Source: Phoronis australis
Taxonomy: Eukaryota; Animalia; Phoronida
Length of the DNA: 64,000 nucleotides
Direction of reading: 5' to 3'
Assembly (NCBI GenBank): GCA_002633005.1
Contig: NMRA01000921.1
Span: 1-64,000, forward strand
Shown: piece after piece, positions 1-64,000 of the stretch
How the letters are laid out: every line of letters begins with the position of its first letter
Position numbering within the stretch: the first letter of the stretch is position 1
Notes under the pieces: model-generated
Database searches by the model: none
Seen by the model: the letters and a program-made list of their open reading frames with translations, nothing else
What the model was told of the DNA's origin: nothing
Translations under genes and position numbers: made by a program

Positions 1-743
1 ATATACCGTAAATCCTCACAACATGGGCGCATTTACCTCATTGGCAGAGCTGTTCCGGATTGCAGAGCTTATGCGCATGCGCCTACATGCGAAACGTTTG
101 AGTAGAGCTTGCCCAGATTATGTTACGCCGAATAAAGGCGCAGTGAATCAGAAATTTCGGGCTCGACTTATACACTGTTGATTTGTATAGACAGAAGTCG
201 ATTTGTACACTGTTGATTTGTATAGACAGAAGTCGATTTGTTAGCAAACCTTTTTGAAAATGGTTGATAGTCAAGCTATTTTTACGTAACGTATAGAAAT
301 TGTTTATTGTTAAACATGTCTTGTATTTCCAAGCTAAAATTATAAATTTCAAAATCAAATATTTTTATCCTTTAACGCTATTCTTGACTTTTTATTTCAC
401 CCAAACTTTCACTGACGACACACGCTGTGTGAAATACAAGGGTTACGTTCATTTTTACAATATTCAAGCTGAGCCTAATCGCGGAGTTTAGTCGCATGCG
501 CTAATATGCGAAACATTTCAGTAGTAGAATATCACGAAAAAACGTTTTTTCAAATAAAGGAGATTGTGCTTAGCTCTGGTATTTTTAAGGGTCTGTTCAT
601 TTAAAGATCTATGGTAATTACGGTAACATATATTTTCACGGTACAGGTGGTCAGTAAGTTATTGCAATGAAAGGAATGTAAGTTGTATACGTTGGAAAAG
701 AAAAGATTAGCCATATACCACCAGCTTTGTTAAATTAAGGACA

Positions 744-906
744 CATAGGCGGATCCATGGGGTAATAAGAGGTCCGGACCCCGATCCCTTTTTCCTCGAT
801 TTTAGTGATATCAAATCCAGAATTTTCAAATTGTTCATTTGGACCCCTTTTTTAAAAAATAATTGATCCGACCCCCCCCCTTTTAAAAAATCCTGGATCT
901 CCTTTG
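744..906. mobile_element. Short hAT-like MITE, degenerate
   Basis: Imperfect termini CATAGGCGGATCCA / TGGATCTCCTTTG with internal GGACCCC/GACCCC motifs; flanks GGACA / GAACA (5 bp, 1 mismatch). Confidence 0.45.
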
Positions 907-1046
907 GAACATATCATTCGAAGTTATTTGAGTCCCAAATATGCAGCTGAATGCGTGGTGACGTCAAGTAATTTGCTCTTCCCGGAAGTATTAATTTATC
1001 GACAAGTCTCTTCGTCTCGTGTGTATAACAGTAAAAATGAATAGAC

Positions 1047-1078
1047 CAATGAGCTATACCAGGAGAGGAGTAGAAACG
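1047..1078 (+). repeat. Left terminal inverted repeat of the P-like element
   Basis: Exact reverse complement of 11614-11645. Confidence 0.95.
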
Positions 1079-1242
1079 ACCACGACCGCCTTTGGTCCCA
1101 TCACTGCCTCGGGTTTAATCCTGCAATTATCTTTGAATTGGTTTTCACAGTTCATTACTATCGGGTCGCCAATCTCCCAGAGGGTCACGTGTATACTATT
1201 GCCCAATCACGCAGCGTTTCCGGTTGTACACAAACCAGGAAA

Positions 1243-2777
1243 ATGGCTGCCGTCGAGTACGAGGATTGTGAAATAGAGAATAATTGTATTGAATTAGATG
1301 AAGAAGTGGACTCTGAACATGAAAATGACGTCGTGTTAGATTTTACAGACTCTCTGGGTGACAGTGATACAGACAATAGCACGGAAGGTGAGTTCAACGA
1401 ATTAGTATGTTGCTATAAAATTTCCACGCCGCATGTCATGTCGGTAAATGCCGGCGAAAATGGCGAGCTAGCAGCTACAGATTATAACGATCAGCGACTG
1501 CATCACGTAGTTACGTTTGCCTTGAATTCTGAGCGCAGTTGCTTGTCTCGCTCTAAATTAGGTACACTTTGTAGTAAATGCTTAGTGACGCACGTTGTTT
1601 TGTAGCTACATTCGTGGTTTAAGCTGAATTTCGAAAACGGCGAATTACAACTAGTTAATGTTATAATTTATTTATTTACCCACTGCATTACATTGTCTGA
1701 AATCTAGGCAAATGACTGTACTTTTAGACTTGATTGTCATATTTTTAATATTAATGTAGTAATTGTTCTATATTTCATACTTTTCCAGAAAACCATCCTG
1801 TCACAATAGACAAGATTTTACTACAAGCGTCACAGCTGCTGCAGAAAGTACTAGATAAAGTAATTAATGACCCCTTGTACCTCAGCAATGCTCGTGGTCA
1901 CGAAGTGCGGAAAGCAGCAGCTGCCTTGAAGCAGGGAGACATCAGCAGTTTTGCGTACTTTATGACAAAAGAGCTGTGGGAAATTTTGGAGTGTTGCAAT
2001 GGTAGTACATTAAGTGGATACAAAAGAATGAAGATGTTCTCAAAGTTTCATGAATTTCGCACGTCCAAAGAGTTGCAGTTAAAGTATAGTGAGTTCTTAG
2101 AAAAAAATAACGTACTGTTGAATGACAATCTGTTACTTCAGGACTTGTGCTCTAAATATTTAGAAACATTGTCTGGTGTGAAGTACAAGAATGCGGAAGA
2201 ACATTCAGAAACGGCTGCTCCTTTAACTGAAGGAGAGGAGATGACTTTGCGTTATGTGGCCGGGTACATCCCTTTCAGTTTGAAGAAACGTTTTTGTCAC
2301 AGTGAGAACGTAGTTCACAGGGAATGTTATAGTGTTTTGGACAGCTGGTCCTCGGAGAGTAGTACAGCAAGCTCATTTTTGGAATACACCACTATTTGGA
2401 CGGACAGGATCAACCGTGGTGGACTCATCAAGGTGAATGATGAAGTTTATGTGTTTTTCAGGAAGATTGAACTTGTCGTTCGGTCAATACTGAACATGAA
2501 GTTTTTTAGCAGAAAAGCTCAAGTTCCTGTTGGACAGACCATTTTAGAGACTATTTTTTCATCTGAAGAAATTCAGCACGCCTGGTGTAACATAGCAAGG
2601 GACATTGAAAGTGAGGTTTTGAGTAAGTTTTTGTTTAAATCTGTTGTCAGAAAGTATGTTGCCATTCGGGGAAGTGCATTTGCTCGAGTATTAAAAAAAA
2701 GAATGGACCACAGCAAGTCAGATAGAGTATCGAGGAAAGGTGAGAAAAGTTTGAGAAAGGAGCTCCGGAATAAGTGA
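1243..2777 (+). CDS. P-element second gene, 2 exons (1243-1387, 1789-2777), 377 aa; acidic N-terminus plus domain resembling the P-transposase C-terminal domain
   Basis: ATG 1243; donor G|GTGAGT at 1388; acceptor TTTTCCAG| at 1788; the phase-1 join (GAA) is in frame with ORF 1875-2777. Motifs LRYVAGYIPFSLKK and WTDRINRGGLIKVNDEVYVFF; AATAAA at 2816 and 2885. Confidence 0.85.
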
Positions 2778-2999
2778 CATAAAGGAACATTACAGATTGT
2801 TAATAAGTAACTATAAATAAATTAGTAGTTGATCAGTACTTGAAATTGTTGTATATATATCGTCATTAATTACTTGATGTTGTAAATAAATTATATATCT
2901 ATCACTACTTGAAATTGATGTGAATGAATCATTAACATTTGTGTATCATAGTCGAACAGACTAAAACGTATACGTCATTTACTTGGTTACATACCCCTT

Positions 3000-3268
3000 C
3001 AGTGTTCTCCACAACCTGTTTTGACCCGTCACTGCATCGAGTTTAAATTTTGCCATGATAAGTTTAATAACCTGAGCAACGAGTTTGAAATATTGGGAGA
3101 TAAGCCATTTCCTAAGCAAGTTATGACATTTTGCACTTTTGGTACTAGTTCAGCGTACTTATTTTAAGACTTACCGTATGAACCCTGCACAGACATCGAC
3201 TGTTAAACACGCGTACATGAATTTTTGAAATTCAAATTGTTTTTGAATTTTTTGTATGGAGAACATTG
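3000..3268. mobile_element. hAT-like MITE nested in the P-element spacer
   Basis: Termini CAGTGTTCTCCA / TGGAGAACATTG; flanks CCCTT / TCCTT; related termini at 19992 and 20578. Confidence 0.5.
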
Positions 3269-3508
3269 TCCTTTAGCGACACAATCCAGTGGGGGATTGC
3301 AGTTAAAAAGCAACGTTATTGGTAATTTATACATGTATTGCTACATACCAAAATCCTGGCTCACAGTACATAAAAATACAATGTTCAAAGACTACCCGTC
3401 TCATCATAAGCTTATGACCCAACCATCAGACAACCCAAGCACCTCTAGTCAAACTTTAACATAAGCGCATGCATTAACCGCCATTAAATTAATCAAGGTG
3501 TCGGTTTA

Positions 3509-3703
3509 TTGTCTGGTCACACTATAGACTACTCTGGTGTTCAGATCTTGGACAAGGATAATGCAATGAGCTATACCAGGTATAGCTCTTTGGATAATGC
3601 CACCCTCAGGCTCCTCATAAAGGAGGCTATGTATATAGGGTTGAATCTTGCTGACTGCTATCTCAATAGAAACATTTGTTCATATGAGCTCCAGCTGTTC
3701 TGA
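3509..3703 (+). pseudogene. Penelope-like GIY-YIG endonuclease C-terminal fragment
   Basis: After removing the 29-bp footprint and one TSD copy it reads GHTIDYSGVQILDKDNATLRLLIKEAMYI...LNRN, the H..d...IL...EA.yI...lNr pattern at the end of PLE endonucleases. Confidence 0.6.
3564..3592. mobile_element. 29-bp P-element excision footprint with 7-bp TSD GATAATG
   Basis: CAATGAGCTATACCAGGTATAGCTCTTTG = fused outer TIR ends (one mismatch); GATAATG at 3557-3563 and 3593-3599. Confidence 0.88.
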
Positions 3704-3777
3704 TTTCTGATTACTTCCCTTTCAATGCATTTTGACGTGTATCTGTACAGTCTGTTTTCCACCAGTGTTACCTGATA

Positions 3778-3806
3778 CAATGAGCTATACCAGGTATAGC
3801 TCATTG
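3778..3806. mobile_element. 29-bp P-element excision footprint with 7-bp TSD CCTGATA
   Basis: CAATGAGCTATACCAGGTATAGCTCATTG; CCTGATA at 3771-3777 and 3807-3813. Confidence 0.9.
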
Positions 3807-4003
3807 CCTGATAGGAATGTGAACGTTTGTCTTAAGAATGGCTTAGTGACGATAAACCAAAATGTCGATTAATACAATGTCGTTTACATATGCGCTGATA
3901 TTAAAGTTTATACTCATATTTTGGTCAAAACAATTGTGATCCTTCTTGTCATCACCTTGTCAAAGTGTACTAAGTACATGTATGCTAATAATATTGGTTT
4001 TCA

Positions 4004-7000
4004 TTATTGTGATGGCCGTGGTCTCTTTGGAATCGGGGTATCATCTACGGTTATGTTTAACCTGCGCCCAGCTCCTCTTTGACAGTTACCCGTAACTGGG
4101 TGAATACTAAATTGTCCAACAACTTGAAAGACTTGTTCATTATTGGTGAATTGTTGAAGTGTTGGGGCAGAATTTGTGCCACATGCTTTCCTATGTTTAG
4201 CAAAATGCTGTTCGATGTTATCTTGGCAGCAAATCCTCTCACTCAGGATGTATTCTACCCCTGGTTCACTCAGAAGTTCCTTACATAAGCCTGGAAACGC
4301 CTTTCCTGAAAAATAAGAAACAGTACATAAAAGAAAAAATGGGAACTGTTTGTTACTTGATGTACTTATGTTCTGGTAAAAATGGACATTGCTAAATTTT
4401 GATTAAAACAATGAAAACGTCTTAATTCTTTTGTTATATAAAGAATAAAAAACCTAACTTCTTTAAAAAAATACATCTCTGCTTGTAGCTCATTCTTACT
4501 CTAGAAAATTGTAAGACAGGAAATTCTACTTCAAGAATAAATTGCTTCTGAACAGTATGAAGTTGCAAGCTTATTGCCTTGTAACTGTTATTCAATAAAG
4601 GATGTCCTATTTTTTTAAATTTTATAACTGAACAGATCAACTAAAGGAAAGCAAGGCATGACATGCCAACAGTAAAACTCGCAGGACTCGATTAAGTCCG
4701 ATCTTCACTTAACTAGGACAAAGCTCGGTAGAACTGCATCTATTTCCTAATAACACCCAACAGATGAATTCACTTTCGCCCCATTCAGACGAATTAAAAA
4801 TTTCCCTGCACCATCGGATCAAACTTAAGTTCTACTGCAACAACAAATACTGATTTACCTGTAATACGCCACCCTTCAAGAGTTTCTCGACTCAAACAGC
4901 ATCTACTTCGTTCATCTTTCGAAAGGTTTGGAATATGACTTATTTCATCTTCCCATTGATTGAGCCACTGTAAGAACTCCTCGATCCACTGCAAAACATG
5001 AATCACGAGAGGAATGCTCAATAAGATGCGACCACCGAAAAAAACAGTATGCACTTCAAAATAGTAACTATTTGACAAAACCAAAATGCAATGTTTTCAT
5101 TTCTCGCATGAAATGGTGTTTTACTTGTCTGTGCATACTGGGTTCACAGAAAGAAACGGTATCATACCCAAATTGTCATTACAATTGTATACATAAACTT
5201 ACTAATGACTAATGAATCACTGAATTAAGATGTAACGGGAATAACTTACTTTAAAGCGGAAGTCATCGACATGTCTGTAGGCATACTTAAAAACTTTGTT
5301 CGAATTCCTCCCTTCGTACAGGCTCCTGACATTTAAGCAGTCAAACATCTTGTCAATCATTCGAACAAACTCTATGCAAGACGTCAGTTGTGGATGACCT
5401 TGCAGCTCCAAAATAAGGGCAACGGTTTCACTTAAAACCTAGAAGATATCAAATTGAAAAACATCTAAAAAACGATTTTCAAGACTAATAAAACTCGCCT
5501 CAGTCGGATCCAACCAGGCTGAGAGATTTTGTCCCAGTTAGGCAAATCCATTTTTTCTCTTGAGCTAACTTTGTAAAGAGAACTGCTCGGGTGCAGCAAA
5601 GATCCAAATCATGGACGTGCGACGTTCAGGAGAGATTACTGAAAATGAACATTGCAAGAACTATATACATGATTTTTTAATAATAGTTTTGGCCATATAA
5701 TAGAAATAAGACATGAGCATGGTCAGGAAACATATTACCGAATACTTTATCATACACAGTACTCTACCTGGGCTGCAAGGTGGACTCTCATTCTTGAATA
5801 AGACCTAAGGTCGATATGGTCTTGAGTAAGTTTATTAAGCAGCATGAAACCAGGAACTGCTGGATTCCGCATCAGGTCACCATAGTACGCATTTGTGAGC
5901 TGTGTCCAGCGAATTGGCTTACCATGAAGCTGCAAAAGTATGTTAATACTAATGAGAAAATCATTTTGCAATAAGGCTGTAATAAAAGCAAGTTTGAACT
6001 TGGACACTTTCGTGTCATCCATGTAACCATGTTCACACATATAAGAACCCGTGTTTTTATCAAAGTTGAATAAAGAACATGTCACGTTAGTGTTCAACAA
6101 TTCAGTTCTTTCTATAAGATGATGAATTTTGACTTTGAGAAAGGTCAATGAGAACAGGTAGCTGTTCCTCCTCATATACCTATTTGACCAGGATGAAAAA
6201 AATTAAAGCAACGACGTTTAGGTGCATTAAAATATTAGTTTTTCACAGAGAGTACTTAAACTATAACATACCACCATATTTCTAGTATTCTTGTTGCCTC
6301 CTGAATTTTCCCAGCAGTTTCGAGTAGTCTTCACCAGATGAGGCGCATCGGCAATGAAGTACAGGTATCTTGTGGTGGGAGCATATATGTTGACTGTCCT
6401 ATAAACAACAGCATTCTGTGCATCTGCTGGTAGCTTGTGCATACGATAAAAACGGCGGTTTGGTGTAGCTCCATCACAAACTGTAGCTCTAACCTTTAAA
6501 CCGTGGGTTTCCAGAGCACGTACACATTCCCACACGACAGGGTAAAGCTGGTCCGAATTAAAACCAACACATGGATAGTGGGCAACGGAAAAACAGTACG
6601 AATCTGTAATACCCTGTGCCATGAACAGCAACACGTGTGTAGCAATCTGAGGCAAGACCTCGCCGCTCTCGATGTTTGCAGCAAACGCAGCCAACTGTTC
6701 ATTAAATGAGCCCGTGTTGCACTGACCGATTACTTTTCCTGTGGCCTTTGAATATACTAGGTCTGCCTTTACTTTCATTTCGTCAAAAATGAGCACAACA
6801 TTTCGTTTGTGCTCAGGCAAAGAGTCAAATTTAATGCTGTTCAATTGCTGTGACAAAAATTTCACATCTACCACCCCATTGTCCAATGACATGTGGTGTT
6901 CATAATCAAACAATGTTCTTGTGGATGGCAAGAACAGAAAGCCTGAATTTTTTATAAAATCGTATGCTGCCTTAGATAGATTTTTTAGCTGTAGGCACCA

Positions 7001-9183
7001 CTTTAACATCATAGGATGCCACTTCATGCTCTTGCTATTTTGAAGTTCCAACATCTTTTTCTGTTCTTTCCACAACAGCATCTGCACAGAGTCTTTTTCA
7101 ACTTTGTCAGTTAGCTGTGCCTCATTTTCAGATAGTATCGTTTTAAGACACTGGTGCACTTCCTCTGATACCTCCACGCCTTCCTCTATAATTGCTTTAC
7201 TTACTCGCTCTGTCAGTCGCTTGTTGTTTCGCTTTTCCATTTTTTCGTTGTGTTTAATGTTTGTGCATCGTTCCTCTAACTCGTCCCTGCTTAAATAGCT
7301 TAAGCCAGTTTTGGAACTGGCTGAGGTGCGTTGCGAACGGTTTTCTTTCGCACTGCGATGTAACTTGTTCCTCAGCACAGCTCTGTACTTAACACAGCTT
7401 GAACACTTGGTTCCATTAATGAGCACAGGACAGTCCTCATGACGAATCGTGCGACTATAAACTTGGCCACTGAAGACTCGAAACAATTTGCACTCCCTAG
7501 CCACAACTTTTCTATTTGTGTCATAAAAAACTGCATCACCCTCCCCTTGACAACACACTTCAAAAAACTTGTCCTCTGGGTTTCCTGGACATACAGTCGC
7601 AAACAATGCAGTTCTGAAGAGAGGCTCACAGGTTTGCAGTAATCTTGGAACCTTCCTCAGGCAGTTGCTGTGAGTGACACTTTTGCCAAGTGCTTCAGCT
7701 TCCCATGAAGTATCGTTATTGACCGTAAACAAATGCGAGAAGATGGGCTGTCTAAAGCTGTTGATTCGCTCAAATGACTGGAGCTTTCCAAATGTGACAG
7801 AATTTTGCGCATCAGAAATTTCGATCAGTCCAAACTGACTAGCTTCCTTGCGAGCTTTAGTAAGAAATGCATCGGTACTAGTAGGCGAAATCAGCTCCTC
7901 CTAAAAAGCACAAAAAACACTATCTGAAGTTGAGTAGTAACATTTGGCACATAATACAAGATTAAAAAGAAGTGTTGCTTATGAAAACTGAAACCAGTTT
8001 CTGAGTGAGGAATCCACGACCGAAAATTTTAGCATACACAATACTTCACCTATACAAGCTTTTCTGAACAAGATAAAATATACTCTACCTCACAATGTTC
8101 ATTTGAAGGTTGCAGTAACTCATGACACTCCACTGCAAGTGTTTTAGAGCCATCTGCTTCTGGTTCATCTCTGACCGCTAGCGCTCCAGACTGACTTTGT
8201 TCAGGTGACAAGAATTCGTCAACCTAAGAAAAAATGTTGAATCAAAAATTTAGGTGGGACAAGCACATATTCAGACTACGTTTACCAAGTATAACTAATT
8301 TAATAAGAAAAATACAGTAGTAGCCGCTTTATAAACCCACATAGCAAGGAATCAGTTGTATTAACCAGCTGGACTTTTACCCAGCAGATATTAATGTTTT
8401 TTACCACATTTTGGCTTAAGTGATTGAATGGACTTTTTAACTACAGATTTATAAAGTGACGGCCACTGTAATAAAACAGAAGTATAACTGACAGCAACGT
8501 GAAACGATCTGAATGAGATCTTTACATCAACATTTTTCTGGTACAACAAGGGCGATTAATTTGACTTGGCAGTATCTTTTGGGTATGGATTTTAGTATTG
8601 TGCCAAGCAAGGATTTTAACTACCTTGGGAATGGGTTTTAAAAAATCACCACCACATTGGGAACCCTGTCGAGGTATTGTGCTTATCTGGATTTGAACTT
8701 CTCAACGACACACCCATTTTGTTTTTTAAAGGGAACATGCCCTGGCATCATTGGAATAGCATGAACTTATACCAATATACCTCATTTCCAGTCTGCGAAG
8801 ATGCATCAGACACATTTTCACTGGCAACCTTTAGCTGCAAGGCACCGTCAGTTTCAGATTCTGTTGATGAATCAGCGCGTGATACCTAAAGAAATATAAC
8901 ATTTAGTTGAGTGATAAATCACTAGCTACAACAGTGAAAATTAATGAAATAATCCAGGAGCACGATTGTGTAATAAAAGGAGAGATATGGTAATTATAAG
9001 CACGAAAGCTAAGTTTTCTTTCAATTGATCAGAAAATGAGTTATACCAGCAGTAGTGCATTGGAAATTACTTCAAGACAAAATATAGCACAATAATTACC
9101 TCAGTCTCGGGTTTCTTTAAAATGTTTCCATTGTCAATGTATGTTCGTTTCTTCCTGTAAGTCAAACCTCTCCGTTTGCCCAT
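4004..9183 (-). CDS. P-element/THAP9-type DDE transposase, 8 coding exons (9183-9100, 8885-8781, 8223-8089, 7900-6272, 5929-5768, 5438-5250, 4988-4859, 4305-4004), 911 aa
   Basis: All introns GT-AG, and the joined frame is open (2736 nt). Motifs KWHPMMLKWCL..S..AY...LPS.RTL, IFDEM (D1), VCDGA (D2), DAPHLVKTTRN, MRVHLAAQVLS, FDCLN, QDNIEQHF (E); ends DDTPIPKRPRPSQ*. The first three short exons are less certain than the catalytic ones. Confidence 0.88.
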
Positions 9184-9439
9184 TCTGAAACAGCAAGCAG
9201 TTGGCAATTAAAGCTTGATACCTTTGAACCTCTTTATGTTATTAGTAAGCAAAAGACATTCATTCAATGAAAACAGATACAAGTAAAACCTTATATTATT
9301 TAAAAGTAATACAAAAGTTTAACACTAATAGCAATGTGCGGGAGTAAATTTGAATATTTTTGAGCCACTACACATATAGGGTAAGACATTCCGCATGACA
9401 CGCATAATGTTTTTGCAATGTCAATATTACTGCTTTCTT

Positions 9440-10950
9440 GGTGAACTAAGAATAAAAAAGCACAAACTTGCTGGGAAAATTCTGGAGGTATTACATAAAC
9501 CATGAAGGACGCGACCAGAGGAACAGATGTGGAGACTACTTAGTTCGGAGCCAGCCCACTAGACTACATGTATTCTATACAAACCAATCTTAATTCAATC
9601 ACTTTTATTGCATACCAGGTGAGCCAAGGATCATAAAAAGCACAAACATGAAGGGATTTCTTACTCTGGGAAAATTCTGGAGGTATTAAATATACCATGA
9701 AGGACCCGACCACTGGAGCGGATGTTGGGAATTATTTAGTTCAGAGCCAGCCTACAAGAGACGCAGCATAGACTATTCTATATGCAGCAATCTTAATGCA
9801 ATCACTTTTAGTGCATTCCTAGTGAGCCAAGGATCATAAAAAGCACAAACATGAAGGGCTGTCTTACTCTGGGAAAATTCTGGAGGTATTAAATATACCA
9901 TGAAGGACCCGACCACAGGAGCGGATGTTGGGAATTATTTAGTTCGGAGCCAGCCTACAAGAGACCCAGCATAGTCCATTCTATATACAGCAATCTTAAT
10001 GCAATCACTTTTAGTGCATTCCTAGTGAGCCAAGGATCATAAAAAGCACAAACATGAAGGGCTGTCTTACTCTGGGAAAATTCTGGAGGTATTAAATATA
10101 CCATGAAGGACCCGACCACAGGAGCGGATTTTGAGAATTATTTAGTTCAGAGCCAGCCTACAAGAGACCAACCATAGTCTATTCTATATACAGCAATCTT
10201 AATGCAATCACTTTTAGTGCATTCCTAGTGAGCCAAGGATCATAAAAAGCACAAACATGAAGGGCTGTCTTACTCTGGGAAAATTCTGGAGGTATTAAAT
10301 ATACCATGAAGGACCCGACCACAGGAGCGGATGTTGAGAATTATTTAGTTCAGAGCCAGCCTACAAGAGACCAACCATAGTCTAGTCTATATGCAGCAAT
10401 CTTAATGCAATCACTTTAAGTGCATTCCTAGTGAACCAAGGATCACAAAAAGCACAAATATGCTGTTTTTTTTTACTTTGGGAAAAATCTGGAGGTATTA
10501 AACATACCAGGAAGGACGTGATGAGAGGAATGGATATGGAAACAATTTAGTTCAGAACCAGTGTACTAGATACCCAACATAGTCCATTCTATACTCACCA
10601 ATCTTAACCTTTAGTATATTCCTGGTGAAGCAAGGATCCCAAAAAACAGTAACATATTGGGTTTCCTTACTTGGGGAAAATTCTGGAGGTATTAAATGCA
10701 TCAAGGACACAACGAGAGGAACCGATGCTGACACTGGTCAGCTGGGAACCAGCCTACCAGAGACCCAAAATAGTGTTTTATGTACTCAAGGACCTTAATG
10801 TAATTACTTTAATTGCACTCCTGATGAGCCGAGGATCACAAAAAGCACAAATGTTTTGGTCTTTCTTCCTTGGGGAAAAAATCTGGAGGTTAGACATAGA
10901 AGGAACGACGCGAAGAGAGGAAATGAGAATATTTAGTTCTGAACCACAGG
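9440..10950. repeat. Tandem array of about 203-bp units (about 8 copies) inside the P element, upstream of the transposase ATG
   Basis: Anchor GGGAAAA(T/A)TCTGGAGGT recurs at about 9473, 9668, 9871, 10074, 10277, 10480, 10674 and 10873; central copies nearly identical, edge copies diverged. Confidence 0.9.
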
Positions 10951-11519
10951 CAGTCTAGGTAGAATCAGCAAAGGCCACATACAAACAGGCATTTTAACGC
11001 AACATACCACTTCCAGTGCAGTATTCCTAGTTTACTGTTTAAAAAAGTATACTTATGCCAAAAACTTTGCTCCTTCTCAGCAAAACGAATATAGTTGAAA
11101 ATTCGTGTGCCATGTCAAAATGGCAGCAAAGTGGTGTAGTCGGAGAACCACTCACCATATGCTAACTTTTTCTACCCTTCATTTGTTCAACCTACTTTTA
11201 ATTCAAGTAACAGGATTAAATCAATCTTAACATTAACAACCACGAATAACAGTCAAACACGAGTAAGCCTAAGCGTGTTCACTAAGACATTACCTCAATC
11301 ACGACGGCTGAATTCTACAGATTTTGATAAAAAGAGGAAAAATCTCACCTTCTTAATCACTTCGAAGCAACGCAGGACATTGACGATCTTTCGCACTTGG
11401 TGCAAGTTGACTGACTTCAAATAAATCGAGAATCTTCAATCGTCTTGAAATATCAACTTTCTAATCGATCACACAATAAAACAAAATGGCTTCCACGCTT
11501 ACTTTCTACGATTGTCGTC

Positions 11520-11592
11520 AAGCACGTGACCGTAACAGAGTGCGAACATCAAAGGACACCGAATTCAATAGAGCAGCGCGCTGTGATTGGCC
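11520..11592 (-). promoter_or_regulatory. Putative transposase promoter elements (CCAAT box, E-box)
   Basis: ATTGG at 11586-11590 (CCAAT on minus) and CACGTG at 11523-11528 just inside the right TIR, mirrored by CACGTG 1186 and CCAAT 1203 inside the left TIR. Confidence 0.35.
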
Positions 11593-11613
11593 AGTTTTGC
11601 TGGCTATTGAAAC

Positions 11614-11645
11614 CGTTTCTACTCCTCTCCTGGTATAGCTCATTG
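11614..11645 (-). repeat. Right terminal inverted repeat of the P-like element
   Basis: CGTTTCTACTCCTCTCCTGGTATAGCTCATTG, exact reverse complement of 1047-1078. Confidence 0.95.
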
Positions 11646-14302
11646 GCTTGAATTTTCAGCAGGGATAGATTCGTCATGAATGCTATCACAAATGCCTTTT
11701 TGTGGAAAGTGAAATGGCATTCATATTTTAGGTTTGTGAATATTGAGTGACATAATGTACTTGATGAAAGCCAGAGACACTTCAGAGGTTACGAGGCAAC
11801 AAGTTGAGTTGAAAACACCGGAACAAATATGGCGTACACAGCATCTCAAGGTTGGGTCGAACAAACATGGATGAAAACACTAGCGATCATCCCATATGAA
11901 CCCTATGGAACACCTCCGATTGCTGTAATGCAGATTAGTCTGGAGTAGAATGTGTTTAGAACGTCCACTAGTATGGTAATAACTGGATATAACCTCNNNN
12001 NNNNNNNNNNNNNNNNNNNNNNNNNNNNNNNNNNNNNNNNNNNNNNNNNNNNNNNNNNNNNNNNNNNNNNNNNNNNNNNNNNNNNNNNNNNNNNNNNNNN
12101 NNNNNNNNNNNNNNNNNNNNNNNNNNNNNNNNNNNNNNNNNNNNNNNNNNNNNNNNNNNNNNNNNNNNNNNNNNNAGTGTATTGTTAAAATAGGTATTTC
12201 GGGTCTTCAGTTGTCTCACTGGTTCAGCTATATAATTTCTAGCTGCTGTTCACGTTACCACAGAAAGCTTGCCATTGCTATAAACTGTGTGTCAGTTTGA
12301 GCCATATCCCTCAAATTGTTTATTCAATGCAACTCTTGGAAAGTAGTCCCATCCAGTCAGTTGTGGTTTTCAGTATGGGTCTGATGTGTCTGTCAGCAAT
12401 TAGCCTGGTGTTTATTGTAGTTAGATATTGTTTATGATAAGGGCTTGAAAATTCTGAGACCAGGCGAACTTTTGTCATGCCACAGATTCCTGTAAGTTTG
12501 GTTTCAGCATTTTGAGCTTAGTGCGTGGAGCACGTTTCACTGAGAAATAGTTCAGCTGGAGTTTTGTCAGTGACAGAATGTGGCGTGTTGCGATATGAGA
12601 ACAACAAGTTTGATAAGCGGTGCGACAATGGCAAGCGTGCATCAGATTTGTCTAACATGTCTTTGAAAATCTGCACATAACGTTTCGCCTGTCCATTAGC
12701 ACGATGATAAATGGGACTGAACGTGTGCTTGACACCATTCAAGCGTAGAAATGTCTCAAATTCTGCAGATCGAAACTGGACCATTATCTGACACATAAGC
12801 TCATGGGGCAAGCCGTAAGACGCGAACAGTTAACGAAATTTCACAATGGTGTGAGTTGAAGTCGTTCCCAACATGGGAAACACCTCCAACCACTTCGAGT
12901 GGCTATCCACAACAATCAGATAATCCTTGCACCCTTTTCAGCATAATCAATGTGTACTCGTTGCCAGGGCCTGGTTGCCCATGGCCACGGAATCTGGGCG
13001 AAGGTTTTGGCATGTTACGAAATCGAGCACAATAACCACACAAACGCACTAAATCCTCAGTAACAAAGTGAATCGAGTAAGTCTCCACTTTAGACGCAGT
13101 TTCTGACTGATCCACGGGAAGACGACTCAATGCATCAGCATTTGCATTCAGATGTGATCGCTTGTGCTCAAAATTGTAACCGGATAACACCAATGCCCAG
13201 CGCTGTAAACGAGTAGCTCCGATCGTTGGAATTCCTGCCTTAGGCCCAAAAATGCGAGTAAGCGACTCGTGGTACAGTCACAAGAGTGAACATACTGTAC
13301 GACCAAATAAATATAAGTGAAAATGCTTCACACCAAAAATCAGAGCAAGTCCCTCTTTAATCTGCACTTGTGCATAGTTCTTTTCTGCAGAACTAAGTGT
13401 CCGTGAAGCGAATGCAATCGGTTTATCCAAACCATCAGGCATCTTGTGGCTTAAAACCGCTCCCACGCCATAGGAACTAGCATCACAGCTTAATTAGGAC
13501 AAGCGGTCTTCTAGGATCGTAGTGCACTAACTCATGATCACTTAACAGCTGGCGCTTACATTCAACGAACGACTTCTCGCAGGCATCACGCCAATGCCAT
13601 ATTCGACATCCCATGCAGCAGTGCATACAAAGGGTGTAACAGAGTAGACAAATTACGAATGAACTTGCCATAATAGTTCACCATTCCGAGAAGCGATTTT
13701 AGTTAATCCACAATTTTAGGTGGAGGAACCTGTGAGATAGCCGCTACTTTGTCGGCTAAGGGTCACACGCTATCCACCGACAAGGAGTGTCCGAGAAACT
13801 GGATCTCCGACATAGCAAATTTACACTTTGATCTGTTCAGCTTTATGTTATATTTGCTGAAACGTGCAAACACGAGTTCGAGAGTGCGAAGATGTTGCTC
13901 TAGGGAATGGCCTATCACCAAAATGTCATCGATGAAACATATAACGTTATCAATACCGGACAAAATTTTATCCATTGTAGCCTGGAAAATGGATGGTGCC
14001 ATTTTACTCCAACTGTTAGACGGCGTGGTCGCAACAAATACTTGTGAGTGTTCAAGGTGAGTAAGTCCAAAGAATGGTCATCTAATCGCAACTGATTAAA
14101 TGCACCCACCAAATCAAGCGAAGAGAACACACATGGCGTATTATCACCACGTGCCAGCTTGGCAAACAAGTCTTGAGTATTAGGTAACAGATATTTGTCA
14201 TCCTCTGAGTGTTCAATAATTTGTAGTTGCCACAGACGCAAATAGTGGGACCAAAGAACTTCACTTTCCTGACGTTCACAGTGGGCGACGCCCAGTTACT
14301 AT

Positions 14303-16249
14303 CCCGGGTGAGAATTTTACACGTTTGACACGCTTTTGAGCGTGTCAAACGTGTCAGACGTGTAAAAAAACGTGTAATACGTGTCAAAATTGCCACGTCA
14401 ACGTGTAAAACGTGTAAAAACATGACACGCTAGCGTGTCAAACGTGTAAAATTTGCCACGTTAGCGTGTCAAACGTGTAAAATTTGCCACGTTAGCGTGT
14501 CAAACGTTTAAAATTTGCCACGTTAACGTGTCAAACATGTAAAATTTGCCACGTTAGCGTGTCAAACGTGTAAAATTTGCCACGTTAGCGTGTCAAACGT
14601 GTAAAATTTGACACGCTAGCGTGTCAAACGTGTAAAATTTGCCACGTTAACGTGTCAAACGTGTAAAATGTGACACGCTACGGTGCCAAACGTGTAAAAT
14701 GTGACACGCTACGGTGTCAAACGTGTAAAATTTTGACACGCTAGCGTGTCGAACGTGTAAAATATGATAGAACTCTTCAATAAAGATACAATTTAAATAG
14801 GCTTGGCAGTTCTGAAAAGGCCACTGGGAGGTAATCACCCAATTTGAATGATTAAACATGTTCCCTCAATAACATCAAAGAGTTTGCAACAAAAGTTTTC
14901 ACTGCCTATTGAAATATCCAAACATTGAGTTAGAGTTGGTTTAGCTGTCAGAGAGTGCAGTCCTCTCAGGAGAGCACTTATGAAGTATGGTTTTCGAGTG
15001 TGGTGCAGCTCTAACAGAAGTTTAGTATGTATATACTCTGGTTGACAGTGGCTTGATAAACTTTTCTTGCAAATGGTCCTTCTTTTTACAGGTAAGTTTG
15101 ATTGTAACAGAAAACAAGAGTCAGTAGAAACTGTTGACTACGCAGTTAATATATGAAGTTGGAACGCCTCTCATCTTCAGTAGTATATCAATTCATAATA
15201 TTGTTGTTATTGGATCAACTCACATTTTGTGTCAGCTTGAATGAGGATAAGACATTGTGTTTAGAGGTTTGGGCTGCAAAATCAACATGAACTCAATGTT
15301 ATGACAAATGTTGAATCACTCTTGGTAATTCAAAGATGTTACAAAGTGCGTCTGTTCTTTACTTCATAAACTGTTTTCAAGCAACTGGCCTGACTCAAAA
15401 GCTTAGACTTATATGCATATATATAGCAGCTTAAGCACTTCAAATTTGTATGTTGAACCATTTTCTTATTTCTGTGTTAATGTTATTCTAGATGAAATGA
15501 AATTTAGTGACAACAGTATGTGGTAAGAGTTGGATAGTTACATTATCCTTTTAATGATTCTATATCATTATCACATTTTGGATTATTTACATCAACAGTA
15601 ACAATAAACTGTGACTTAAAGAAGAAATCCCTTTATACATTTGCTTTCAGTATGGATTCCCATGGTGGATGGTGAGCTGCTATAAACAAGAACATTATGG
15701 CTTGTACACGGCCTCAGGCTAAATGTAGGGTCGCTACCATGGCAATGACACAGATTACAGGCTAGCGTGTCAAAAGCGCCACGTTTGACACGCTAGGGTG
15801 TCAAAAGTGCCACGTTTTTGCCACGTTTTGGCAAGCTACATTCGACACGCTATCGCCACGTTTGACACGCTAGCGTGTCAAAAGTGCCACGTTTTTGCCA
15901 CGTTTTGGCACGCCACGTTCGACACGCTATCGCCACGTTTTACACGCTTATCGCCACGTTCGACACGCTAGCGTGTCAAAAGTGCCACGTTTTTGCCACG
16001 TTTTGGCACGCCACGTTCGACACGCTATCGCCACGTTTTACACGCTTATCGCCACGTTTGACACGCTAAGCGTGTCAAACGTGGAGTATTGGAACGAAAA
16101 TTACACGTTTTTGACACGTTCTTGACACGTTTGACACGCTACATTTTACACGTTTGACACGCCACGTTTTACACGTTCGACACGTTTTTAGAGCGTTCCA
16201 ATACTCCACGTTTTTAGAGCGTGTCAAACGTGTCAAATTCTCACCCGGG
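14303..16249. mobile_element. Non-autonomous CACTA/EnSpm-like element (CCCGGG termini, 2-bp TSD AT), copy 1
   Basis: TIR CCCGGGTGAGAATTT; subterminal arrays of about 31-bp GTGTCAAACGTGTAAAATTTGCCACGTTAGC units; AT duplicated at 14301-2 and 16250-1; removal restores the Gypsy RT frame VEHSNWASP. Confidence 0.85.
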
Positions 16250-17235
16250 ATGTTCCACACGCTCCACAACACCACTTTGTTCCATGCGACTGAGCTCGGC
16301 CTCCACCAACTCCTGAATTAAATATGGAACGGGACGAGCTTTTTGAAATGTGGCTTTTGCATTAGGTTTAAGGTTGATAAACGCAATGAAGTCTCGGATT
16401 CCCTCACCATTATCAATAAACAGGTTTTTGTACTTTGCGATAAGAAGATCAATATTTTGCGGTTCACAAGTCATAACTTGAAGAGGGAATTCCAGTTAAC
16501 TCGATCCCAATTCTGATCGTTTCCAATTCCTACCAAAAAGCGAAGGGCGGTTTACCTTAACCACAACGAGAGGTGAATTTTCTCGAGGGCTGCTTTTTAA
16601 ATGTGACTGGCACCTCAATAACACCAAGCAAGGGCACGGGTGCTTGGTCATACCCGAAAAGAGTAACATTTGGAGGCTCCAGATGAAACTGCGAAAAACT
16701 CGCCTTGTAAAGGTCTTCACCAATGGTGGTACGTGCAGCACCAGAGTCTATATTTCCATAGAAATGACATGGCCAGCAACATTTACAGCTACATAAACTG
16801 GAGGCTCTTCACCAGCCCCACAGTAATACAAATGCAAATTATCAGGCCCACCAAGCCTCACGTTATTGAGAGTTCCCGAATCAGTTAAATATGCTGTGAC
16901 TTACACATAGGTTTAATATGTCCAACTTCCCCACATTTATAACATGTGGCACCTTTATGTCGACAAGTATGTTTGTTCTGTTTACCTCCACAGCGAAAAC
17001 AAGAACCACTATAGGCTTACTAACGCCAGATGGGGTAGTAGTCACTTTCTAGTGGCTGGGACCACGGCCGTCGGACTTAGCAGATGCTGGGCCACTCACC
17101 GCGGCAGAAAGCCCCCGCTTGAAACTTGTGTGCATCTTTAACAGAACACTCCGCCACACGAGCCATTTGCACAGCTTGATCCAGAGTCAGTTTGTCAACT
17201 TTTAACAGTTTAGTTAATGTCCCTTCATCCCGAGG

Positions 17236-18853
17236 CCCATACCAAAAGACAATGTTTGCCGCAAGCTTGCAGCAAACATGCCGCAAGCTTGCGGCAAACA
17301 ATTTTGTTTGCAGCAAACCAGCCGCAAAGTTTGCAGGAGTTTGCCGCTACCCGCAACTCAGTCGCACACATTGCCACAACCTTGCTGCAAACACTGAAGT
17401 TTGCAGGAATGTTGCGGCAAACTTGGTGATTGAAAAAGTATTTGCGGGAAAGTTGCAGGAAACTTTATTGTTGAAAAGTGGTTTGCGGGAAAGTTGCGGG
17501 AAACTTTATTGGTGAAAAAATGTTTGCGGGAAAGTTGCAGGAAACTTTGTTGATGAAAAAGTGTTTGCGGGAAAGTTGCAGGAAACTTTATTGGTGAAAA
17601 AGTGTTTGCGAGAAAGTTGCAGGAAACTTTATTGGTGAAAAAGTGTTTGCGGGAAAGTTGCAGGAAACTTTATNNNNNNNNNNNNNNNNNNNNNNNNNNN
17701 NNNNNNNNNNNNNNNNNNNNNNNNNNNNNNNNNNNNNNNNNNNNNNNNNNNNNNNNNNNNNNNNNNNNNNNNNNNNNNNNNNNNNNNNNNNNNNNNNNNN
17801 NNNNNNNNNNNNNNNNNNNNNNNNNNNNNNNNNNNNNNNNNNNNNNNNNNNNNNNNNNNNNNNNNNNNNNNNNNNNNNNNNNNNNNNNNNNNNNNNNNNN
17901 NNNNNNNNNNNNNNNNNNNNNNNNNNNNNNNNNNNNNNNNNNNNNNNNNNNNNNNNNNNNNNNNNNNNNNNNNNNNNNNNNNNNNNNNNNNNNNNNNNNN
18001 NNNNNNNNNNNNNNNNNNNNNNNNNNNNNNNNNNNNNNNNNNNNNNNNNNNNNNNNNNNNNNNNNNNNNNNNNNNNNNNNNNNNNNNNNNNNNNNNNNNN
18101 NNNNNNNNNNNNNNNNNNNNNNNNNNNNNNNNNNNNNNNNNNNNNNNNNNNNNNNNNNNNNNNNNNNNNNNNNNNNNNNNNNNNNNNNNNNNNNNNNNNN
18201 NNNNNNNNNNNNNNNNNNNNNNNNNNNNNNNNNNNNNNNNNNNNNNNNNNNNNNNNNNNNNNNNNNNNNNNNNNNNNNNNNNNNNNNNNNNNNNNNNNNN
18301 NNNNNNNNNNNNNNNNNNNNNNNNNNNNNNNNNNNNNNNNNNNNNNNNNNNNNNNNNNNNNNNNNNNNNNNNNNNNNNNNNNNNNNNNNNNNNNNNNNNN
18401 NNNNNNNNNNNNNNNNNNNNNNNNNNNNNNNNNNNNNNNNNNNNNNNNNNNNNNNNNNNNNNNNNNNNNNNNNNNNNNNNNNNNNNNNNNNNNNNNNNNN
18501 NNNNNNNNNNNNNNNNNNNNNNNNNNNNNNNNNNNNNNTTGAATTCATGAAGTGGGAGACGATAGGATAGACGAAACAGAATCGACTAAACAACATTGAA
18601 TTCAGTAAACAGGATAGAATATACAAAACAGCATTGAGTTCACGATATAGAATCGACGAATGTGGATTGGATTGATGTAATAGCATTGAATACACAAGAT
18701 AGGATTGAATTGTCATACAGTTGGCATTGAGTTCATTAAATGGAATTGAATATACATTTTAATGTTTTTTGCATAAACGGCCGCCCATACTTGCCGCAAC
18801 CTTGCGGCAAGCTTGCGGCAAGTGTTTGCAGGAAGGCTTCTTTTTCGTATGGG
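17236..18853. mobile_element. Non-autonomous CACTA/EnSpm-like element (CCCATAC termini, probable 2-bp TSD GG), spans an assembly gap
   Basis: CCCATACCAAAA ... TTTTTCGTATGGG; subterminal TTGCCGCAA motifs and 41-bp tandem units at 17420-17673; removal with one GG restores the gag frame FGPRDE. Confidence 0.75.
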
Positions 18854-19270
18854 GGGCCAAACACTAACTGGTCACAAAGTGCCATGTTGAGATGATCCCC
18901 ATAGCCACAAAGCAATGACAACCGCCGCAGATCGGTAATGAACTCTGTGACACTCTCATGCTCCTTCTGAACCCGCCTGGTAAAACAAAAACGTTCTGAG
19001 ATTTCCAAAGGCTTAGGTTCGTAATGCTCCTCTAACAACTTCACGATGTGCGAGTATGCTTTGTCCTTGGAAAGATCGGGCTTCGTCAGACTGCGTAAAA
19101 TACCATAGGCCTCCTGCCCAATGACTGTAAGGATGGCAGACACCCGTTTATCACCTGCAATGTCATTCAACTGAAAATACTGCTCGGCTCTCACCACATA
19201 AGTACTCCAGAGTTCAGCCGAAGCATCAAATATTGCAGGTTCCCCAGATGTGCCATCCTCGTCGCCAATT

Positions 19271-19420
19271 TGTAGTGTAATACTGATAATTGCTAAGAAA
19301 AGAGTATATTTCTACTTAACTCAAAACACGTGATCCCGGAAGCTCCGCTAAAAGAGACTTCTCGTGGTGATCTCACAAACTAGTGAGCAGGGTATACCAC
19401 ACTCACCACACCACTCAACA
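19271..19420 (-). repeat. Putative 5' LTR of the Gypsy element
   Basis: TGTTGAG...ACTACA on minus, directly followed by the PBS; no second LTR available to confirm the outer boundary. Confidence 0.55.
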
Positions 19421-19991
19421 ATTTACCTGAAGTCCTCCTTAAGTTTTCAAAATAGCGTCTGTAAGATTTTTAAGTTCCTGTGCAGTCGGGATTAACTGCA
19501 TATTAAGTCCAAATCTGCGCTAGATCGTACTCCGCAACATGAGAAAAATCCCTGTACGAACACACATCTTGTTGTCACGTGATGTTTGTTTTTTGAAGTT
19601 CGTCTGCGTATTGTGTGAGAGAGCGAGCATGTGCGTGTCATCAGAGTTCAGTCATTTGCCATAGTAAACGCGATATAACGATCTAGGTGTGTATTGTGGC
19701 AAGCAGTGAAGCAGAACGTGTTTTATTTAGCACTTGCTGATCTCACCTGCTAAAAAATGTTTGAGAATTCTCGGTAAGGCCGATGCATGTCATTGAGTCA
19801 CCGGGTGACTGGATTCGTGACAGTGTAACAGTTATTTTTCAGGATATTCCCCTTAAAGTAACGCAAAGGTTTTTGCAGTATTAGCAACTTTCAGAATTAA
19901 GTGGCAGTATTTATTTCTTGCCCTTGCTATGCTACCCGTTTCATGAATAGATAGTTCCCGAAGACTAATCCTCGTTGACACATTCTTAACA

Positions 19992-20578
19992 CAGTGCTCT
20001 CCACGACTGGTTCTGACTCAACATGGCAACGATTTTAAGGTCGGGTTTGGAGAATCAAAAATGAGGTCGGGGTGAATTGGCCAACATCAGCTTTAGTTCC
20101 TAATACATATATGACATAATTTTGTAACGATAGAGAGTAAATTATTGCTAAAAAATCTGAAGAAATCCTATTTCTAACATAATTTTATGGTGTCAGCTAC
20201 ATTATTTTAATAATTGACTAGCCAGCAATATTATTTTAACTTTAAAATTTTGCACATAAACCAATAAATTAACAATTTGATATGCTTAATTTAAAGGATT
20301 TTGATTTTGAGTGACATCTGGTGGCGAATTAGACCTTATTCAACTGGACAACAGGTGTCACTAAAAACTAGGTCACACCGTTAGTAATATTTAATAAGTA
20401 GAATTGGACTTATGGTGAAAACTTGGTAGGAAAATCAAAAAGTAGGCCACACCAGTTCAGTGTACACTTTTAAAACGTATAATTATAATATACACAGTGA
20501 CCATGTTGTTGGGCCGGGGGAAAGAACACTGTTTAGGCCTACTACTCACAAAAAAAATTTTTGTTGTGGAGAACACTG
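19992..20578. mobile_element. hAT-like MITE remnant
   Basis: CAGTGCTCTCCACGAC / GTTGTGGAGAACACTG inverted termini; no TSD recognisable. Confidence 0.45.
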
Positions 20579-21312
20579 ATAGTACGCGCCTTCCTAGCTA
20601 GGTGCTTTTAACTGAACAAAGGTCAAGTTTTTAGTAGTCTTCGATTCTTCCCTAGCAAGATCAGTAAAACTTGCATTCTTTTTGAAGGACGGAAGTTTGA
20701 AGTGTATAGCCGTGGCTAAATACCGACAGAGCGCCGAGGCTCGAGGTCGACAAATTATGCGCGCAATGATTTTTTCAGGACTGTCGGATCTTATTGACAG
20801 ATTGAAGACGTTACTGTAGAATTATAGAACAGTAGATAAGGTATTTTTCGCATGTACACGGTGTTCATGGACTGGGCGCTTATTTTAGCTGAAAATGCGT
20901 GGGGGGGGTGATTATAGGAGCATGGGCACTTACTAGGGCGAATACGGTATATTATAATGGTTCACACTGAACTTCTTTAAACATGGGATTAAACTACATC
21001 CATTAGTTTAGAGCAGTGTCCATTTTGTTAAAAACATCAATAATAGACAATTCTTCATTTATTTAGCACACAATGCAGCGACAAGTAAAACTTCATTATG
21101 TCAAATTTTGCATAAAAGATAACAAGAACATTTTAGTCAGTTGTCAATTCGCTCGTTCTGTGTAAAAGTCATACATAACATTTTGTTAGGGTTCCCCTAT
21201 TTGTAGTTACTTATAATGAGCGTTTAAAAATGAGAAACTATAATATTGGCAATTATTGTGGTTCAAAGCAATAGAAGATATATAATAGTTATGCCACAAA
21301 AATGTTACTTAC

Positions 21313-21681
21313 AGTCCACAACAAGCTGGCTTTTTGAAGATTTAACTTTGCCGCCAGTAGCGCCCACTGCCACAGTGTACTGGCCTTCATCATCGGGTGT
21401 AACTTGTGACAAAGTGATGGTGAAGTTAGTTTTTCCATGCGAGTAGTCTGTAGAGCCACGAGATTTAAAGTCACTATGAAATACTCCATCAACATTAATT
21501 GTAGAGGGTGGCATAAAGTAAGGGGCTTCAAACAAATAACTGCCATCCCATTTCTTCAACACAACTTTGGTAAAGGTTTCACCACTCCCCATTGCATAAC
21601 TTATCTTGAATTCAGCATTTCCACCATTGACACCAGTGACTGTAGGAGTTGAAGTCACACTAAGGGCTGAAACAACAACAC
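21313..21681 (-). CDS. Ig V-type domain exon lacking the canonical cysteines (probable N-terminal domain of IgSF gene B)
   Basis: TTTTCAG| acceptor, |GTAAGT donor, 369 nt, phase 1-1; VVVSA/LSVTSTPTVTGVNGGNAEFKISY...FKSRG...NFTITLSQVTPDDEGQYTVAV...SQLVVD. V-set D-x-G-x-Y motif present, no Cys. Signal-peptide exon not located. Confidence 0.8.
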
Positions 21682-23843
21682 CTGAAAAAGGAAAAAAGCA
21701 AAAACTTACACATTTAACTATACAAAGTATGACTTGCCAGTCCATTGACCCCTGGCTACTGTGTCTCAACTGCAGGACAACAAAAGATTTGACACAAAAC
21801 TGTCACTTTTGTTAGTTTTGTAAAAAGATTTAACTACTGTGTTGTTGTCGGCCATTACATGAGTTTTGGTTCAAAGCTGAGCACTTCTTTTTAGAGACAA
21901 TGATATCTAGAAATTGACTTTTCACATTGCAAAATTTTTAGACAGGCTGGTTTTTGTGATCGCCGCAAATTCAAATATAGTTTCTGAAACTAGAAAAATT
22001 AGCCACTCAGATGAAATGGGCACCATTAAGGTTATCTCCAACCTTATTTAGTGGCCTCTATTCTAACTCGTATATCAAAAAAACTAAGCTTTGTCAGCTN
22101 AGTTATATAACATGTTGCACTGTAAAGGTGGGTGACAATCTGCCACAGATGCAGCAGAAGGATGCATCCGCCCACCCTTTAGAGACAATGATATCTAGAA
22201 ATTGACTTTTCACATTGCAAAATTTTTAGACAGGCTGGTTTTTGTGATCGCCGCAAATTCAAATATAGTTTCTGAAACTAGAAAAATTAGCCACTCAGAT
22301 GAAATGGGCACTATTAAGGTTATCTCCAACCTTATTTAGTGGCCTCTATTCTAACTCGTATATCAAAAAAACTAAGCTTTGTCAGCTAGTAAAAGTACAT
22401 ATTTTCTGAAAGAAAAAAGATTAGGGAATATGAAAATACTTTTTGAATTAATGTACCATTATCCTTTTTACACAAAAAACCTATTGCCCAAGCCAAGAAA
22501 AAGCCGAATAAACTGGGACAAATGAAAATTTCACAGTCTCCGGTTAATTATTCGGTGAAAACTTGTTTTTGGTACACATATTCTATACAAGACTTAAATA
22601 TGTTCGCTATTTCAACATTCACTCGCAATGTCAACTGATTTTGCAGTGCGTAATTAACTTCATTATCATTAAAACGTATAGTTACCAGCAAACTCTTACT
22701 GTTGTTTGCGACCTTTTGGCCTACCTTTATGTAAATAGGTCACAGTCATGTCCTGAACACATCCACTAAAACAAGAAACTGTAGGAACACTGCATTTATC
22801 CAACTTCACTCTTATCAGGCTTCTATTGTGAGTCAGCATGTGTGAATAATTGGCTGATAAGCCACCTCTTGGAACTACTTTTGGCTGAATGGATGACCAG
22901 GCAATAAAATGATAATTAGCCAAGACCAGTTACTATAATGCAACAAAGAATAATGTCTTGCATCACCTAGCCTTGGTGGAAAATGGTATACTGTATTGGC
23001 TCAAACAAACGCTTAGAAAAATTCATTTCACGGGGAGGGGACGCTTATTGTAGTGAGCCTACGGCAGTTGAATCCCGGTTTCCCAAACGGGTAAAATCGG
23101 AAGCTAGGATTCACCAAATTTACGCTTTGTGACGTATTTGTAGCCTATGACAGCCTTTCTAAAAAATTGTGGTGCATTGCTATCAACTTCCATTGTTAAA
23201 TTACGATAATTTTTCAAAAAATTGGGCTCATCACAGGGCGAAAACTTGTCGACTGATGCGTCGCTGAATTGCGATCGTCAATAGGAAAACTTGTACTCTT
23301 GAATAAAAATATAGTTTCGACTCAACAAATTACCTGAAATCTTCCTGATGTTTTACAATTTTTAAAGTTCCTGTGGAGTCCAGATTAATTGCGATTAAGT
23401 CCAAATGTGCGCTACATCGTACTCCACAACACGAGAAAAATCTCTGGATGAACACACATGTTGTTGTCACGTGACGTTTGTTTTGAAGGTCGTCTGCGTA
23501 TGAGAGTGAGTGAGCGTGCGTGTGCGGGTCATCGACGATAGACTTTTTTGTTACAAAAGGCGGAGGATTATGCAAGTAAATGGCGTTTACTAGATTGTTT
23601 TTCACTTGAACGGCTGTAACGTGCAAGGTGAGTGCTGGTTAACTCACAGATTTTGTGTGCACAGGCCGACTGTCGTTAGTTCTGCCGTGGAGTATTAATA
23701 GTCCAAGGCTCGATCTACATGTTGGGGACGAAATGAACTACCCGGGCTGTGTGAAATTTCTGGGTCTAACGGAGACACTGACGCAGTGCAGGTCAGTCAG
23801 ATCGCTGTATCAAGACTATAGTCAAAATCCAAATTCGTTTTAT

Positions 23844-25954
23844 CCCATACGAAAAAGTACACTGGACTTTCAGTTGGGACAGGAATTGAAACTCAATTGA
23901 GGTTCAATTGAGATTCAATTGAAATTCAATTGAAGTTTTTCTTATGTAAATGAATTGATTCAATTCATTAGCATATTCAATAGCCATTCAATAGGAATTC
24001 AATAGCTGTTCAATAGCCATTCAATTTTCCATGCAGTACAGGATCATCCCATATTCAATAACCATTCAATAGCCGTTCAATAGCCATTCAATAGCCGTTC
24101 AATAGCCATTCAATAGCCGTTCAATGGCCATTCAATTTTTCTAACTATACAGAATAATTTGAATTTCAAGTATTTTCCATAATAAATTAACTCTTTCAAA
24201 AATATGATGTATTGTTGTTAACCTGTTCATGAGATAAGAATAGTTCACAATCTTCATTCAACAACCTGGCATGCATGAATACACTCAAATCATAGACAAC
24301 TGAACATTTTGAAATCTTAAATCGAAACTTGCACAAGTATTACAATTATCATACAGCATCAGTCAAAGAAAAACTAAAACAGAGCCTTAGGCATTTGAAA
24401 AGTAGCAGCCTTTGTAAACATTTTGAAGAATCTAATGCTGACTAATTGTAGATTGTTTTTTCAACATTTGTATGTTGAGACTATACATGAAATAATCATA
24501 TGACACTATGAACTTAGTTGAACACATCCATACGTTGAAGGGTAAATGAGTATTTTATATCCAGTTAGCTAAATAAATGTAGGCGATAAGATAAAAAATA
24601 CTAATTTCAGGCATACAAAGCTATAGCAGCAAAATATTAGTTGTCTGAAAAGCACGGTCCACATGTGATACCAGATCTTTAAATGTCGGCATTGTACAGC
24701 CTTTCATGGTCTCTGCAGAACTCTGGAGTCCGCACTTTTCACAGCACTGAGACTTGATATAATCCATTAATTTGAGTTATCTGTCCACAACAGGAACTGA
24801 TGATCGGCACAGTGATGGTAGGTCATTGGACATTAGCTCCCAAGAGTTATAGTCTTTTCACTTCATCATGCATATTTTCAAAGTCTTCTTCTGTACTAAA
24901 AAAGTTGAAAAATATCCAGTTAGAGGGTATCAAATAAAGTATTAAGTAAATTTGAATTTTGTATTGAGGAAATACATGAATGCTTTCTTATTTGATTAGC
25001 CATAGTTTTTAGAAAATTTAATATGCTTTTGACTAAGAGCATTAATAAGGGGGTTATTTGCTACACTAATGGAAACTCATAGCTGAAGTTTGATTTTTAG
25101 TCCTATGAGCAGAACAGTTAATTAAACCATACTGCAGAGACACTATGGGTAGATGACTGGTGGCAATGGCAAACCTCTAATATCCAATACATCAGTGCAT
25201 ATTAAGCTCAATTATTTAGTTTCAGTTCATGTAACCAAAATAAAAATTTACTTTTCTCTCATTGCTCTGATGTGAGAATTTTAACACAGAATCATAAAAA
25301 CGTGTTTCTAAGTCTCAAATAAAAGTAAATAAAGTATGTTAGGTCGAAACACGATTAACTGACACTTGTCTTGGCAACTACATGCACATGCAGGTTTTAG
25401 TCTGTAACCCAACTCATTTTGAAATCTGTGCTCTACTACTTAACTTCCATAACCTTAATCAATTGAATCAGTTAAAAAAACTTCCATTTTGTTTGCAAGA
25501 CTAAAGCTACTCATTCATATGTGAAACATAAATGTCACTTAACAATCAAATTGACAAAAATACAATGTTGAAATCAAAAACTCACCATTTAATGTATGCA
25601 GTTCTTCACTATCCATGCAGAGTCTATGCTGTACCAAAACCGTTTGAAAGGGTTTGAAAATCTTAAAGGTCACTTTCCAGGAATGTAACCTTGACAACCA
25701 ATTGGTAACACATGTTTAAAATAAACATTGCTGGTAACTTGCTAAATCAAACCATCCAGAAATTCAATAGCCATTCAATTCCACGACATCCTGAAATTTT
25801 CTAAGTCCTCATATTCAATAACTATTCAATTCCGAACAGCCAAAATTTTTCTAAGTCCTGGAATTCAATAGCCATTCAATACAGAACAGCTAAAAATTTT
25901 TTTAAGTGCAGAAATTCAATAGCCGTTCAATAGCCATTCAATTGACGGCAAGGG
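23844..25954. mobile_element. Probable CACTA-like non-autonomous element or composite with ATTCAATAGCC arrays
   Basis: Starts CCCATACGAAAAAG (same terminus family as 17236-18853); ATTCAATAGCC/TCAATTGA repeats at 23890-24140 and 25760-25945; ends ...GGCAAGGG; no clean TIR pair or TSD. Confidence 0.45.
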
Positions 25955-28575
25955 AAGTGCCAATTGAATGACAATGAATGAACACAATGAAATTAACAAC
26001 GTCGTTTTACAGCTTGTAAGATTCATAATAAACGTATTTTGAATATTGCAATGCATGTGTTCCAAAATCTAAATAACTTGGGTCCTATTGTTGTACTCAT
26101 ATTTGTTTTCGCTCCTCTTTTCAAATATTACAGTAAGAACTACGTAAAACTCTCTCTGCTAGCTAGATTGTAATCAGCTGATCATATCCGCATGAGCGAA
26201 GCCAATTATCCTCGCTGGTGACTCGATGACTAGAGCAGCTTGGCGGCATCCCTTTGATCGTGAACCGAGCGCGACTCAGCCAAGGTGGATAAATACGGTC
26301 TAGTTCAATTTTCCATACCCCACCGTTGACCTTAACCACTGGGGTTAGAACCAATCTTATTTAGTGGGAATGTTCATAGCATGAGTTCTGTTGCCCACAG
26401 ATTAGTCAATCACAATTAAATTTACAAAATTGATGAGTATATAGCCGGCCTGTGCCGTCCTGTAATCTTATTAGAGCCGTAGTGCGCACACAACCAGTAA
26501 CAATAACTTGGATTTCAACTATTCTCACGCGATGACACTTTAGAAATGCGCGCGTGTGGGCGCATAAGCTTCACGTGTTGCAGAGTTCACAGCAGACATC
26601 AAATTTATGGTACGATACTAGCTGTCAAGTTCCGAGTCAAAGACCAGTTTTAAAATTAATGATGAAATAAAGGTTTGAAAATCAAATTCAGGTGTTTTTT
26701 TTGTTTTTGGGATGTTTATGTTGAAGACTAATTAGATTAGATTAGACACCCTGACTCATTATCAACGTATGGTTCTGCGGCTATCTGTTTTATCTCGACC
26801 GCCCGGCGTTGCCCACTTCCAATTGCGTGAAACATGCCACGCAAAGAAGATGAGACTCGGGGGTAAGCGGGCATGAGCCAGTCGTCAATCAAAATTTACC
26901 GCAAAGGCATTACTCAAAAACAAGTATTTGCTTAAGATTTTATATTCAAATTACTAAGACTATGCAGGGGTCGACGCTATTCAAATCGCCAGGTCACATT
27001 TTGCGACCTAGCCAAAATCCCAGGTCGCATTTTCAAAATCCAGTTCGCATTCATAAATGCCAGGTCGTAAAAATTTCCCGCCATTTTTACGCTTCAAATT
27101 TGATTTTTTAGATCACCGAGAAAATGTTTAGATTATGCTCTTACCTGCAGCGTTAAATACTGAAAAATTTCATATCGCAAAACTGAGTTCGTTAATGCAG
27201 GTACGGTATTACTGTTCTTCACGACCGCCATTGAAAGGCCCTAAAGCGCAAGGCAAGTTGCCGACGTGAAAGTTGAATCAGTGCTCCCTAACTGAACGTG
27301 CATTCGAGTAGCTACGTTTGCGATGTGAAAAGGGAGAAAATGCCCGTTGAAAAAATATCCGTGATTTTGCTAGGTCTGACCTGCTACTGGCTGTCATCAA
27401 ACTCGTTAAAGATCCAAACTAACTCGGAGGGCCCTCCACTTTTTATTAGTAACCCAAATTTTGAAACTTAACTCGACGTTCGAAAAACATCTGACAAAAA
27501 AAAATGTGAAACGGTGCCCTAACCGAATGATGTATTTGGATGCGCGGGAACAATTCAGTGCAAATTTCATAACAAAAATGTTGTATTTATGCTGTTTACG
27601 TACTCAACAATTCGTTTTCTATGAAATGAATAGCCTCGAAATAATTCCCGACTGCGTGAGGGATTCCATCGCGTAATTCGAGTTTGCTCCTCAATACCTT
27701 CCAAGTACGGGGAAAATAGGTCAGTCACAAAACAACACGCATGTCACTAGTGTTAAGTTTCTTTCGCAGTTATGAAACAAAGCCGGGATTTGGTTTATAC
27801 ATATTGAGAAAAATGTTTTTGAACACTGAATTTGTTGTGTAAAATGAGAGTGACACACTATATAGGCTGCGTGTCAATTTTAAACCACGAGTGGTCATTT
27901 GTATAGTGCGCTATGATGGGCGCTAGCCTGAACCGTGGGCGCTTAATGGGAAATTCTCAAAGGTTGAAGGGGAACGCTTAGTAAATCAGTGACCACTTAT
28001 TACAAAACACTTCAAAGGTAGGGAGTAGGCTTGTGCGTGAGCATTGTCGTCAGTGTTTGCGTTAATAAGATATTAAACGACTGCAATGTAAATATAGATT
28101 ATTACATGGCGAAGTCGTTATCCCCCGTTATCTAGAGCCCGAGTGAATTTTGGTGAATTATCGCCCGAGGGGCGTTAGCCCCGAGGGTGATAATTCTCCA
28201 AAATCCACGAGGGCTCTAGATGNTGACAGAATAGCTTACGAGATTACCTTTTGAACAGAGTAAGAAACAGCAAATGGCCAACAACGTTTGTTGTTCCATT
28301 CTGATGTTGCTCTGGACGAATACAGTGCTGATGAATGTACACTGTACAGTGTATGTAGACTGTAGTATGAGCAGACGACAAACTTATGGGCGCTAAAGCA
28401 CGGTTTCTCCTAGTTATCGCTAGATAGCGCTGCTATTTGCGACTCTCCCGGCGCTGGTCCCTGCGTGTCGCCAAATCTGTTGACCAAACACCTTAACCTA
28501 CATCATGATTCTACAGCTCCTGATGTCACACGTGGGATGGCACGTGCTTTTCCGAACGACAGGCATCAACCAGGA

Positions 28576-31500
28576 CAGTGGCGGATCTACGGGGGGGATC
28601 AGGGTGTTTATACCCCCCTCACTCAGTGGGCCAGGACCCACAAAAAGTAAAAGACAAAGACGTCTCCAGGAAAACAAGAACGACAGCGCCAGCGTGTGTA
28701 AACCCCAAGTAAACCAACTTGGAAAAAATTGAGAGGAGGGGGGGTTCACTCTGAAAATGTGAATTTTTTGCATTGCGACTGCTGTTATGAAAATCAACGC
28801 ATTTCAAGTCTTCGTGGCTCATCCAGCAAAACGGCGCTTCCTTCGACAATTCCAGTGAACTGAGTAGCCAAGCATTTAAGATGACTCCACCGCTCAGCTG
28901 AAAGAGCAGCCCTATAGCTGACTTCTTTAGGGAACTAGCTTCTTTACTCAAAGATATGTTTTGATTTAATCAGGGAAATAGTGTGCCGGGTGCCGCAACC
29001 CTGATAACGAAGGCGAATCTACTAAAGTTGACGTGCAGCGTTTTTACCTCATCTGTCATGCCGTGTCATTCCATTGTACCTCACACATTTGTAACTCGAA
29101 TTTGACTGGTTTATAGTAAAGTTGTCTTGCGCAATATCATACAGTGTACATGTATTTTTTTAAAAGAACTCGTTTTCCGAAGAATTGCTATTGTCGCGGC
29201 GGCGCACGGTGGCCTGGTCGCGAGTCCGTTTGAAGATGCACTCTAACAAGCTACGTCTATACAAAGAATGACCAAGGGGGCACTCACATTGACAAAGTGA
29301 CCACATTCGCGAACAGTGTAGAGTACCAGAAATAGCGGGGAGGCTGTATTTTCACAGCACTGAAAGTCTTGCGGGACTCGTGCGATGTTCAATAGGCCTC
29401 CTAAGGAGCTCTAGTTCTGACCGTCAACACCTACCGTCTTTCTACCTGCAATAAGCACCAGTGCCGTCTATACTGGAAATTTCCACAAAAAGGCCCACCT
29501 GATGAAACGCTCATGCCCATGAGCATTTATTTGATGTTAGTACTTGGAGTTTAAGCGTTCAGACATTGGGACTTTTATTCAGAAAACTGCAAGATATGCA
29601 AATAGGTCCTAGGATATATCGTCTAGGTTTGAAGTAGTTCAAGATGAACGGATCAAAATTAGTTGCGCATGTACGTCTTTTGCCCGAATGGACTTGGCAA
29701 CCTCAGGGGGCTTAGTGCCAATTGACATATCGCCAGGATTTTGAGTGACGGCTTATCTGACCGTTTAGAAAGCAGCATTATTGACACACCTTTGTTTCCA
29801 AACCGCCATTTTACCCGACAAACAAAACGTTGCGGGGTAAAACTTATTGCTTGTTAGTCGACATTACGCAAGGGGCGGACCCCTGCGAAATGTACCTCAG
29901 TTAACCATGGTTAACCATGCTTAACCATGGCTGTACAACCATGGTTGACCATGGTTNGATTCTGGTTTGTATTTCCACTTGGCTCTATCTGCTTCATAAC
30001 CAAAATCTATTTCACGTAGTGCGTATTTAATTTGTACTCAATACTTGTTTCTTCCACTAGTTAGTACTAGAGAACGGTGCAAAAACCCTTCCAAGACAAC
30101 CTCTCGCAGCAGTTGACGAGCAGATGTATAAAATACACGTATGAGCAACCACTGGGCATTAAAAAGTGTCTAGAGAGAAGTTTTCAATTCAAAATGTTTT
30201 GCATAGTACGCTTTAGGTCTCGCGACGGACCAGTCCAGCTTGATTTGTGTAGATATTCAGTTTCAGTGTACATGTGGTCCCTCGGTGAACTAGTCTTGTG
30301 ATGTTTTTTATCTAACTGTGCTTTTTAAAACTATTTGTCTCAGCCAGTAGGCCTAATGTTTGGTCCCGCCGCGACAGATCGACTATTTTTATAGGGATAA
30401 TAAGCACGGGTGCACTTTTGGTCTCGTAACGGACCAGGCCAGCCTTTTTGTGTATTCTCAGTGTACATCTGCATGGTCGCTCTGCGAACTCAGTGGTCCT
30501 GTATATCTTTTTACCACCATGAATATGTTTTGGTTTCGTGAAACTGTTTTCAGATGATTTGTTTCCTGACACATTTGTCGTTTTTCAATTGTTGTCAACA
30601 TGATTCAGCTTAATAAAGTGATACCAGGAAGAGATCTCTTCCTGGTGATACTTAATTGTTTATTGTCGCATTTTTCAATAGACTATGAGCTGAGAGCACC
30701 ATCGTTCGCCACTTGTTCTCGTAACGAGACAAAACACATGTTTATTTCCGGACTAACAGAACAGGTCTTCGTTCTTAAACAACTTGAGGGTGCTGTTACG
30801 CGATCATGTGATATTCCATTTTTACGCCCCGTCGGTGCTCCTTATGCTCTTGAATATTTGGTAGTTGTCTAAACCCCACACTTTTTCGTATACGACTTTT
30901 CGTATGCTAAAAAAGGTGTGTGCAAGCAGATGTTCTAACAAAATTTTTGGCTGGTGACGTGACTCATACCCAGATGTGCACAAATATGGTTTCGTGAAAC
31001 TCATGAGCCTCGTTCATGTGAAGAAATCGAGAAGGGTTTTAAATTATCTTAAGAAAAACTCAAGAGACATGTTAAGTGCCAGAAACTTACCAGGATGCAT
31101 AAAATTTCAGTATTTGGCTACAAAAACAAAACATTGTCTTACACCGGAGGGAGGAAACCCCCTCCCGACCTCCCCCCTCTCGGCGCAACGCGCCTCGGAT
31201 TCGACCTTTGCGGGAATCCTAAACCCCCCTTACTGAATACGTAGATCCGCCACTGCAGGATCCATGAAGACGAAGTGCATGCCAAGTGGCGAATTTAAGT
31301 GGAAAAGAAATCTTTGTGTCCGACGTTGAATCAACTCTGTTTTAAAACCCCTTTGTTACAATTATTCTTAACATATTACAATTACGCCGATTTCTGTTAA
31401 CTAGCGGTGCCCGTAACCTCAGCATAAAACTCGTCGGCAAATATTTTTTAAATCTAGCGAAGAAATCGAAAATTGGGCGATTTTTGAAAATCATAATATT

Positions 31501-33011
31501 CCCAGTTCGTTTTCGGAAAGCTATGGTGCCATAGTGTNGATAGGCTAACGTTCCTGGAGAAACACGTATTAAGTTATAATTCTACACACATGGTTTGTAC
31601 ATAATGTCGGTTTGATATGCTTGTGTACAATGAAAACGAAATAGAAATTATTTTTCATGTGGTCATGCCAAATTTACCCAATACTGTAGAGGGTCTTCGA
31701 GCACACACAAACTGATTCTGGTTTGTATTTCCACTTGGCTCTATCTGCTTCATAACCAAAATCTATTTCACGTAGTGCGTATTTAATTTGTACTCAATAC
31801 TTGTTTCTTCCACTAGTTAGTACTAGAGAACGGTGCGAAAACCCTTCCAAGACAACCTCTCGCAGCAGTTGACGAGCAGATGTATAAAATACACGTATGA
31901 GCAACCACTGGGCATTAAAATGTGTCTAGAGAGAAGTTTTCAATTCAAAGTTTTTTGCATAGTACGCTTTAGGTCTCGCGACGGACCAGTCCAGCTTGAT
32001 TTGTGTAGATATTCAGTTTCAGTGTACATGTGGTCCCTCGGTGAACTAGTCTTGTGATGTTTTTTATCAAACTGTGCTTTTTAAAACTATTTGTCTCAGC
32101 CAGTAGGCCTAATGTTTGGTCCCGCCGCGACAGATCGACTACTTTTATAGGGATAATAAGCACGGGTGCACTTTTGGTCTCGTAACGGACCAGGCCAGCC
32201 TTTTTGTGTTTTCTCAGTGTACATCTGCATGGTCGCTCTGCAAACTCAGTGGTCCTGTATATCTTTTCACCACCATGAACATGTTTTGGTTTCGTGAAAC
32301 TGTTTTCAGATGATTTGTTTCCTGACACATTTGTCATTTTTCAATTGTTGTCAACATGATTCAGCTAAATAAAGTGATACCACGAAGAGATCTCTTCCTG
32401 GTGATACTTAATTGTTTATTGTCGCTTTTTTCAATAGACTATGAGCTGAGAGCACCATCGTTCGCCACTTGTTCTCGTAACGAGACAAAACACATGTTTA
32501 TTTCCGGACTAACAGAACATGTCTTCGTTCTTAAACAACTTGAGGGTGCTGTTACGCGATCATGTAATATTCCATTTTTACGCCCCGTCGGTGCTCCTTA
32601 TGCTCTTGAATATTTGGTAGTTGTCTAAACCCCACACTTTTTCGTATACGACTTTTCGTATGCTAAAAAAGGTGTGTGCAAGCAGATGTTCTAACAAAAT
32701 TTTTGGCTGGTGACGTGACTCATACCCAGATGTGCACAAATATGGTTTCGTGAAACTCATGAGCCTCGTTCATGTGAAGAAATCGAGAAGGGTTTTAAAT
32801 TATCTTAAGAAAAACTCAAGAGACATGTTAAGTGCCAGAAACTTACCAGGATGCATAAAATTTCAGTATTTGGCTACAAAAACAAAACATTGTCTTACAC
32901 CGGAGGGAGGAAACCCCCTCCCGACCTCCCCCCTCTCGGCGCAACGCGCCTCGGATTCGACCTTTGCGGGAATCCTAAACCCCCCTTACTGAATACGTAG
33001 ATCCGCCACTG
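28576..33011. mobile_element. Non-autonomous hAT-like element, 16-bp TIR, 5-bp TSD CAGGA
   Basis: CAGTGGCGGATCTACG at 28576; CGTAGATCCGCCACTG ending at 33011 (also at 31255 in the duplicated segment); CAGGA on both sides. Confidence 0.75.
29900..29956. repeat. AACCATGGTT 10-bp palindromic tandem repeat running into an assembly join
   Basis: About five imperfect units ending at n29957. Confidence 0.6.
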
Positions 33012-33293
33012 CAGGATCCATGAAGACGAAGTGCATGCCAAGTGGCGAATTTGAGTGGAAAAGAAATCTTTGTGTCCGACGTTGAATCAACTCTGTTTTA
33101 AAACCCCTTTGTTACAATTATTCTTAACATATTAGAATTACGCCGATTTCTGTTAACTAGCGGTACCCGTAACCTCAGCATAAAACTCGTCGGCAAATAT
33201 TTTTTAAATCTAGCGAAGAAATCGAAAATTGGGCGATTTTTGAAAATCATAATATTCCCAGTTCGTTTTCGGAAAGCTATGGTGCCATAGTGT
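29958..33293 (+). repeat. Near-identical direct duplication (29958-31537 vs 31714-33293), probably an assembly/haplotype artefact
   Basis: Offset 1756 bp with few substitutions; the first copy is bounded by single-n joins at 29957 and 31538. Confidence 0.8.
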
Positions 33294-34305
33294 TGTTTCC
33301 ATATAGTTTTACATTTGTATTTCAAAGTTTCTACATAACAGTGGATGCAACACTTGAATGAATATCAGCATCAACAGCAAATTACAAGAAACCATCTAGA
33401 AAAAGACCTAACATTAACATTTCAAGTGAAGCCAACATAATGAAAAAACAATAATTACCCGAAAAACTAGCAGAATAATAAGCAAAACACTTACAGTAAA
33501 CTGTAATAACAATTAACATGTTCATCAAACAAGTAACATTTGAACATCATAACAACAAATTACAACACGGATGTGAAAAAACCAGGTTCATGAAAAACAA
33601 AAGTTAGTTTCTCAAAGCACTACGTGTTTTCCTCAACAATAGAAAGCAATACAGTTTTAGCAAAGGAGTGCTTTACTGTGCGCTTTTGCGAGGTTTGCGG
33701 TAATGTAATGCCACAAATCAGATGTAATGTCCAAATGACTAACAAGCAAAATAAACAGAGTGAATCTCAAAAACAACACCTTCATCAAACAAAAAAATGA
33801 ACTAACATTAACAATTAACAATCATCAAAGAAATAATAAATTGACATTACATAAAAAATATATGAATTTTTTATGTGGAACACAACACGGTTCAACGAAA
33901 AATAGACGTTAGGTTCTAAAAACAATAGGTATATAGCTGAGCACTAGAATAATGCCGTTTTAACATTAAAGTATATCATTGTCTGCCTCCGCTACGGTTG
34001 CCCACTATAAATCAGTTGAAAAGCCCAAAGAAGTAACAAGCAAAAGTCAGTAAAATCTAATAACAATTAATTAATAACAATCAAGTAGCCATTGAAAATC
34101 GTCAGGCATGTAAAAATAAAATGTGATTCATGAAAAACAAATTTTAAGTTATCAAGTCAACAAGCAATTAGATCACTGCGGAGAATTGAAAAAATAATGT
34201 TTTAGCTTTGGAGTTCATTGTTTACTGCCTTTGGGGTGAAGAAAATCAGCTGGAATGTTCAATATAAAAACTGGCACACCGCTTGTCTTTGATGACTTCA
34301 AAGCT

Positions 34306-34388
34306 TTAAAAGGCGGTGATCATCACCATCACACCAAAGGCTGCCCCGAGTAGGATTTTGTTTGGAATATCGTCGCATCCAACCGACA
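34306..34388 (-). CDS. Terminal coding exon with GPI-anchor-like signal (IgSF gene A)
   Basis: CTCTTTTTGCAG| acceptor; phase-1 reading (V)SVGCDDIPNKILLGAAFGVMVMITAF*: small residues, spacer, hydrophobic C-terminus, no cytoplasmic tail. Confidence 0.6.
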
Positions 34389-34599
34389 CTGCAAAAAGAG
34401 GTCAGTAGCATGTACACTTATTTTAAGATTTTTAATAAAATAGCTGAAAACAGAACAACGGTAAACCTCACACTGTAATCAATATTCTTAAAACAACTTC
34501 AATCTCGCCAGCCCTCTCAATACGACGCACATTAAAGAACAGGGTGGGTTATGTCATCTTCCTAAAAACCCAACTCTGTTTGAGGAAGACATTGAGGTG

Positions 34600-35050
34600 G
34601 TGTTCATGTGAATCACTTGCAGTAAACTGAAATTAATACAGGATTATCATAGATGGAAACTTTTTTTGAAGAAAGCCAGGGGTTGAGCAAACTTAGAAGT
34701 GATAACGGACTGGAAACTGTCGAACTAACAAGTTGTAATGATACTTCAAGTTTGATACAGGACCTGAAACAGGATGAAAGGGACGAAAGGTTTTGGTAGG
34801 TTGCAGGTCGGACGTGCCCATTCAGCTGGTACCGAGGTCTAATGTATTAGGATAGAATGCTTAGTCGGTGCCAGCGTGGGGCTGTGCAAAACGAAGTTCA
34901 TGTTTTAATGCAAGGTCCTGCTTATATCGAACAGATATCATCAATACATTCAACAGACTGAGGAATATAGGATACTGTAAAGTGGGAAAGGCTCCCCTAA
35001 ATCTGCCTACACATTGTCAACAATGTTAACCCATGAGTAACGAAGAAGCC
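34600..35050 (+). pseudogene. Degenerate non-LTR (LINE) 3' fragment
   Basis: CQRGAVQNEVHVLMQGP near 34868-34920 resembles the C-x-C...E-x-H-V-L-x-x-C-P knuckle at LINE ORF2 C-termini; surrounding frame broken. Confidence 0.35.
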
Positions 35051-35689
35051 AAAACTCGATAGACTCGCTGGTTATTGCCAAGACCTGCTTATCAGAAGTA
35101 ATACCATTTATTACTCATCCTCTTCATTGCTCACAGTTGCATAGTTTCTAATGCGTCCAGAAAGACACTGACAATGTATTGTATTCGGCCAAACGTTTGA
35201 CAAGAGATTAAAACAAAACTGATCAGTCAACCTAACTTTTGTTCTTCAGAAATGGGGACGTTATAAATAGATCGAAGGGTAAGTTAGTTTTAGTAGATTG
35301 TATTTGATGCAACTGTTCCGATATCTATCAGTTTAGTTTGGATACATCACAGATTCAAGTTAATTTATATGACAATTTAGGAAGCATCAGAGTAATTTAT
35401 TTTATAGCCAAGTTTCCATTCTGAGTTATCTGAAGTCAATAAATGTGAATGAATTGTGCTTCTTTAAATTGTCCAATGACATACACAATTGTAATTTGAA
35501 AAGTATATTTTGGGAATTTGCTAAGATTAGATTAATTGGAAGCAACATGAAGTCAGGTTACTGCCCACAGCCACAACTGTAAACTAGTAAGATCATTGTC
35601 ACAGCATGACAATAATGGACAATGCCTACATGTATGTGTATTAAAGAAATTGTTATGGGAAGTTACTGACAGCAACCCCTTTAACAATT

Positions 35690-36830
35690 TGAAAAGGAAT
35701 TCTTTAAAATCGGATGAGGAAATAATTGTAAACTCGACAAAAAGTGTGATTAGTGCTAAGAATCACAGAATGTTTTACTTTAAGCACTTTAGAATACAAC
35801 ATGAATGAATTGGTCAAACTTTCAGAAGAAAAATGCACCTAATGACCCCATGGGTGCACCAAATGACCTGATAATTTTGAATTCAAACTCAATCACATTT
35901 ACTAAAAATATATGTAATTTTAAAGTCTCTAGCTCAAAATTTTAGTTTGCACTCAATGACCTTCGACCTATTTTTCTGATTGGTTAGGCCTATTGCATAG
36001 TAAAGTAGAACGTTCGATTGGCATGGTGACTTACACCAGTGTCCTGAACCTGAAAAGAATTCCTTGAAAAATGTAGGGGATATAACATTTTGATCATTAG
36101 ATGACCTTTGCACTAATTGACCCTATATGGTGCATTCTAAGCGTCTAGGGGAATCATTGTAAAGGCCGAGAAAAGCGTGTTTAATGCAGAGAATCACAGT
36201 TGTCTAACAGTTGACACATCAGAATACTTGGTGAATGAAAAGGTCAAATTTTCAGAACAAAAATGCACCTAATGACCCCATGTTTGCACTAAATGACCTG
36301 AAACTTTGAATTACACTGTACAGTACCTGTGCTTATCAGACCTGTAAATTTGAAGTGTTTAGGTCAAAATCTTAGTTTGCACCTAATGACCTTTGACCAG
36401 TTTAACCTTATTGGATGACTCAATTACTTAGAAAAGTAATTTCTTAATTTGCCTTATTGACTTATACATCTGTACCAAATTTGAAAAGAATAGCTTTTAA
36501 AATAAAGAAGGAGTAGCATTTTGACCTTTGCATCAAATGACCTCTTCCGGTGCAATATGGAATATGATTATATAATGAATCAAAATTTATGTACTGTCAA
36601 AAATGATATGCTGAATTTAAATAACGTAGCTGCACCAAGTTTGGAGTTATTAAGCCTCTAAGTTTATCGGAAGAAGAATAAGAATAAGAAGAATGAGAAT
36701 TAGAAGAATAAGAAGAATAAGAATGAGAATAAAATTGAAGAAAACCCAGGAACAACAATACTCTGCACTTGCACGCGAAGAGTACATACGCAAAGGTGAA
36801 CCTGCACCTGTACACTCTGAAGTGCATGTA
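35690..36830. mobile_element. HINE/Helentron-like non-autonomous repeat, family 2 (TGACCTTTG-rich units and AAG/AATAAG microsatellite)
   Basis: Repeated AAATGCACCTAATGACC...TGACCTT units about 430 bp apart, then a GAAGAATAAGAAT microsatellite at 36669-36740; related copies at about 61575-61710 and 63517-64000. Confidence 0.55.
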
Positions 36831-38240
36831 ATCTGAATGCTTATCATTTCTGACTTAAGGTTTTCAATTTCCTTATGATAGTTCCATGGCAAAAATGGTG
36901 GACACGAAGCCAAATGTCATTTTAAAGGACCAAACCGCTATTGTAGGGAATGCGCACAACCAGACTGTGGCAGTACGACGCCCGTGAATGGTTGCCGCAG
37001 TGCACCGTTATTTTAATTAATATCTTATATCAATCCAAATTATCTTACACAATTCATTAATTTCAACCATATTTTATTGATATCATATATAAACAAGAAT
37101 AACCTGATCCACCACTACTTAATTCATAATTGACATCAATCGTATTTATGTCTGGCATAAGTCAGCAAATGAAAATCATTGACACATTCATTGCTTTATT
37201 TGAATAGCCCACATTATGTACACTGTTAATGCTTTCAATGTTAACGCTCTTCTACCTTCGCCTAAATTAAACATTGTTAACGGCATAAAAGCACTATAAA
37301 CAGCATAAATGAACTGTTTAATGCAATAAATTAACCGTTAATGGTGTTAATCAATTATTTATGAGTAAATAACTTTTAACTGCATAAATTAATTATTTGC
37401 AGAGCAAATTTATGGTGGGACAAATGAGTGAAAATGGTAGGCACGTAAATTAACTTCAAGCTAATGTCATTAAAAATACATTTGTGACGCAAGTAATCAA
37501 CTCATGATGCAAAGAATGACATTCAGCTTCAAGAATTGATGCGTTAGTAGTTAATTTTCGACGTTATAAGTTAATTTGTGCCGCAAATAATTGATATAGG
37601 TGTGAAAGTGCAAATAAAGAATTCGTCCAATGAAAAGTTAATTGACGGTGTTTATGAGAATTAATTTTTGCACAATTTATGTGGCCAACGATATTCTTCA
37701 ACTCTCTCACATTTGTCCAAAGCCTCATTTCTGCAACACCGAGTGCATGGCAAACATTTCTGAGTCAGTTATCATCTTCAATGGGTCACCAATAATGTCA
37801 ATAATGTTTTATGGTTACAACCAAGGCTGATAGGCAGATTTGTCAAGCAAACCAGGGCTTAAGTGTAGCCACAACATCTAAGCATTGACTCATTTTCATG
37901 ACGTGCATTTTATACTGGTCAAAAGTTCAAACCGTCAAAATTACACAATCATGTTTTGTAGTGATATGCTGTCACGAGTGAAGCATTTTAAAAACAACAT
38001 TAAACTTTCATTGATACGTTGCCATCATTCTATTTCATGTTAAGTTACCTGTTCTTATTCAAAAGCATACATGAGGGGACTGACAATATAATTTAAGCTG
38101 GTAAAACAGCAAAATGATATCGGGAGATGAAGTCAATCTCTTTTCAAAACGATTATTCAACTGGACAAAATTTTAAATCAATCTTGATCCTGAAGTTGCC
38201 TTAAAAGCAAACAACACATCATACCACGCAAAACTTTCAC

Positions 38241-38285
38241 CAATCACTGTTTGGGGTGTGGGGACTGTTGTTAAGCTCATCATTC
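38241..38285 (-). CDS. Possible 45-nt S/T/P-rich stalk micro-exon of gene A
   Basis: TTAG| ... |GTGAAA, phase 1-1, (G)MMSLTTVPTPQTVI; weak donor and single copy. Confidence 0.35.
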
Positions 38286-38891
38286 CTAACTAAGATAATT
38301 ATTAAAATCTCAAATAGCCATGTTTCTGCGAGGCGCGAATGTACTGTGTATGAAAAAGAAGTGAAAGTATGAAATGAGGAAGAATATCTCAAAATTTGAA
38401 AATAAAAACCAAAATGAAACATGTTTCTGTGACATAATTGATACAGATTATATTGTCATCGCATCGACAAATACAGCAGTTAAGAGAACACATTTTGCAC
38501 TCAATTCATCAGAGTAAAAACAAATGGAAACACAAGACTTAATGTAAATAGACCTTCAGAAGAAATGCTCTTCAGAGAATAAGTCGTTCAGCGGTAGGGC
38601 ACGATACAATTCCGATTTCCCATTTCCTTAAACCATTTGCAAAAATATATTAGAAAATTTCATAATAGTCTGAAAACTGTTCTAAAACAACGAGACACGC
38701 CTTACACGCATGTCTGTTGTTATCCATAAAAAGACCACAGGACAGTTGATCAAGAAACATTGAGTTCGTAAAAGATTTACACTTTGAACAAATCAAATGC
38801 ATTAATAAGAAAATGATATTAATCGTTCTTGTGAAATTGCCACATGAGTGAGCACACTTAATTTTTTAACTAGAGCAAAACATGGACGTAC

Positions 38892-38927
38892 CTCCACCTT
38901 CTCCATTTCCAATTGGTTTAACGGTAT
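38892..38927 (-). CDS. Stalk micro-exon 5 (DTVKPIGNGEGG)
   Basis: 36 nt, TTTACAG| and |GTACGT, phase 1-1; paralogous to four other micro-exons. Confidence 0.7.
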
Positions 38928-38995
38928 CTGTAAACCATAATTTAGCTTTACATTAAATGTTCTTGTAAAAGTGGAGTCTCCACACAAATGGAAAC

Positions 38996-40939
38996 ACAAG
39001 AGCAACGCAGAGCGTTGAAATGCGCCCACAATTGCACCGCATACGGTATCCTTCTAGGGTTGTTTATTGGACCATAAAGTGGCCAGTAGAGGGCATATAT
39101 GTAGTATGTTGTACTTTGCAAACTGGAAAGGCATGGTCATTATCTCCTCAATAGGCTAGGGGCAAAATGTGAGTGATCTTCATAATACAAGCACATCCTA
39201 TACATCAGTTGCTTAAAGCACCACCGAAACATAGAACTAAAAACAAATTTACCAACATACGAGATTAGCACAGCATTAGAATGCCAGAAACAAATTTCTA
39301 CTTGGAAGTTTTCCTACATAGTCACGAAGTAACACAAAGTATACACCTGAAGACCTATGAAAATACAGAGGTCAATGTAAAATACTTAAATTGCCACTAG
39401 AGGCATACCGGTAGTCAGAATCATCCTAAAGTCGTCATCGTCCGTTGTCAACATCACATAAATACAATTGCTAAATTTAGTAAAGATCCTGCAAACGGTT
39501 TGGGAGATACAGCCATGGGCGCAAAAAAAACTGCCACTAGGAGGCGCCACAGTGATCAAAGTCATCGGAAATTCAGCGTCAACCGTCCTCTTCATAGTAA
39601 GAACATACATGCCAATTTTCACAATCATACTTATAGCGGTTTGGTTGATAGAGGGGTGGACGCCAAAAAACAGACTCAAAAACGGTAAAAATGGCTACTG
39701 GGTGTCGCAAACTAGGTCAAATCCATCCGAAAACAAGAGGATAGCGTCATCCCACAATTAGGTGCCTACATACCAAATTTCATGAAAATCCGTTAAGGAC
39801 TTATGAAGATACAGAGGTAAACGTAAAAAAATAAAATTGCCACTAGGGGGCACACTGGTAGGCGGATCCGTCCAAAAGTCATCGGCTGATAACATAATAT
39901 AATTACACTTATTAAATTTTCTAAAGATCCTGCGTACAGTTTAGGAGATACATCCATAGGCGCAAAAACAAAACAAAACTGCCACTAGGAGGTGCCACAG
40001 TGGTCGAAATCGTCTGAAAATCATCGTCAACCGTCCTCTACATAGCAAGCATATACATGCCAATTTTCACAATCATCCTTCGAGCGGTTTGGTTGATAGA
40101 GGGGTGGACGCACAAAACAGGCTCGAAAACACTAAAAAATGGCCACTAGGTGGCGCAAACTATGTCGAATCCATCTGAAAACGGGAGGATAGCGTCATCT
40201 CACTAATAGGTGCCGACATACCAAATTTCATGAAAATCCGTTCAGGACTTTTGAAGATACAAAGGTAAGCGTAAAAAAATTAAAATTGCCACTAGGGGGC
40301 ACACCGGTAGTCGGATCCGTCCAAAAGTCGTCATCTTCTGTTGTTAACATCATATAAATATACTTACACAATTTCGTAACGATCCTGCGAACGGTTTAGG
40401 GGCAGCCATAGGCGCAAAAAAACAAAACTGCCACTAGGAGGCGCCACAGTGGTCGAAATCGTCGGAAAATCATCGTCAATTGTCGTCTACATTATAAGCA
40501 TATACATGCCAATTTTCACAATCATCCTTCGAGCGGTTTTGTTGATAGAGGGGTGGACGCACAAAAACAGACTCGAAAACACTAAGAATGGCCACTAAGT
40601 GGCGCAAACTATGTCGAATCCATCTGAAAACGGCAGCATAGCGTCACCTCACTAATAGGTGCCTACACACCAAATTTCATGAAAATCCGTTCAGGACTTT
40701 AGAAGATACAAAGGTAAGCGTAAAAAACTAAAATTGCCACTAGGGGGCACACCGGTAGTCGGATCTGTCCGAAAGTTCGCACATGCTGTCCCATTCATGA
40801 ATAGAACATACCCGTATGTGCCAAATTTCATGAACGTCTGTCAAAGGGTTTTGGAGATAAAGCAGCGGACGCTTGACGCCACCCGGACGGACGGAGATGA
40901 CGGCATAATGCGTCCACATATAAATATGTGGGCGCATAA
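38996..40939. mobile_element. HINE/Helentron-like (pearl/DINE-type) element, family 1, copy 1
   Basis: Starts ACAAGAGCAACGC...ATGCGCCC; about 447-bp tandem units (AAATTGCCACTAG at about 39388, 39834, 40283, 40731); GACG microsatellite; terminal hairpin ATGCGTCCACATAT-AA-ATATGTGGGCGCAT. Confidence 0.75.
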
Positions 40940-41393
40940 CAAGTGACAAAAAGTTAATGTGCGCCAATGAAACACGGAATTTTAAATCTAGTCTGCTCAT
41001 AGTTGGTAGAATGAGCATACAGGGTACAGTTGGCACCTTTCTTGTGTTCAGAAAGACTATGGCACAAAATTCGAGTGGTCATGCCAAGGTGAAACTCACG
41101 CCAATCACTATAAATCACATACCCACAGCAAATGGTTTTCTGGGGTTAAGGTTCTTGATCATGCCAAACTTAATCAGTGAGACTATTCACATACAGGCCC
41201 CTGAATGCTGGGATGTCATGCAATAGGAAAGTTTGAATATTATAATACTGGTAGCTTCCTTTTTGCTTTCCCAACATTTCTTACTTCTCACTTGGTGAAA
41301 AATTCTTTTAAAAGCGACATGTGGTCAGCCCTCAATTATGATCAGTGTTCAGTGATCAAAGTTAATTTTGAGAAAGAGAAAATAATGTCATAC

Positions 41394-41429
41394 CTCCACC
41401 TTTTCCATTTTCTGTTGGCTTAACAGTAT
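41394..41429 (-). CDS. Stalk micro-exon 4 (DTVKPTENGKGG)
   Basis: 36 nt, TTTCCAG| and |GTATGA, phase 1-1. Confidence 0.7.
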
Positions 41430-42270
41430 CTGGAAATCATAATTTAGTTGCACCATCAATATTTTTATACAATGTACGTATCCATACTTCGAAGTTGAGG
41501 CTCAAAAGAAATGAAAATGCAATTGGTGAAATTTTGTAGTCCGTGTACAGGTATGTCTGCTTTTCTAATTTATACTAAACTGAAAGAAATGATACTAAAA
41601 TTTAGTGGCAAAGGAGTTCAGCAATTTTTCTTATTTTAGTACCAAAAAACTTGTTCATCAGTAGTTAGAGCAGCCAGGACTTTGAATCGTGACAATTGTC
41701 TGACATAGTCATAGCGCCACCATGTGGATTAGCTTCTAAAAGTACGCATTGTAACAAATTCCGTGATGGAGCAGGAGTACTTTCGAACATATGATGACCT
41801 AACAAAATGTGTTAACAGAGAAGCCCTACACCAAATGAATTAAAAAATGCCAAATAAGAAAATGAATATGCTTTCACAAGGTGCAAATGAAATAAAAATC
41901 CCCATTCATGCATAATACTATATGTAATTGAAATTTCTTTTGTTTTTGGAGAACATGCGTTTATAAATGTATTAGCGGAAAATCAATAAAAGACAGTTAT
42001 GATACTTGGCGTTTCCCAAACGAAGTGTACAATTCTGTTTTCTCCATTCCTTGCAACATTTCTCAAACATTTGGAAGAGTATATGTTTTCAGCAATGTCA
42101 TAATAGTTTGAACATACGGACCCATTAGCAGTTCGTACAAGGGGATTTGCAGTTTCGAAAAAAGACTCGAATTGCGTTGATAGGAGCTGATGCTGTTCAT
42201 GCTAGAAATGAAAGAGGGGTATTGTCTGTCTAATGATGAGTTTTTAAATTTGAGAAAAATATTGACATAC

Positions 42271-42300
42271 CTCCACCTTCTCCACTTCTAGTTGTAGTGT
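42271..42300 (-). CDS. Stalk micro-exon 3 (DTTTRSGEGG)
   Basis: 30 nt (in-frame 6-nt deletion relative to the others), TTTGCAG| and |GTATGT, phase 1-1. Confidence 0.7.
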
Positions 42301-42497
42301 CTGCAAATTATAATTAAGTTTTATATTAAGTATTCATGTCTTTAATAACAAAAATGTGGTGCACAACAAATGCGCCACTAGGTGGCACGAAATATGCCGA
42401 ATTCATGTGAAAATAGCAAAATGTCATTGTTTCTTTAATGGAAAGGTAATGTCTGCCTAATATTAAGTTTCTAATTTGGAGAAAAATAATGACACAC

Positions 42498-42533
42498 CTC
42501 CACCTTCTCCACTTCCAGTTGGTTTAATAGTGT
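42498..42533 (-). CDS. Stalk micro-exon 2 (DTIKPTGSGEGG)
   Basis: 36 nt, TTTGCAG| and |GTGTGT, phase 1-1. Confidence 0.65.
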
Positions 42534-45500
42534 CTGCAAATTATAATTAAGTTTTATGATGGTAAGTATTCATATCTGTAAGCAGAAGTTGGTGCATGAG
42601 AAATGCGCCAATGAATGCACCGCCAATGATCTGCTTCGAGGGATGTTTATTTATATTCCAAAATGACCACTAGATGGCGCGAAATATGCCAATCTGAAAA
42701 TAGCAACATGTCATTGTTTCTTTAATGGAAAGCTATTTACCAAATTTCATGAAAAATTGTCAAATAACGTCAGAGAAAATTAGGAAAACTGAAAAAATGA
42801 AACTGCCACTAGGGGGCACAGCTTTTGCTGGGTCTATCCTCAAGTCGTCGTCCATTGTCAACGTCATATAACTACATGTGCTAAATTTAACAAAGATTCT
42901 GCAGTGGGTTTAGGAAGTGGAAAAAAAATGTCACTAGGAGGGGGTTGTACTGAAACCCCCTTGATCTTCAACCCCCTCGATCCACGACCCATGAGGTGCA
43001 ACCCCCTCTACCCATGAACTGTGGCGATAGAGGTATCTGTGCCATTTTTACCTATTACACAATCTTATTACGTCGCTGGGCACCTTTCCCATAAGACATA
43101 CTTTAACGCCAGTCTGCTCTGGCTGAAGTCTGGTGATAGGAAACAGAAAGTGGCATGGGAATTCCGGTGGTCTTGAATAAAGCATTGTGAGCGCGCTAGA
43201 CGTCATCCCTATATCGTGCAAGTCAACATAACGTGCAGTACAGTTAGACAAACGGCTATCAATGGCACAGTTCAGATAAACTTAGGGAGAGAGAGTACGT
43301 TAACGTGAATGTACATAATTTCATATTTTTATTATTCGCTCTATATTCGTTTACAATATACTCCATATAATGCTGGAATACTTTTTATGTAGTTAAATTT
43401 TTGTTTTTCAAACTGTATTTACTGGTGATTTTATAGTTTTGTTAGTTCCTCAAACTCACTAATAAATGCTTATCTGCCAAATTTTATGAAAATCTGTGGA
43501 GGATCTTTTAAGATACAGACTGAGGTAAATGTGAAAATCTAAAATTTAATGAAGATCCTGCAAAGCGTTAACAAGATGCAGGCATAGGTGCCAAAGTCAA
43601 ACAAAATTGCCACAGTCTTATCAAATTTACCTGATGATGATTACTGATTATTTTACAAACGTCATTTTCCAGCTACACATTAGCTTCATTTTTGTTTTCC
43701 CAGCATTTCTTACTTCTCATTTGGCCAAACACTAATATTATTCTCGTGAAAGCGGCATAAGGACAACCTACTATTAACNNNNNNNNNNNNNNNNNNNNNN
43801 NNNNNNNNNNNNNNNNNNNNNNNNNNNNNNNNNNNNNNNNNNNNNNNNNNNNNNNNNNNNNNNNNNNNNNNNNNNNNNNNNNNNNNNNNNNNNNNNNNNN
43901 NNNNNNNNNNNNNNNNNNNNNNNNNNNNNNNNNNNNNNNNNNNNNNNNNNNNNNNNNNNNNNNNNNNNNNNNNNNNNNNNNNNNNNNNNNNNNNNNNNNN
44001 NNNNNNNNNNNNNNNNNNNNNNNNNNNNNNNNNNNNNNNNNNNNNNNNNNNNNNNNNNNNNNNNNNNNNNNNNNNNNNNNNNNNNNNNNNNNNNNNNNNN
44101 NNNNNNNNNNNNNNNNNNNNNNNNNNNNNNNNNNNNNNNNNNNNNNNNNNNNNNNNNNNNNNNNNNNNNNNNNNNNNNNNNNNNNNNNNNNNNNNNNNNN
44201 NNNNNNNNNNNNNNNNNNNNNNNNNNNNNNNNNNNNNNNNNNNNNNNNNNNNNNNNNNNNNNNNNNNNNNNNNNNNNNNNNNNNNNNNNNNNNNNNNNNN
44301 NNNNNNNNNNNNNNNNNNNNNNNNNNNNNNNNNNNNNNNNNNNNNNNNNNNNNNNNNNNNNNNNNNNNNNNNNNNNNNNNNNNNNNNNNNNNNNNNNNNN
44401 NNNNNNNNNNNNNNNNNNNNNNNNNNNNNNNNNNNNNNNNNNNNNNNNNNNNNNNNNNNNNNNNNNNNNNNNNNNNNNNNNNNNNAGATTATGTTTCAAT
44501 GGTTTTTATGCAGATTCACGATGTTTTTAAAACGTCTACAAACGGATCATATGACTTTAATAGCTTATTTAATGCATTAGAGTAAAATCAATGAAAAGAC
44601 AGTTCTCGCACACAGAAACACAACGTCCTTTTGGACTAAAGACCCTTCTGTACGTAGGATTTCAATGCAGTTTTTTTGTTTTCCCCATTCGTTGCACCAT
44701 ATTCGCAATATTTGGAACAAGAGCAACGAAGAGCGTTGGAATGCGTCAACGAATTTGAAGTTGGGAACAATGACTTGAATTGCTTTGATACGAAAATGAT
44801 GCTGTTAATGCGGCGTATCGACGGCTACCTACTGACCGAGAATGTCTGTGTTCCAATTTCCTAAAAAAGTGAAAGTTGCACAGAAATGGCAACGTTTTTG
44901 CACCGTACAAGAGTGTGGAGTGACGGTACGGAACATACCACTCAGTCAGTAGCCACACTTTTTTCTGCATATTTCAGTCTAGGAATCGGGTTTCAACCGA
45001 ACACAGAAGCGGCGTTAGGAGGAAGGACTGTCCACCATGTAGTGTATTTCTAAATTTTATAAATAACGGACAGAATGCTTCCATTCTAGGATGAGTGATG
45101 CTACGCCCTGGACCCGGGCTCAGAAGGAGTGCTAGGACACGTAGGCTGATGCACGGTGTTTAGACCCCACTAATTCTACATGGCAACAGTGAATACGAGT
45201 GACCAAGGTTTAACACAGCCTTTGAGAGTTTACCACTCCTTGGTTCAGTTGGTTGTAGCTCACTTATGTCTGCGGCATTGATCGTGCAAGTGGTTCAAGT
45301 TTGTATGGTCTCAAAGTCGATGACATTTGTTGTCCGATTCTTCTAGTATTTGATTGTATTCCCGTATCTATACTCTCCTCTCTGTCCGCATAATAATTGT
45401 CAAAATCTCGCTCAAAATCGACCTCGTCTTCTGATCTGCTGTGTTCTGCCATTAATGCAATTGATTGTCAAGTGACCAAATATCTTCCTTCCATTACATC

Positions 45501-45684
45501 ATTTGCAAATAACAAATTTTCCTTCAAAATTAAAAAATGGCTACCATTTGGCATAAAAAGGACTTATTCAGTTAGATTTTATGACATTCATTTCATATTA
45601 GCTAACTGAAACCTCAAAGACTAAGGAAATGCATTGTAGGAATTCATTAGGTTAATTTCAAGTTTAAGAAAAATATTGACATAC

Positions 45685-45720
45685 CTCCACCTTCTCCACT
45701 TTCAGTTGGCTTAATAGTGT
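45685..45720 (-). CDS. Stalk micro-exon 1 (DTIKPTESGEGG)
   Basis: 36 nt, TTTGCAG| and |GTATGT, phase 1-1. Confidence 0.7.
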
Positions 45721-47759
45721 CTGCAAATTATAATTAAGTTTTATATTAAATATTCATATCTATAAGCAACAGTTGGTGCACAGCAGAAAGATGCAGGATG
45801 TGAAAAGATACTGTGCATGTATAGTTGTGACACATGGAATGTCCTCATTTTCTAAATGGCAATTGTGGCAATTGCACTTCATTGAAATAAATGAAGTTGA
45901 ACGTACACAAGTATTCCGTAAGTTTTTGGATTGGAAACAGGGGTTTGTAGCCAGGACCCGTAGATCTAATCTATGTCCACGAGTGTTTAACTGGCCGGAC
46001 AACCTGTATGACGTGGTCGGAGCACCACCACCACGTGGATTCTGGAAGTACGCCATTGCAGCAAATCCATGGATGACTGAGCAAAAGAATCTTCAAGCAA
46101 ATGGTGAACTAACAAAACTTGTGAAACTTGTTGATGAAGAATTTAAGTTCTACTCAGAACACCAAAGTGATGTTCCATGAGTCTGGATACTTCGATAACG
46201 TGCAAAGCAAGGTGCTCCCGACGATTGTCATTGGAATTGAGTAATGCCTGAGAAGTCACATGATGACAAAAGTAATGTTGATTATCAACAGAGTAGCAAT
46301 TCACCAGTCTGTCAGAATTATGCAGAGGTCGATTATATAGTATGCAACCAAAGACCACTTGAAGTTTTTAGCTAGCTTGTGAATACATCAAAACAAACAC
46401 GTCCCGTACAATATTTCATCAAAATCCTTCAAGCACCACGTTAAACGGACAGGTCCGAAAATGAAGGTCAGAATCTGATGTATTCTCTTCAACTGAAACA
46501 CATACATCATAATACCACTATATCAATTATGGGGCTTGTTAGAATTTGAGATAAAACACAAAAAAGAAAAGAAAAGGCTGGTATTAATCATCCTTTGAAC
46601 CCTGTAGCATAAAGAGATGAATAGTAACTGAAAAACCTGGAGACGTAAACATAATAAAAATGGCCGCAGGGGGAAAATTGGTATCCAATTCAAAATGGTG
46701 AGGTGTCGTCGTCTCTATAATATCAAAATATTTACCTAATTTGAAAAAAAATCTGTCCAAAAATTGGGTATAGAATTTAAAAAACAACTTGACATTAGGG
46801 GGCAAATAAGAGGATAAACCACCATTTTATTCAAGCTCAACTTGAAACAGACAGCTAGATTCAATATACGCGACTCACACCACATGAGAGGGCAAAATTT
46901 TTGTAGCAATTATTCGTAAGCAAGATCTCCATTTCAGGACCGACCAAACTTGTGATAATTATACATCATTTGCGTTTTCCAACTACACAAACACACCAAC
47001 TTGCAGCCCTGAGGGGGCCAATGTTTGGACAATTTCTAGTGTGGGTGTGTGTGTCAGTGACACCACACTGAACATTGACGCATTAACACATATAAACAAT
47101 CTCAGATTCAGTGATTGTAAAAGAGATGACGGGTTCACTGATAACGCTACTTCCATTGACATGCCGGCACCACATGTACTCGTGAGATGCGGGAATTGGT
47201 GGAGATGACGTGACACCTCCACAAGTCAAACTGACTTGATCCTTGATGTAGTAGTCAAATGGTGATCGTTTTTAACATACTTGAATGTCAGCATCGGTTA
47301 TAGGCACTGATGCTGGTTGAAAAATTAAAAGAAAAGAAGCCATGAAATATACATTCTCAATCTAATACGGCAAGGTGAAATTCCTTGTCGAAACCCACCA
47401 ATTGCACTTGGCCCATATTATGGAACGAAAACTGCTAGGAACTGTACGTAACTGCGATGAAGGGATACGTTAACACAGCACTCTCTAATGATGATGAATT
47501 TCTATATAACAAGTTTATTCAATGTATTTCAACCACCAGTCCTGAGGTATGTGTTGTGATTTTTGATTCAAGAATCAATACATTAAACTAATTAATTTTA
47601 ATAATTTATCTTTTGCACCAACTCAGTTTCAGATTTGATGGAGAAACGTTACATGGCTTGAGTTCTCCCCCCACCGCCTGCCTACGTAGGGAAGACTACT
47701 TGGCATTCAAGAAGAGCAGAAATCATCTTCAATCTCTTTTCCCTACATCAGGGGGATTT

Positions 47760-48110
47760 CAGAACACCTATATACGTCTAGTTTATATCCCTGATGATGT
47801 CAACACCTATAGGAAGCCCGTTAACAGCCTGAGAAACGAACTAGTCCACCTCAAGGATCCCACCCCCTCGATCCCCAATGTTGTCATATCTCAAATGTCT
47901 TGCACTGAAGATCCATCTCATACCTACATCTGTGAGACTAAGCGATCCCTAGGTACCAGAATCAAAGAGCACAACAAACTGGACAAGTCCACAAGCATGG
48001 GAGAACATCCCGGAACATCTGGCCATACTGTAAGTGGTAAATGTGCCAAAACACTGTCTAAAGAAGAGAACTGGATCTCAAAGGAAGTTAAGGAATAATG
48101 AGACACAATA
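47760..48110 (+). pseudogene. Penelope-like GIY-YIG endonuclease fragment
   Basis: KPVNSLRNELVHLKDP...VISQMSC...YICETKRSLGTRIKEH...GEH...GHTV matches the PLE GIY-YIG pattern (YIGET.R.L..R..EH). Confidence 0.7.
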
Positions 48111-48897
48111 TGGCAGACAAGAGAAATTTTACTTTGTCAAAGTTAAGGAATTTGTTATTTATTTTTTAACCCTTGTCTGTGTAATGTAACGGTCTCCAAA
48201 CAATTGGTCAAATTTTGAGAATTCAAGCTATTTACTAAGCTTCTGAAAATCAGAGAAATGCAAATTTTAAGAACTACTTTTGTCCATGATTGAAAAATTT
48301 AAAAACAAATTATCAAGTATTTCATTATGGGTCAAAAGAAACAATAATTGCTACAGTAGTTATTTTCTATGCAAACTTGTTGATTCAGTTCGTGACTTAC
48401 GAACCTTGATTGGGGGTTTCAGAATGAACTGTTGAACTAGATTATAAAATACACTGTAGACAGTATTTGACTGTTGCTGCCTATACCAAAACTGACTGTG
48501 TCTACTTGAACGACCTCACAAAACATCTAACTGTAACAAATCTGCGGTACATTAAGCCAAAGTTCGACAAATCAACTGGTAGATCAAGAATTGGTAATTA
48601 GATTTTGCAATTTCAACCTGACATATTGTACCAGTCAGTATAATTTGACCTAAAATCGCGACTCAGAAGACCAGACCTTGGAGTAATTTTTGGCCAGGGA
48701 AATGTGAAAGGCTTACCACATTGAAGTGGAGCAAACCTTCAAGATTTGAAAGTAATTCTCATGTTTTGACAATGCGTTGACATTTCAGAATATATGCATA
48801 CAATTGTCCACACATAAGTACAATTTGCATAATGTTTACGATAATCCCATACACAGTACAATTTTTTCAAGAGGAAAAAACAGAGTAAGTCTTCTGC

Positions 48898-50605
48898 AAC
48901 AAGAGCAACGCGGAGCTTTGAAATGCGTCCACGAATGCATCGCAAATGCTGTGCTTTTAGGGTTGCTTATTTGTGTCATAAAATGGGTACTAGATGGCTC
49001 AAAAACATGTAATCCTTCCGAATATGGGAACATGTCACTGATTCTTTAATAGAAATCTATACACAAAATTCCAAATTTCATAGAAATCCACCAAGGAACT
49101 TCAGAGAAACAAAGGAAAATGGAATAAAATGAAATTGCCATAAGGGGGCACTCCACCTGTCTATTGTTTGCTTCATATAAATACATTTACTAAATTTAAT
49201 AAAGATCCTCCAGTGGATTTAGGAGATACAGCTTTGGGCGCAAAACAAAACAAAACTACCACTAGGAGGAGCCAGAGTAGTCAAAGCCGTCATCATCAAC
49301 CGTCCTCTTCACACTGAGAACATATATGATATGCTTAGGATGATTTGGTTGATAGAGAGGTAGACTCGAAAACAGCAAAAAAATGGCCAATAGGTGATGC
49401 AAATTACGTTGATTCTATCCAAAAATGGGAGGATTGCGTCATCTCATCAATAGATGCCCGTATTCAAAATTTTATGGAAATCTGTTGAGGACCTTTGAAC
49501 ATACAGAGGTAAACGTAAAACTTAAATTGCCACCAGGGGGAATATCAGTATTCAGATCCATCCCAAAATAATCTTCGTTCGTTGTCAACATTATGTAAAC
49601 ACACTTATTAATTTTAGTAAAGATCCTACAAACAGTTAAGGAGATATAGCTATGGGCACAAAAACAAACTGTCACTAGGAGGCGCCACAGTAGTCAGTCA
49701 TCAGAAAATCATCATCAGCCGTTAACTTTATAATAAAAACATATATGCCAATTTTCACAATTATCCTGAAAGCGGATTGGTTTATAGAGGGGTGGACGCC
49801 AAAAGACAGACTCGAAAACAGTAAAAACGGCCACTGGATGGCAAATCCATCTGAAAATGGAAAGACAGCATCACCTAACAGAAGCCTGTACGCCAAGTTT
49901 TATGAAAATACTTGAGGACCTTTGAAGATTCATAGGAAAACATAAAAAATAAAATTGCCACTAGGTGGCACACCAGCCAACAGATCTGTCTGAAAGTCAT
50001 TGTCGTCCATTCTCAAAATCATATAAATAAATGCACTTACTAAATTTAGTAAAGATGCTGCCAAACGGTTAAAGAGATAAAGGCATAGGCACCAAAAATA
50101 AAACTGCCACTAGGAGGCGCCACAGTAGTTGAAGTCATCAGAAAATCATCGCCAACTTTCATCTTCATAGTAAAACATACATGCCAATTTTCACAATCAC
50201 GCTTAAAGCAGTTTGGTTGATAGAGGGGTGGACATCAAAAAACAGACTTGAAAACAGTAAAAATGGCCATTAGGTGGGGCAAACCACCTCGAATTCATCC
50301 GAAAACGGGAGGATGATGTCATTTTACTACTTATGTACCAAATTTCATGAAAATACCTTGAGGACCTTTGAAGGCAAATGTAAAAAAACAAATTGCCACT
50401 AGGGGGCACACCGGTAGCTGGATAAGTCGGAAAGTTCGTTCATGACGTCCCATTAATGAAAGGAATACATGTCCAAAACTTCATGAGCATACCTCAATCG
50501 GTTTTGGGGATGCCAGAAGCTGGGCACCGGAAGCCAGACGGACGCCGCTCGGACGGACGCAGATGACAGCATAATACGTCCATATATAAATATGTGGGCG
50601 CATAA
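48898..50605. mobile_element. HINE family 1, copy 2
   Basis: Same head AACAAGAGCAACGC...ATGCGTCC, GCCACTAGG tandem units, GACG repeats and terminal ATATGTGGGCGCATAA hairpin as 38996-40939. Confidence 0.75.
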
Positions 50606-52396
50606 TAAACCAAATTTGAGGGTAACTAACAGGAAAGTTAGTAAAAAGGTGAAAAGGTCAACCTTGAGACAGAAATTAAAACCGTGTTTCTGTTTCTGCT
50701 TCTGTTTCTGTGCTGACGTCAGAGGGTAGGCACCGGGATAGTCTCTGGTACTCCTCCTTGCAGTATCGCACGCACTATAAATTTGGAGATGCTGTGCCTG
50801 TACTAAAATTTCTGGTCTCATCTAACATGCCATTCTAACCAGGTGTCCTATAACTTTCAATTTTTTGGCTAAATGGACAAATGACCCTAAAAATTAGCTC
50901 GATTTTCATGTGTGTTGCTAATTCTTGTCATAAAAATGCTAATTATGGGTATTTCACTATACTATCAAATTTGTGCAATCACATGGACCCCAAACTTTAT
51001 AAAAATAACATCTCAACTTTGGCACATAATTGACCTCACTAGGTCAAAGGTCATCTCCTGGATATCATGGTGCCGTATGCCGTCCACTACAAAAGTGTTA
51101 AATAGTTAAGTTAATGTTAAGTTTTCAATCACAATTAAATTATTAATTCCTGATTCTTATTTAACTAGTTACGCAATATAGACCAAAATTTTAGATCCTA
51201 GGAATTATTTGTTCAGTCAGAAATTGCGTGACAGACGTACAGCGAATTTGTACGTTCGTCACCTCCGTCCATCACAGCCAAGAAATTACAATATTTCAGC
51301 CAATAAAAATAAACTTCGGTCATATTTTACTTTCAAACCTTGCAGAAGATAAACTGTTACAGTTGTTGACCACTTGTATCATTAGGAGGTGACACCAACA
51401 AGAAAACAATACATTACAGAAAGGGTCAATATATATGGCCACATCAGGCTACATTTGAATTTTCACAATTCTAATTCCAAAAGCAAGTTTTCAGTCAGCA
51501 GCTTTTCTGCTGACTTTTCCTAGATTTAGATTGACAACAGATGCTCACCAATGTGTCAAATCTTCCTTTTTGTTCCCTCACAGTTAGGCAGCTGCACAAA
51601 ATAATGTGAAAGTGAAAACAATAAATTTTGTAAACCACGCTGCCTGACCTAACCCTAACCTCCACTTTCACTTTGACATGATTCTCTAAACAGTGTTGAG
51701 CTGGGAACAGATTTTGGGCTTGGCCTGCCAAGCTCTCAGTTGTTTAGTCTTGTGTTTGTAAGCAAGCAGTTCCTGACCTGGCATAATTGGATGATTCTGA
51801 CTGGGCCATGGTTAAGACATTAAATGTATCTTGGTGTAATAAGTTCTCTGTGTATGGGTCTTTTGTTTTAAGTTTAACAGTGGTGTTTTAGGAGATTTAA
51901 TTGAAAGATATCATGAAAATTAGATGGTTGGAAGACTACAATAGTCCATATCTCTATGCCATAAAGAAATCTTGTTGAAGAAACGTAGTGACACAAATAT
52001 ACACATTTCCATGGTGCATGCGGACACAGTGAAATAGGCCTACCCTCCACTATATGAAAAATGACCCCTATAAACTCAACTTGGAAACACCAGCCACTCG
52101 CATGTGGAAATCCTGCTGTTACTTGTCAAAGTAATTATATGCATTTACTAAGGTATTCACAAGTGGTACTTATTCTCTTACTTCACATTTTTTGACGTGA
52201 CAAAACGGTAGGATTGTCATTTTCGAGTTCTTTTATTGGCATTTAATGATTCTTCATTGTTGTTGAAGGTCAGGCCAAAATTTGGGACCCATTCAACCTC
52301 ATGTTTACTGACTTTCTAAAACCGCTCTGAGGTGGTGGCGTATTACAACTATTATTAAAATCTCTTGGTCTATTTACACCGACCTCTAGTCTATAT

Positions 52397-52446
52397 ACAC
52401 TGTCACGACGTTTCGGTCGGTCTATTCGCCGGCCGTCATCAGGTGT
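52397..52446 (-). ncRNA. Candidate minimal type I hammerhead ribozyme (Penelope-type)
   Basis: Minus strand ACAC-CTGATGA-CGGCCGGCGAATAGACCGACC-GAAA-CGTCGTGACAGTGT: CUGAUGA and GAAA cores around an imperfect stem II; the copy in the right arm has a mutated core (CTGTCGA). Confidence 0.55.
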
Positions 52447-52478
52447 TCCCGCGTTCTTAGAAAAACACCACTACACCA

Positions 52479-52561
52479 CGGAGTCATGACGTAGTGGTTA
52501 ATGTGCTGGACTCTAATTATCTGTAGTTTCAGAAGTCGTGGGTTCAAATCTTGCCTAGGAC
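52479..52561 (+). mobile_element. tRNA-derived SINE head (Pol III A and B boxes)
   Basis: A-box-like TGACGTAGTGG and B-box-like GGTTCAAATC at tRNA-like spacing; no proper acceptor stem, so not a tRNA gene. Confidence 0.6.
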
Positions 52562-54210
52562 AAAAAATGACACCATGAGTGTACCACATATCCATGCTCG
52601 TTCTTCTAAGAACGCGGGAACACCTGTCGATGGCCGGAGAATAGACCAACCGAAACGTCGTGACAGAGTAAATAGACTAGAGGTCGGTGTAAATAGACCA
52701 AGAGATTTTAAAAATAGTTGTCTCATGTTTACTGTTAGGTATAGTGAAGTATACTGCAGTTGCAACTTCACTCCAGCCTCGCTATATCACAATAAGTACT
52801 GTGTTGTAATTTTATTGAGTGTTAACTAGCTTTAAATGTCAAGTATCAAACAGTTGCTCTGATTTTAAAATCAAAGTTTTAACTTGTCTTATTTCATATC
52901 TTGATTCTCAAAAACCTACATGTCCCAGACTGTTTAGGAGCTGTTTCAATTAAATGCAAGTGCTAGTTGAAAACATTCTTTGAATGTGCTCACCAAATGG
53001 CACCATAAAAGCAGCTGGACAGATTGTGGCAAACAATTTATGGTTGCAACTGGGATGTCCCCAACCTCAACAAACTCCAACCTCTTGAAATGTTTATCTA
53101 AAACATGCTTTATCAGTTAGTTGTCAAGGTTACGAACTTAAGCGGCCTTTTCAAACTGCCTGTAACTAAAGGACTTACAATACAGCTGGATTGGTAAGAC
53201 TGTACACTGAACTTAATGTAGATATATGCAGTATAATATTTGATTTCATTCAACAAGAAATAATTACTTCATAAGCATTCAGTCAAAGTTGGAAAAATCT
53301 TTCAATTTTGAGTAAAATTAATTGCTGGGTTTTTTATTATTCCTGGCTATCTGTTCATTATCAATCTCACTGCAATGATGGGAAACCCCCATTTCAGTTG
53401 ATACTTCGTATCATGGTGATGACAAAATGAATTCATGGATCATCCTTATCATTATTCAAAGTTAAGTAATAAGAAATTTCATAAATTATTCTAACTGGTG
53501 AAAAGACGTGCATGAAAATTATATCAACCGTGCGTTAAAATGTGAATTTTTGTGAAACATCATGTACCATTCATAGGAATTCAGAAATGGTTTATAAGAA
53601 TTGGATTTAATTAGATTTGTTTGCAAGCTACCAGTTACATTTCTTTTCCAATCAATGTGGAATTTACACAAAACGTGTATCGTGAGTAGCTCGAAGCCTA
53701 TTGTATTTGGTTGAAATCAGACGCAAGATGGCACTGTAGATACCATTTTTCGCTGTCTTGGTTTGCGGAGCCGTAGATTTACAGGTTCTATAATTTTTCT
53801 GATTTCTTTTTAGGGGAAAAATCATTTAAATGACCATAAGAAGTGTCCAATTTGTTTTTTTCCTTAGGACTTACTGTTTTGGAGTTATTCAAAATTTTCC
53901 GGCGACTGCTAGATAATCGAATCAATTTTTGTTCGGCATCTCTGGCAACACTTGCCGTATCTTTCTTGAAGCCAGTATATAGATAGTGCTATCTGCATTG
54001 TGCCATCCATTTCACACTATAACCTACCTTTTTCGAGATATTCAAGATTTACTAGCCACATGAATGTTGTTCTGTCGACTTACTGGTACTTTTAGCTGCA
54101 CTTCGGTCGCCTATTATATTCGTGACAGAGATTGTTTGTCTGATTGACATTGATTTACTTAGTGTTTATCTAGTCAAAAGCGCGAGCACTGGTTTGTGGA
54201 TGAACATGTA

Positions 54211-55075
54211 CATCAATTTTCAATCGTTAGAATGGTTTGGTTAATAGAGAGATCGATGCCAAAAAAACAGACTCAAAAACAGTAAAAATGGCCATGAGGT
54301 GGCGCAAAATACCTCAAATCCATCAGAAAACGGCAGGATAGCGTCACCGTACCAATACGATGTCTACATTTCAAATTTTTCGAAACTCTGTTGAGCATCC
54401 TTGAATATACAGAGGTAAACATAAAAACTAAAATTGCCACTGGGGGTTGTAACGGTAGTCCGATTCATGCAAAAGTCATCATCATTTGTTGTCAACATCG
54501 CATAAATGTACTTGCAACATTAAGTAAAAGATCCTACTAATGGCTTAGAAGATTCAGCCATGGGTGCAAAAAAAACTGCAACTAGGAGGCGCCACAGTTC
54601 TCGAAGTCGTCGGAAAATCGTCGTCAGCCGCACTCAACACAGTAAGAACATATCCGTCAATTTTCAAAATCATCCCCAGAGCGGTTTGGTTGATAAAAGG
54701 GCGGATGCCAAAAACAGACTTGAAAACAATAAAAATGGCCACCAGGTGGCGCAAAGTGCCTCGAATCCATTCGAAAACGGGAGGATGGCATCATCTCACT
54801 AATAGATGCCTAACTGCTAAATTTTATGAAAATCCATTGAAAACCTTCAAAGATACAGAGGTAAGCGTAAAAAATTAATATTGCCACTAGGGGGCACACC
54901 GGTAGTTGGAGAGGTACGAAATTCGTTGTCATCTGTCGTCAGCTTGATATGAACACACCTGCCAAATCTCATTCAGATCCTGTGAGGGGTTTAGGAGATA
55001 CAGCTGAGGATGCCAGACGCCCAGACAGAGATGACAGCAATATGCGACCACATATAAATATGTGGGCCCATAAAA
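54211..55075. mobile_element. HINE family 1, copy 3 (head missing)
   Basis: Same GCCACTAGG units and terminal ATGCGACCACATAT-AA-ATATGTGGGCCCAT hairpin. Confidence 0.7.
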
Positions 55076-55399
55076 ATAAAATTGATGAGTTTCTAGACAT
55101 CTAGCCTACTATATTTTAATCTCTAACAATAAGACACTCACAGAAAAGATGAGTCTTAAAGTGAAAGCGAGGTCACAAGGCAGATCTGTCTTGTGACGAA
55201 AATGAAAGCATAGAAGCGCTGACATTAAACTTGTCATTGTGCTTTTTCTCCTCCGTTTTAAAGGGGTGGGGGGGTGCAAAATGGAAATTATTATCTATTC
55301 TGGGCTTGAGATTCGTTGGCAGGACAAGACCATAGCAACCGTGACGACTATGATCACATTGGTGGATTACAGTACCACAACATGATGAGCATAGTCACA

Positions 55400-55690
55400 A
55401 TGATTCGGGGTGTACCCAGATCCTGAGAGAAAAATCCACAACACACTTTTACGAGTACACCGAAAATGATTTGGAGTGTACTCAGAGCCTGAGAGCAGAA
55501 TACACCAACACAATTTTATAAGTACACCCAAAATGGTTGGGGGTGTACCCAGAGCTTCAAAACTGAATACACAAACACAATTTTATGAGTACCCCAAAAA
55601 TGATTTGGGGTGTACTCAGAGCCTGAGAGCTGAATACACAAACACAATTTTGAGTACATACAAAATGGTTTGGGCTGTACCCAAGCCAGA
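55400..55690. repeat. Minisatellite, about 67-bp unit, about 4-5 copies
   Basis: Recurrent GTGTAC(C/T)CAGAG...AATACAC...ACAATTTT..GAGTAC..AAAATG. Confidence 0.75.
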
Positions 55691-57998
55691 CCAGATGAAC
55701 TCGCGTCATGCAAGGCCATTCAGGTATACCCTAAACTTGACATGACTGTGAGCTCTTTCACAAGGCTACCTGAAACCCTGCACAATTTATTTTTTTTATC
55801 AATTGTTCATTTCCATGATAAAAGTTCATTTGAAATAATAACATGTTTGTATCTCACACCTAAGAACCTTAAAATGAAAAAATGATAGTACAAAGGCAGC
55901 TTAATAATTAAGTGAATAAGTTGCTGCAGATTTAAACTAAATGCATTGGACTTTTTCAATTTCAAATTTAAAGTATTTATTTTGTAGAAAAGTTATAGTT
56001 TAAATTGTCATCTACTTATTCTTAGTAGAATTCATTTTATTAAAATCAGACAGTTCAACTACATTATAAAATGTAATTAAAACAAAATGTTAATTAAATG
56101 AAGTTAATATTTCTATCTGTTGGTACCCTGTGTTTGTAAAAAATTGCTTAGATTTCAGGAAAATCAAGATGCAAAAATATTCATATAAAAAGTTCCTAAG
56201 GTGCTCTAGAGTATAAATAACAAAAGACCTAAAGGAAGATATGTCATGTTGCTGTGGCAATGTAATCAACATGTTATTGTTGCTCTGACCTGCCAGGCTG
56301 CATTTGTGTTGAAAAAGCCGATACTGGGCATTTTTAAGCCGTAGGGACCTACCACCTACTTTACAGAGTACTTTTTCACACCCTCACTGTAGTCACTCGT
56401 TTTGTGTCTTTCAGTGCATTGGGCCATTGGGTGGCTCATGTATGAAATGATTTCATAGCCATCATTGTCTCTGAGTAATCTTTCATATTCATGATCCCTG
56501 GATCTTTTTAAGAATTAGGCTATTTTTTCTGCTGAGCCTCGCGTAGATTAAACAGGGGTTTAGAAACGTTAGAGCAAATTATTAGAGACAACGGGAAGAA
56601 CAGAGAGATGCAGCTAGGAGAAGAATAAATATCTGCTGGAATTCTCTGAAAACATGCAAATGTGAATCAAAAAATTGATAACAGTACTCTACTTGCGTGT
56701 ACTGTGATGTGACATCAGCTTTACTACTATATACATGGGCATGGGTCAGAACCATCAACAACATGGCCCAGAAAATAATGTTAGTTCAAGTTGAGGGCGA
56801 GCTCTCATTTCAAAAACAAATAATTAAAATGTGTTCTCATTCAATGATTATTTAATGTTTTAAACTTTGTTTCACACTTTGTATTTTGACAGTCACATTT
56901 GTTTATTAGTTTTGAGTTTCTATTCTATTTAACCCATCAAAACATTTTTCCTGATAAACTAACAGCTGTCAAATACAAAATGATTGTCGCTTTCATTTCC
57001 GTTTGTATTGCTTACCATCTTCAAAGGAAAGAGAAGATTTTTGGGGGTTGTTTCACATCTTTAAACAAATGTATTGGAAAGTTAACATCTTAGAATATAT
57101 TTGTAACATACCGCCACCTGTGACGATTTCGTGCAAATGGTCAGTCACTACATTTAAATAACATTGATTCATAGTACCAACAGACCAATATAGCTTAAAT
57201 AGTGCAAATGTATTAATTATTCTGAATTGATATCTTTAAGTCACAAAAAACAACTTATTACTACAAATTCAGAGCGTACATCCGTCACTAACTCAACTTA
57301 ATATGTCAAGCTGTCTCACAAAAATTTCTTAGAAGATATTGTCAAAAAAATTAGTGTGTTGTACTTTGCAAACATTCCACTAATTCTTCATATAAAACGA
57401 AAATTGTAACTTTATGCCACTCAAAGAAAATTAACCTTAACAAGTTAAAAAAATAATTCAAATTGTCTGCGTAATTCCGTCACACCTCAGACAATTTTCT
57501 CAATCAGACCAAAAGTTAGGGGAAAAGCTGTAATTGCTTTGAAAGCCATCAATGACACCTATCAAACAGGAACTGAACAAATAATTGCACTGAGCTCCTA
57601 GCGATGAGTCTAGGGAACATTTTGTCCACTTGTAATTCCTTGAGGTAGGAATTTTTGGAAGTTGAAGTTGTTAACTGACTGGCATTTTCTATGAGTCAAA
57701 TGGTTCAAGTGGTGTTGAAAGGTAGAGAGAATGCAATGTTAACAAACAAATTTGAAAGTATCCCAAGAAGGCAAAAATACAACAGATGAAATTAAGGTCA
57801 TGAAAGAAAACGTATAACTATGCATTACCAACGGTGATTACTGAGAAAGCACATCTCAATGTATCTTGGAGGTTACAATAGAATCGTGGTTCATTACAAC
57901 AATTTCCTAAGTAATATGTAGTTACTGACATCCTACTAATGCATATTGTAACCTAAAACAGGAATGAGTACCATGACACAGTTTAAATAGCAACTTAC

Positions 57999-58322
57999 CG
58001 GTCGCCTTAAGGACCTCAGTTTCAGCGTACAAAGTAGCCTGCCTGTTGGACACTTGACATCTAAACTGTACGCCATCATCAGCTGCATCCAAGTTGACCG
58101 TCAGTGTGCTGGTGCTGTTAGTGGTTCCATCATTGTTGTTGGCAGTAGTCTTGGTAACATTCTCTGTTATGTCTGTGTAGGCACCGCTACTTATTCGCCG
58201 TGACCACACCATAGATGCCTGTGGTTTGCCCAAATTGGCCGTACATATGAGAACAGTTGGTCCTAATCCACCAAGAACAGGCTGCGTCAGGGCACCAGAT
58301 ATAGATGGTGTACTTGGACGGA
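57999..58322 (-). CDS. Ig C2-type (CD80-like/nephrin-like) domain exon of IgSF gene A
   Basis: GAACAG| acceptor, |GTAAGT donor, 324 nt, phase 1-1; RPSTPSISG...VLICTANLGKPQASMVWSR...STSTLTVNLDAADDGVQFRCQVSN with canonical Cys, Trp and D-G-x-x-F-x-C. Confidence 0.88.
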
Positions 58323-58920
58323 CTGTTCATGTGGAAACAAGTATAAATTAAGCATTACAGCTCCTATCTAGTTACAATTGATCACCAAGGTACCTTAAGA
58401 CACTTTGACAAGTGAACGATGTTCTGGAATGCGCTTACCCTCAATTTGGTATGATGATAAAATGTGCCCAGACTTCTAAATGGCTTCTTTTAACATGCAG
58501 TTGCAACCTCTTTGTTAAAACTTGTGATACATTTGAATAGCCAGCATCGCCATCACTTGATGATTGCTGACACTTGAATAATTACGGGTCACCTTAACAA
58601 TTGTCAAAAAGCCATCCCTTATAAATTTTAGAAAGTAACATTTTGAATTAACATGCTTAAATTGGTAACCCTAGATCGGTGTGGGCACCATTTATTAATA
58701 TGCAGTCCACAGATCCATCGACCAAAATACAGCCAACAGGGCGGCAAGATGGGAGGTCAACCATTCCAAAACATGTTCAGTCTAATAAATCACATTATGG
58801 ATGACAGAAATTTGGTGAAGTTAACCGAGGCAATTGTAGAACATTTTTACCAGATGAGACTGACAAGTGCTAATAAATGAGCAACAACATGTCCAGAGAT
58901 TTTTTCTAGTGTGACCGGGT

Positions 58921-60545
58921 CCCGGGTGAGAATTTTACACGTTTGACACGCTTTTGAGCGTGTCAAACGTGTAAAAAACGTGTAATACGTGTCAAAATTG
59001 CCACGTTAACGTGTAAAACGTGTAAAAACATGACACGCTAGCGTGTCAAACGTGTAAAATTTGCCACGTTAGCGTGTCAAACGTGTAAAATTTGCCACGT
59101 TAGCGTGTCAAACATGTAAAGTTTGCCACGTTAACGTGTCAAACGTGTAAAGTTTGACACGCTAGCATATCAAAGTGTAAAATGTGACACGCTATGGTGT
59201 CAAACGTGTAAAATTTTGACACGCTAGCGTGTCAAACGTGTAAAATATGATAGAACTCTTCAATAAAGATACAATTTAAATAGGCTTGGCCGTTCTGAAA
59301 AGGCCACTGGGAGGTAATCACCCAATTTGAATGATTAAACATGTTCCCTTAATAACATCAAAGAGTTTGCAACAAAGGTTTTCACTGCATATTCAAATAT
59401 TCAAATACTGAGTTAGAGTTGGTTTAGCTGTCAGAGTGTGCAGTCGTGTCAGGAGAGCACTTATGAAGTATGGTTTTCGAGTGTAGTGCAGCTTTAACAG
59501 AAGTTTAGTATGTATATACTCTGGTTGACAGTGGCTCGATAAACTTTTCTTGCAAATGGTCCTTCTTTTTACAGGTAAGTTTGATTGTAAAAGAAAACAA
59601 GAGTCAGTAGAAACTGTTGACTATGCAGTTAATATATGAAGTCGGAACGCCTCTCATCTTCAGTAGTATATCAATTGATAATATTGTTGTTATTGGATCA
59701 ACTCACATTTTGTGTCATCTTGAATGAGGATAAGACATTGTGTGTAGAGGTTTGGGCTGCAAAATCAACATGAACTCAATGTTATGACAAATGTTGAATC
59801 ACTCTTGGTAATTCAAAGATGTTACAAAGTGCGTCTGTTCTTTACTTCATAAACTGTCTTCAAGCAACTGGCCTGACTCAAAAGCTTAGACTTATATGCA
59901 TATATATAGCAGCTTAAGCACTTCAAATTTGTATGTTGAACCATTTTCTTATTTCTGTGTTAATGTTATTCTAGATGAAATGAAATTTAGTGACAACAGT
60001 ATGTGGTAAGAGTTGGATAGTTACATTATCCTTTTAATGATTCTATATCATTATCACATTTTGGATTATTTACATCAACAGTAACAATAAACTGTGACTT
60101 AAAGAAGAAATCCCTTTATACATTTGCTTTCAGTATGGATTCCCATGGTGGATGGTGAGCTGCTATAAACAAGAACATTATGGCTTGTACACGGCCTCAG
60201 GCTAAATGTAGGGTCGCTACCATGGCAATGACACAGATTACAGGCTAGCGTGTCAAAAGCGCCACGTTTGACACGCTAGGGTGTCAAAAGTGCCACGTTT
60301 TTGCCACGTTTTGGCACGCCACGTTCGACACGCTATCGCCACGTTTTACACACTTATCGCCACGTTTGACCCGCTGAGCGTGTCAAACGTGGAGTATTGG
60401 AACGAAAATTACACGTTTTGACACGTATGACACGCTACATTTTACACGTTTGACACGCCACGTTTTACACGTTCGACACATTTTGAGAGCGTTCCAATAC
60501 TCCACGTTTTTAGAGCGTGTCAAACGTGTCAAATTCTCACCCGGG
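58921..60545. mobile_element. Non-autonomous CACTA/EnSpm-like element (CCCGGG termini, 2-bp TSD GT), copy 2
   Basis: Same TIR and nearly identical interior as 14303-16249; GT at 58919-20 and 60546-7. Confidence 0.88.
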
Positions 60546-63516
60546 GTAGGCATACGGTCATTGACAGCACGATCTAGCAGATTTGGACTTAACCTGCCTT
60601 AAAGTATTCCAGACTCCACGGGAACTTAAACACTTAGAAACGCTATGTGGAAACTTAAAGTGGATTTCAGTTAGTTTTCTCGAGTTAAACTATTTTTATT
60701 CAAGAATTCAAGTCGCCATATCGACGATTGCAAGGCAGTCAGTCGGCGAGTTTTGGCCCTCGGATTAATGCACAATTTTCTGTAAAATGATAGTAATTTA
60801 ACGGCAAAGTTTGATAGGAATGCACCACAATTTTGTAGAAAGTCTGCCATAGGTTACACTTTCGTCTCATGGCGTAAATATGATGAATCTTAACTTTCGA
60901 TTTCACCCGTTTCGGAGTCAGGGTTTCAACCATCATATATGGGTTACAATAAGCGCTCCCTGAAACAAATTTTTCTAAGCACCCTGGGCGGTTATTAGGG
61001 CGAATAAAGTACACAGCACCAAGGCAACATTGCGCAGTCGGGGCCACTGCCTGGCCTGACGCAGAACAGCATCGTCCCATCCACTAATAGTCAACACTAC
61101 ACGGTAGTTAACTTGTATCATGAACTTCTGAGAGCTGAGATTGCAGACGAGTTATACACATTAAGCACATTTCTGTATCCCAGACTGGCTATTCACCCAA
61201 TGAGCTATACATAATAAGCTTAATTCATCTCATTGACTTCCCACGGTACAGTCTCAGTGACGTCACTTTTTTACAAAAATGTGAAAGGAATAACAAAGAT
61301 GTGATTTCTGTAATAGACTTTATTCATAAACTAAATTTCATTAAAAATGCATGTTTTCGTACTTCAGGAACCTTTTAAAACTTTGGAGACAGTCGTCATT
61401 GCAATTTGCATCAAACAGAACTTATCAGAGGAAACTAGAAAGATTATTGTCACGACGAGACAATAATGGACTCTGCGCGTACGTATTACCAGCAATTCGT
61501 TATGGGAAGTTACCGACAACAACCCGTTTATCAATATGAAAAAGAATTCTATAAAACTATAGGAGTATATCCATGTTGATAATTTGATGACCCTTGCACT
61601 AATTGACCCTTGCCAGCGCATTACGAGCCCTGATTAGGGAAAGACCGTTAACTCGATGAAAAGTGTGGTTAGTGCTAACAATCGGAGATGTCTTACCTTA
61701 AAGTCCTTGTTGCAAACTGCCCATGTGGTTCTAGTATCCGAAAATACTTACTACATAAAATCTTATTTTCGACACCCTTTCTTTACATTCTTTTCGCCTT
61801 TCTTGCCAAAAGCGATTTTTCAACAGTATTTGACCCTTTTCTCTGAGCGTATGATTACCGGTTGTCATCGGTTATTTCCGTACCTACATTTCCGGCTCAT
61901 CAGTTCAGGAACTTTTCCTGAACGCCGCCATTTTTTCCTTGTAACTGAATGTGCTATGGCTTGCTCGAAAAGTCTTCAATATATTGTTTTATTAGTAATA
62001 TATCGTGATTCGTTTGCATATGCAGTGTATTTATAGTTTGTAGTTTGTGGTCGTTGATTTTTTTTGGAATGTTACGCGTACTTAGTATGTTAAAATAGTA
62101 TTGGTGTTTAGTTCCTCACGTAGGCCGGTCGAACCTAGGAACCAATATGGGTCGAACCTACTTTTTTCAGTTTCATTTTTTTCCTCGTTTTGAAAAAGTA
62201 CTTTGCTATCATCGGAAAGGTGGTACATTCTACTCAGTAAAAATCGAAAAAGCATCAAAATCGGGGCCAGCACTGTAAAGTTATTGCAAGTTTTGTGGCG
62301 AAATTTGGGTCACTTTGTTTGGATCGCGTCGACCATATTGGAGGACAGCGGAATGAGTTACGAGTTTAAAACTTTGTGAAATTGTTTTCGCCAACAAATT
62401 ACGGTGACATTTAGTTAGACATAACTTTACTTACTATTCTGCCCGATTTAGCAGTGTTCACCAAATTTCAGCCTCGCAGTTGTTACTCATTAAGTGATAA
62501 ATGTGCTCACAATTCCCGTTGGACTTCGTCTCATTTCTGGCGGCACCTACAATGTCGACTTTTGCTGAACTGAAAGGCATGTTCAATCGGCTACTTTGTA
62601 ATTTGTGAAGATTTAACGTCGAAACATTTTGACAAACGTGGCTACAAAAAAGAAACTCTGTTCAATTTTCGTGTTTTTTTGTGTTTGTGGTCAGCGAGCA
62701 GTTAGGCCTAAGGGTAGTCTTGGCGCAAAGCTGCCTCCCGTTCAGTAACGCTAGGACCTCACTAAAAAGCAAGACTTCGCGAGAATACGTGAGATTTCGC
62801 CGTGTCTTTTGAAAAAGAACACGTGACTTTCACTAGGTTTTAGCTAGGTCCTACCGTAGGTCCTAGCGTCTACTGAACGCACGCCTGTATAGGCCTACTA
62901 ACAAGCTGTATTTTGACTATAGTCTTCACTGGTTGCTGGTGACTGAGGCTAACTAAAGTCTGCCGCGACAGTGTTACACAGGACTAACCAGCCCGTAATT
63001 TCATGCAAGTATTCTACCCTTGAATATATGCAGCATTTATCATTTGACCATTTTACTTCGACAAAACAGCTTGCAACCGCATGTATTTACAGTTCGCCAG
63101 TGAGTGGTCTCGATCCGCACCGGGTCCGATAGGCTGCGGTACCGAGTCTGGCAAAATAATTTCTGTCAAAATTTATTCGCCACATTTCTTCAGCAAATTC
63201 GATAAAATTGTCTGTAGTTTGATTTTATTAAAATTAAGGCGCGCTGTCGATCACTTTATCCCCGTTTGCTGGCTGGTAACAGTACAGGCACTGCTTGAGT
63301 CGCACTGACGGCGTTTTCTCGGCCTGGGTTCCTGAATGAATTGTACTTCCGGGTTCGCGGCCAGTTCAAAATGGCGGTGTTTCGTCGGGTGCGAATCGTG
63401 AGTGGCGCGTTCATTTAAACTGTTTTCGAGTACGGATCGTGTATTAGTTATGGGGTAGGTACTTCTTGGATCCTTATAACATCTTCTAACCATGTAATAA
63501 GGGTTAACACCGCGTG

Positions 63517-64000
63517 AGACAAGGACTTTAAGCACCATAGCCGGAATACAAAATGAAATTGATTTGGTCAAAATTTGAGAAGAAAAATGCACCTAATGAC
63601 CAAATGTTTGTACCAAATGACCTGAGACTTTATAATTCAAACTGAATCGCATTTGCTAAACAGATACGTAAATTTGAAGTCTCTAGCTCAAAATATTAGC
63701 TTGCACTCAATGACCTTTGACCTAGTTTCTCTGAGTGGATGGCCCTATTGCTTAGTAAAGTAAGGTATTTGATTGGGATGTAGGTTTACACCAATGTGCT
63801 GGAATTGAAGAGAATTCCTTGAAAAATGTAGGAGAAATAACCTATTCAAATGTAGATGACCTTTGCACTAATTGACCTTATCCAATGCATTACATCCCTT
63901 TTAGTAGAATTATTACAAAGACCGTGAATAGAACATTTAATTCTGAGAATCACAGTTGGATAAATGTTGACATATCAGAATACTTGGTGAATGAAAAGGT
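63517..64000. mobile_element. HINE-like family 2 copy, truncated by the window edge
   Basis: Aligns with 35810-36250 (GAAGAAAAATGCACCTAATGACC, GTCTCTAGCTCAAAAT, GAATTCCTTGAAAAATGTAGG). Confidence 0.6.

Follow-up and report, generated by a model that had tools for sequence, protein, structure and literature searches.

P elements are generally treated as single-gene transposons. The element at positions 1047 to 11645 of the window (the whole 64,000-nt stretch of Phoronis australis DNA analyzed here) raises the question of whether a P-type transposase can be divided between two genes, as the initial annotation had proposed. The two-gene layout is real: the element is 10.6 kb long and carries two intact, convergent genes inside one pair of terminal inverted repeats (TIRs) (Table 1). 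The TIRs, annotated as perfect, are 100% complementary over 32 bp, and an inverted-repeat listing gives 33 nt by including a flanking C/G pair that is also complementary. Fold-back pairing within TIRs did not exceed that of shuffles in any of the three TIRs tested. Contig comparison placed the element at single-locus depth. An E-box-like 9-mer has just two occurrences in the 64 kb, one close to either end of the element. The initial annotation did not address target site duplications (TSDs); we found none around this copy, whose flanking 7-mers are AATAGAC and GCTTGAA. By sequence and RNA reads, the element is an intact, transcribed DNA transposon of the P superfamily.

Table 1. Features of the two-gene element, in window coordinates
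Feature	Position	Strand	Description
Left TIR	1047..1078	+	32 bp; CA at start
E-box-like 9-mer, near CCAAT boxes	1183..1191	+	Putative gene 2 promoter element
Gene 2 exon 1	1243..1387	+	Acidic leader
Gene 2 exon 2	1789..2777	+	Helical domain (residues ~55-185), P-transposase CTD-like domain (192-357), basic tail
Older multicopy repeat, MITE-like	3451..3909 (limits approximate)		Carries both scars; degenerate inverted arms, 77% alike over 64 columns
Excision scar 1	3557..3599		29-bp TIR-end palindrome (3564-3592) between 7-bp direct repeats GATAATG
Excision scar 2	3771..3813		29-bp palindrome (3778-3806) between 7-bp direct repeats CCTGATA
Transposase last exon	4004..4305	-	E843, then 68 aa, basic P-x-P-K-R tail, stop; PF21789
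Transposase coding exon 7	4859..4988	-	GTP-binding insertion region, by position
Transposase coding exon 6	5250..5438	-	GTP-binding insertion domain, PF21788
Transposase coding exon 5	5768..5929	-	Start of GTP-binding insertion, by position
Transposase coding exon 4	6272..7900	-	Cys/His-rich region, coiled-coil-like stretch, HTH, N-terminal half of RNase H with D481, D584, DxxH
Transposase coding exons 1-3	8089..9184 (9183-9100, 8885-8781, 8223-8089)	-	Low-complexity N terminus, no THAP match
Transposase 5' UTR intron	9185..11348	-	Spliced RNA joints; 203-bp tandem array inside
E-box-like 9-mer, second copy, CCAAT box nearer the end	11523..11531	-	Putative transposase promoter element
Right TIR	11614..11645	-	32 bp

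The minus-strand gene encodes a transposase of 911 aa in an open frame of eight coding exons. It has a P-type RNase H DDE core with DxxH (residues 626-629) and a GTP-binding insertion, and all three catalytic residues are present (D481, D584, and E843). Pfam matches were PF21787 (E 4.9e-22) and PF12017 (E 5.6e-4) on exon 4, PF21788 (E 8.2e-5) on exon 6, and PF21789 (E 7.8e-5) on the last exon, the scores of PF21788, PF21789, and PF12017 being for single exons and below the curated cut-off. No THAP domain was matched on coding exons 1 to 4, the short exons 1 to 3 being scanned singly, and a transposase exon had no match among PDB sequences. The stop, annotated about 70 aa past the catalytic motif, lies 68 aa after E843, and seven aligned last exons stop at roughly this point, in P-K-[RK]. 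The C-terminal domain (CTD) is absent from the polypeptide that holds the catalytic core, unlike in the canonical one-gene P and THAP9 transposases.

RNA reads from runs X5 and X6 bore out this gene structure, at a depth of ∼2 to 12 with 18 to 19% of each run read. Spliced joints covered all seven transposase coding introns and the 5' UTR intron (11 and 9 joint reads), and the last exon, which contains the stop, was spliced in 8 and 9 reads. Among the joints listed, none led to an exon after this one. The junction check proposed in the initial annotation thus bears out the transposase introns. The gene 2 intron is not among the listed joints, read depth there being below 1, and its support is limited to splice signals and an open frame. 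Stranded reads at 2208-2961 show gene 2 transcribed on the strand opposite to the transposase. Run X7 had almost no reads on either gene, which may reflect absence or silence. The 203-bp tandem array at 9471-10890, within the 5' UTR intron, is a further feature that had not been annotated.

Gene 2, on the plus strand, encodes 377 aa in an open frame of two exons with GT-AG intron ends, and its acidic leader is as annotated, with 20 D/E and no K/R in residues 1 to 50. The predicted structure is all-helical (pLDDT 90.8). Searched with VIA-align against 48,161 chains, the model had 6p5a_B as its top match (Z 12.1, rmsd 2.2, 118/118 residues at 20% identity; next match, Z 7.4), although a Z near 12-13 calls for caution with an all-helical domain. 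The 118 aligned residues are the entire modelled CTD of the Drosophila P transposase. Foldseek ranked this CTD eighth, with probability 0.97, target TM 0.60, and E 0.38. Weak sequence similarity points the same way: profile A2 matched 6p5a_B in three colinear stretches (E 0.25, not significant alone), and PF12596 weakly matched 6/64 gene 2 relatives (E 0.002-0.03). Profile A1 found no match among PDB sequences, Pfam none for gene 2 or its four closest relatives, and the ESM Atlas no usable match. A precomputed PF22824 annotation on one relative (P0003) was not reproduced on rescan. Gene 2 is predicted to carry the fold of the P transposase CTD, in agreement with the similarity first noticed in its sequence. 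It is more than a detached CTD: an extra helical domain of about 130 aa precedes the CTD-like part. Folded by itself, this N-terminal domain reached a pLDDT of 92.5; it had no Foldseek match, and its best VIA-align score was Z 6.3 with many ties (6p5a_B, Z 4.9). At the other end, the last 38 aa contain 14 K/R against 4 D/E. Among the best 150 of 4,029 relative clusters, R342 is present in 144/150 rows and R371 in 140/150. The fly CTD is described as sending a basic helix to target DNA and touching the looped single strand (PMC7776569), and the conserved basic residues of gene 2 fall where the fly CTD contacts DNA.

With an E threshold of 0.001, the gene 2 profile retrieved those 4,029 clusters, and the best 150, which we examined, are 115 to 535 aa long. 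Relatives occur as stand-alone proteins in echinoderms, amphioxus, a hemichordate, and an anemone. None of 153 relatives matched the transposase; a PHD-like pattern is found in 8/153 and a C2H2-like one in 6/153, some with Pfam support. Fused forms were absent from 7,983 candidates of 938 to 2675 aa, which is weak evidence, typical fused transposases of 700 to 900 aa being outside this range. Gene 2 was also absent from all 72 candidate stretches of viral contigs. Two cnidarian "TNP-CTD" entries in a preprint on the CTD (10.64898/2026.08.31.747927) might be stand-alone proteins of the gene 2 type.

The initial annotation had asked whether CTD-less transposases regularly accompany such a gene. 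A convergent P-type transposase lies beside a gene 2 relative at 7/16 loci, which are 7/7 of those with more than 3 kb downstream; these loci were found by searching from gene 2, transposases without gene 2 being outside the count, and they represent four sequence families drawn from few samples, several copies being decayed. At locus L003 a transposase last exon follows gene 2 on the same strand. Two loci are complete elements with 7-bp TSDs and TIRs of 22-34 bp (L006) and 40 bp (L015). Between elements the gene 2 proteins are only 29 to 39% identical, whereas the frame and the place inside the TIRs are kept. For L004 versus L006, dN/dS was 0.132/0.596 for gene 2 and 0.081/0.685 for the transposase; judged by these rates, gene 2 is shown to be under purifying selection in this one pair of related elements. 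Several introns occupy common positions across the lineage. Trees built for gene 2 and for the transposase did not resolve the branching order, and a tree of the large exon was set aside because one of its rows was out of frame.

Two TIR-to-TIR scars with 7-bp TSDs, overlooked in the initial annotation, lie in the spacer between the genes, in a repeat with high contig depth and loose ends. RNA reads, as well as 10 contigs of X1, have the empty form of scar 1 (36 bp skipped), and scar 2 is missing from a related repeat copy (joint 3773/3818). Each inner TIR piece is flanked by a 7-bp direct repeat of its own, and empty sites occur, so these pieces are scars and not ends. We had considered them as the ends of two abutting elements and rejected this, as no pair of ends has a common 7-bp flank. 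The scars keep 17 left-TIR bases, a length that is a lower limit on the depth of the cut, and join on the near-palindromic bases 13-17. Two contig joints also break at TIR base 17, and a variant of scar 2 with 2 additional nt (9/24 X6 reads) fits 17+1 or 19. End-joining footprints of the fly P element have the same form (Table 1 of PMC2895639). The scars fit P-type excision with a stagger of probably ∼17 nt, and a 7-bp TSD accompanies this TIR at both scars; L006 and L015 likewise have 7-bp TSDs.

The transposase ends just after its catalytic domain, and we consider it probable that gene 2 supplies the missing CTD as a separate subunit that docks on the transposase-DNA complex. The cuts made by the transposase would have a long, P-type stagger of about 17 nt. 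On the complex, the gene 2 protein may hold the long single-stranded transposon end like the fused CTD in the fly complex, its basic last helix reaching target DNA as the fly CTD does. Docking or chromatin targeting could be the role of the extra N-terminal domain and, in some relatives, of the PHD or C2H2 finger. The annotated reading of the CTD as a separate gene transcribed from the opposite end is supported, and each of the three contrary outcomes named with it was looked for without being found: gene 2 does resemble the P CTD in its predicted structure, other copies do carry gene 2 in a search started from that gene, and no listed joint supplies the domain in cis. A bolder version is unlikely in our judgment: a large and old lineage in marine invertebrates with an obligate two-subunit transposase, whose second subunit combines the DNA-contacting CTD with, in many members, a chromatin-reading PHD or zinc finger that steers insertion, RAG2-like but independently. 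In this version the two-gene state would be ancestral, and fusion of the second gene would have given fly P transposase and human THAP9 their CTD.

Alternatively, the transposase may work alone. The gene 2 protein would then be an independent regulator that is not needed for catalysis and tunes activity by binding ends, target DNA, or chromatin, probably as a damper or as a selector of target sites. A preprint reports that CTD deletion left excision and integration by the fly transposase unchanged in HEK293 cells and raised THAP9 integration by ∼60% (10.64898/2026.08.31.747927), and therefore the CTD is perhaps not needed for catalysis. The acidic leader would suit such a role, an acidic hinge of RAG2 having been described as inhibiting transposition (PMC7204232), as would the PHD-like and C2H2-like patterns of relatives. 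However, gene 2 keeps an open frame, evolves under purifying selection, and stays within the TIRs despite low identity, which is simplest if it aids movement, and its conserved basic residues match the places of fly CTD-DNA contact. We regard this regulator as possible but rather doubtful.

Two other readings fare worse. The 911-aa enzyme could be truncated, inactive, or a repressor, like the fly 66-kDa protein, with gene 2 a passenger or the remnant of a nested second P element. In its favor, no TSD surrounds the whole element, and the TIR-derived spacer sequence might suggest two abutting elements, but the inner pieces are scars, the catalytic residues are complete, the same layout has TSDs in L006 and L015, and gene 2 relatives lack a transposase core; this reading is largely refuted and very improbable. 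Joining of both genes by trans-splicing or an unseen exon into one full-length transposase, split in DNA only, is extremely improbable. The shallow, partial RNA reads and 131 loose ends beyond the listed joints leave some room for it, but the stop-containing exon is itself spliced, none of the listed joints runs from a transposase exon into gene 2, which starts with an ATG exon of its own and encodes 190 aa ahead of the CTD-like part, and the basic tail before the transposase stop is conserved in the seven aligned last exons.

No prior description of a two-gene split P transposon was found in the literature searched, Repbase being outside the search. The role of the CTD is in debate: in the structure it holds on to both transposon and target DNA, yet the preprint finds it dispensable. 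With a natural split, the CTD could be supplied in trans or left out and no engineering would be needed. The phoronid copy suits such a test: both frames are intact and transcribed, reads support the transposase splice sites, and the positions of ends and scars are known. Our reading also suggests a likely function for a large family of "uncharacterized" invertebrate proteins (those 4,029 clusters, the best 150 examined). Repeat annotation that relies on the transposase would miss half of such an element. If PHD-bearing partners steer insertion, they would offer a separable targeting module for P-type vectors.

The phoronid element shares the HTH, split RNase H, GTP-binding insertion, and DDE triad with the Drosophila melanogaster P element (87-kDa transposase, PDB 6P5A/6PE2) and vertebrate THAP9, as well as a CA-starting TIR of about 31-32 bp, the predicted CTD fold within the element, and TIR-to-TIR end-joining scars of one form. 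It differs from them in placing the CTD on a gene of its own, which is convergent with the transposase and also encodes an additional helical domain, in a transposase N terminus without a THAP match, in its TSD (7 bp versus 8 bp), and in its 10.6-kb length. Set side by side by their descriptions, Galileo and 1360/Hoppel of the P superfamily have the same 7-bp TSD and are intronless (PMC3698922), whereas the phoronid lineage has several introns and two genes. Kolobok, another eukaryotic DDE transposon, is described with accessory KolX proteins and, in the KolobokP lineage, a His-Me nuclease on the opposite strand (PMC9587614); it belongs to another superfamily, and its accessory proteins are unrelated enzymes or folds rather than a detached transposase domain. 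The parallel drawn earlier with ProtoRAG/RAGL (RAG1L plus RAG2L) holds for the layout of two tail-to-tail genes in one TIR pair; in addition, host groups overlap, and some second proteins have a PHD finger or an acidic stretch. It does not extend to homology: ProtoRAG has a Transib-type enzyme, hairpin chemistry, and a kelch-propeller partner, whereas here a P-type core is paired with an all-helical partner probably homologous to a transposase-family domain. The phoronid element is not a member of RAGL/ProtoRAG, and the resemblance between the two is one of analogy.

The two-gene element in the window is real, intact, transcribed and recurrent. Rebuilding both genes by coordinates upheld the initial annotation: perfect 32-bp terminal inverted repeats (TIRs) enclose two convergent, intron-containing genes with open frames, gene 2 (two exons, plus strand, 377 aa) and the transposase (eight exons, minus strand, 911 aa). 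In a family scan, individual transposase exons matched families for the P-type RNase H, the HTH and the GTP-binding domain, and no exon scanned matched THAP. The catalytic residues are D481, D584, a DxxH motif and E843; 68 residues follow E843, in agreement with the proposed stop about 70 aa past the catalytic motif. No target-site duplication (TSD) was found around the element, and none of the joints listed for DNA contigs ties the left to the right flank. In DNA contigs of one sample, probably the assembly source, the depth of the element (about 44-49) is close to that of the left flank (43.9 in X1), so the element looks single-locus. Coordinates of individual features are collected in the table.

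Features of the window and of related loci
Feature	Location	Strand	Observation
Element	window 1047-11645		bounded by the TIRs
Scars 1 and 2	window 3557-3599, 3771-3813		TIR-derived palindromes between the two genes
End joints	window 1047-1063 to 11593 and to 11614		contigs of X1-X4, other loci; first 17 TIR bases plus last 32-53 bases of element
Second transposase copy	window 6610-7332		X1 record 7, same sample; about 88% identical, with 87 differences across about 720 bases
Tandem array	window 9471-10890		203-bp units, about 90% identical, inside transposase 5' UTR intron; transposase-strand read depth up to about 4
High-copy repeats	window 760-900, 11640-11996		on both sides of element; N gap from 11997
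Immunoglobulin-like exons	window 21305-21802 and 57922-58326	(-)	two exons resembling immunoglobulin domains of a host gene, by eye
Retrotransposon gag-like fragment	window 18736-19311	(-)	by eye
GIY-YIG/Penelope-type end	window 47592-48098	(+)	fragment resembling such an end, by eye
L003, gene 2 locus	1870-2797		transposase last exon directly after gene 2 relative; L008 and L011 match L003 only to there
L015, gene 2 locus	9424-15244		complete intron-containing two-gene element; contig filed under bacterial MAG (Nitrospirales)
P0007 and P0008, related transposases	1-81 and 41-111		N-terminal region weakly matching RAG1_imp_bd (PF12560, E about 1.5e-4, below cut-off) instead of THAP

Transcription was followed in raw reads from three RNA runs of a separate study (X5, X6 and X7; 18-19% of each run used). 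All seven coding introns of the transposase were seen as modelled in X5 and X6 (8+9, 7+20, 3+8, 2+8, 7+3, 7+9 and 8+6 reads), as was a 2,164-base intron in its 5' UTR (11+9 reads). The junction check proposed initially succeeded for the transposase; the gene 2 intron, where depth is under 1, was absent from the listed RNA joints. In these two runs, transposase reads had one orientation almost exclusively, and reads over 2208-2961 had the opposite one (6.17 and 4.35; 1.7 and 5.9 versus 0-0.2), which fits convergent transcription of the two genes. Depth was low over 1831-2207, with reads in both orientations. X5 and X6 both express both genes, and X7 had almost no reads over either. None of the RNA joints listed leaves the last transposase exon or ties it to gene 2, consistent with the view that no extra exon supplies the C-terminal domain (CTD) in cis.

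Gene 2 had no match in Pfam. At an E cut-off of 0.001, a profile of five sequences retrieved 4,029 clusters from 1.84 billion representatives, and the best 150 of these clusters measure 115-535 aa. Names were attached to 11 of the 20 clusters looked up, every one an uncharacterized or hypothetical protein; named relatives come from brittle star, sea star, crinoid, sea urchin, sea cucumber, amphioxus, acorn worm and sea anemone. None of 153 relatives matched the transposase. An AlphaFold2 model of exon 2 (150 sequences) was all-helical (pLDDT 90.8), and its top structural match among 48,161 chains was the Drosophila P transposase CTD, 6p5a_B, all 118 residues of which aligned with gene 2 residues 192-357 (Z 12.1, rmsd 2.2; runner-up Z 7.4). 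Foldseek gave this chain a probability of 0.97, but with E 0.38 and rank 8. Three colinear stretches of profile similarity to 6p5a_B (E 0.25) and PF12596 matches in 6 of 64 relatives scanned (64 of the best 150) weakly suggest the same likeness independently of structure. The claimed resemblance to the P CTD is borne out mainly by the predicted fold. Another helical domain spans residues 55-185, and no fold could be assigned to it. At the end matching that of the CTD, the protein retains a basic tail and arginines that are conserved. Near the N-terminus, a PHD-like or C2H2-like finger was recognized by pattern in 8 and 6 of the 153 relatives, respectively, several with Pfam support.

At least 14 gene 2 loci came from metagenomes and 2 from genome contigs; the scan of viral contigs gave none. 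A convergent P-type transposase is present in 7 of 16 loci (L002, L004, L005, L006, L007, L009 and L015), a frequency that applies to gene 2 loci and not to transposases, as the search was seeded from gene 2. Those seven are every locus with more than 3 kb downstream. Eight loci gave no transposase match but have at most 1.6 kb of downstream DNA, and since stop-to-stop spacers span 13 to 1,564 bases, they are uninformative. L003 breaks the convergent pattern, its transposase last exon lying on the same strand as the gene 2 relative; it may be a rearranged copy, a nested arrangement or a misassembly. The convergent loci form four sequence families, and several copies are decayed. Two elements, L006 (4,877 bp) and L015 (5,821 bp), are complete, and both have TIRs as well as a perfect 7-bp TSD; the L015 contig probably comes from an animal host and was binned into the MAG. 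Seven aligned transposase last exons end in a common basic tail. In the comparison of L004 with L006, gene 2 (208 codons) had a dN/dS of 0.22 and the transposase (173 codons) one of 0.12; the remaining locus pairs were saturated. By eye, the transposases of L004, L005, L006, L009 and L015 appear to have frame breaks at the window's intron positions (after the large exon, after LAAQ and before the last exon).

The spacer holds two 29-bp palindromes, each flanked by perfect 7-bp direct repeats and made of the first 17 TIR bases overlapping the other end at near-palindromic bases 13-17. An older multicopy repeat carries both, and other copies of it lack the 36 bases of scar 1. Fly P transposase cuts one strand 17 bases inside the TIR (excerpt of PMC7776569), and end joining of such tails gives TIR-to-TIR junctions flanked by the TSD (PMC2895639, Table 1). 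Two contig joints at other loci break at TIR base 17, although the position of one is ambiguous by 2 bases; such 17-base joints are small deletion derivatives or repair scars. Together, the scars, the repeat copies without a scar and the base-17 joints indicate that an enzyme recognizing these ends inserted with 7-bp TSDs and excised. This enzyme was presumably the window transposase, acting with a stagger that may be exactly 17, for which the scar length is a lower limit, and the scars presumably formed in place.

We lean toward the prediction that the gene 2 protein would act in trans as a transposase subunit. Its basic tail and arginines, the expression of both genes in the same two runs, and an E-box-like 9-mer present at both element ends and nowhere else in the window point to this role, and a domain on a flexible linker would be a plausible place for a split. 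A regulatory function, which we consider possible but rather less probable, is supported by a 2026 preprint, which reports that neither the fly nor the human enzyme needs the CTD and that the domain is inhibitory in THAP9 (10.64898/2026.08.31.747927); the same result counts against a subunit.

Its core, TIR and TSD length place the element in the P superfamily, but it departs from canonical P, a single gene with THAP-to-CTD architecture. Excerpts of PMC10983969 and PMC6431247 contain no two-gene P, and we found no description of this layout in the portions of full-text literature consulted, outside Repbase, Dfam and subscription papers; repeat libraries may hold similar families. Kolobok accessory genes encode unrelated proteins (excerpt of PMC9587614). 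The parallel drawn with ProtoRAG applies to layout and to nothing beyond it (excerpt of PMC7204232). The 7-bp TSD of this lineage is also that of Galileo and 1360 (excerpt of PMC3698922).

Follow-up and report, generated by a model that had tools for sequence, protein, structure and literature searches.

Two 29-bp palindromes in a contig of the phoronid Phoronis australis are each made of fused terminal inverted repeat (TIR) ends and each lie between the copies of a 7-bp target site duplication (TSD). The DNA analysed, here called the window, is the first 64,000 nucleotides of contig NMRA01000921.1. We hold with good confidence that the 29-mers are fused-end insertions between 7-bp TSDs and most likely mark healed donor sites, from which a P-superfamily element excised itself, likely with a long stagger of 17–19 nt, the 3' TIR tails left behind being likely joined at a CCWGG motif. 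A long staggered cut is already mapped for the P enzyme of Drosophila, and its persistence and length in distant P lineages is the question addressed here. Scars of fused TIR ends and 7-bp TSDs are already known. What is particular to this case is that parent and scars are found in one locus, that the empty sites provide direct evidence, and that there is a hint that the stagger is not 17 nt. As the scars and empty sites share a locus with a parent whose catalytic exons are open, both a TIR and an enzyme are available there for a direct test of the cut site.

Two probable scars and their empty sites

The first footprint is found at 3564–3592, its palindrome has a single departure, T for A at 3589, and it is flanked on the forward strand by GATAATG at 3557–3563 and again at 3593–3599. 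The second, at 3778–3806, is a perfect palindrome except for its central A and has the form that is most frequent genome-wide; its duplication, CCTGATA, is present on the forward strand at 3771–3777 and 3807–3813. The two near-identical palindromes with exact 7-bp TSDs are therefore present as a preliminary description of this DNA had reported, seven being the sole fully matching duplication length at both sites when lengths 2–12 were tried. The 29-bp pattern matches twice in the window and in none of 100 shuffles, and at the local composition the chance of an exact 7-mer repeat is 9e-5 for one footprint and 8e-9 for both. Short scars of 14 or 20 bp are absent from the window.

The left arm of each footprint is identical to TIR nt 1–17 of the element at 1047–11645, and TIR nt 18–32 and all subterminal sequence are missing from both. 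A 29-mer with T at its centre is the A form read on the other strand. Elements of the hAT type leave hairpin footprints that are palindromes of flanking DNA; this origin is rejected, the inserts being TIR sequence rather than flanking DNA.

Both insertions are in a separate high-copy repeat (about 3513–3930, forward strand, with approximate ends drawn from read and contig depth), which lies between the two genes of the element. The public data comprise five of the eight runs listed, of which X1 and X2 are contigs of one sample, which may be the window's own source, X5 and X6 are RNA reads of two other samples, and the fifth is X7. Summed depth over the repeat is about 760–7,050, against 36–49 on either side. 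Paralogues of the repeat show the sites in their empty state. At the first site the joint runs from 3555 to 3592 and skips exactly 36 bp (29 + 7), this being seen in 10 X1 contigs, 9 X2 contigs, 11 X5 reads and 13 X6 reads. The second site shows its empty form with less precision. In one contig the sequence passes from 3773 to 3818 through 11 intervening letters (a net 33 bp), and the loose ends behind 3776 resemble the sequence that follows the TSD in 10 and 7 contigs and in 34 and 29 reads. Since the paralogues lack the inserts, the empty state is the prevailing one; the evidence is exact for site 1 and approximate for site 2.

The comparison with empty paralogues thus agrees with the proposal of the preliminary description that family members inserted into the host element and left it at least twice. 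Its broader identification of the palindromes as excision footprints of a P-superfamily element is also upheld, as TIR-derived inserts, empty sites and a genome-wide family are all seen. It had overlooked both the separate high-copy target repeat within the element and the division of the transposase between two genes.

Footprint 2 is found with both of its flanks in public contigs (record 6 equals 3631–3804 and record 7 equals 3778–4300, with 0 differences each), from a sample that may be the window's own source. With its own flanks it also occurs in 6 reads of X5 and 8–11 reads of X6, and it is therefore not private to the assembled sample. About 19% of X7 contained 0 reads with the flanks of the window locus, which is no evidence of absence.

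When footprint 1 and one copy of its TSD (36 bp) are removed, an open frame is left in the nested repeat. This frame resembles a Penelope GIY-YIG C-terminus, and a Pfam search with it returned no match. An inverted arm of 76% identity is present at the repeat (3451–3513 and 3848–3909). In X1 and X2 a contig joint from 3803 to 3565, at about five times single-copy depth, reads as most of the palindrome, 12 other letters and the palindrome again. It possibly represents tandem scars or another repeat, and it is absent as a joint when contigs and reads are aligned to 3768–3817. RNA depth extends from 4300 down to about 3350–3430 with first mates on the forward strand, which in most stranded libraries denotes minus-strand RNA; both scars are probably in the 3' UTR of the transposase.

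A parent element with two convergent genes

The host of the scars is a P-superfamily element at 1047–11645, identified by TIR search and Pfam, with two convergent genes. Its TIRs are identical and 32 bp long (1047–1078 on the forward strand, 11614–11645 on the reverse), and nt 13–17 are the quasi-palindrome CCAGG. The element itself has no TSD at its outer ends, the flanking 7-mers (1040–1046 and 11646–11652) matching at 3/7 positions, and the 7-bp TSD assigned to the parent is that of the scars. The missing outer TSD would fit recombination between copies, a hybrid insertion or a mis-join. An N gap begins at 11997, beyond the right end. The body of the element is at single-copy depth in the regions examined, and one paralogue, 86% identical, matches 4134–4240.

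The transposase is encoded on the minus strand at 4004–7900 in five modelled exons (7900–6272, 5929–5768, 5438–5250, 4988–4859 and 4305–4004), the model covering the gene downstream of its 5' exons. The exons have AG/GT junctions, are open for 803 residues and end at a stop 68 residues past the catalytic Glu. The catalytic motifs FDEM, CDG and QDNIE are found in this one open five-exon frame. Pfam matches are to the P-type RNase H, HTH and GTP-binding domains; PF21787 scores above its cut-off (E 4.9e-22), and PF21788, PF21789 and PF12017 score below theirs. The Drosophila P mechanism needs GTP for pairing, cleavage and strand transfer. In P-type transposase the GTP-binding residues are K385, K400, V401, S409, F443, D444, N447 and D528 (PMC7776569). 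The phoronid frame contains, at the sequence level, K...R-V...S with spacings of 15, 1 and 8, then FDxxN and DxxE, with K400 replaced by R. The order of the motifs is as in the available part of PMC7776569, and their spacing is partly so. On these motifs the parent is a P-superfamily element whose catalytic exons are open and whose GTP-site residues appear to be kept. No THAP match was found in the 557-aa exon or in any of the 24 upstream minus-strand frames of at least 40 aa, a search that a THAP domain split among short exons could escape. Comparison of the transposase exons with PDB sequences gave nothing relevant.

The second gene, ORF2, is on the forward strand. Its first exon (1243–1387), modelled from an ATG and a GT donor, encodes an acidic N-terminus. 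Its second exon (1789–2777) encodes, judging from profile and predicted structure, a stand-alone homologue of the P-transposase C-terminal domain. ORF2 has 1,381 relatives at E ≤0.001. A Pfam search with ORF2 itself gave no match, and its profile found nothing relevant among PDB sequences; in an alignment of 107 sequences (ORF2 and 106 of the 150 relatives listed) the Pfam family Tnp_P_element_C matches 14 weakly, with a best E of 0.009. The predicted structure has a pLDDT of 90.5. Residues 143–308 of the model superpose on residues 617–734 of 6P5A_B with 118/118 positions aligned, an rmsd of 2.3 and a Z of 12.1, a value close to the caution line for an all-helical model; the next match has a Z of 6.5. 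Foldseek ranks 6P5A_B third for this model (E 0.36, probability 0.98) and gives no match at E ≤0.001. We retain the identification with the C-terminal domain despite the cautionary Z because the weak Pfam and Foldseek matches agree on the same domain. The model also has an additional N-terminal helical domain (residues 1–139) with no clear match. A Kolobok/KolX identity for ORF2 was considered and rejected, the KolX fold being different (PMC9587614).

The canonical one-gene layout of P and THAP9 is absent: the transposase polypeptide has no C-terminal domain, and the fold of that domain sits in ORF2 on the opposite strand. On the evidence of the ORF2 model, this is a two-gene P element, in which the predicted C-terminal domain is separate from the transposase and encoded by the convergent gene. 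In the fly structure the C-terminal domain contacts looped-out single-stranded transposon DNA (PMC7776569). A literature search, conducted mostly outside subscription journals and Repbase, found neither a split P C-terminal domain nor genome-wide uniform P scars outside Drosophila.

Two further features are seen within the element. A tandem array of about seven ~203-bp units occupies 9400–10950 in its 5' region. At 9034–9049 there is a candidate internal TIR-like site, matching 14 of the first 16 TIR nt, which may be a chance match or an internal binding site.

The genome-wide family and the likely length of the cut

The 29-mer belongs to a family found across the genome. In X1 the summed depth over 3780–3803 forms a flat block of 5,794 on the 29-mer, against 49 on the right flank. 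The X1 contigs aligned to 3768–3817 number 47, of which 39 are at least 99% identical, one is 95–99%, three are 90–95% and four are below 90%. Three estimates place the family at about 37–39 locus-equivalents (37, 38 and 39, with extremes of 22–111), values inferred by treating summed contig depth as shared 31-mers, the depth itself being no copy number. Longer variants of 31, 32, 33, 35 and 35 bp together account for about seven locus-equivalents. Among X1 contigs the 29-mer makes up about 80–85% of the 29–36-bp class; the 80% identity limit probably misses scars shorter than about 28 bp or longer than about 36 bp, so the uniformity applies inside this range only. All three readable longer variants, of 31, 32 and 33 bp, consist of TIR nt 1–19 followed by 12, 13 and 14 nt, respectively, from the opposite end. 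The two 35-bp variants (records 3 and 8) are known by their length alone, and one further contig less than 90% alike is likewise outside the readable set.

Flanks were recovered for three further loci. The 31-mer is flanked by CTTATAG twice (7/7; 9 + 9 reads of X6, the flanks paired by count), one 35-mer by CCTAAAT twice (7/7; record 8 of X1, the left side being the consensus of two contigs), and a 29-mer expressed in X7 by CACCAAC and CACCCAC (6/7; 62 and 65 of 66 reads). These TSDs were read from the consensus of loose ends, left and right being paired by equal read counts or by the match itself. Five loci thereby show the 7-bp TSD proposed earlier from the window, with a mismatch in one case. 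The seven 7-mers have a weak bias, with C at position 1 in 5/7, T at position 3 in 4/7 and A at position 5 in 6/7.

A search of viral contigs with TIR nt 1–17 gave 0 matches. In one metagenome scan all five matches (5/5) are unrelated hairpins in bacterial-looking DNA and none has a TSD. The 31-bp hairpin of these sequences (L001–L005) shares 12-bp arms with the TIR and lies beside a transposase-like frame in bacterial-looking DNA, again with no TSD; it was set aside as a chance likeness.

Dozens of identical, multi-copy, non-coding sequences with TIR and TSD could also represent an ultra-short MITE transposing as a unit, an explanation that we regard as extremely improbable. The HTH of the fly transposase binds the inner half of the TIR (PMC7776569), which the 29-mer does not contain, and cuts staggered by 17 nt from both ends of a 29-mer would be expected to leave no duplex. 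The asymmetric 19+12, 19+13 and 19+14 forms fit the joining of two ends and not the copying of a master. A second alternative is extreme internal deletion: aborted SDSA gap repair, or breakage within an intact element, would have led to a collapse at the two CCWGG motifs, and the 29-mers would then say nothing about the cut. The product would be identical in sequence, and TIR nt 18–19 could likewise have come from templated synthesis of a few bases. This too is improbable: with kilobases of sequence to choose from, repair is unlikely to have settled on an imperfect 5-bp microhomology dozens of times unless the ends were in place beforehand, and fly junctions of a similar type form in the absence of Rad51 (PMC2895639).

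The favoured reading remains that of healed donor sites. During P excision the donor ends keep 3' TIR tails (PMC7776569, PMC2895639, PMC10983969). In the mechanism we propose, excision would leave a single-stranded 3' TIR tail on each donor end, and the two tails would pair antiparallel at CCAGG/CCAGG, forming two G:C pairs on either side of an A:A mismatch. Any flap would then be trimmed and both strands filled and ligated, probably by joining of the polymerase-theta type. The rarer scars would come from unpaired joining, or from slippage that sets the 3' end of one tail against C13 or C14 of its partner. The calculated pairing energy is −3.5 kcal/mol for CCWGG and −4.8 for AGCT, which is the stronger. 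That the CCWGG product is abundant although its register is not the strongest suggests that CCWGG lies near the 3' end of the tail, an argument weakened by the fact that a 14-bp AGCT-joined class falls below the length range of the assay. End-joining is reported to prefer near-terminal microhomologies (PMC5466332). The earlier suggestion that a built-in CCWGG microhomology standardises repair is borne out to the extent that one product dominates; the uniformity itself holds only within the 29–36-bp class.

The preliminary description had also taken the length of 29 bp, as the sum 17+17−5, to show a 17-nt stagger. This does not follow. The length equals 2×15−1 and is set by the centre of CCWGG, and this register yields 29 bp for all tails of 16–23 nt (flaps of 0–6 nt), so the sum proves nothing specific. 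The scars require tails of at least 15 nt on one side and at least 14 nt on the other. In Drosophila, where the tails are 17 nt, the flap-trimmed 30-bp scar was recovered 14 times and the flap-free 32-bp scar 5 times among 68 junctions (PMC2895639), and the modal fly scar thus underestimates the tail. What the modal scar reflects is the microhomology, whereas the cut is better measured by the longest stretch of TIR retained; reading the stagger from the modal scar length is a tempting shortcut that is corrected here.

A tail of exactly 17 nt, as in Drosophila, falls just short of an even chance in our judgement. The longer scars would in that case be 17-nt tails with added nucleotides. Seventeen is the sole length with all four CCWGG pairs and zero flap, and among fly insertion isolates that have the full 17-nt left tail, 4/7 add A or AC first (PMC2895639). 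The two 35-bp variants fit 17+1+17 by length, but fit 19+16 or 18+17 too. The element has also kept, in a separate gene, the counterpart of the fly domain on which the looped-out strand lies. The main difficulty is that the 31-, 32- and 33-bp variants all keep TIR nt 1–19, which filler nucleotides would give with a probability of about 0.005–0.04.

The split transposase may instead cut with a stagger of 18–19 nt, which we consider a serious candidate though one with less than an even chance. The 29-mer would then form after trimming of 1–2-nt flaps, and the 31–33-mers by slipping of G19 onto C13 or C14. Every readable longer variant (3/3) matches TIR nt 18–19, pairing of G19 with C13 or C14 predicts lengths of 31 and 32 bp, and the 14 to 5 excess of flap-trimmed over flap-free products in the fly (PMC2895639) is in keeping with such trimming. 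As a separate protein bears the domain that contacts single-stranded DNA, the geometry could be different in this lineage. On the other side, the variants are three in number and may not be independent; identical letters would result from a non-templated A or from templated gap repair of a few bases ahead of joining; and the predicted 36–40-bp class is mostly beyond the range of the assay. A tail length other than 17–19 nt is unlikely.

More narrowly, it can be proposed that the two-gene P lineage cuts 19 nt into its ends and that the TIR quasi-palindrome funnels about four fifths of repairs into the 29-bp scar. We offer this tentatively, and think it somewhat doubtful. If true, the stagger of a split P transposase would have been measured for the first time, and the scars would form a near-complete map of past donor sites, local self-hops included. 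Uniform scars provide a census of past excisions (about 40 here, with the element body at single-copy depth), and they can pass for ultra-short MITEs.

Known systems and the surroundings of the scars

The scars resemble those of the Drosophila melanogaster P element in that fused TIR ends lie between intact TSDs, with the junction at a short microhomology close to where the long 3' tails end (PMC2895639, PMC5466332). Minority products with insertions are found in both systems, and the transposases share the DDE and GTP-site motifs (PMC2895639, PMC7776569). The two differ in TSD length, which is 8 bp in the fly and 7 bp here, and in uniformity: fly junctions are heterogeneous, the 30-bp form being 14/68 (PMC2895639), whereas here one form dominates its length class. 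Unlike the products of fly experiments, the present scars are natural and were counted across the genome. The fly enzyme has a THAP domain and a fused C-terminal domain, in contrast to the phoronid enzyme, in which no THAP was found and whose C-terminal domain is encoded separately.

Galileo and 1360/Hoppel belong to the P superfamily, whose TIR elements have TSDs of 7–9 bp, and their TSDs are likewise 7 bp long; Galileo prefers GTANTAC as a target, which none of the seven 7-mers here resembles, and the 32-bp TIR of the phoronid element is a further difference from Galileo and 1360 (PMC4168063, PMC3698922). The available portions of these accounts do not use the word footprint. A natural remnant of both ends of a P-related element (27 bp, 12 + 15) has been described for BuT5 in Drosophila mojavensis and was read as an excision footprint (PMC3355041). 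That remnant is one isolated example, located at an inversion breakpoint and flanked by 9-bp TSDs, and, in the available text, is not part of a uniform family of scars (PMC3355041). The zebrafish element Pdre has 8-bp TSDs, and the available main text of its description contains no junction data (PMC10983969).

The presence of two scars in one 10.6-kb element has a chance of about 1e-7 to 1e-5, given 25–115 scars in a genome of 250–500 Mb, an assumed size based on the 503 million letters in the X1 contigs. P elements are reported to hop locally, within about 100 kb (PMC2874221). The clustering of scars is likely due to local hopping, which the two scars 214 bp apart inside the parent would reflect. 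A third scar, older and decayed, is probably present at 61198–61235, where 13 nt of TIR are followed, after 18 nt of other sequence, by 7 nt from the opposite TIR, a pattern seen in 0/300 shuffles; its flanking 7-mers match at 4/7 positions, and it is probably of the same family.

Several other repeats are found in the window. Broken minus-strand frames at 12518–13500 look by eye like the RNase H and integrase of an LTR retrotransposon; Pfam returned no match for two of the frames. Tandem units of 31 bp form two related blocks in the same orientation, 44 kb apart (14334–16111 and 58942–60419). A family of ~141–160-bp units with a higher-order period of about 448 bp makes up several clusters between 39300 and 55000. 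Two near-identical 24-bp palindromes at 30623–30646 and 32379–32402 have a 10-bp left flank in common, and their right flanks are also the same. A MITE-like inverted pair of 122 bp, 93% identical, is present at 52345–52721, and an inverted pair of 161 bp, 79% identical, joins 23067–23227 with 60770–60930, 37.5 kb apart.

Follow-up and report, generated by a model that had tools for sequence, protein, structure and literature searches.

The design of an extracellular stalk in which each exon encodes one repeat is already known from chicken Muc13 and CADM1, and a related design from the tails of chicken BG proteins. In the PTS domain of chicken Muc13, as at the locus described here, each Pro/Thr/Ser-rich extracellular repeat has its own exon, the copies are near-identical and the array also holds an assembly gap; the protein is described as a SEA/TM mucin whose N-terminus carries 20-aa repeats, at least 12 in number (PMC1552070). 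Splicing control of repeat length, by which one individual could vary the length of its stalk, has been proposed for Muc13, not demonstrated (PMC1552070). CADM1 stalk exons 8 and 9, and a 39-bp stalk exon of CD166, are small Thr-rich in-frame exons that, as here, lead from the membrane-proximal IgC2 domain to the membrane, and inclusion of a 33-bp stalk exon changes stalk length, O-glycan spacing and shedding (PMC5385562). The chicken BG genes resemble the present locus in being an Ig-V multigene family with many duplicated repeat-coding exons, which in BG are of 21 nt with split codons and vary in number between genes (PMC5938342, PMC4046983).

The window analysed in this study is the whole stretch of 64,000 nt from Phoronis australis contig NMRA01000921.1 (Table 1). 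The gene encodes a V-C2-stalk protein with a predicted GPI anchor, and is one of a small tandem family. Between the C2 exon and the predicted-GPI last exon lie spliced, frame-preserving repeat exons, which probably add 12-residue units to a stalk that is likely to be O-glycosylated. Repeat number and sequence vary amongst transcripts, probably through inherited differences together with minor exon skipping.

Table 1. Features of the gene, its micro-exon array and the next paralogous gene in the window
Feature	Position	Strand	Description and evidence
V-set Ig exon, next paralogous gene	21313..21681	(-)	Pfam V-set E=2.8e-07; translation without cysteine
Candidate signal-peptide exon, next gene	28248..28299	(-)	Phase 1; by eye; no RNA reads there
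Last coding exon	34306..34388	(-)	VSVGCDDIPNKILLGAAFGVMVMITAF-stop; predicted GPI-attachment signal; translation and hydropathy
Micro-exon E	38892..38927	(-)	DTVKPIGNGEGG; last stalk unit
Micro-exon D	41394..41429	(-)	DTVKPTENGKGG; joints at both ends
Micro-exon C	42271..42300	(-)	30 nt, DTTTRSGEGG; nearly missing from RNA as assembled
Micro-exon B	42498..42533	(-)	DTIKPTGSGEGG; joints at both ends; reads cannot separate B from a hybrid unit
Assembly gap, probably with a D-like micro-exon inside	43779..44485	(-)	D-flank homology on both sides; position inferred
Micro-exon A	45685..45720	(-)	DTIKPTESGEGG; joints at both ends
C2-set Ig exon	57999..58322	(-)	324 nt, phase 1-1; Pfam C2-set_2 E=2.8e-08; splice sites

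The initial annotation described five minus-strand segments, and its coordinates proved exact (36, 36, 30, 36 and 36 nt for A to E). All five have a YCAG acceptor, a GT donor, an open phase 1-1 frame and a length divisible by 3, and the sole indel in the alignment is one of 6 nt, in C. Alignment and translations reveal that the exons are paralogous, each being one repeat unit, and that all units are symmetric and alike at start and end. The reported lack of stop codons holds in all five, but cannot set the frame alone, since a second frame is open in 5/5; the stalk reading frame is fixed because the C2 exon ends in phase 1. The motif DT(I/V)KPxx(S/N)GxGG is present in four of the five copies but not in C, while SGEG occurs in A, B and C, as had been noted.

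Pairwise identity of the four 36-nt exons is 81–94%, and pN/pS is 0.3–0.5 in all six exon pairs, which are not independent. Identity in the flanks 31–70 nt downstream is 40–49%, as against 44% for random pairs; the nearest flanks (-30 to -4) are also alike between copies (59–96%). When exon and flank divergence are compared, as the annotation had suggested, the exons are the more conserved, but the difference from the nearest flanks is not significant (variable columns 9/36 versus 15/34, P=0.13). The array may have grown as an exon and about 30–100 nt of its flank were duplicated locally.

A matrix derived from four of the copies was scored on both strands of the readable sequence. The training copies scored 100–108 bits and C, on which the matrix was not trained, 24–29 bits; every other position reached 7.4 bits or less, and therefore the readable sequence holds no sixth close copy on either strand. 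A 36-nt candidate exon at 57147–57112 was rejected as unsupported, with a bin depth below 1; it is one of 17 non-array segments amongst the 22 that follow the same splice rules.

A further copy had been suspected within the assembly gap, the surroundings of which do resemble the flanks of D. The sequences at 44571–44604 and 44753–44811 are similar to that upstream of D, 43681–43724 matches the sequence downstream of D at 91%, and the offsets from both sides put a D-like exon within the run of Ns. A D-like unit that the assembly lacks, translated by hand as TVMPTETGEAV, comes before an A-placed unit in 60 reads of RNA run X2. An extra copy is thus present in RNA and fits the gap geometry, but its location in the gap is deduced from the flanks.

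About 18–19% of each of three RNA runs (X1, X2 and X3) was read. The joints are taken from the best 15 of 481 in one mapping and the best 15 of 37 in another, and several carry the flag 'between: not known'. As predicted, the micro-exons are spliced into mRNA: hundreds of X1 and X2 reads cross A/B-type units, D and E at exact GT-AG boundaries, while X3 has only 1–5 reads of the array. The read strand fits a minus-strand transcript, and the splice order is C2, A/B-type units, D, E and last exon. The joint from C2 to A (45720–57999) is found in 56, 30 and 3 reads of X1, X2 and X3, respectively; in X1/X2 there are 81/72 reads from A to D, 90/74 from B to D, 176/179 from D to E, and 210/211 with loose ends after E running into the last exon at 34388. 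In X1, the read consensus 3' of E matches 28 of the first 30 nt of that exon. Exon D appears to be included near-constantly, because its depth at 41425 (264 in X1, 248 in X2) fits the joints into it (about 170 in X1, 146–148 in X2) and out of it (170–179). Bin depth on C is 0.76/0.79, equal to at most 4 reads per run compared with 248–264 on D, and no joint among those listed touches C; a 36-nt allele of C would map onto A or B.

By the exon order in the reads, the last IgC2 domain is followed by the small in-frame exons, and these by the putative membrane anchor. The exon spliced 5' of C2 resembles the 3' end of the neighbouring V exon (27/30 positions in X1, 24/25 in X3), and the V and signal exons of this gene itself lie outside the window. 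The micro-exons contribute 174 nt of coding sequence, as against 324 nt for C2, 83 nt for the last exon and about 369 nt for the V exon, and encode an estimated 58 of roughly 330 residues. GPI signals comprise a small-residue site, a short polar spacer and a C-terminal hydrophobic tail, with no cytoplasmic part. The last exon encodes 27 residues, of which the final 16 carry no charge and reach 2.55 in window hydropathy, and the stop follows directly. By its sequence, the protein looks GPI-anchored and devoid of a cytoplasmic tail; this reading and those on glycosylation are predictions made by eye. The earlier description is supported in that the exons encode a linker of repeats after an Ig domain. 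Given the GPI-like end without a cytoplasmic tail, the label 'Ig receptor' would call for a partner, or for an adhesion molecule.

Word-seeded protein searches revealed no full-length homologue, with longer relatives in 0/391 candidates for C2 and 0/1182 for V. A HMMER search over 1.84 billion representatives gave 366 matches at E<=0.001; most of the best 150 are long multi-Ig proteins, and the closest single-domain match among those listed is an 80-aa fragment (51%). Eight matched proteins were looked up, of which three are named, from Lingula, Pecten and Gigantopelta; of eight sequences read, none shows a similar repeat stalk. Metagenome scans returned no locus (0 matches for the pattern, 0/596 stretches for the C2 protein). 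In the PDB, V matches best to pIgR (E ~1e-4) and C2 to NCR3 ligand 1 (E=0.0025), both weak matches of a generic kind, and none of the 40 V matches or the best 60 of 177 C2 matches is a Wirin (Dpr/DIP/IgLON), a Beat or a CD2/SLAM member. No earlier description of the gene or family was found in a search that covered mainly open-access literature. This is apparently an undescribed, polymorphic V-C2-GPI gene family, the GPI anchor being predicted, and one that may act in adhesion or immune recognition in an invertebrate. Its stalk would escape ORF-based annotation.

Reads and assembly disagree at C2, A, D and the last exon. The C2 end carries two amino-acid-changing letters, and every X1 and X2 read shows a single synonymous change in D. 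At exon position 19, the B letter is present in 213/320 (X1) and 170/257 (X2) A-placed first-mate-plus reads, which represent an A/B hybrid unit. In addition, a B-type unit is separated from E by a further unit in 26 X1 reads and probably about 2 or fewer of X2, and the order B to A (44/26 reads in X1/X2) is not collinear with the assembly. The variant units, this order and the C2 changes together therefore suggest haplotypes or paralogues unlike the assembly. Joints that go back 36 nt were not counted as proof of extra genomic copies, since the hybrid unit maps randomly to A or B. The read counts may mix alleles, paralogues and skipping.

It is possible, although not favoured, that every exon is constitutive and that all mRNA variation stems from alleles and tandem paralogues differing in exon number, as in chicken BG. 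A paralogue adjoins the gene, an X3 C2 variant with another 5' end lacks the array (199 reads), and the differences between reads and assembly would also be accounted for; if animals were pooled, shares near 1 in 8 would fit as well. However, the low share of transcripts without D is similar in both expressing runs, which in single animals is easier to obtain by leaky splicing than from a segregating allele.

It is rather doubtful that the stalk bears glycosaminoglycan, with the Ser-Gly units (A, B, C and the hybrid) taking xylose, the Asn-Gly units (D and E) not, and exon choice determining chain number. Ser-Gly is followed by Glu-Gly-Gly-Asp in three of the five assembled units, and B and the hybrid contain Gly-Ser-Gly. 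Acidic patches and flanking Gly are given as common signatures of such sites, without a predictive consensus; activity falls when the peptide contains Lys or Arg at any position, and replacement of Gly at -1 of the acceptor is poorly tolerated (PMC13038410). Lys or Arg is present in 5/5 units, Gly is missing at -1 in A and C, and the Ser is not conserved across copies, being Asn in D and E, all of which argue against chain attachment. Each unit has 1–4 Thr/Ser, sparser than in a mucin.

Regulated combinatorial skipping, either of the MEG type put forward in the initial annotation or of the CADM1 type, would have one allele produce stalks of stepwise length, adjusted to tissue or state, and is unlikely. 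The symmetric units with like ends would allow it, and E is reached by at least three paths: after D, straight after an A/B-type unit (in X1 17 reads and up to 8 more, in X2 16 reads), or after the further unit seen mainly in X1. A-placed units are entered from C2 (63 loose ends, X1) or from the D-like unit. About 8–11% of the listed joints into E bypass D, alike in both runs; a row at 45714>45685 (12/14 reads) was left out of this count because the exon placed on A could be D or E. One 3' path is nevertheless dominant, with about 77–89% of the listed joints into E coming from D, and an allelic or paralogous origin of the variants would be possible. Splicing alone cannot yield unassembled units, one of them nearly confined to X1, or a non-collinear order. 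Of the three runs, two, X1 and X2, express the array.

More improbable still is a lineage-specific, GPI-linked V-C2 recognition family with a fast-changing array, whose alleles differ in the number and sequence of units, and with per-allele combinatorial splicing, forming a splice-tunable surface proteoglycan in an invertebrate. If this were true, each cell would set how tall its stalks are and how many Ser-Gly chain sites they carry. That the segments are an ordinary dispersed repeat, or pseudo-exons, is scarcely credible: the similar nearest flanks and the near absence of C from RNA agree with it, but the spliced reads with exact boundaries refute it for A/B-type units, D and E, so that it might apply to C alone.

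In the favoured reading, that of spliced repeat exons encoding a stalk, each unit would add a 12-residue Thr/Pro/Ser/Gly/Glu repeat, and the stalk is predicted to be flexible and O-glycosylated. Copy number and sequence of the array would differ between alleles or paralogues, most exons would be mostly included, and roughly one transcript in ten would drop D. The protein would act in adhesion or recognition at the surface, with a V-C2-stalk-GPI build; its stalk, about 58 residues long, or 70 if the gap unit is counted, would determine the distance of the Ig domains from the membrane and perhaps the ease of shedding. The stalk-length proposal made for Muc13 is easily testable here, because the gene is well expressed, a single amplicon can span the array and a minor form without D can already be seen.

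CD48 and CD58 are V-C2-GPI surface proteins, and CD2-family N domains lack cysteines, like the V domain of the neighbouring gene. Like the protein predicted here, these proteins and the GPI-linked Wirins/Dprs (PMC10084454) have a GPI anchor, either demonstrated or proposed, with two or three Ig domains and no cytoplasmic tail. The likeness to both groups is architectural, with no sequence evidence of membership. Schistosome MEGs share the very small symmetric exons permitting in-frame skipping, but their coding region is described as mostly micro-exons (PMC4350168). The present gene is not a MEG: most of its coding sequence is in ordinary Ig exons, and its micro-exons are copies of one unit that mostly follow one path. 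Unlike this stalk, the BG repeats are cytoplasmic heptads with a predicted coiled coil and not an extracellular linker (PMC5938342, PMC4046983). The CADM1 exons are not described in that account as copies of one unit, and the protein is transmembrane, with regulated splicing (PMC5385562); the likeness to CADM1 and CD166 is one of exon design and implies no orthology. Compared with Muc13, the present array has 5–6 repeats of 12 aa, which are adjacent to the membrane, belong to a V-C2 predicted-GPI protein from an invertebrate-like genome and are documented by spliced reads.

The initial annotation described five paralogous micro-exons, A to E in order of transcription. All five were found on the minus strand, each bounded by YCAG and GT, and exon alignment places the 6 nt indel in C, from which these nucleotides are missing. 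With the split first codon included, the translations are DTIKPTESGEGG (A), DTIKPTGSGEGG (B), DTTTRSGEGG (C), DTVKPTENGKGG (D) and DTVKPIGNGEGG (E). With a matrix built from the four other exons, C scored 24–29 bits; elsewhere on both strands of the window the maximum was 7.4 bits and no further copy was found. A 36 nt segment at 57112–57147, 850 nt past the C2 exon, is AG/GT-bounded, phase 1-1 and ends in Gly-Gly; it is within chance expectation, lacks read support and was rejected, although it is possibly an old or unused unit of the array.

Similarity between copies extends approximately 90–170 nt around each exon. Among the four 36 nt copies, identity is 81–94% in the exons, 59–81% at −30 to −4 and 40–49% at 31–70 nt downstream (random pairs, 44%). 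Exons are thus better conserved than downstream sequence, but not significantly more than the nearest flanks (P=0.13). In six of six exon pairs, which are non-independent and contain very few changes, pN/pS is 0.3–0.5.

Coordinates of the exons in the two genes
Feature	Position	Strand	Details
C2-set Ig exon	58322-57999	minus	324 nt, phase 1-1
Micro-exon A	45720-45685	minus	YCAG acceptor, GT donor
Micro-exon B	42533-42498	minus	YCAG acceptor, GT donor
Micro-exon C	42300-42271	minus	YCAG acceptor, GT donor; 6 nt shorter
Micro-exon D	41429-41394	minus	YCAG acceptor, GT donor
Micro-exon E	38927-38892	minus	YCAG acceptor, GT donor
Last exon	start 34388, stop 34306	minus	encodes VSVGCDDIPNKILLGAAFGVMVMITAF; comes after E
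Candidate signal exon, second gene	28299-28248	same direction as first gene	by eye
V-set exon, second gene	21681-21313	same direction as first gene	

Expression was assessed in three raw-read runs (X1–X3; approximately 18–19% of each was read) and one contig set, all with the same species label. Among the joints listed over 38501–58500 (best 15 of 481), GT-AG joints had 56/30/3 reads (X1/X2/X3) for C2 to A, 81/72/1 for A to D, 90/74/2 for B to D and 176/179/1 for D to E. Loose ends 3' of E (210/211 reads in X1/X2) match the last exon, at 28 of 30 letters in X1, and intron coverage between 38.9 and 58 kb is thin outside repeats. These joints, loose ends and thin coverage refute a plain dispersed repeat for A/B-type units, D and E. 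Coverage of C as assembled does not exceed 4 reads per run, whereas D has 264/248 (X1/X2); a 36 nt allele at C would map to A or B and might itself be among the like units described below.

The array in the RNA differs from that assembled. Over 41250–45900 (best 15 of 37 joints listed), B's letter at position 19 is carried by 213/320 (X1) and 170/257 (X2) of the reads on A. This hybrid unit is equidistant from A and B, which explains the even split between A-to-D and B-to-D joints and makes A-versus-B skipping unreadable. In the 38501–58500 listing, A-to-A (63/48 reads, X1/X2) and B-to-B (74/48) joints show two or more consecutive A/B-type units. B precedes A in 44/26 reads; no clean collinear A-to-B joint is among those listed, and a one-extra-letter variant has 8/8 reads. 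A further unit, TTKPTGSEEGG, separates a B-type unit from E in 26 X1 reads, and 60 X2 reads show a D-like unit, TVMPTETGEAV, ahead of one that maps to A. The latter is a good candidate for the copy suspected in the N run at 43779–44485, since the sequence on both sides matches the flanks of D and places a D-like exon inside.

The stretch 41250–45900 excludes E, and E reads there fell on B with six loose letters (over 30 positions, E differs from B at two; D, at five). D is joined to E in 170/172 reads (X1/X2). An A/B-type unit leads straight into E in 17 (plus up to 8) X1 reads and 16 X2 reads, and the extra unit does so in 26 X1 reads, which we infer to be the remainder of a 43-read row. With one ambiguous row of 12/14 reads excluded from the skip count, D supplies 77–80% of joints into E in X1 (n=213–221) and 89% in X2 (n=193), and is bypassed in 8–11%. 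This fits leaky skipping. It is also compatible with a D-less allele or paralogue. Reads and assembly disagree within C2, A, D and the last exon. X3 has a C2 variant with 199 loose ends and only 1–5 reads on the array, most simply a paralogue being expressed. These counts do not demonstrate regulated combinatorial splicing.

In the last-exon peptide a small-residue site is followed by a polar spacer and then by an uncharged tail of 16 residues, a pattern consistent with a GPI-attachment signal. The exon joined 5' of C2 in reads ends nearly like the neighbouring V exon (27/30 letters in X1, 24/25 in X3), suggesting a tandem cluster with a signal-V-C2-stalk-GPI plan. The second gene's V-set exon encodes no cysteines and therefore lacks the canonical Ig disulfide. 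Named relatives among eight proteins looked up were from one brachiopod and two molluscs, at most a hint of a lophotrochozoan-like source.

Intronic repeats (subunits of ~140–160 nt, higher-order unit of 448 nt) occupy 39000–40950, 42360–43600, 48900–50600 and 54200–55100. They contain 19 of the window's 20 matches (0.19 expected) to a motif resembling the CTCF site. RNA reads from one strand contain much related sequence (to a depth of ~1000), probably from other loci. The C2–A intron contains Penelope-type reverse transcriptase/GIY-YIG element-like fragments (46888–48098, by eye); reads near 47219–47242 likely come from another copy. Elsewhere, two element copies with 31 nt internal repeats (14334–16111 and 58942–60419) are 95–97% alike in parts, one breaking LTR-retrotransposon-like gag/pol fragments (~12.5–19.3 kb, family by eye). 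THAP/P-element-type transposase-like ORFs (6227–7900, 557 aa) and adjoining transposon genes lie at 1000–7900 (by eye). A near-identical tandem duplication of ~1.75 kb at 30071–33364, with single Ns at its bounds, may be an artefact of assembly or represent two alleles.

Splicing, unit order, frame and unit heterogeneity are seen in the mRNA pool. Short tandem duplications, each copying an exon together with its splice signals, may have expanded the array, with turnover between haplotypes. Its product would be a flexible spacer of ~58–70 residues between the Ig head and the predicted GPI anchor, with predicted O-glycosylation at Thr or Ser. Judged from the peptides, glycosaminoglycan attachment is possible; PMC13038410 gives such sites no predictive consensus and treats Lys or Arg as adverse, and every unit contains one or the other.

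No earlier description of this gene family was found in the literature searched. The array is a real, expressed feature, and RNA support with visible variation opens it to testing. In line with the schistosome parallel drawn initially, the gene could work partly like a micro-exon gene, but it falls outside the definition of mostly micro-exon coding sequence (PMC4350168). The design itself is known from other animals. Chicken BG genes likewise have duplicated small exons, of 21 nt and varying number (PMC5938342, PMC4046983). CADM1 also has small stalk exons between IgC2 and membrane, controlling shedding (PMC5385562), here placed 3' of the C2 exon and before the predicted anchor. Chicken Muc13 shares one exon per repeat in its extracellular region, and the same splicing-based length control stands as a proposal there too (PMC1552070).
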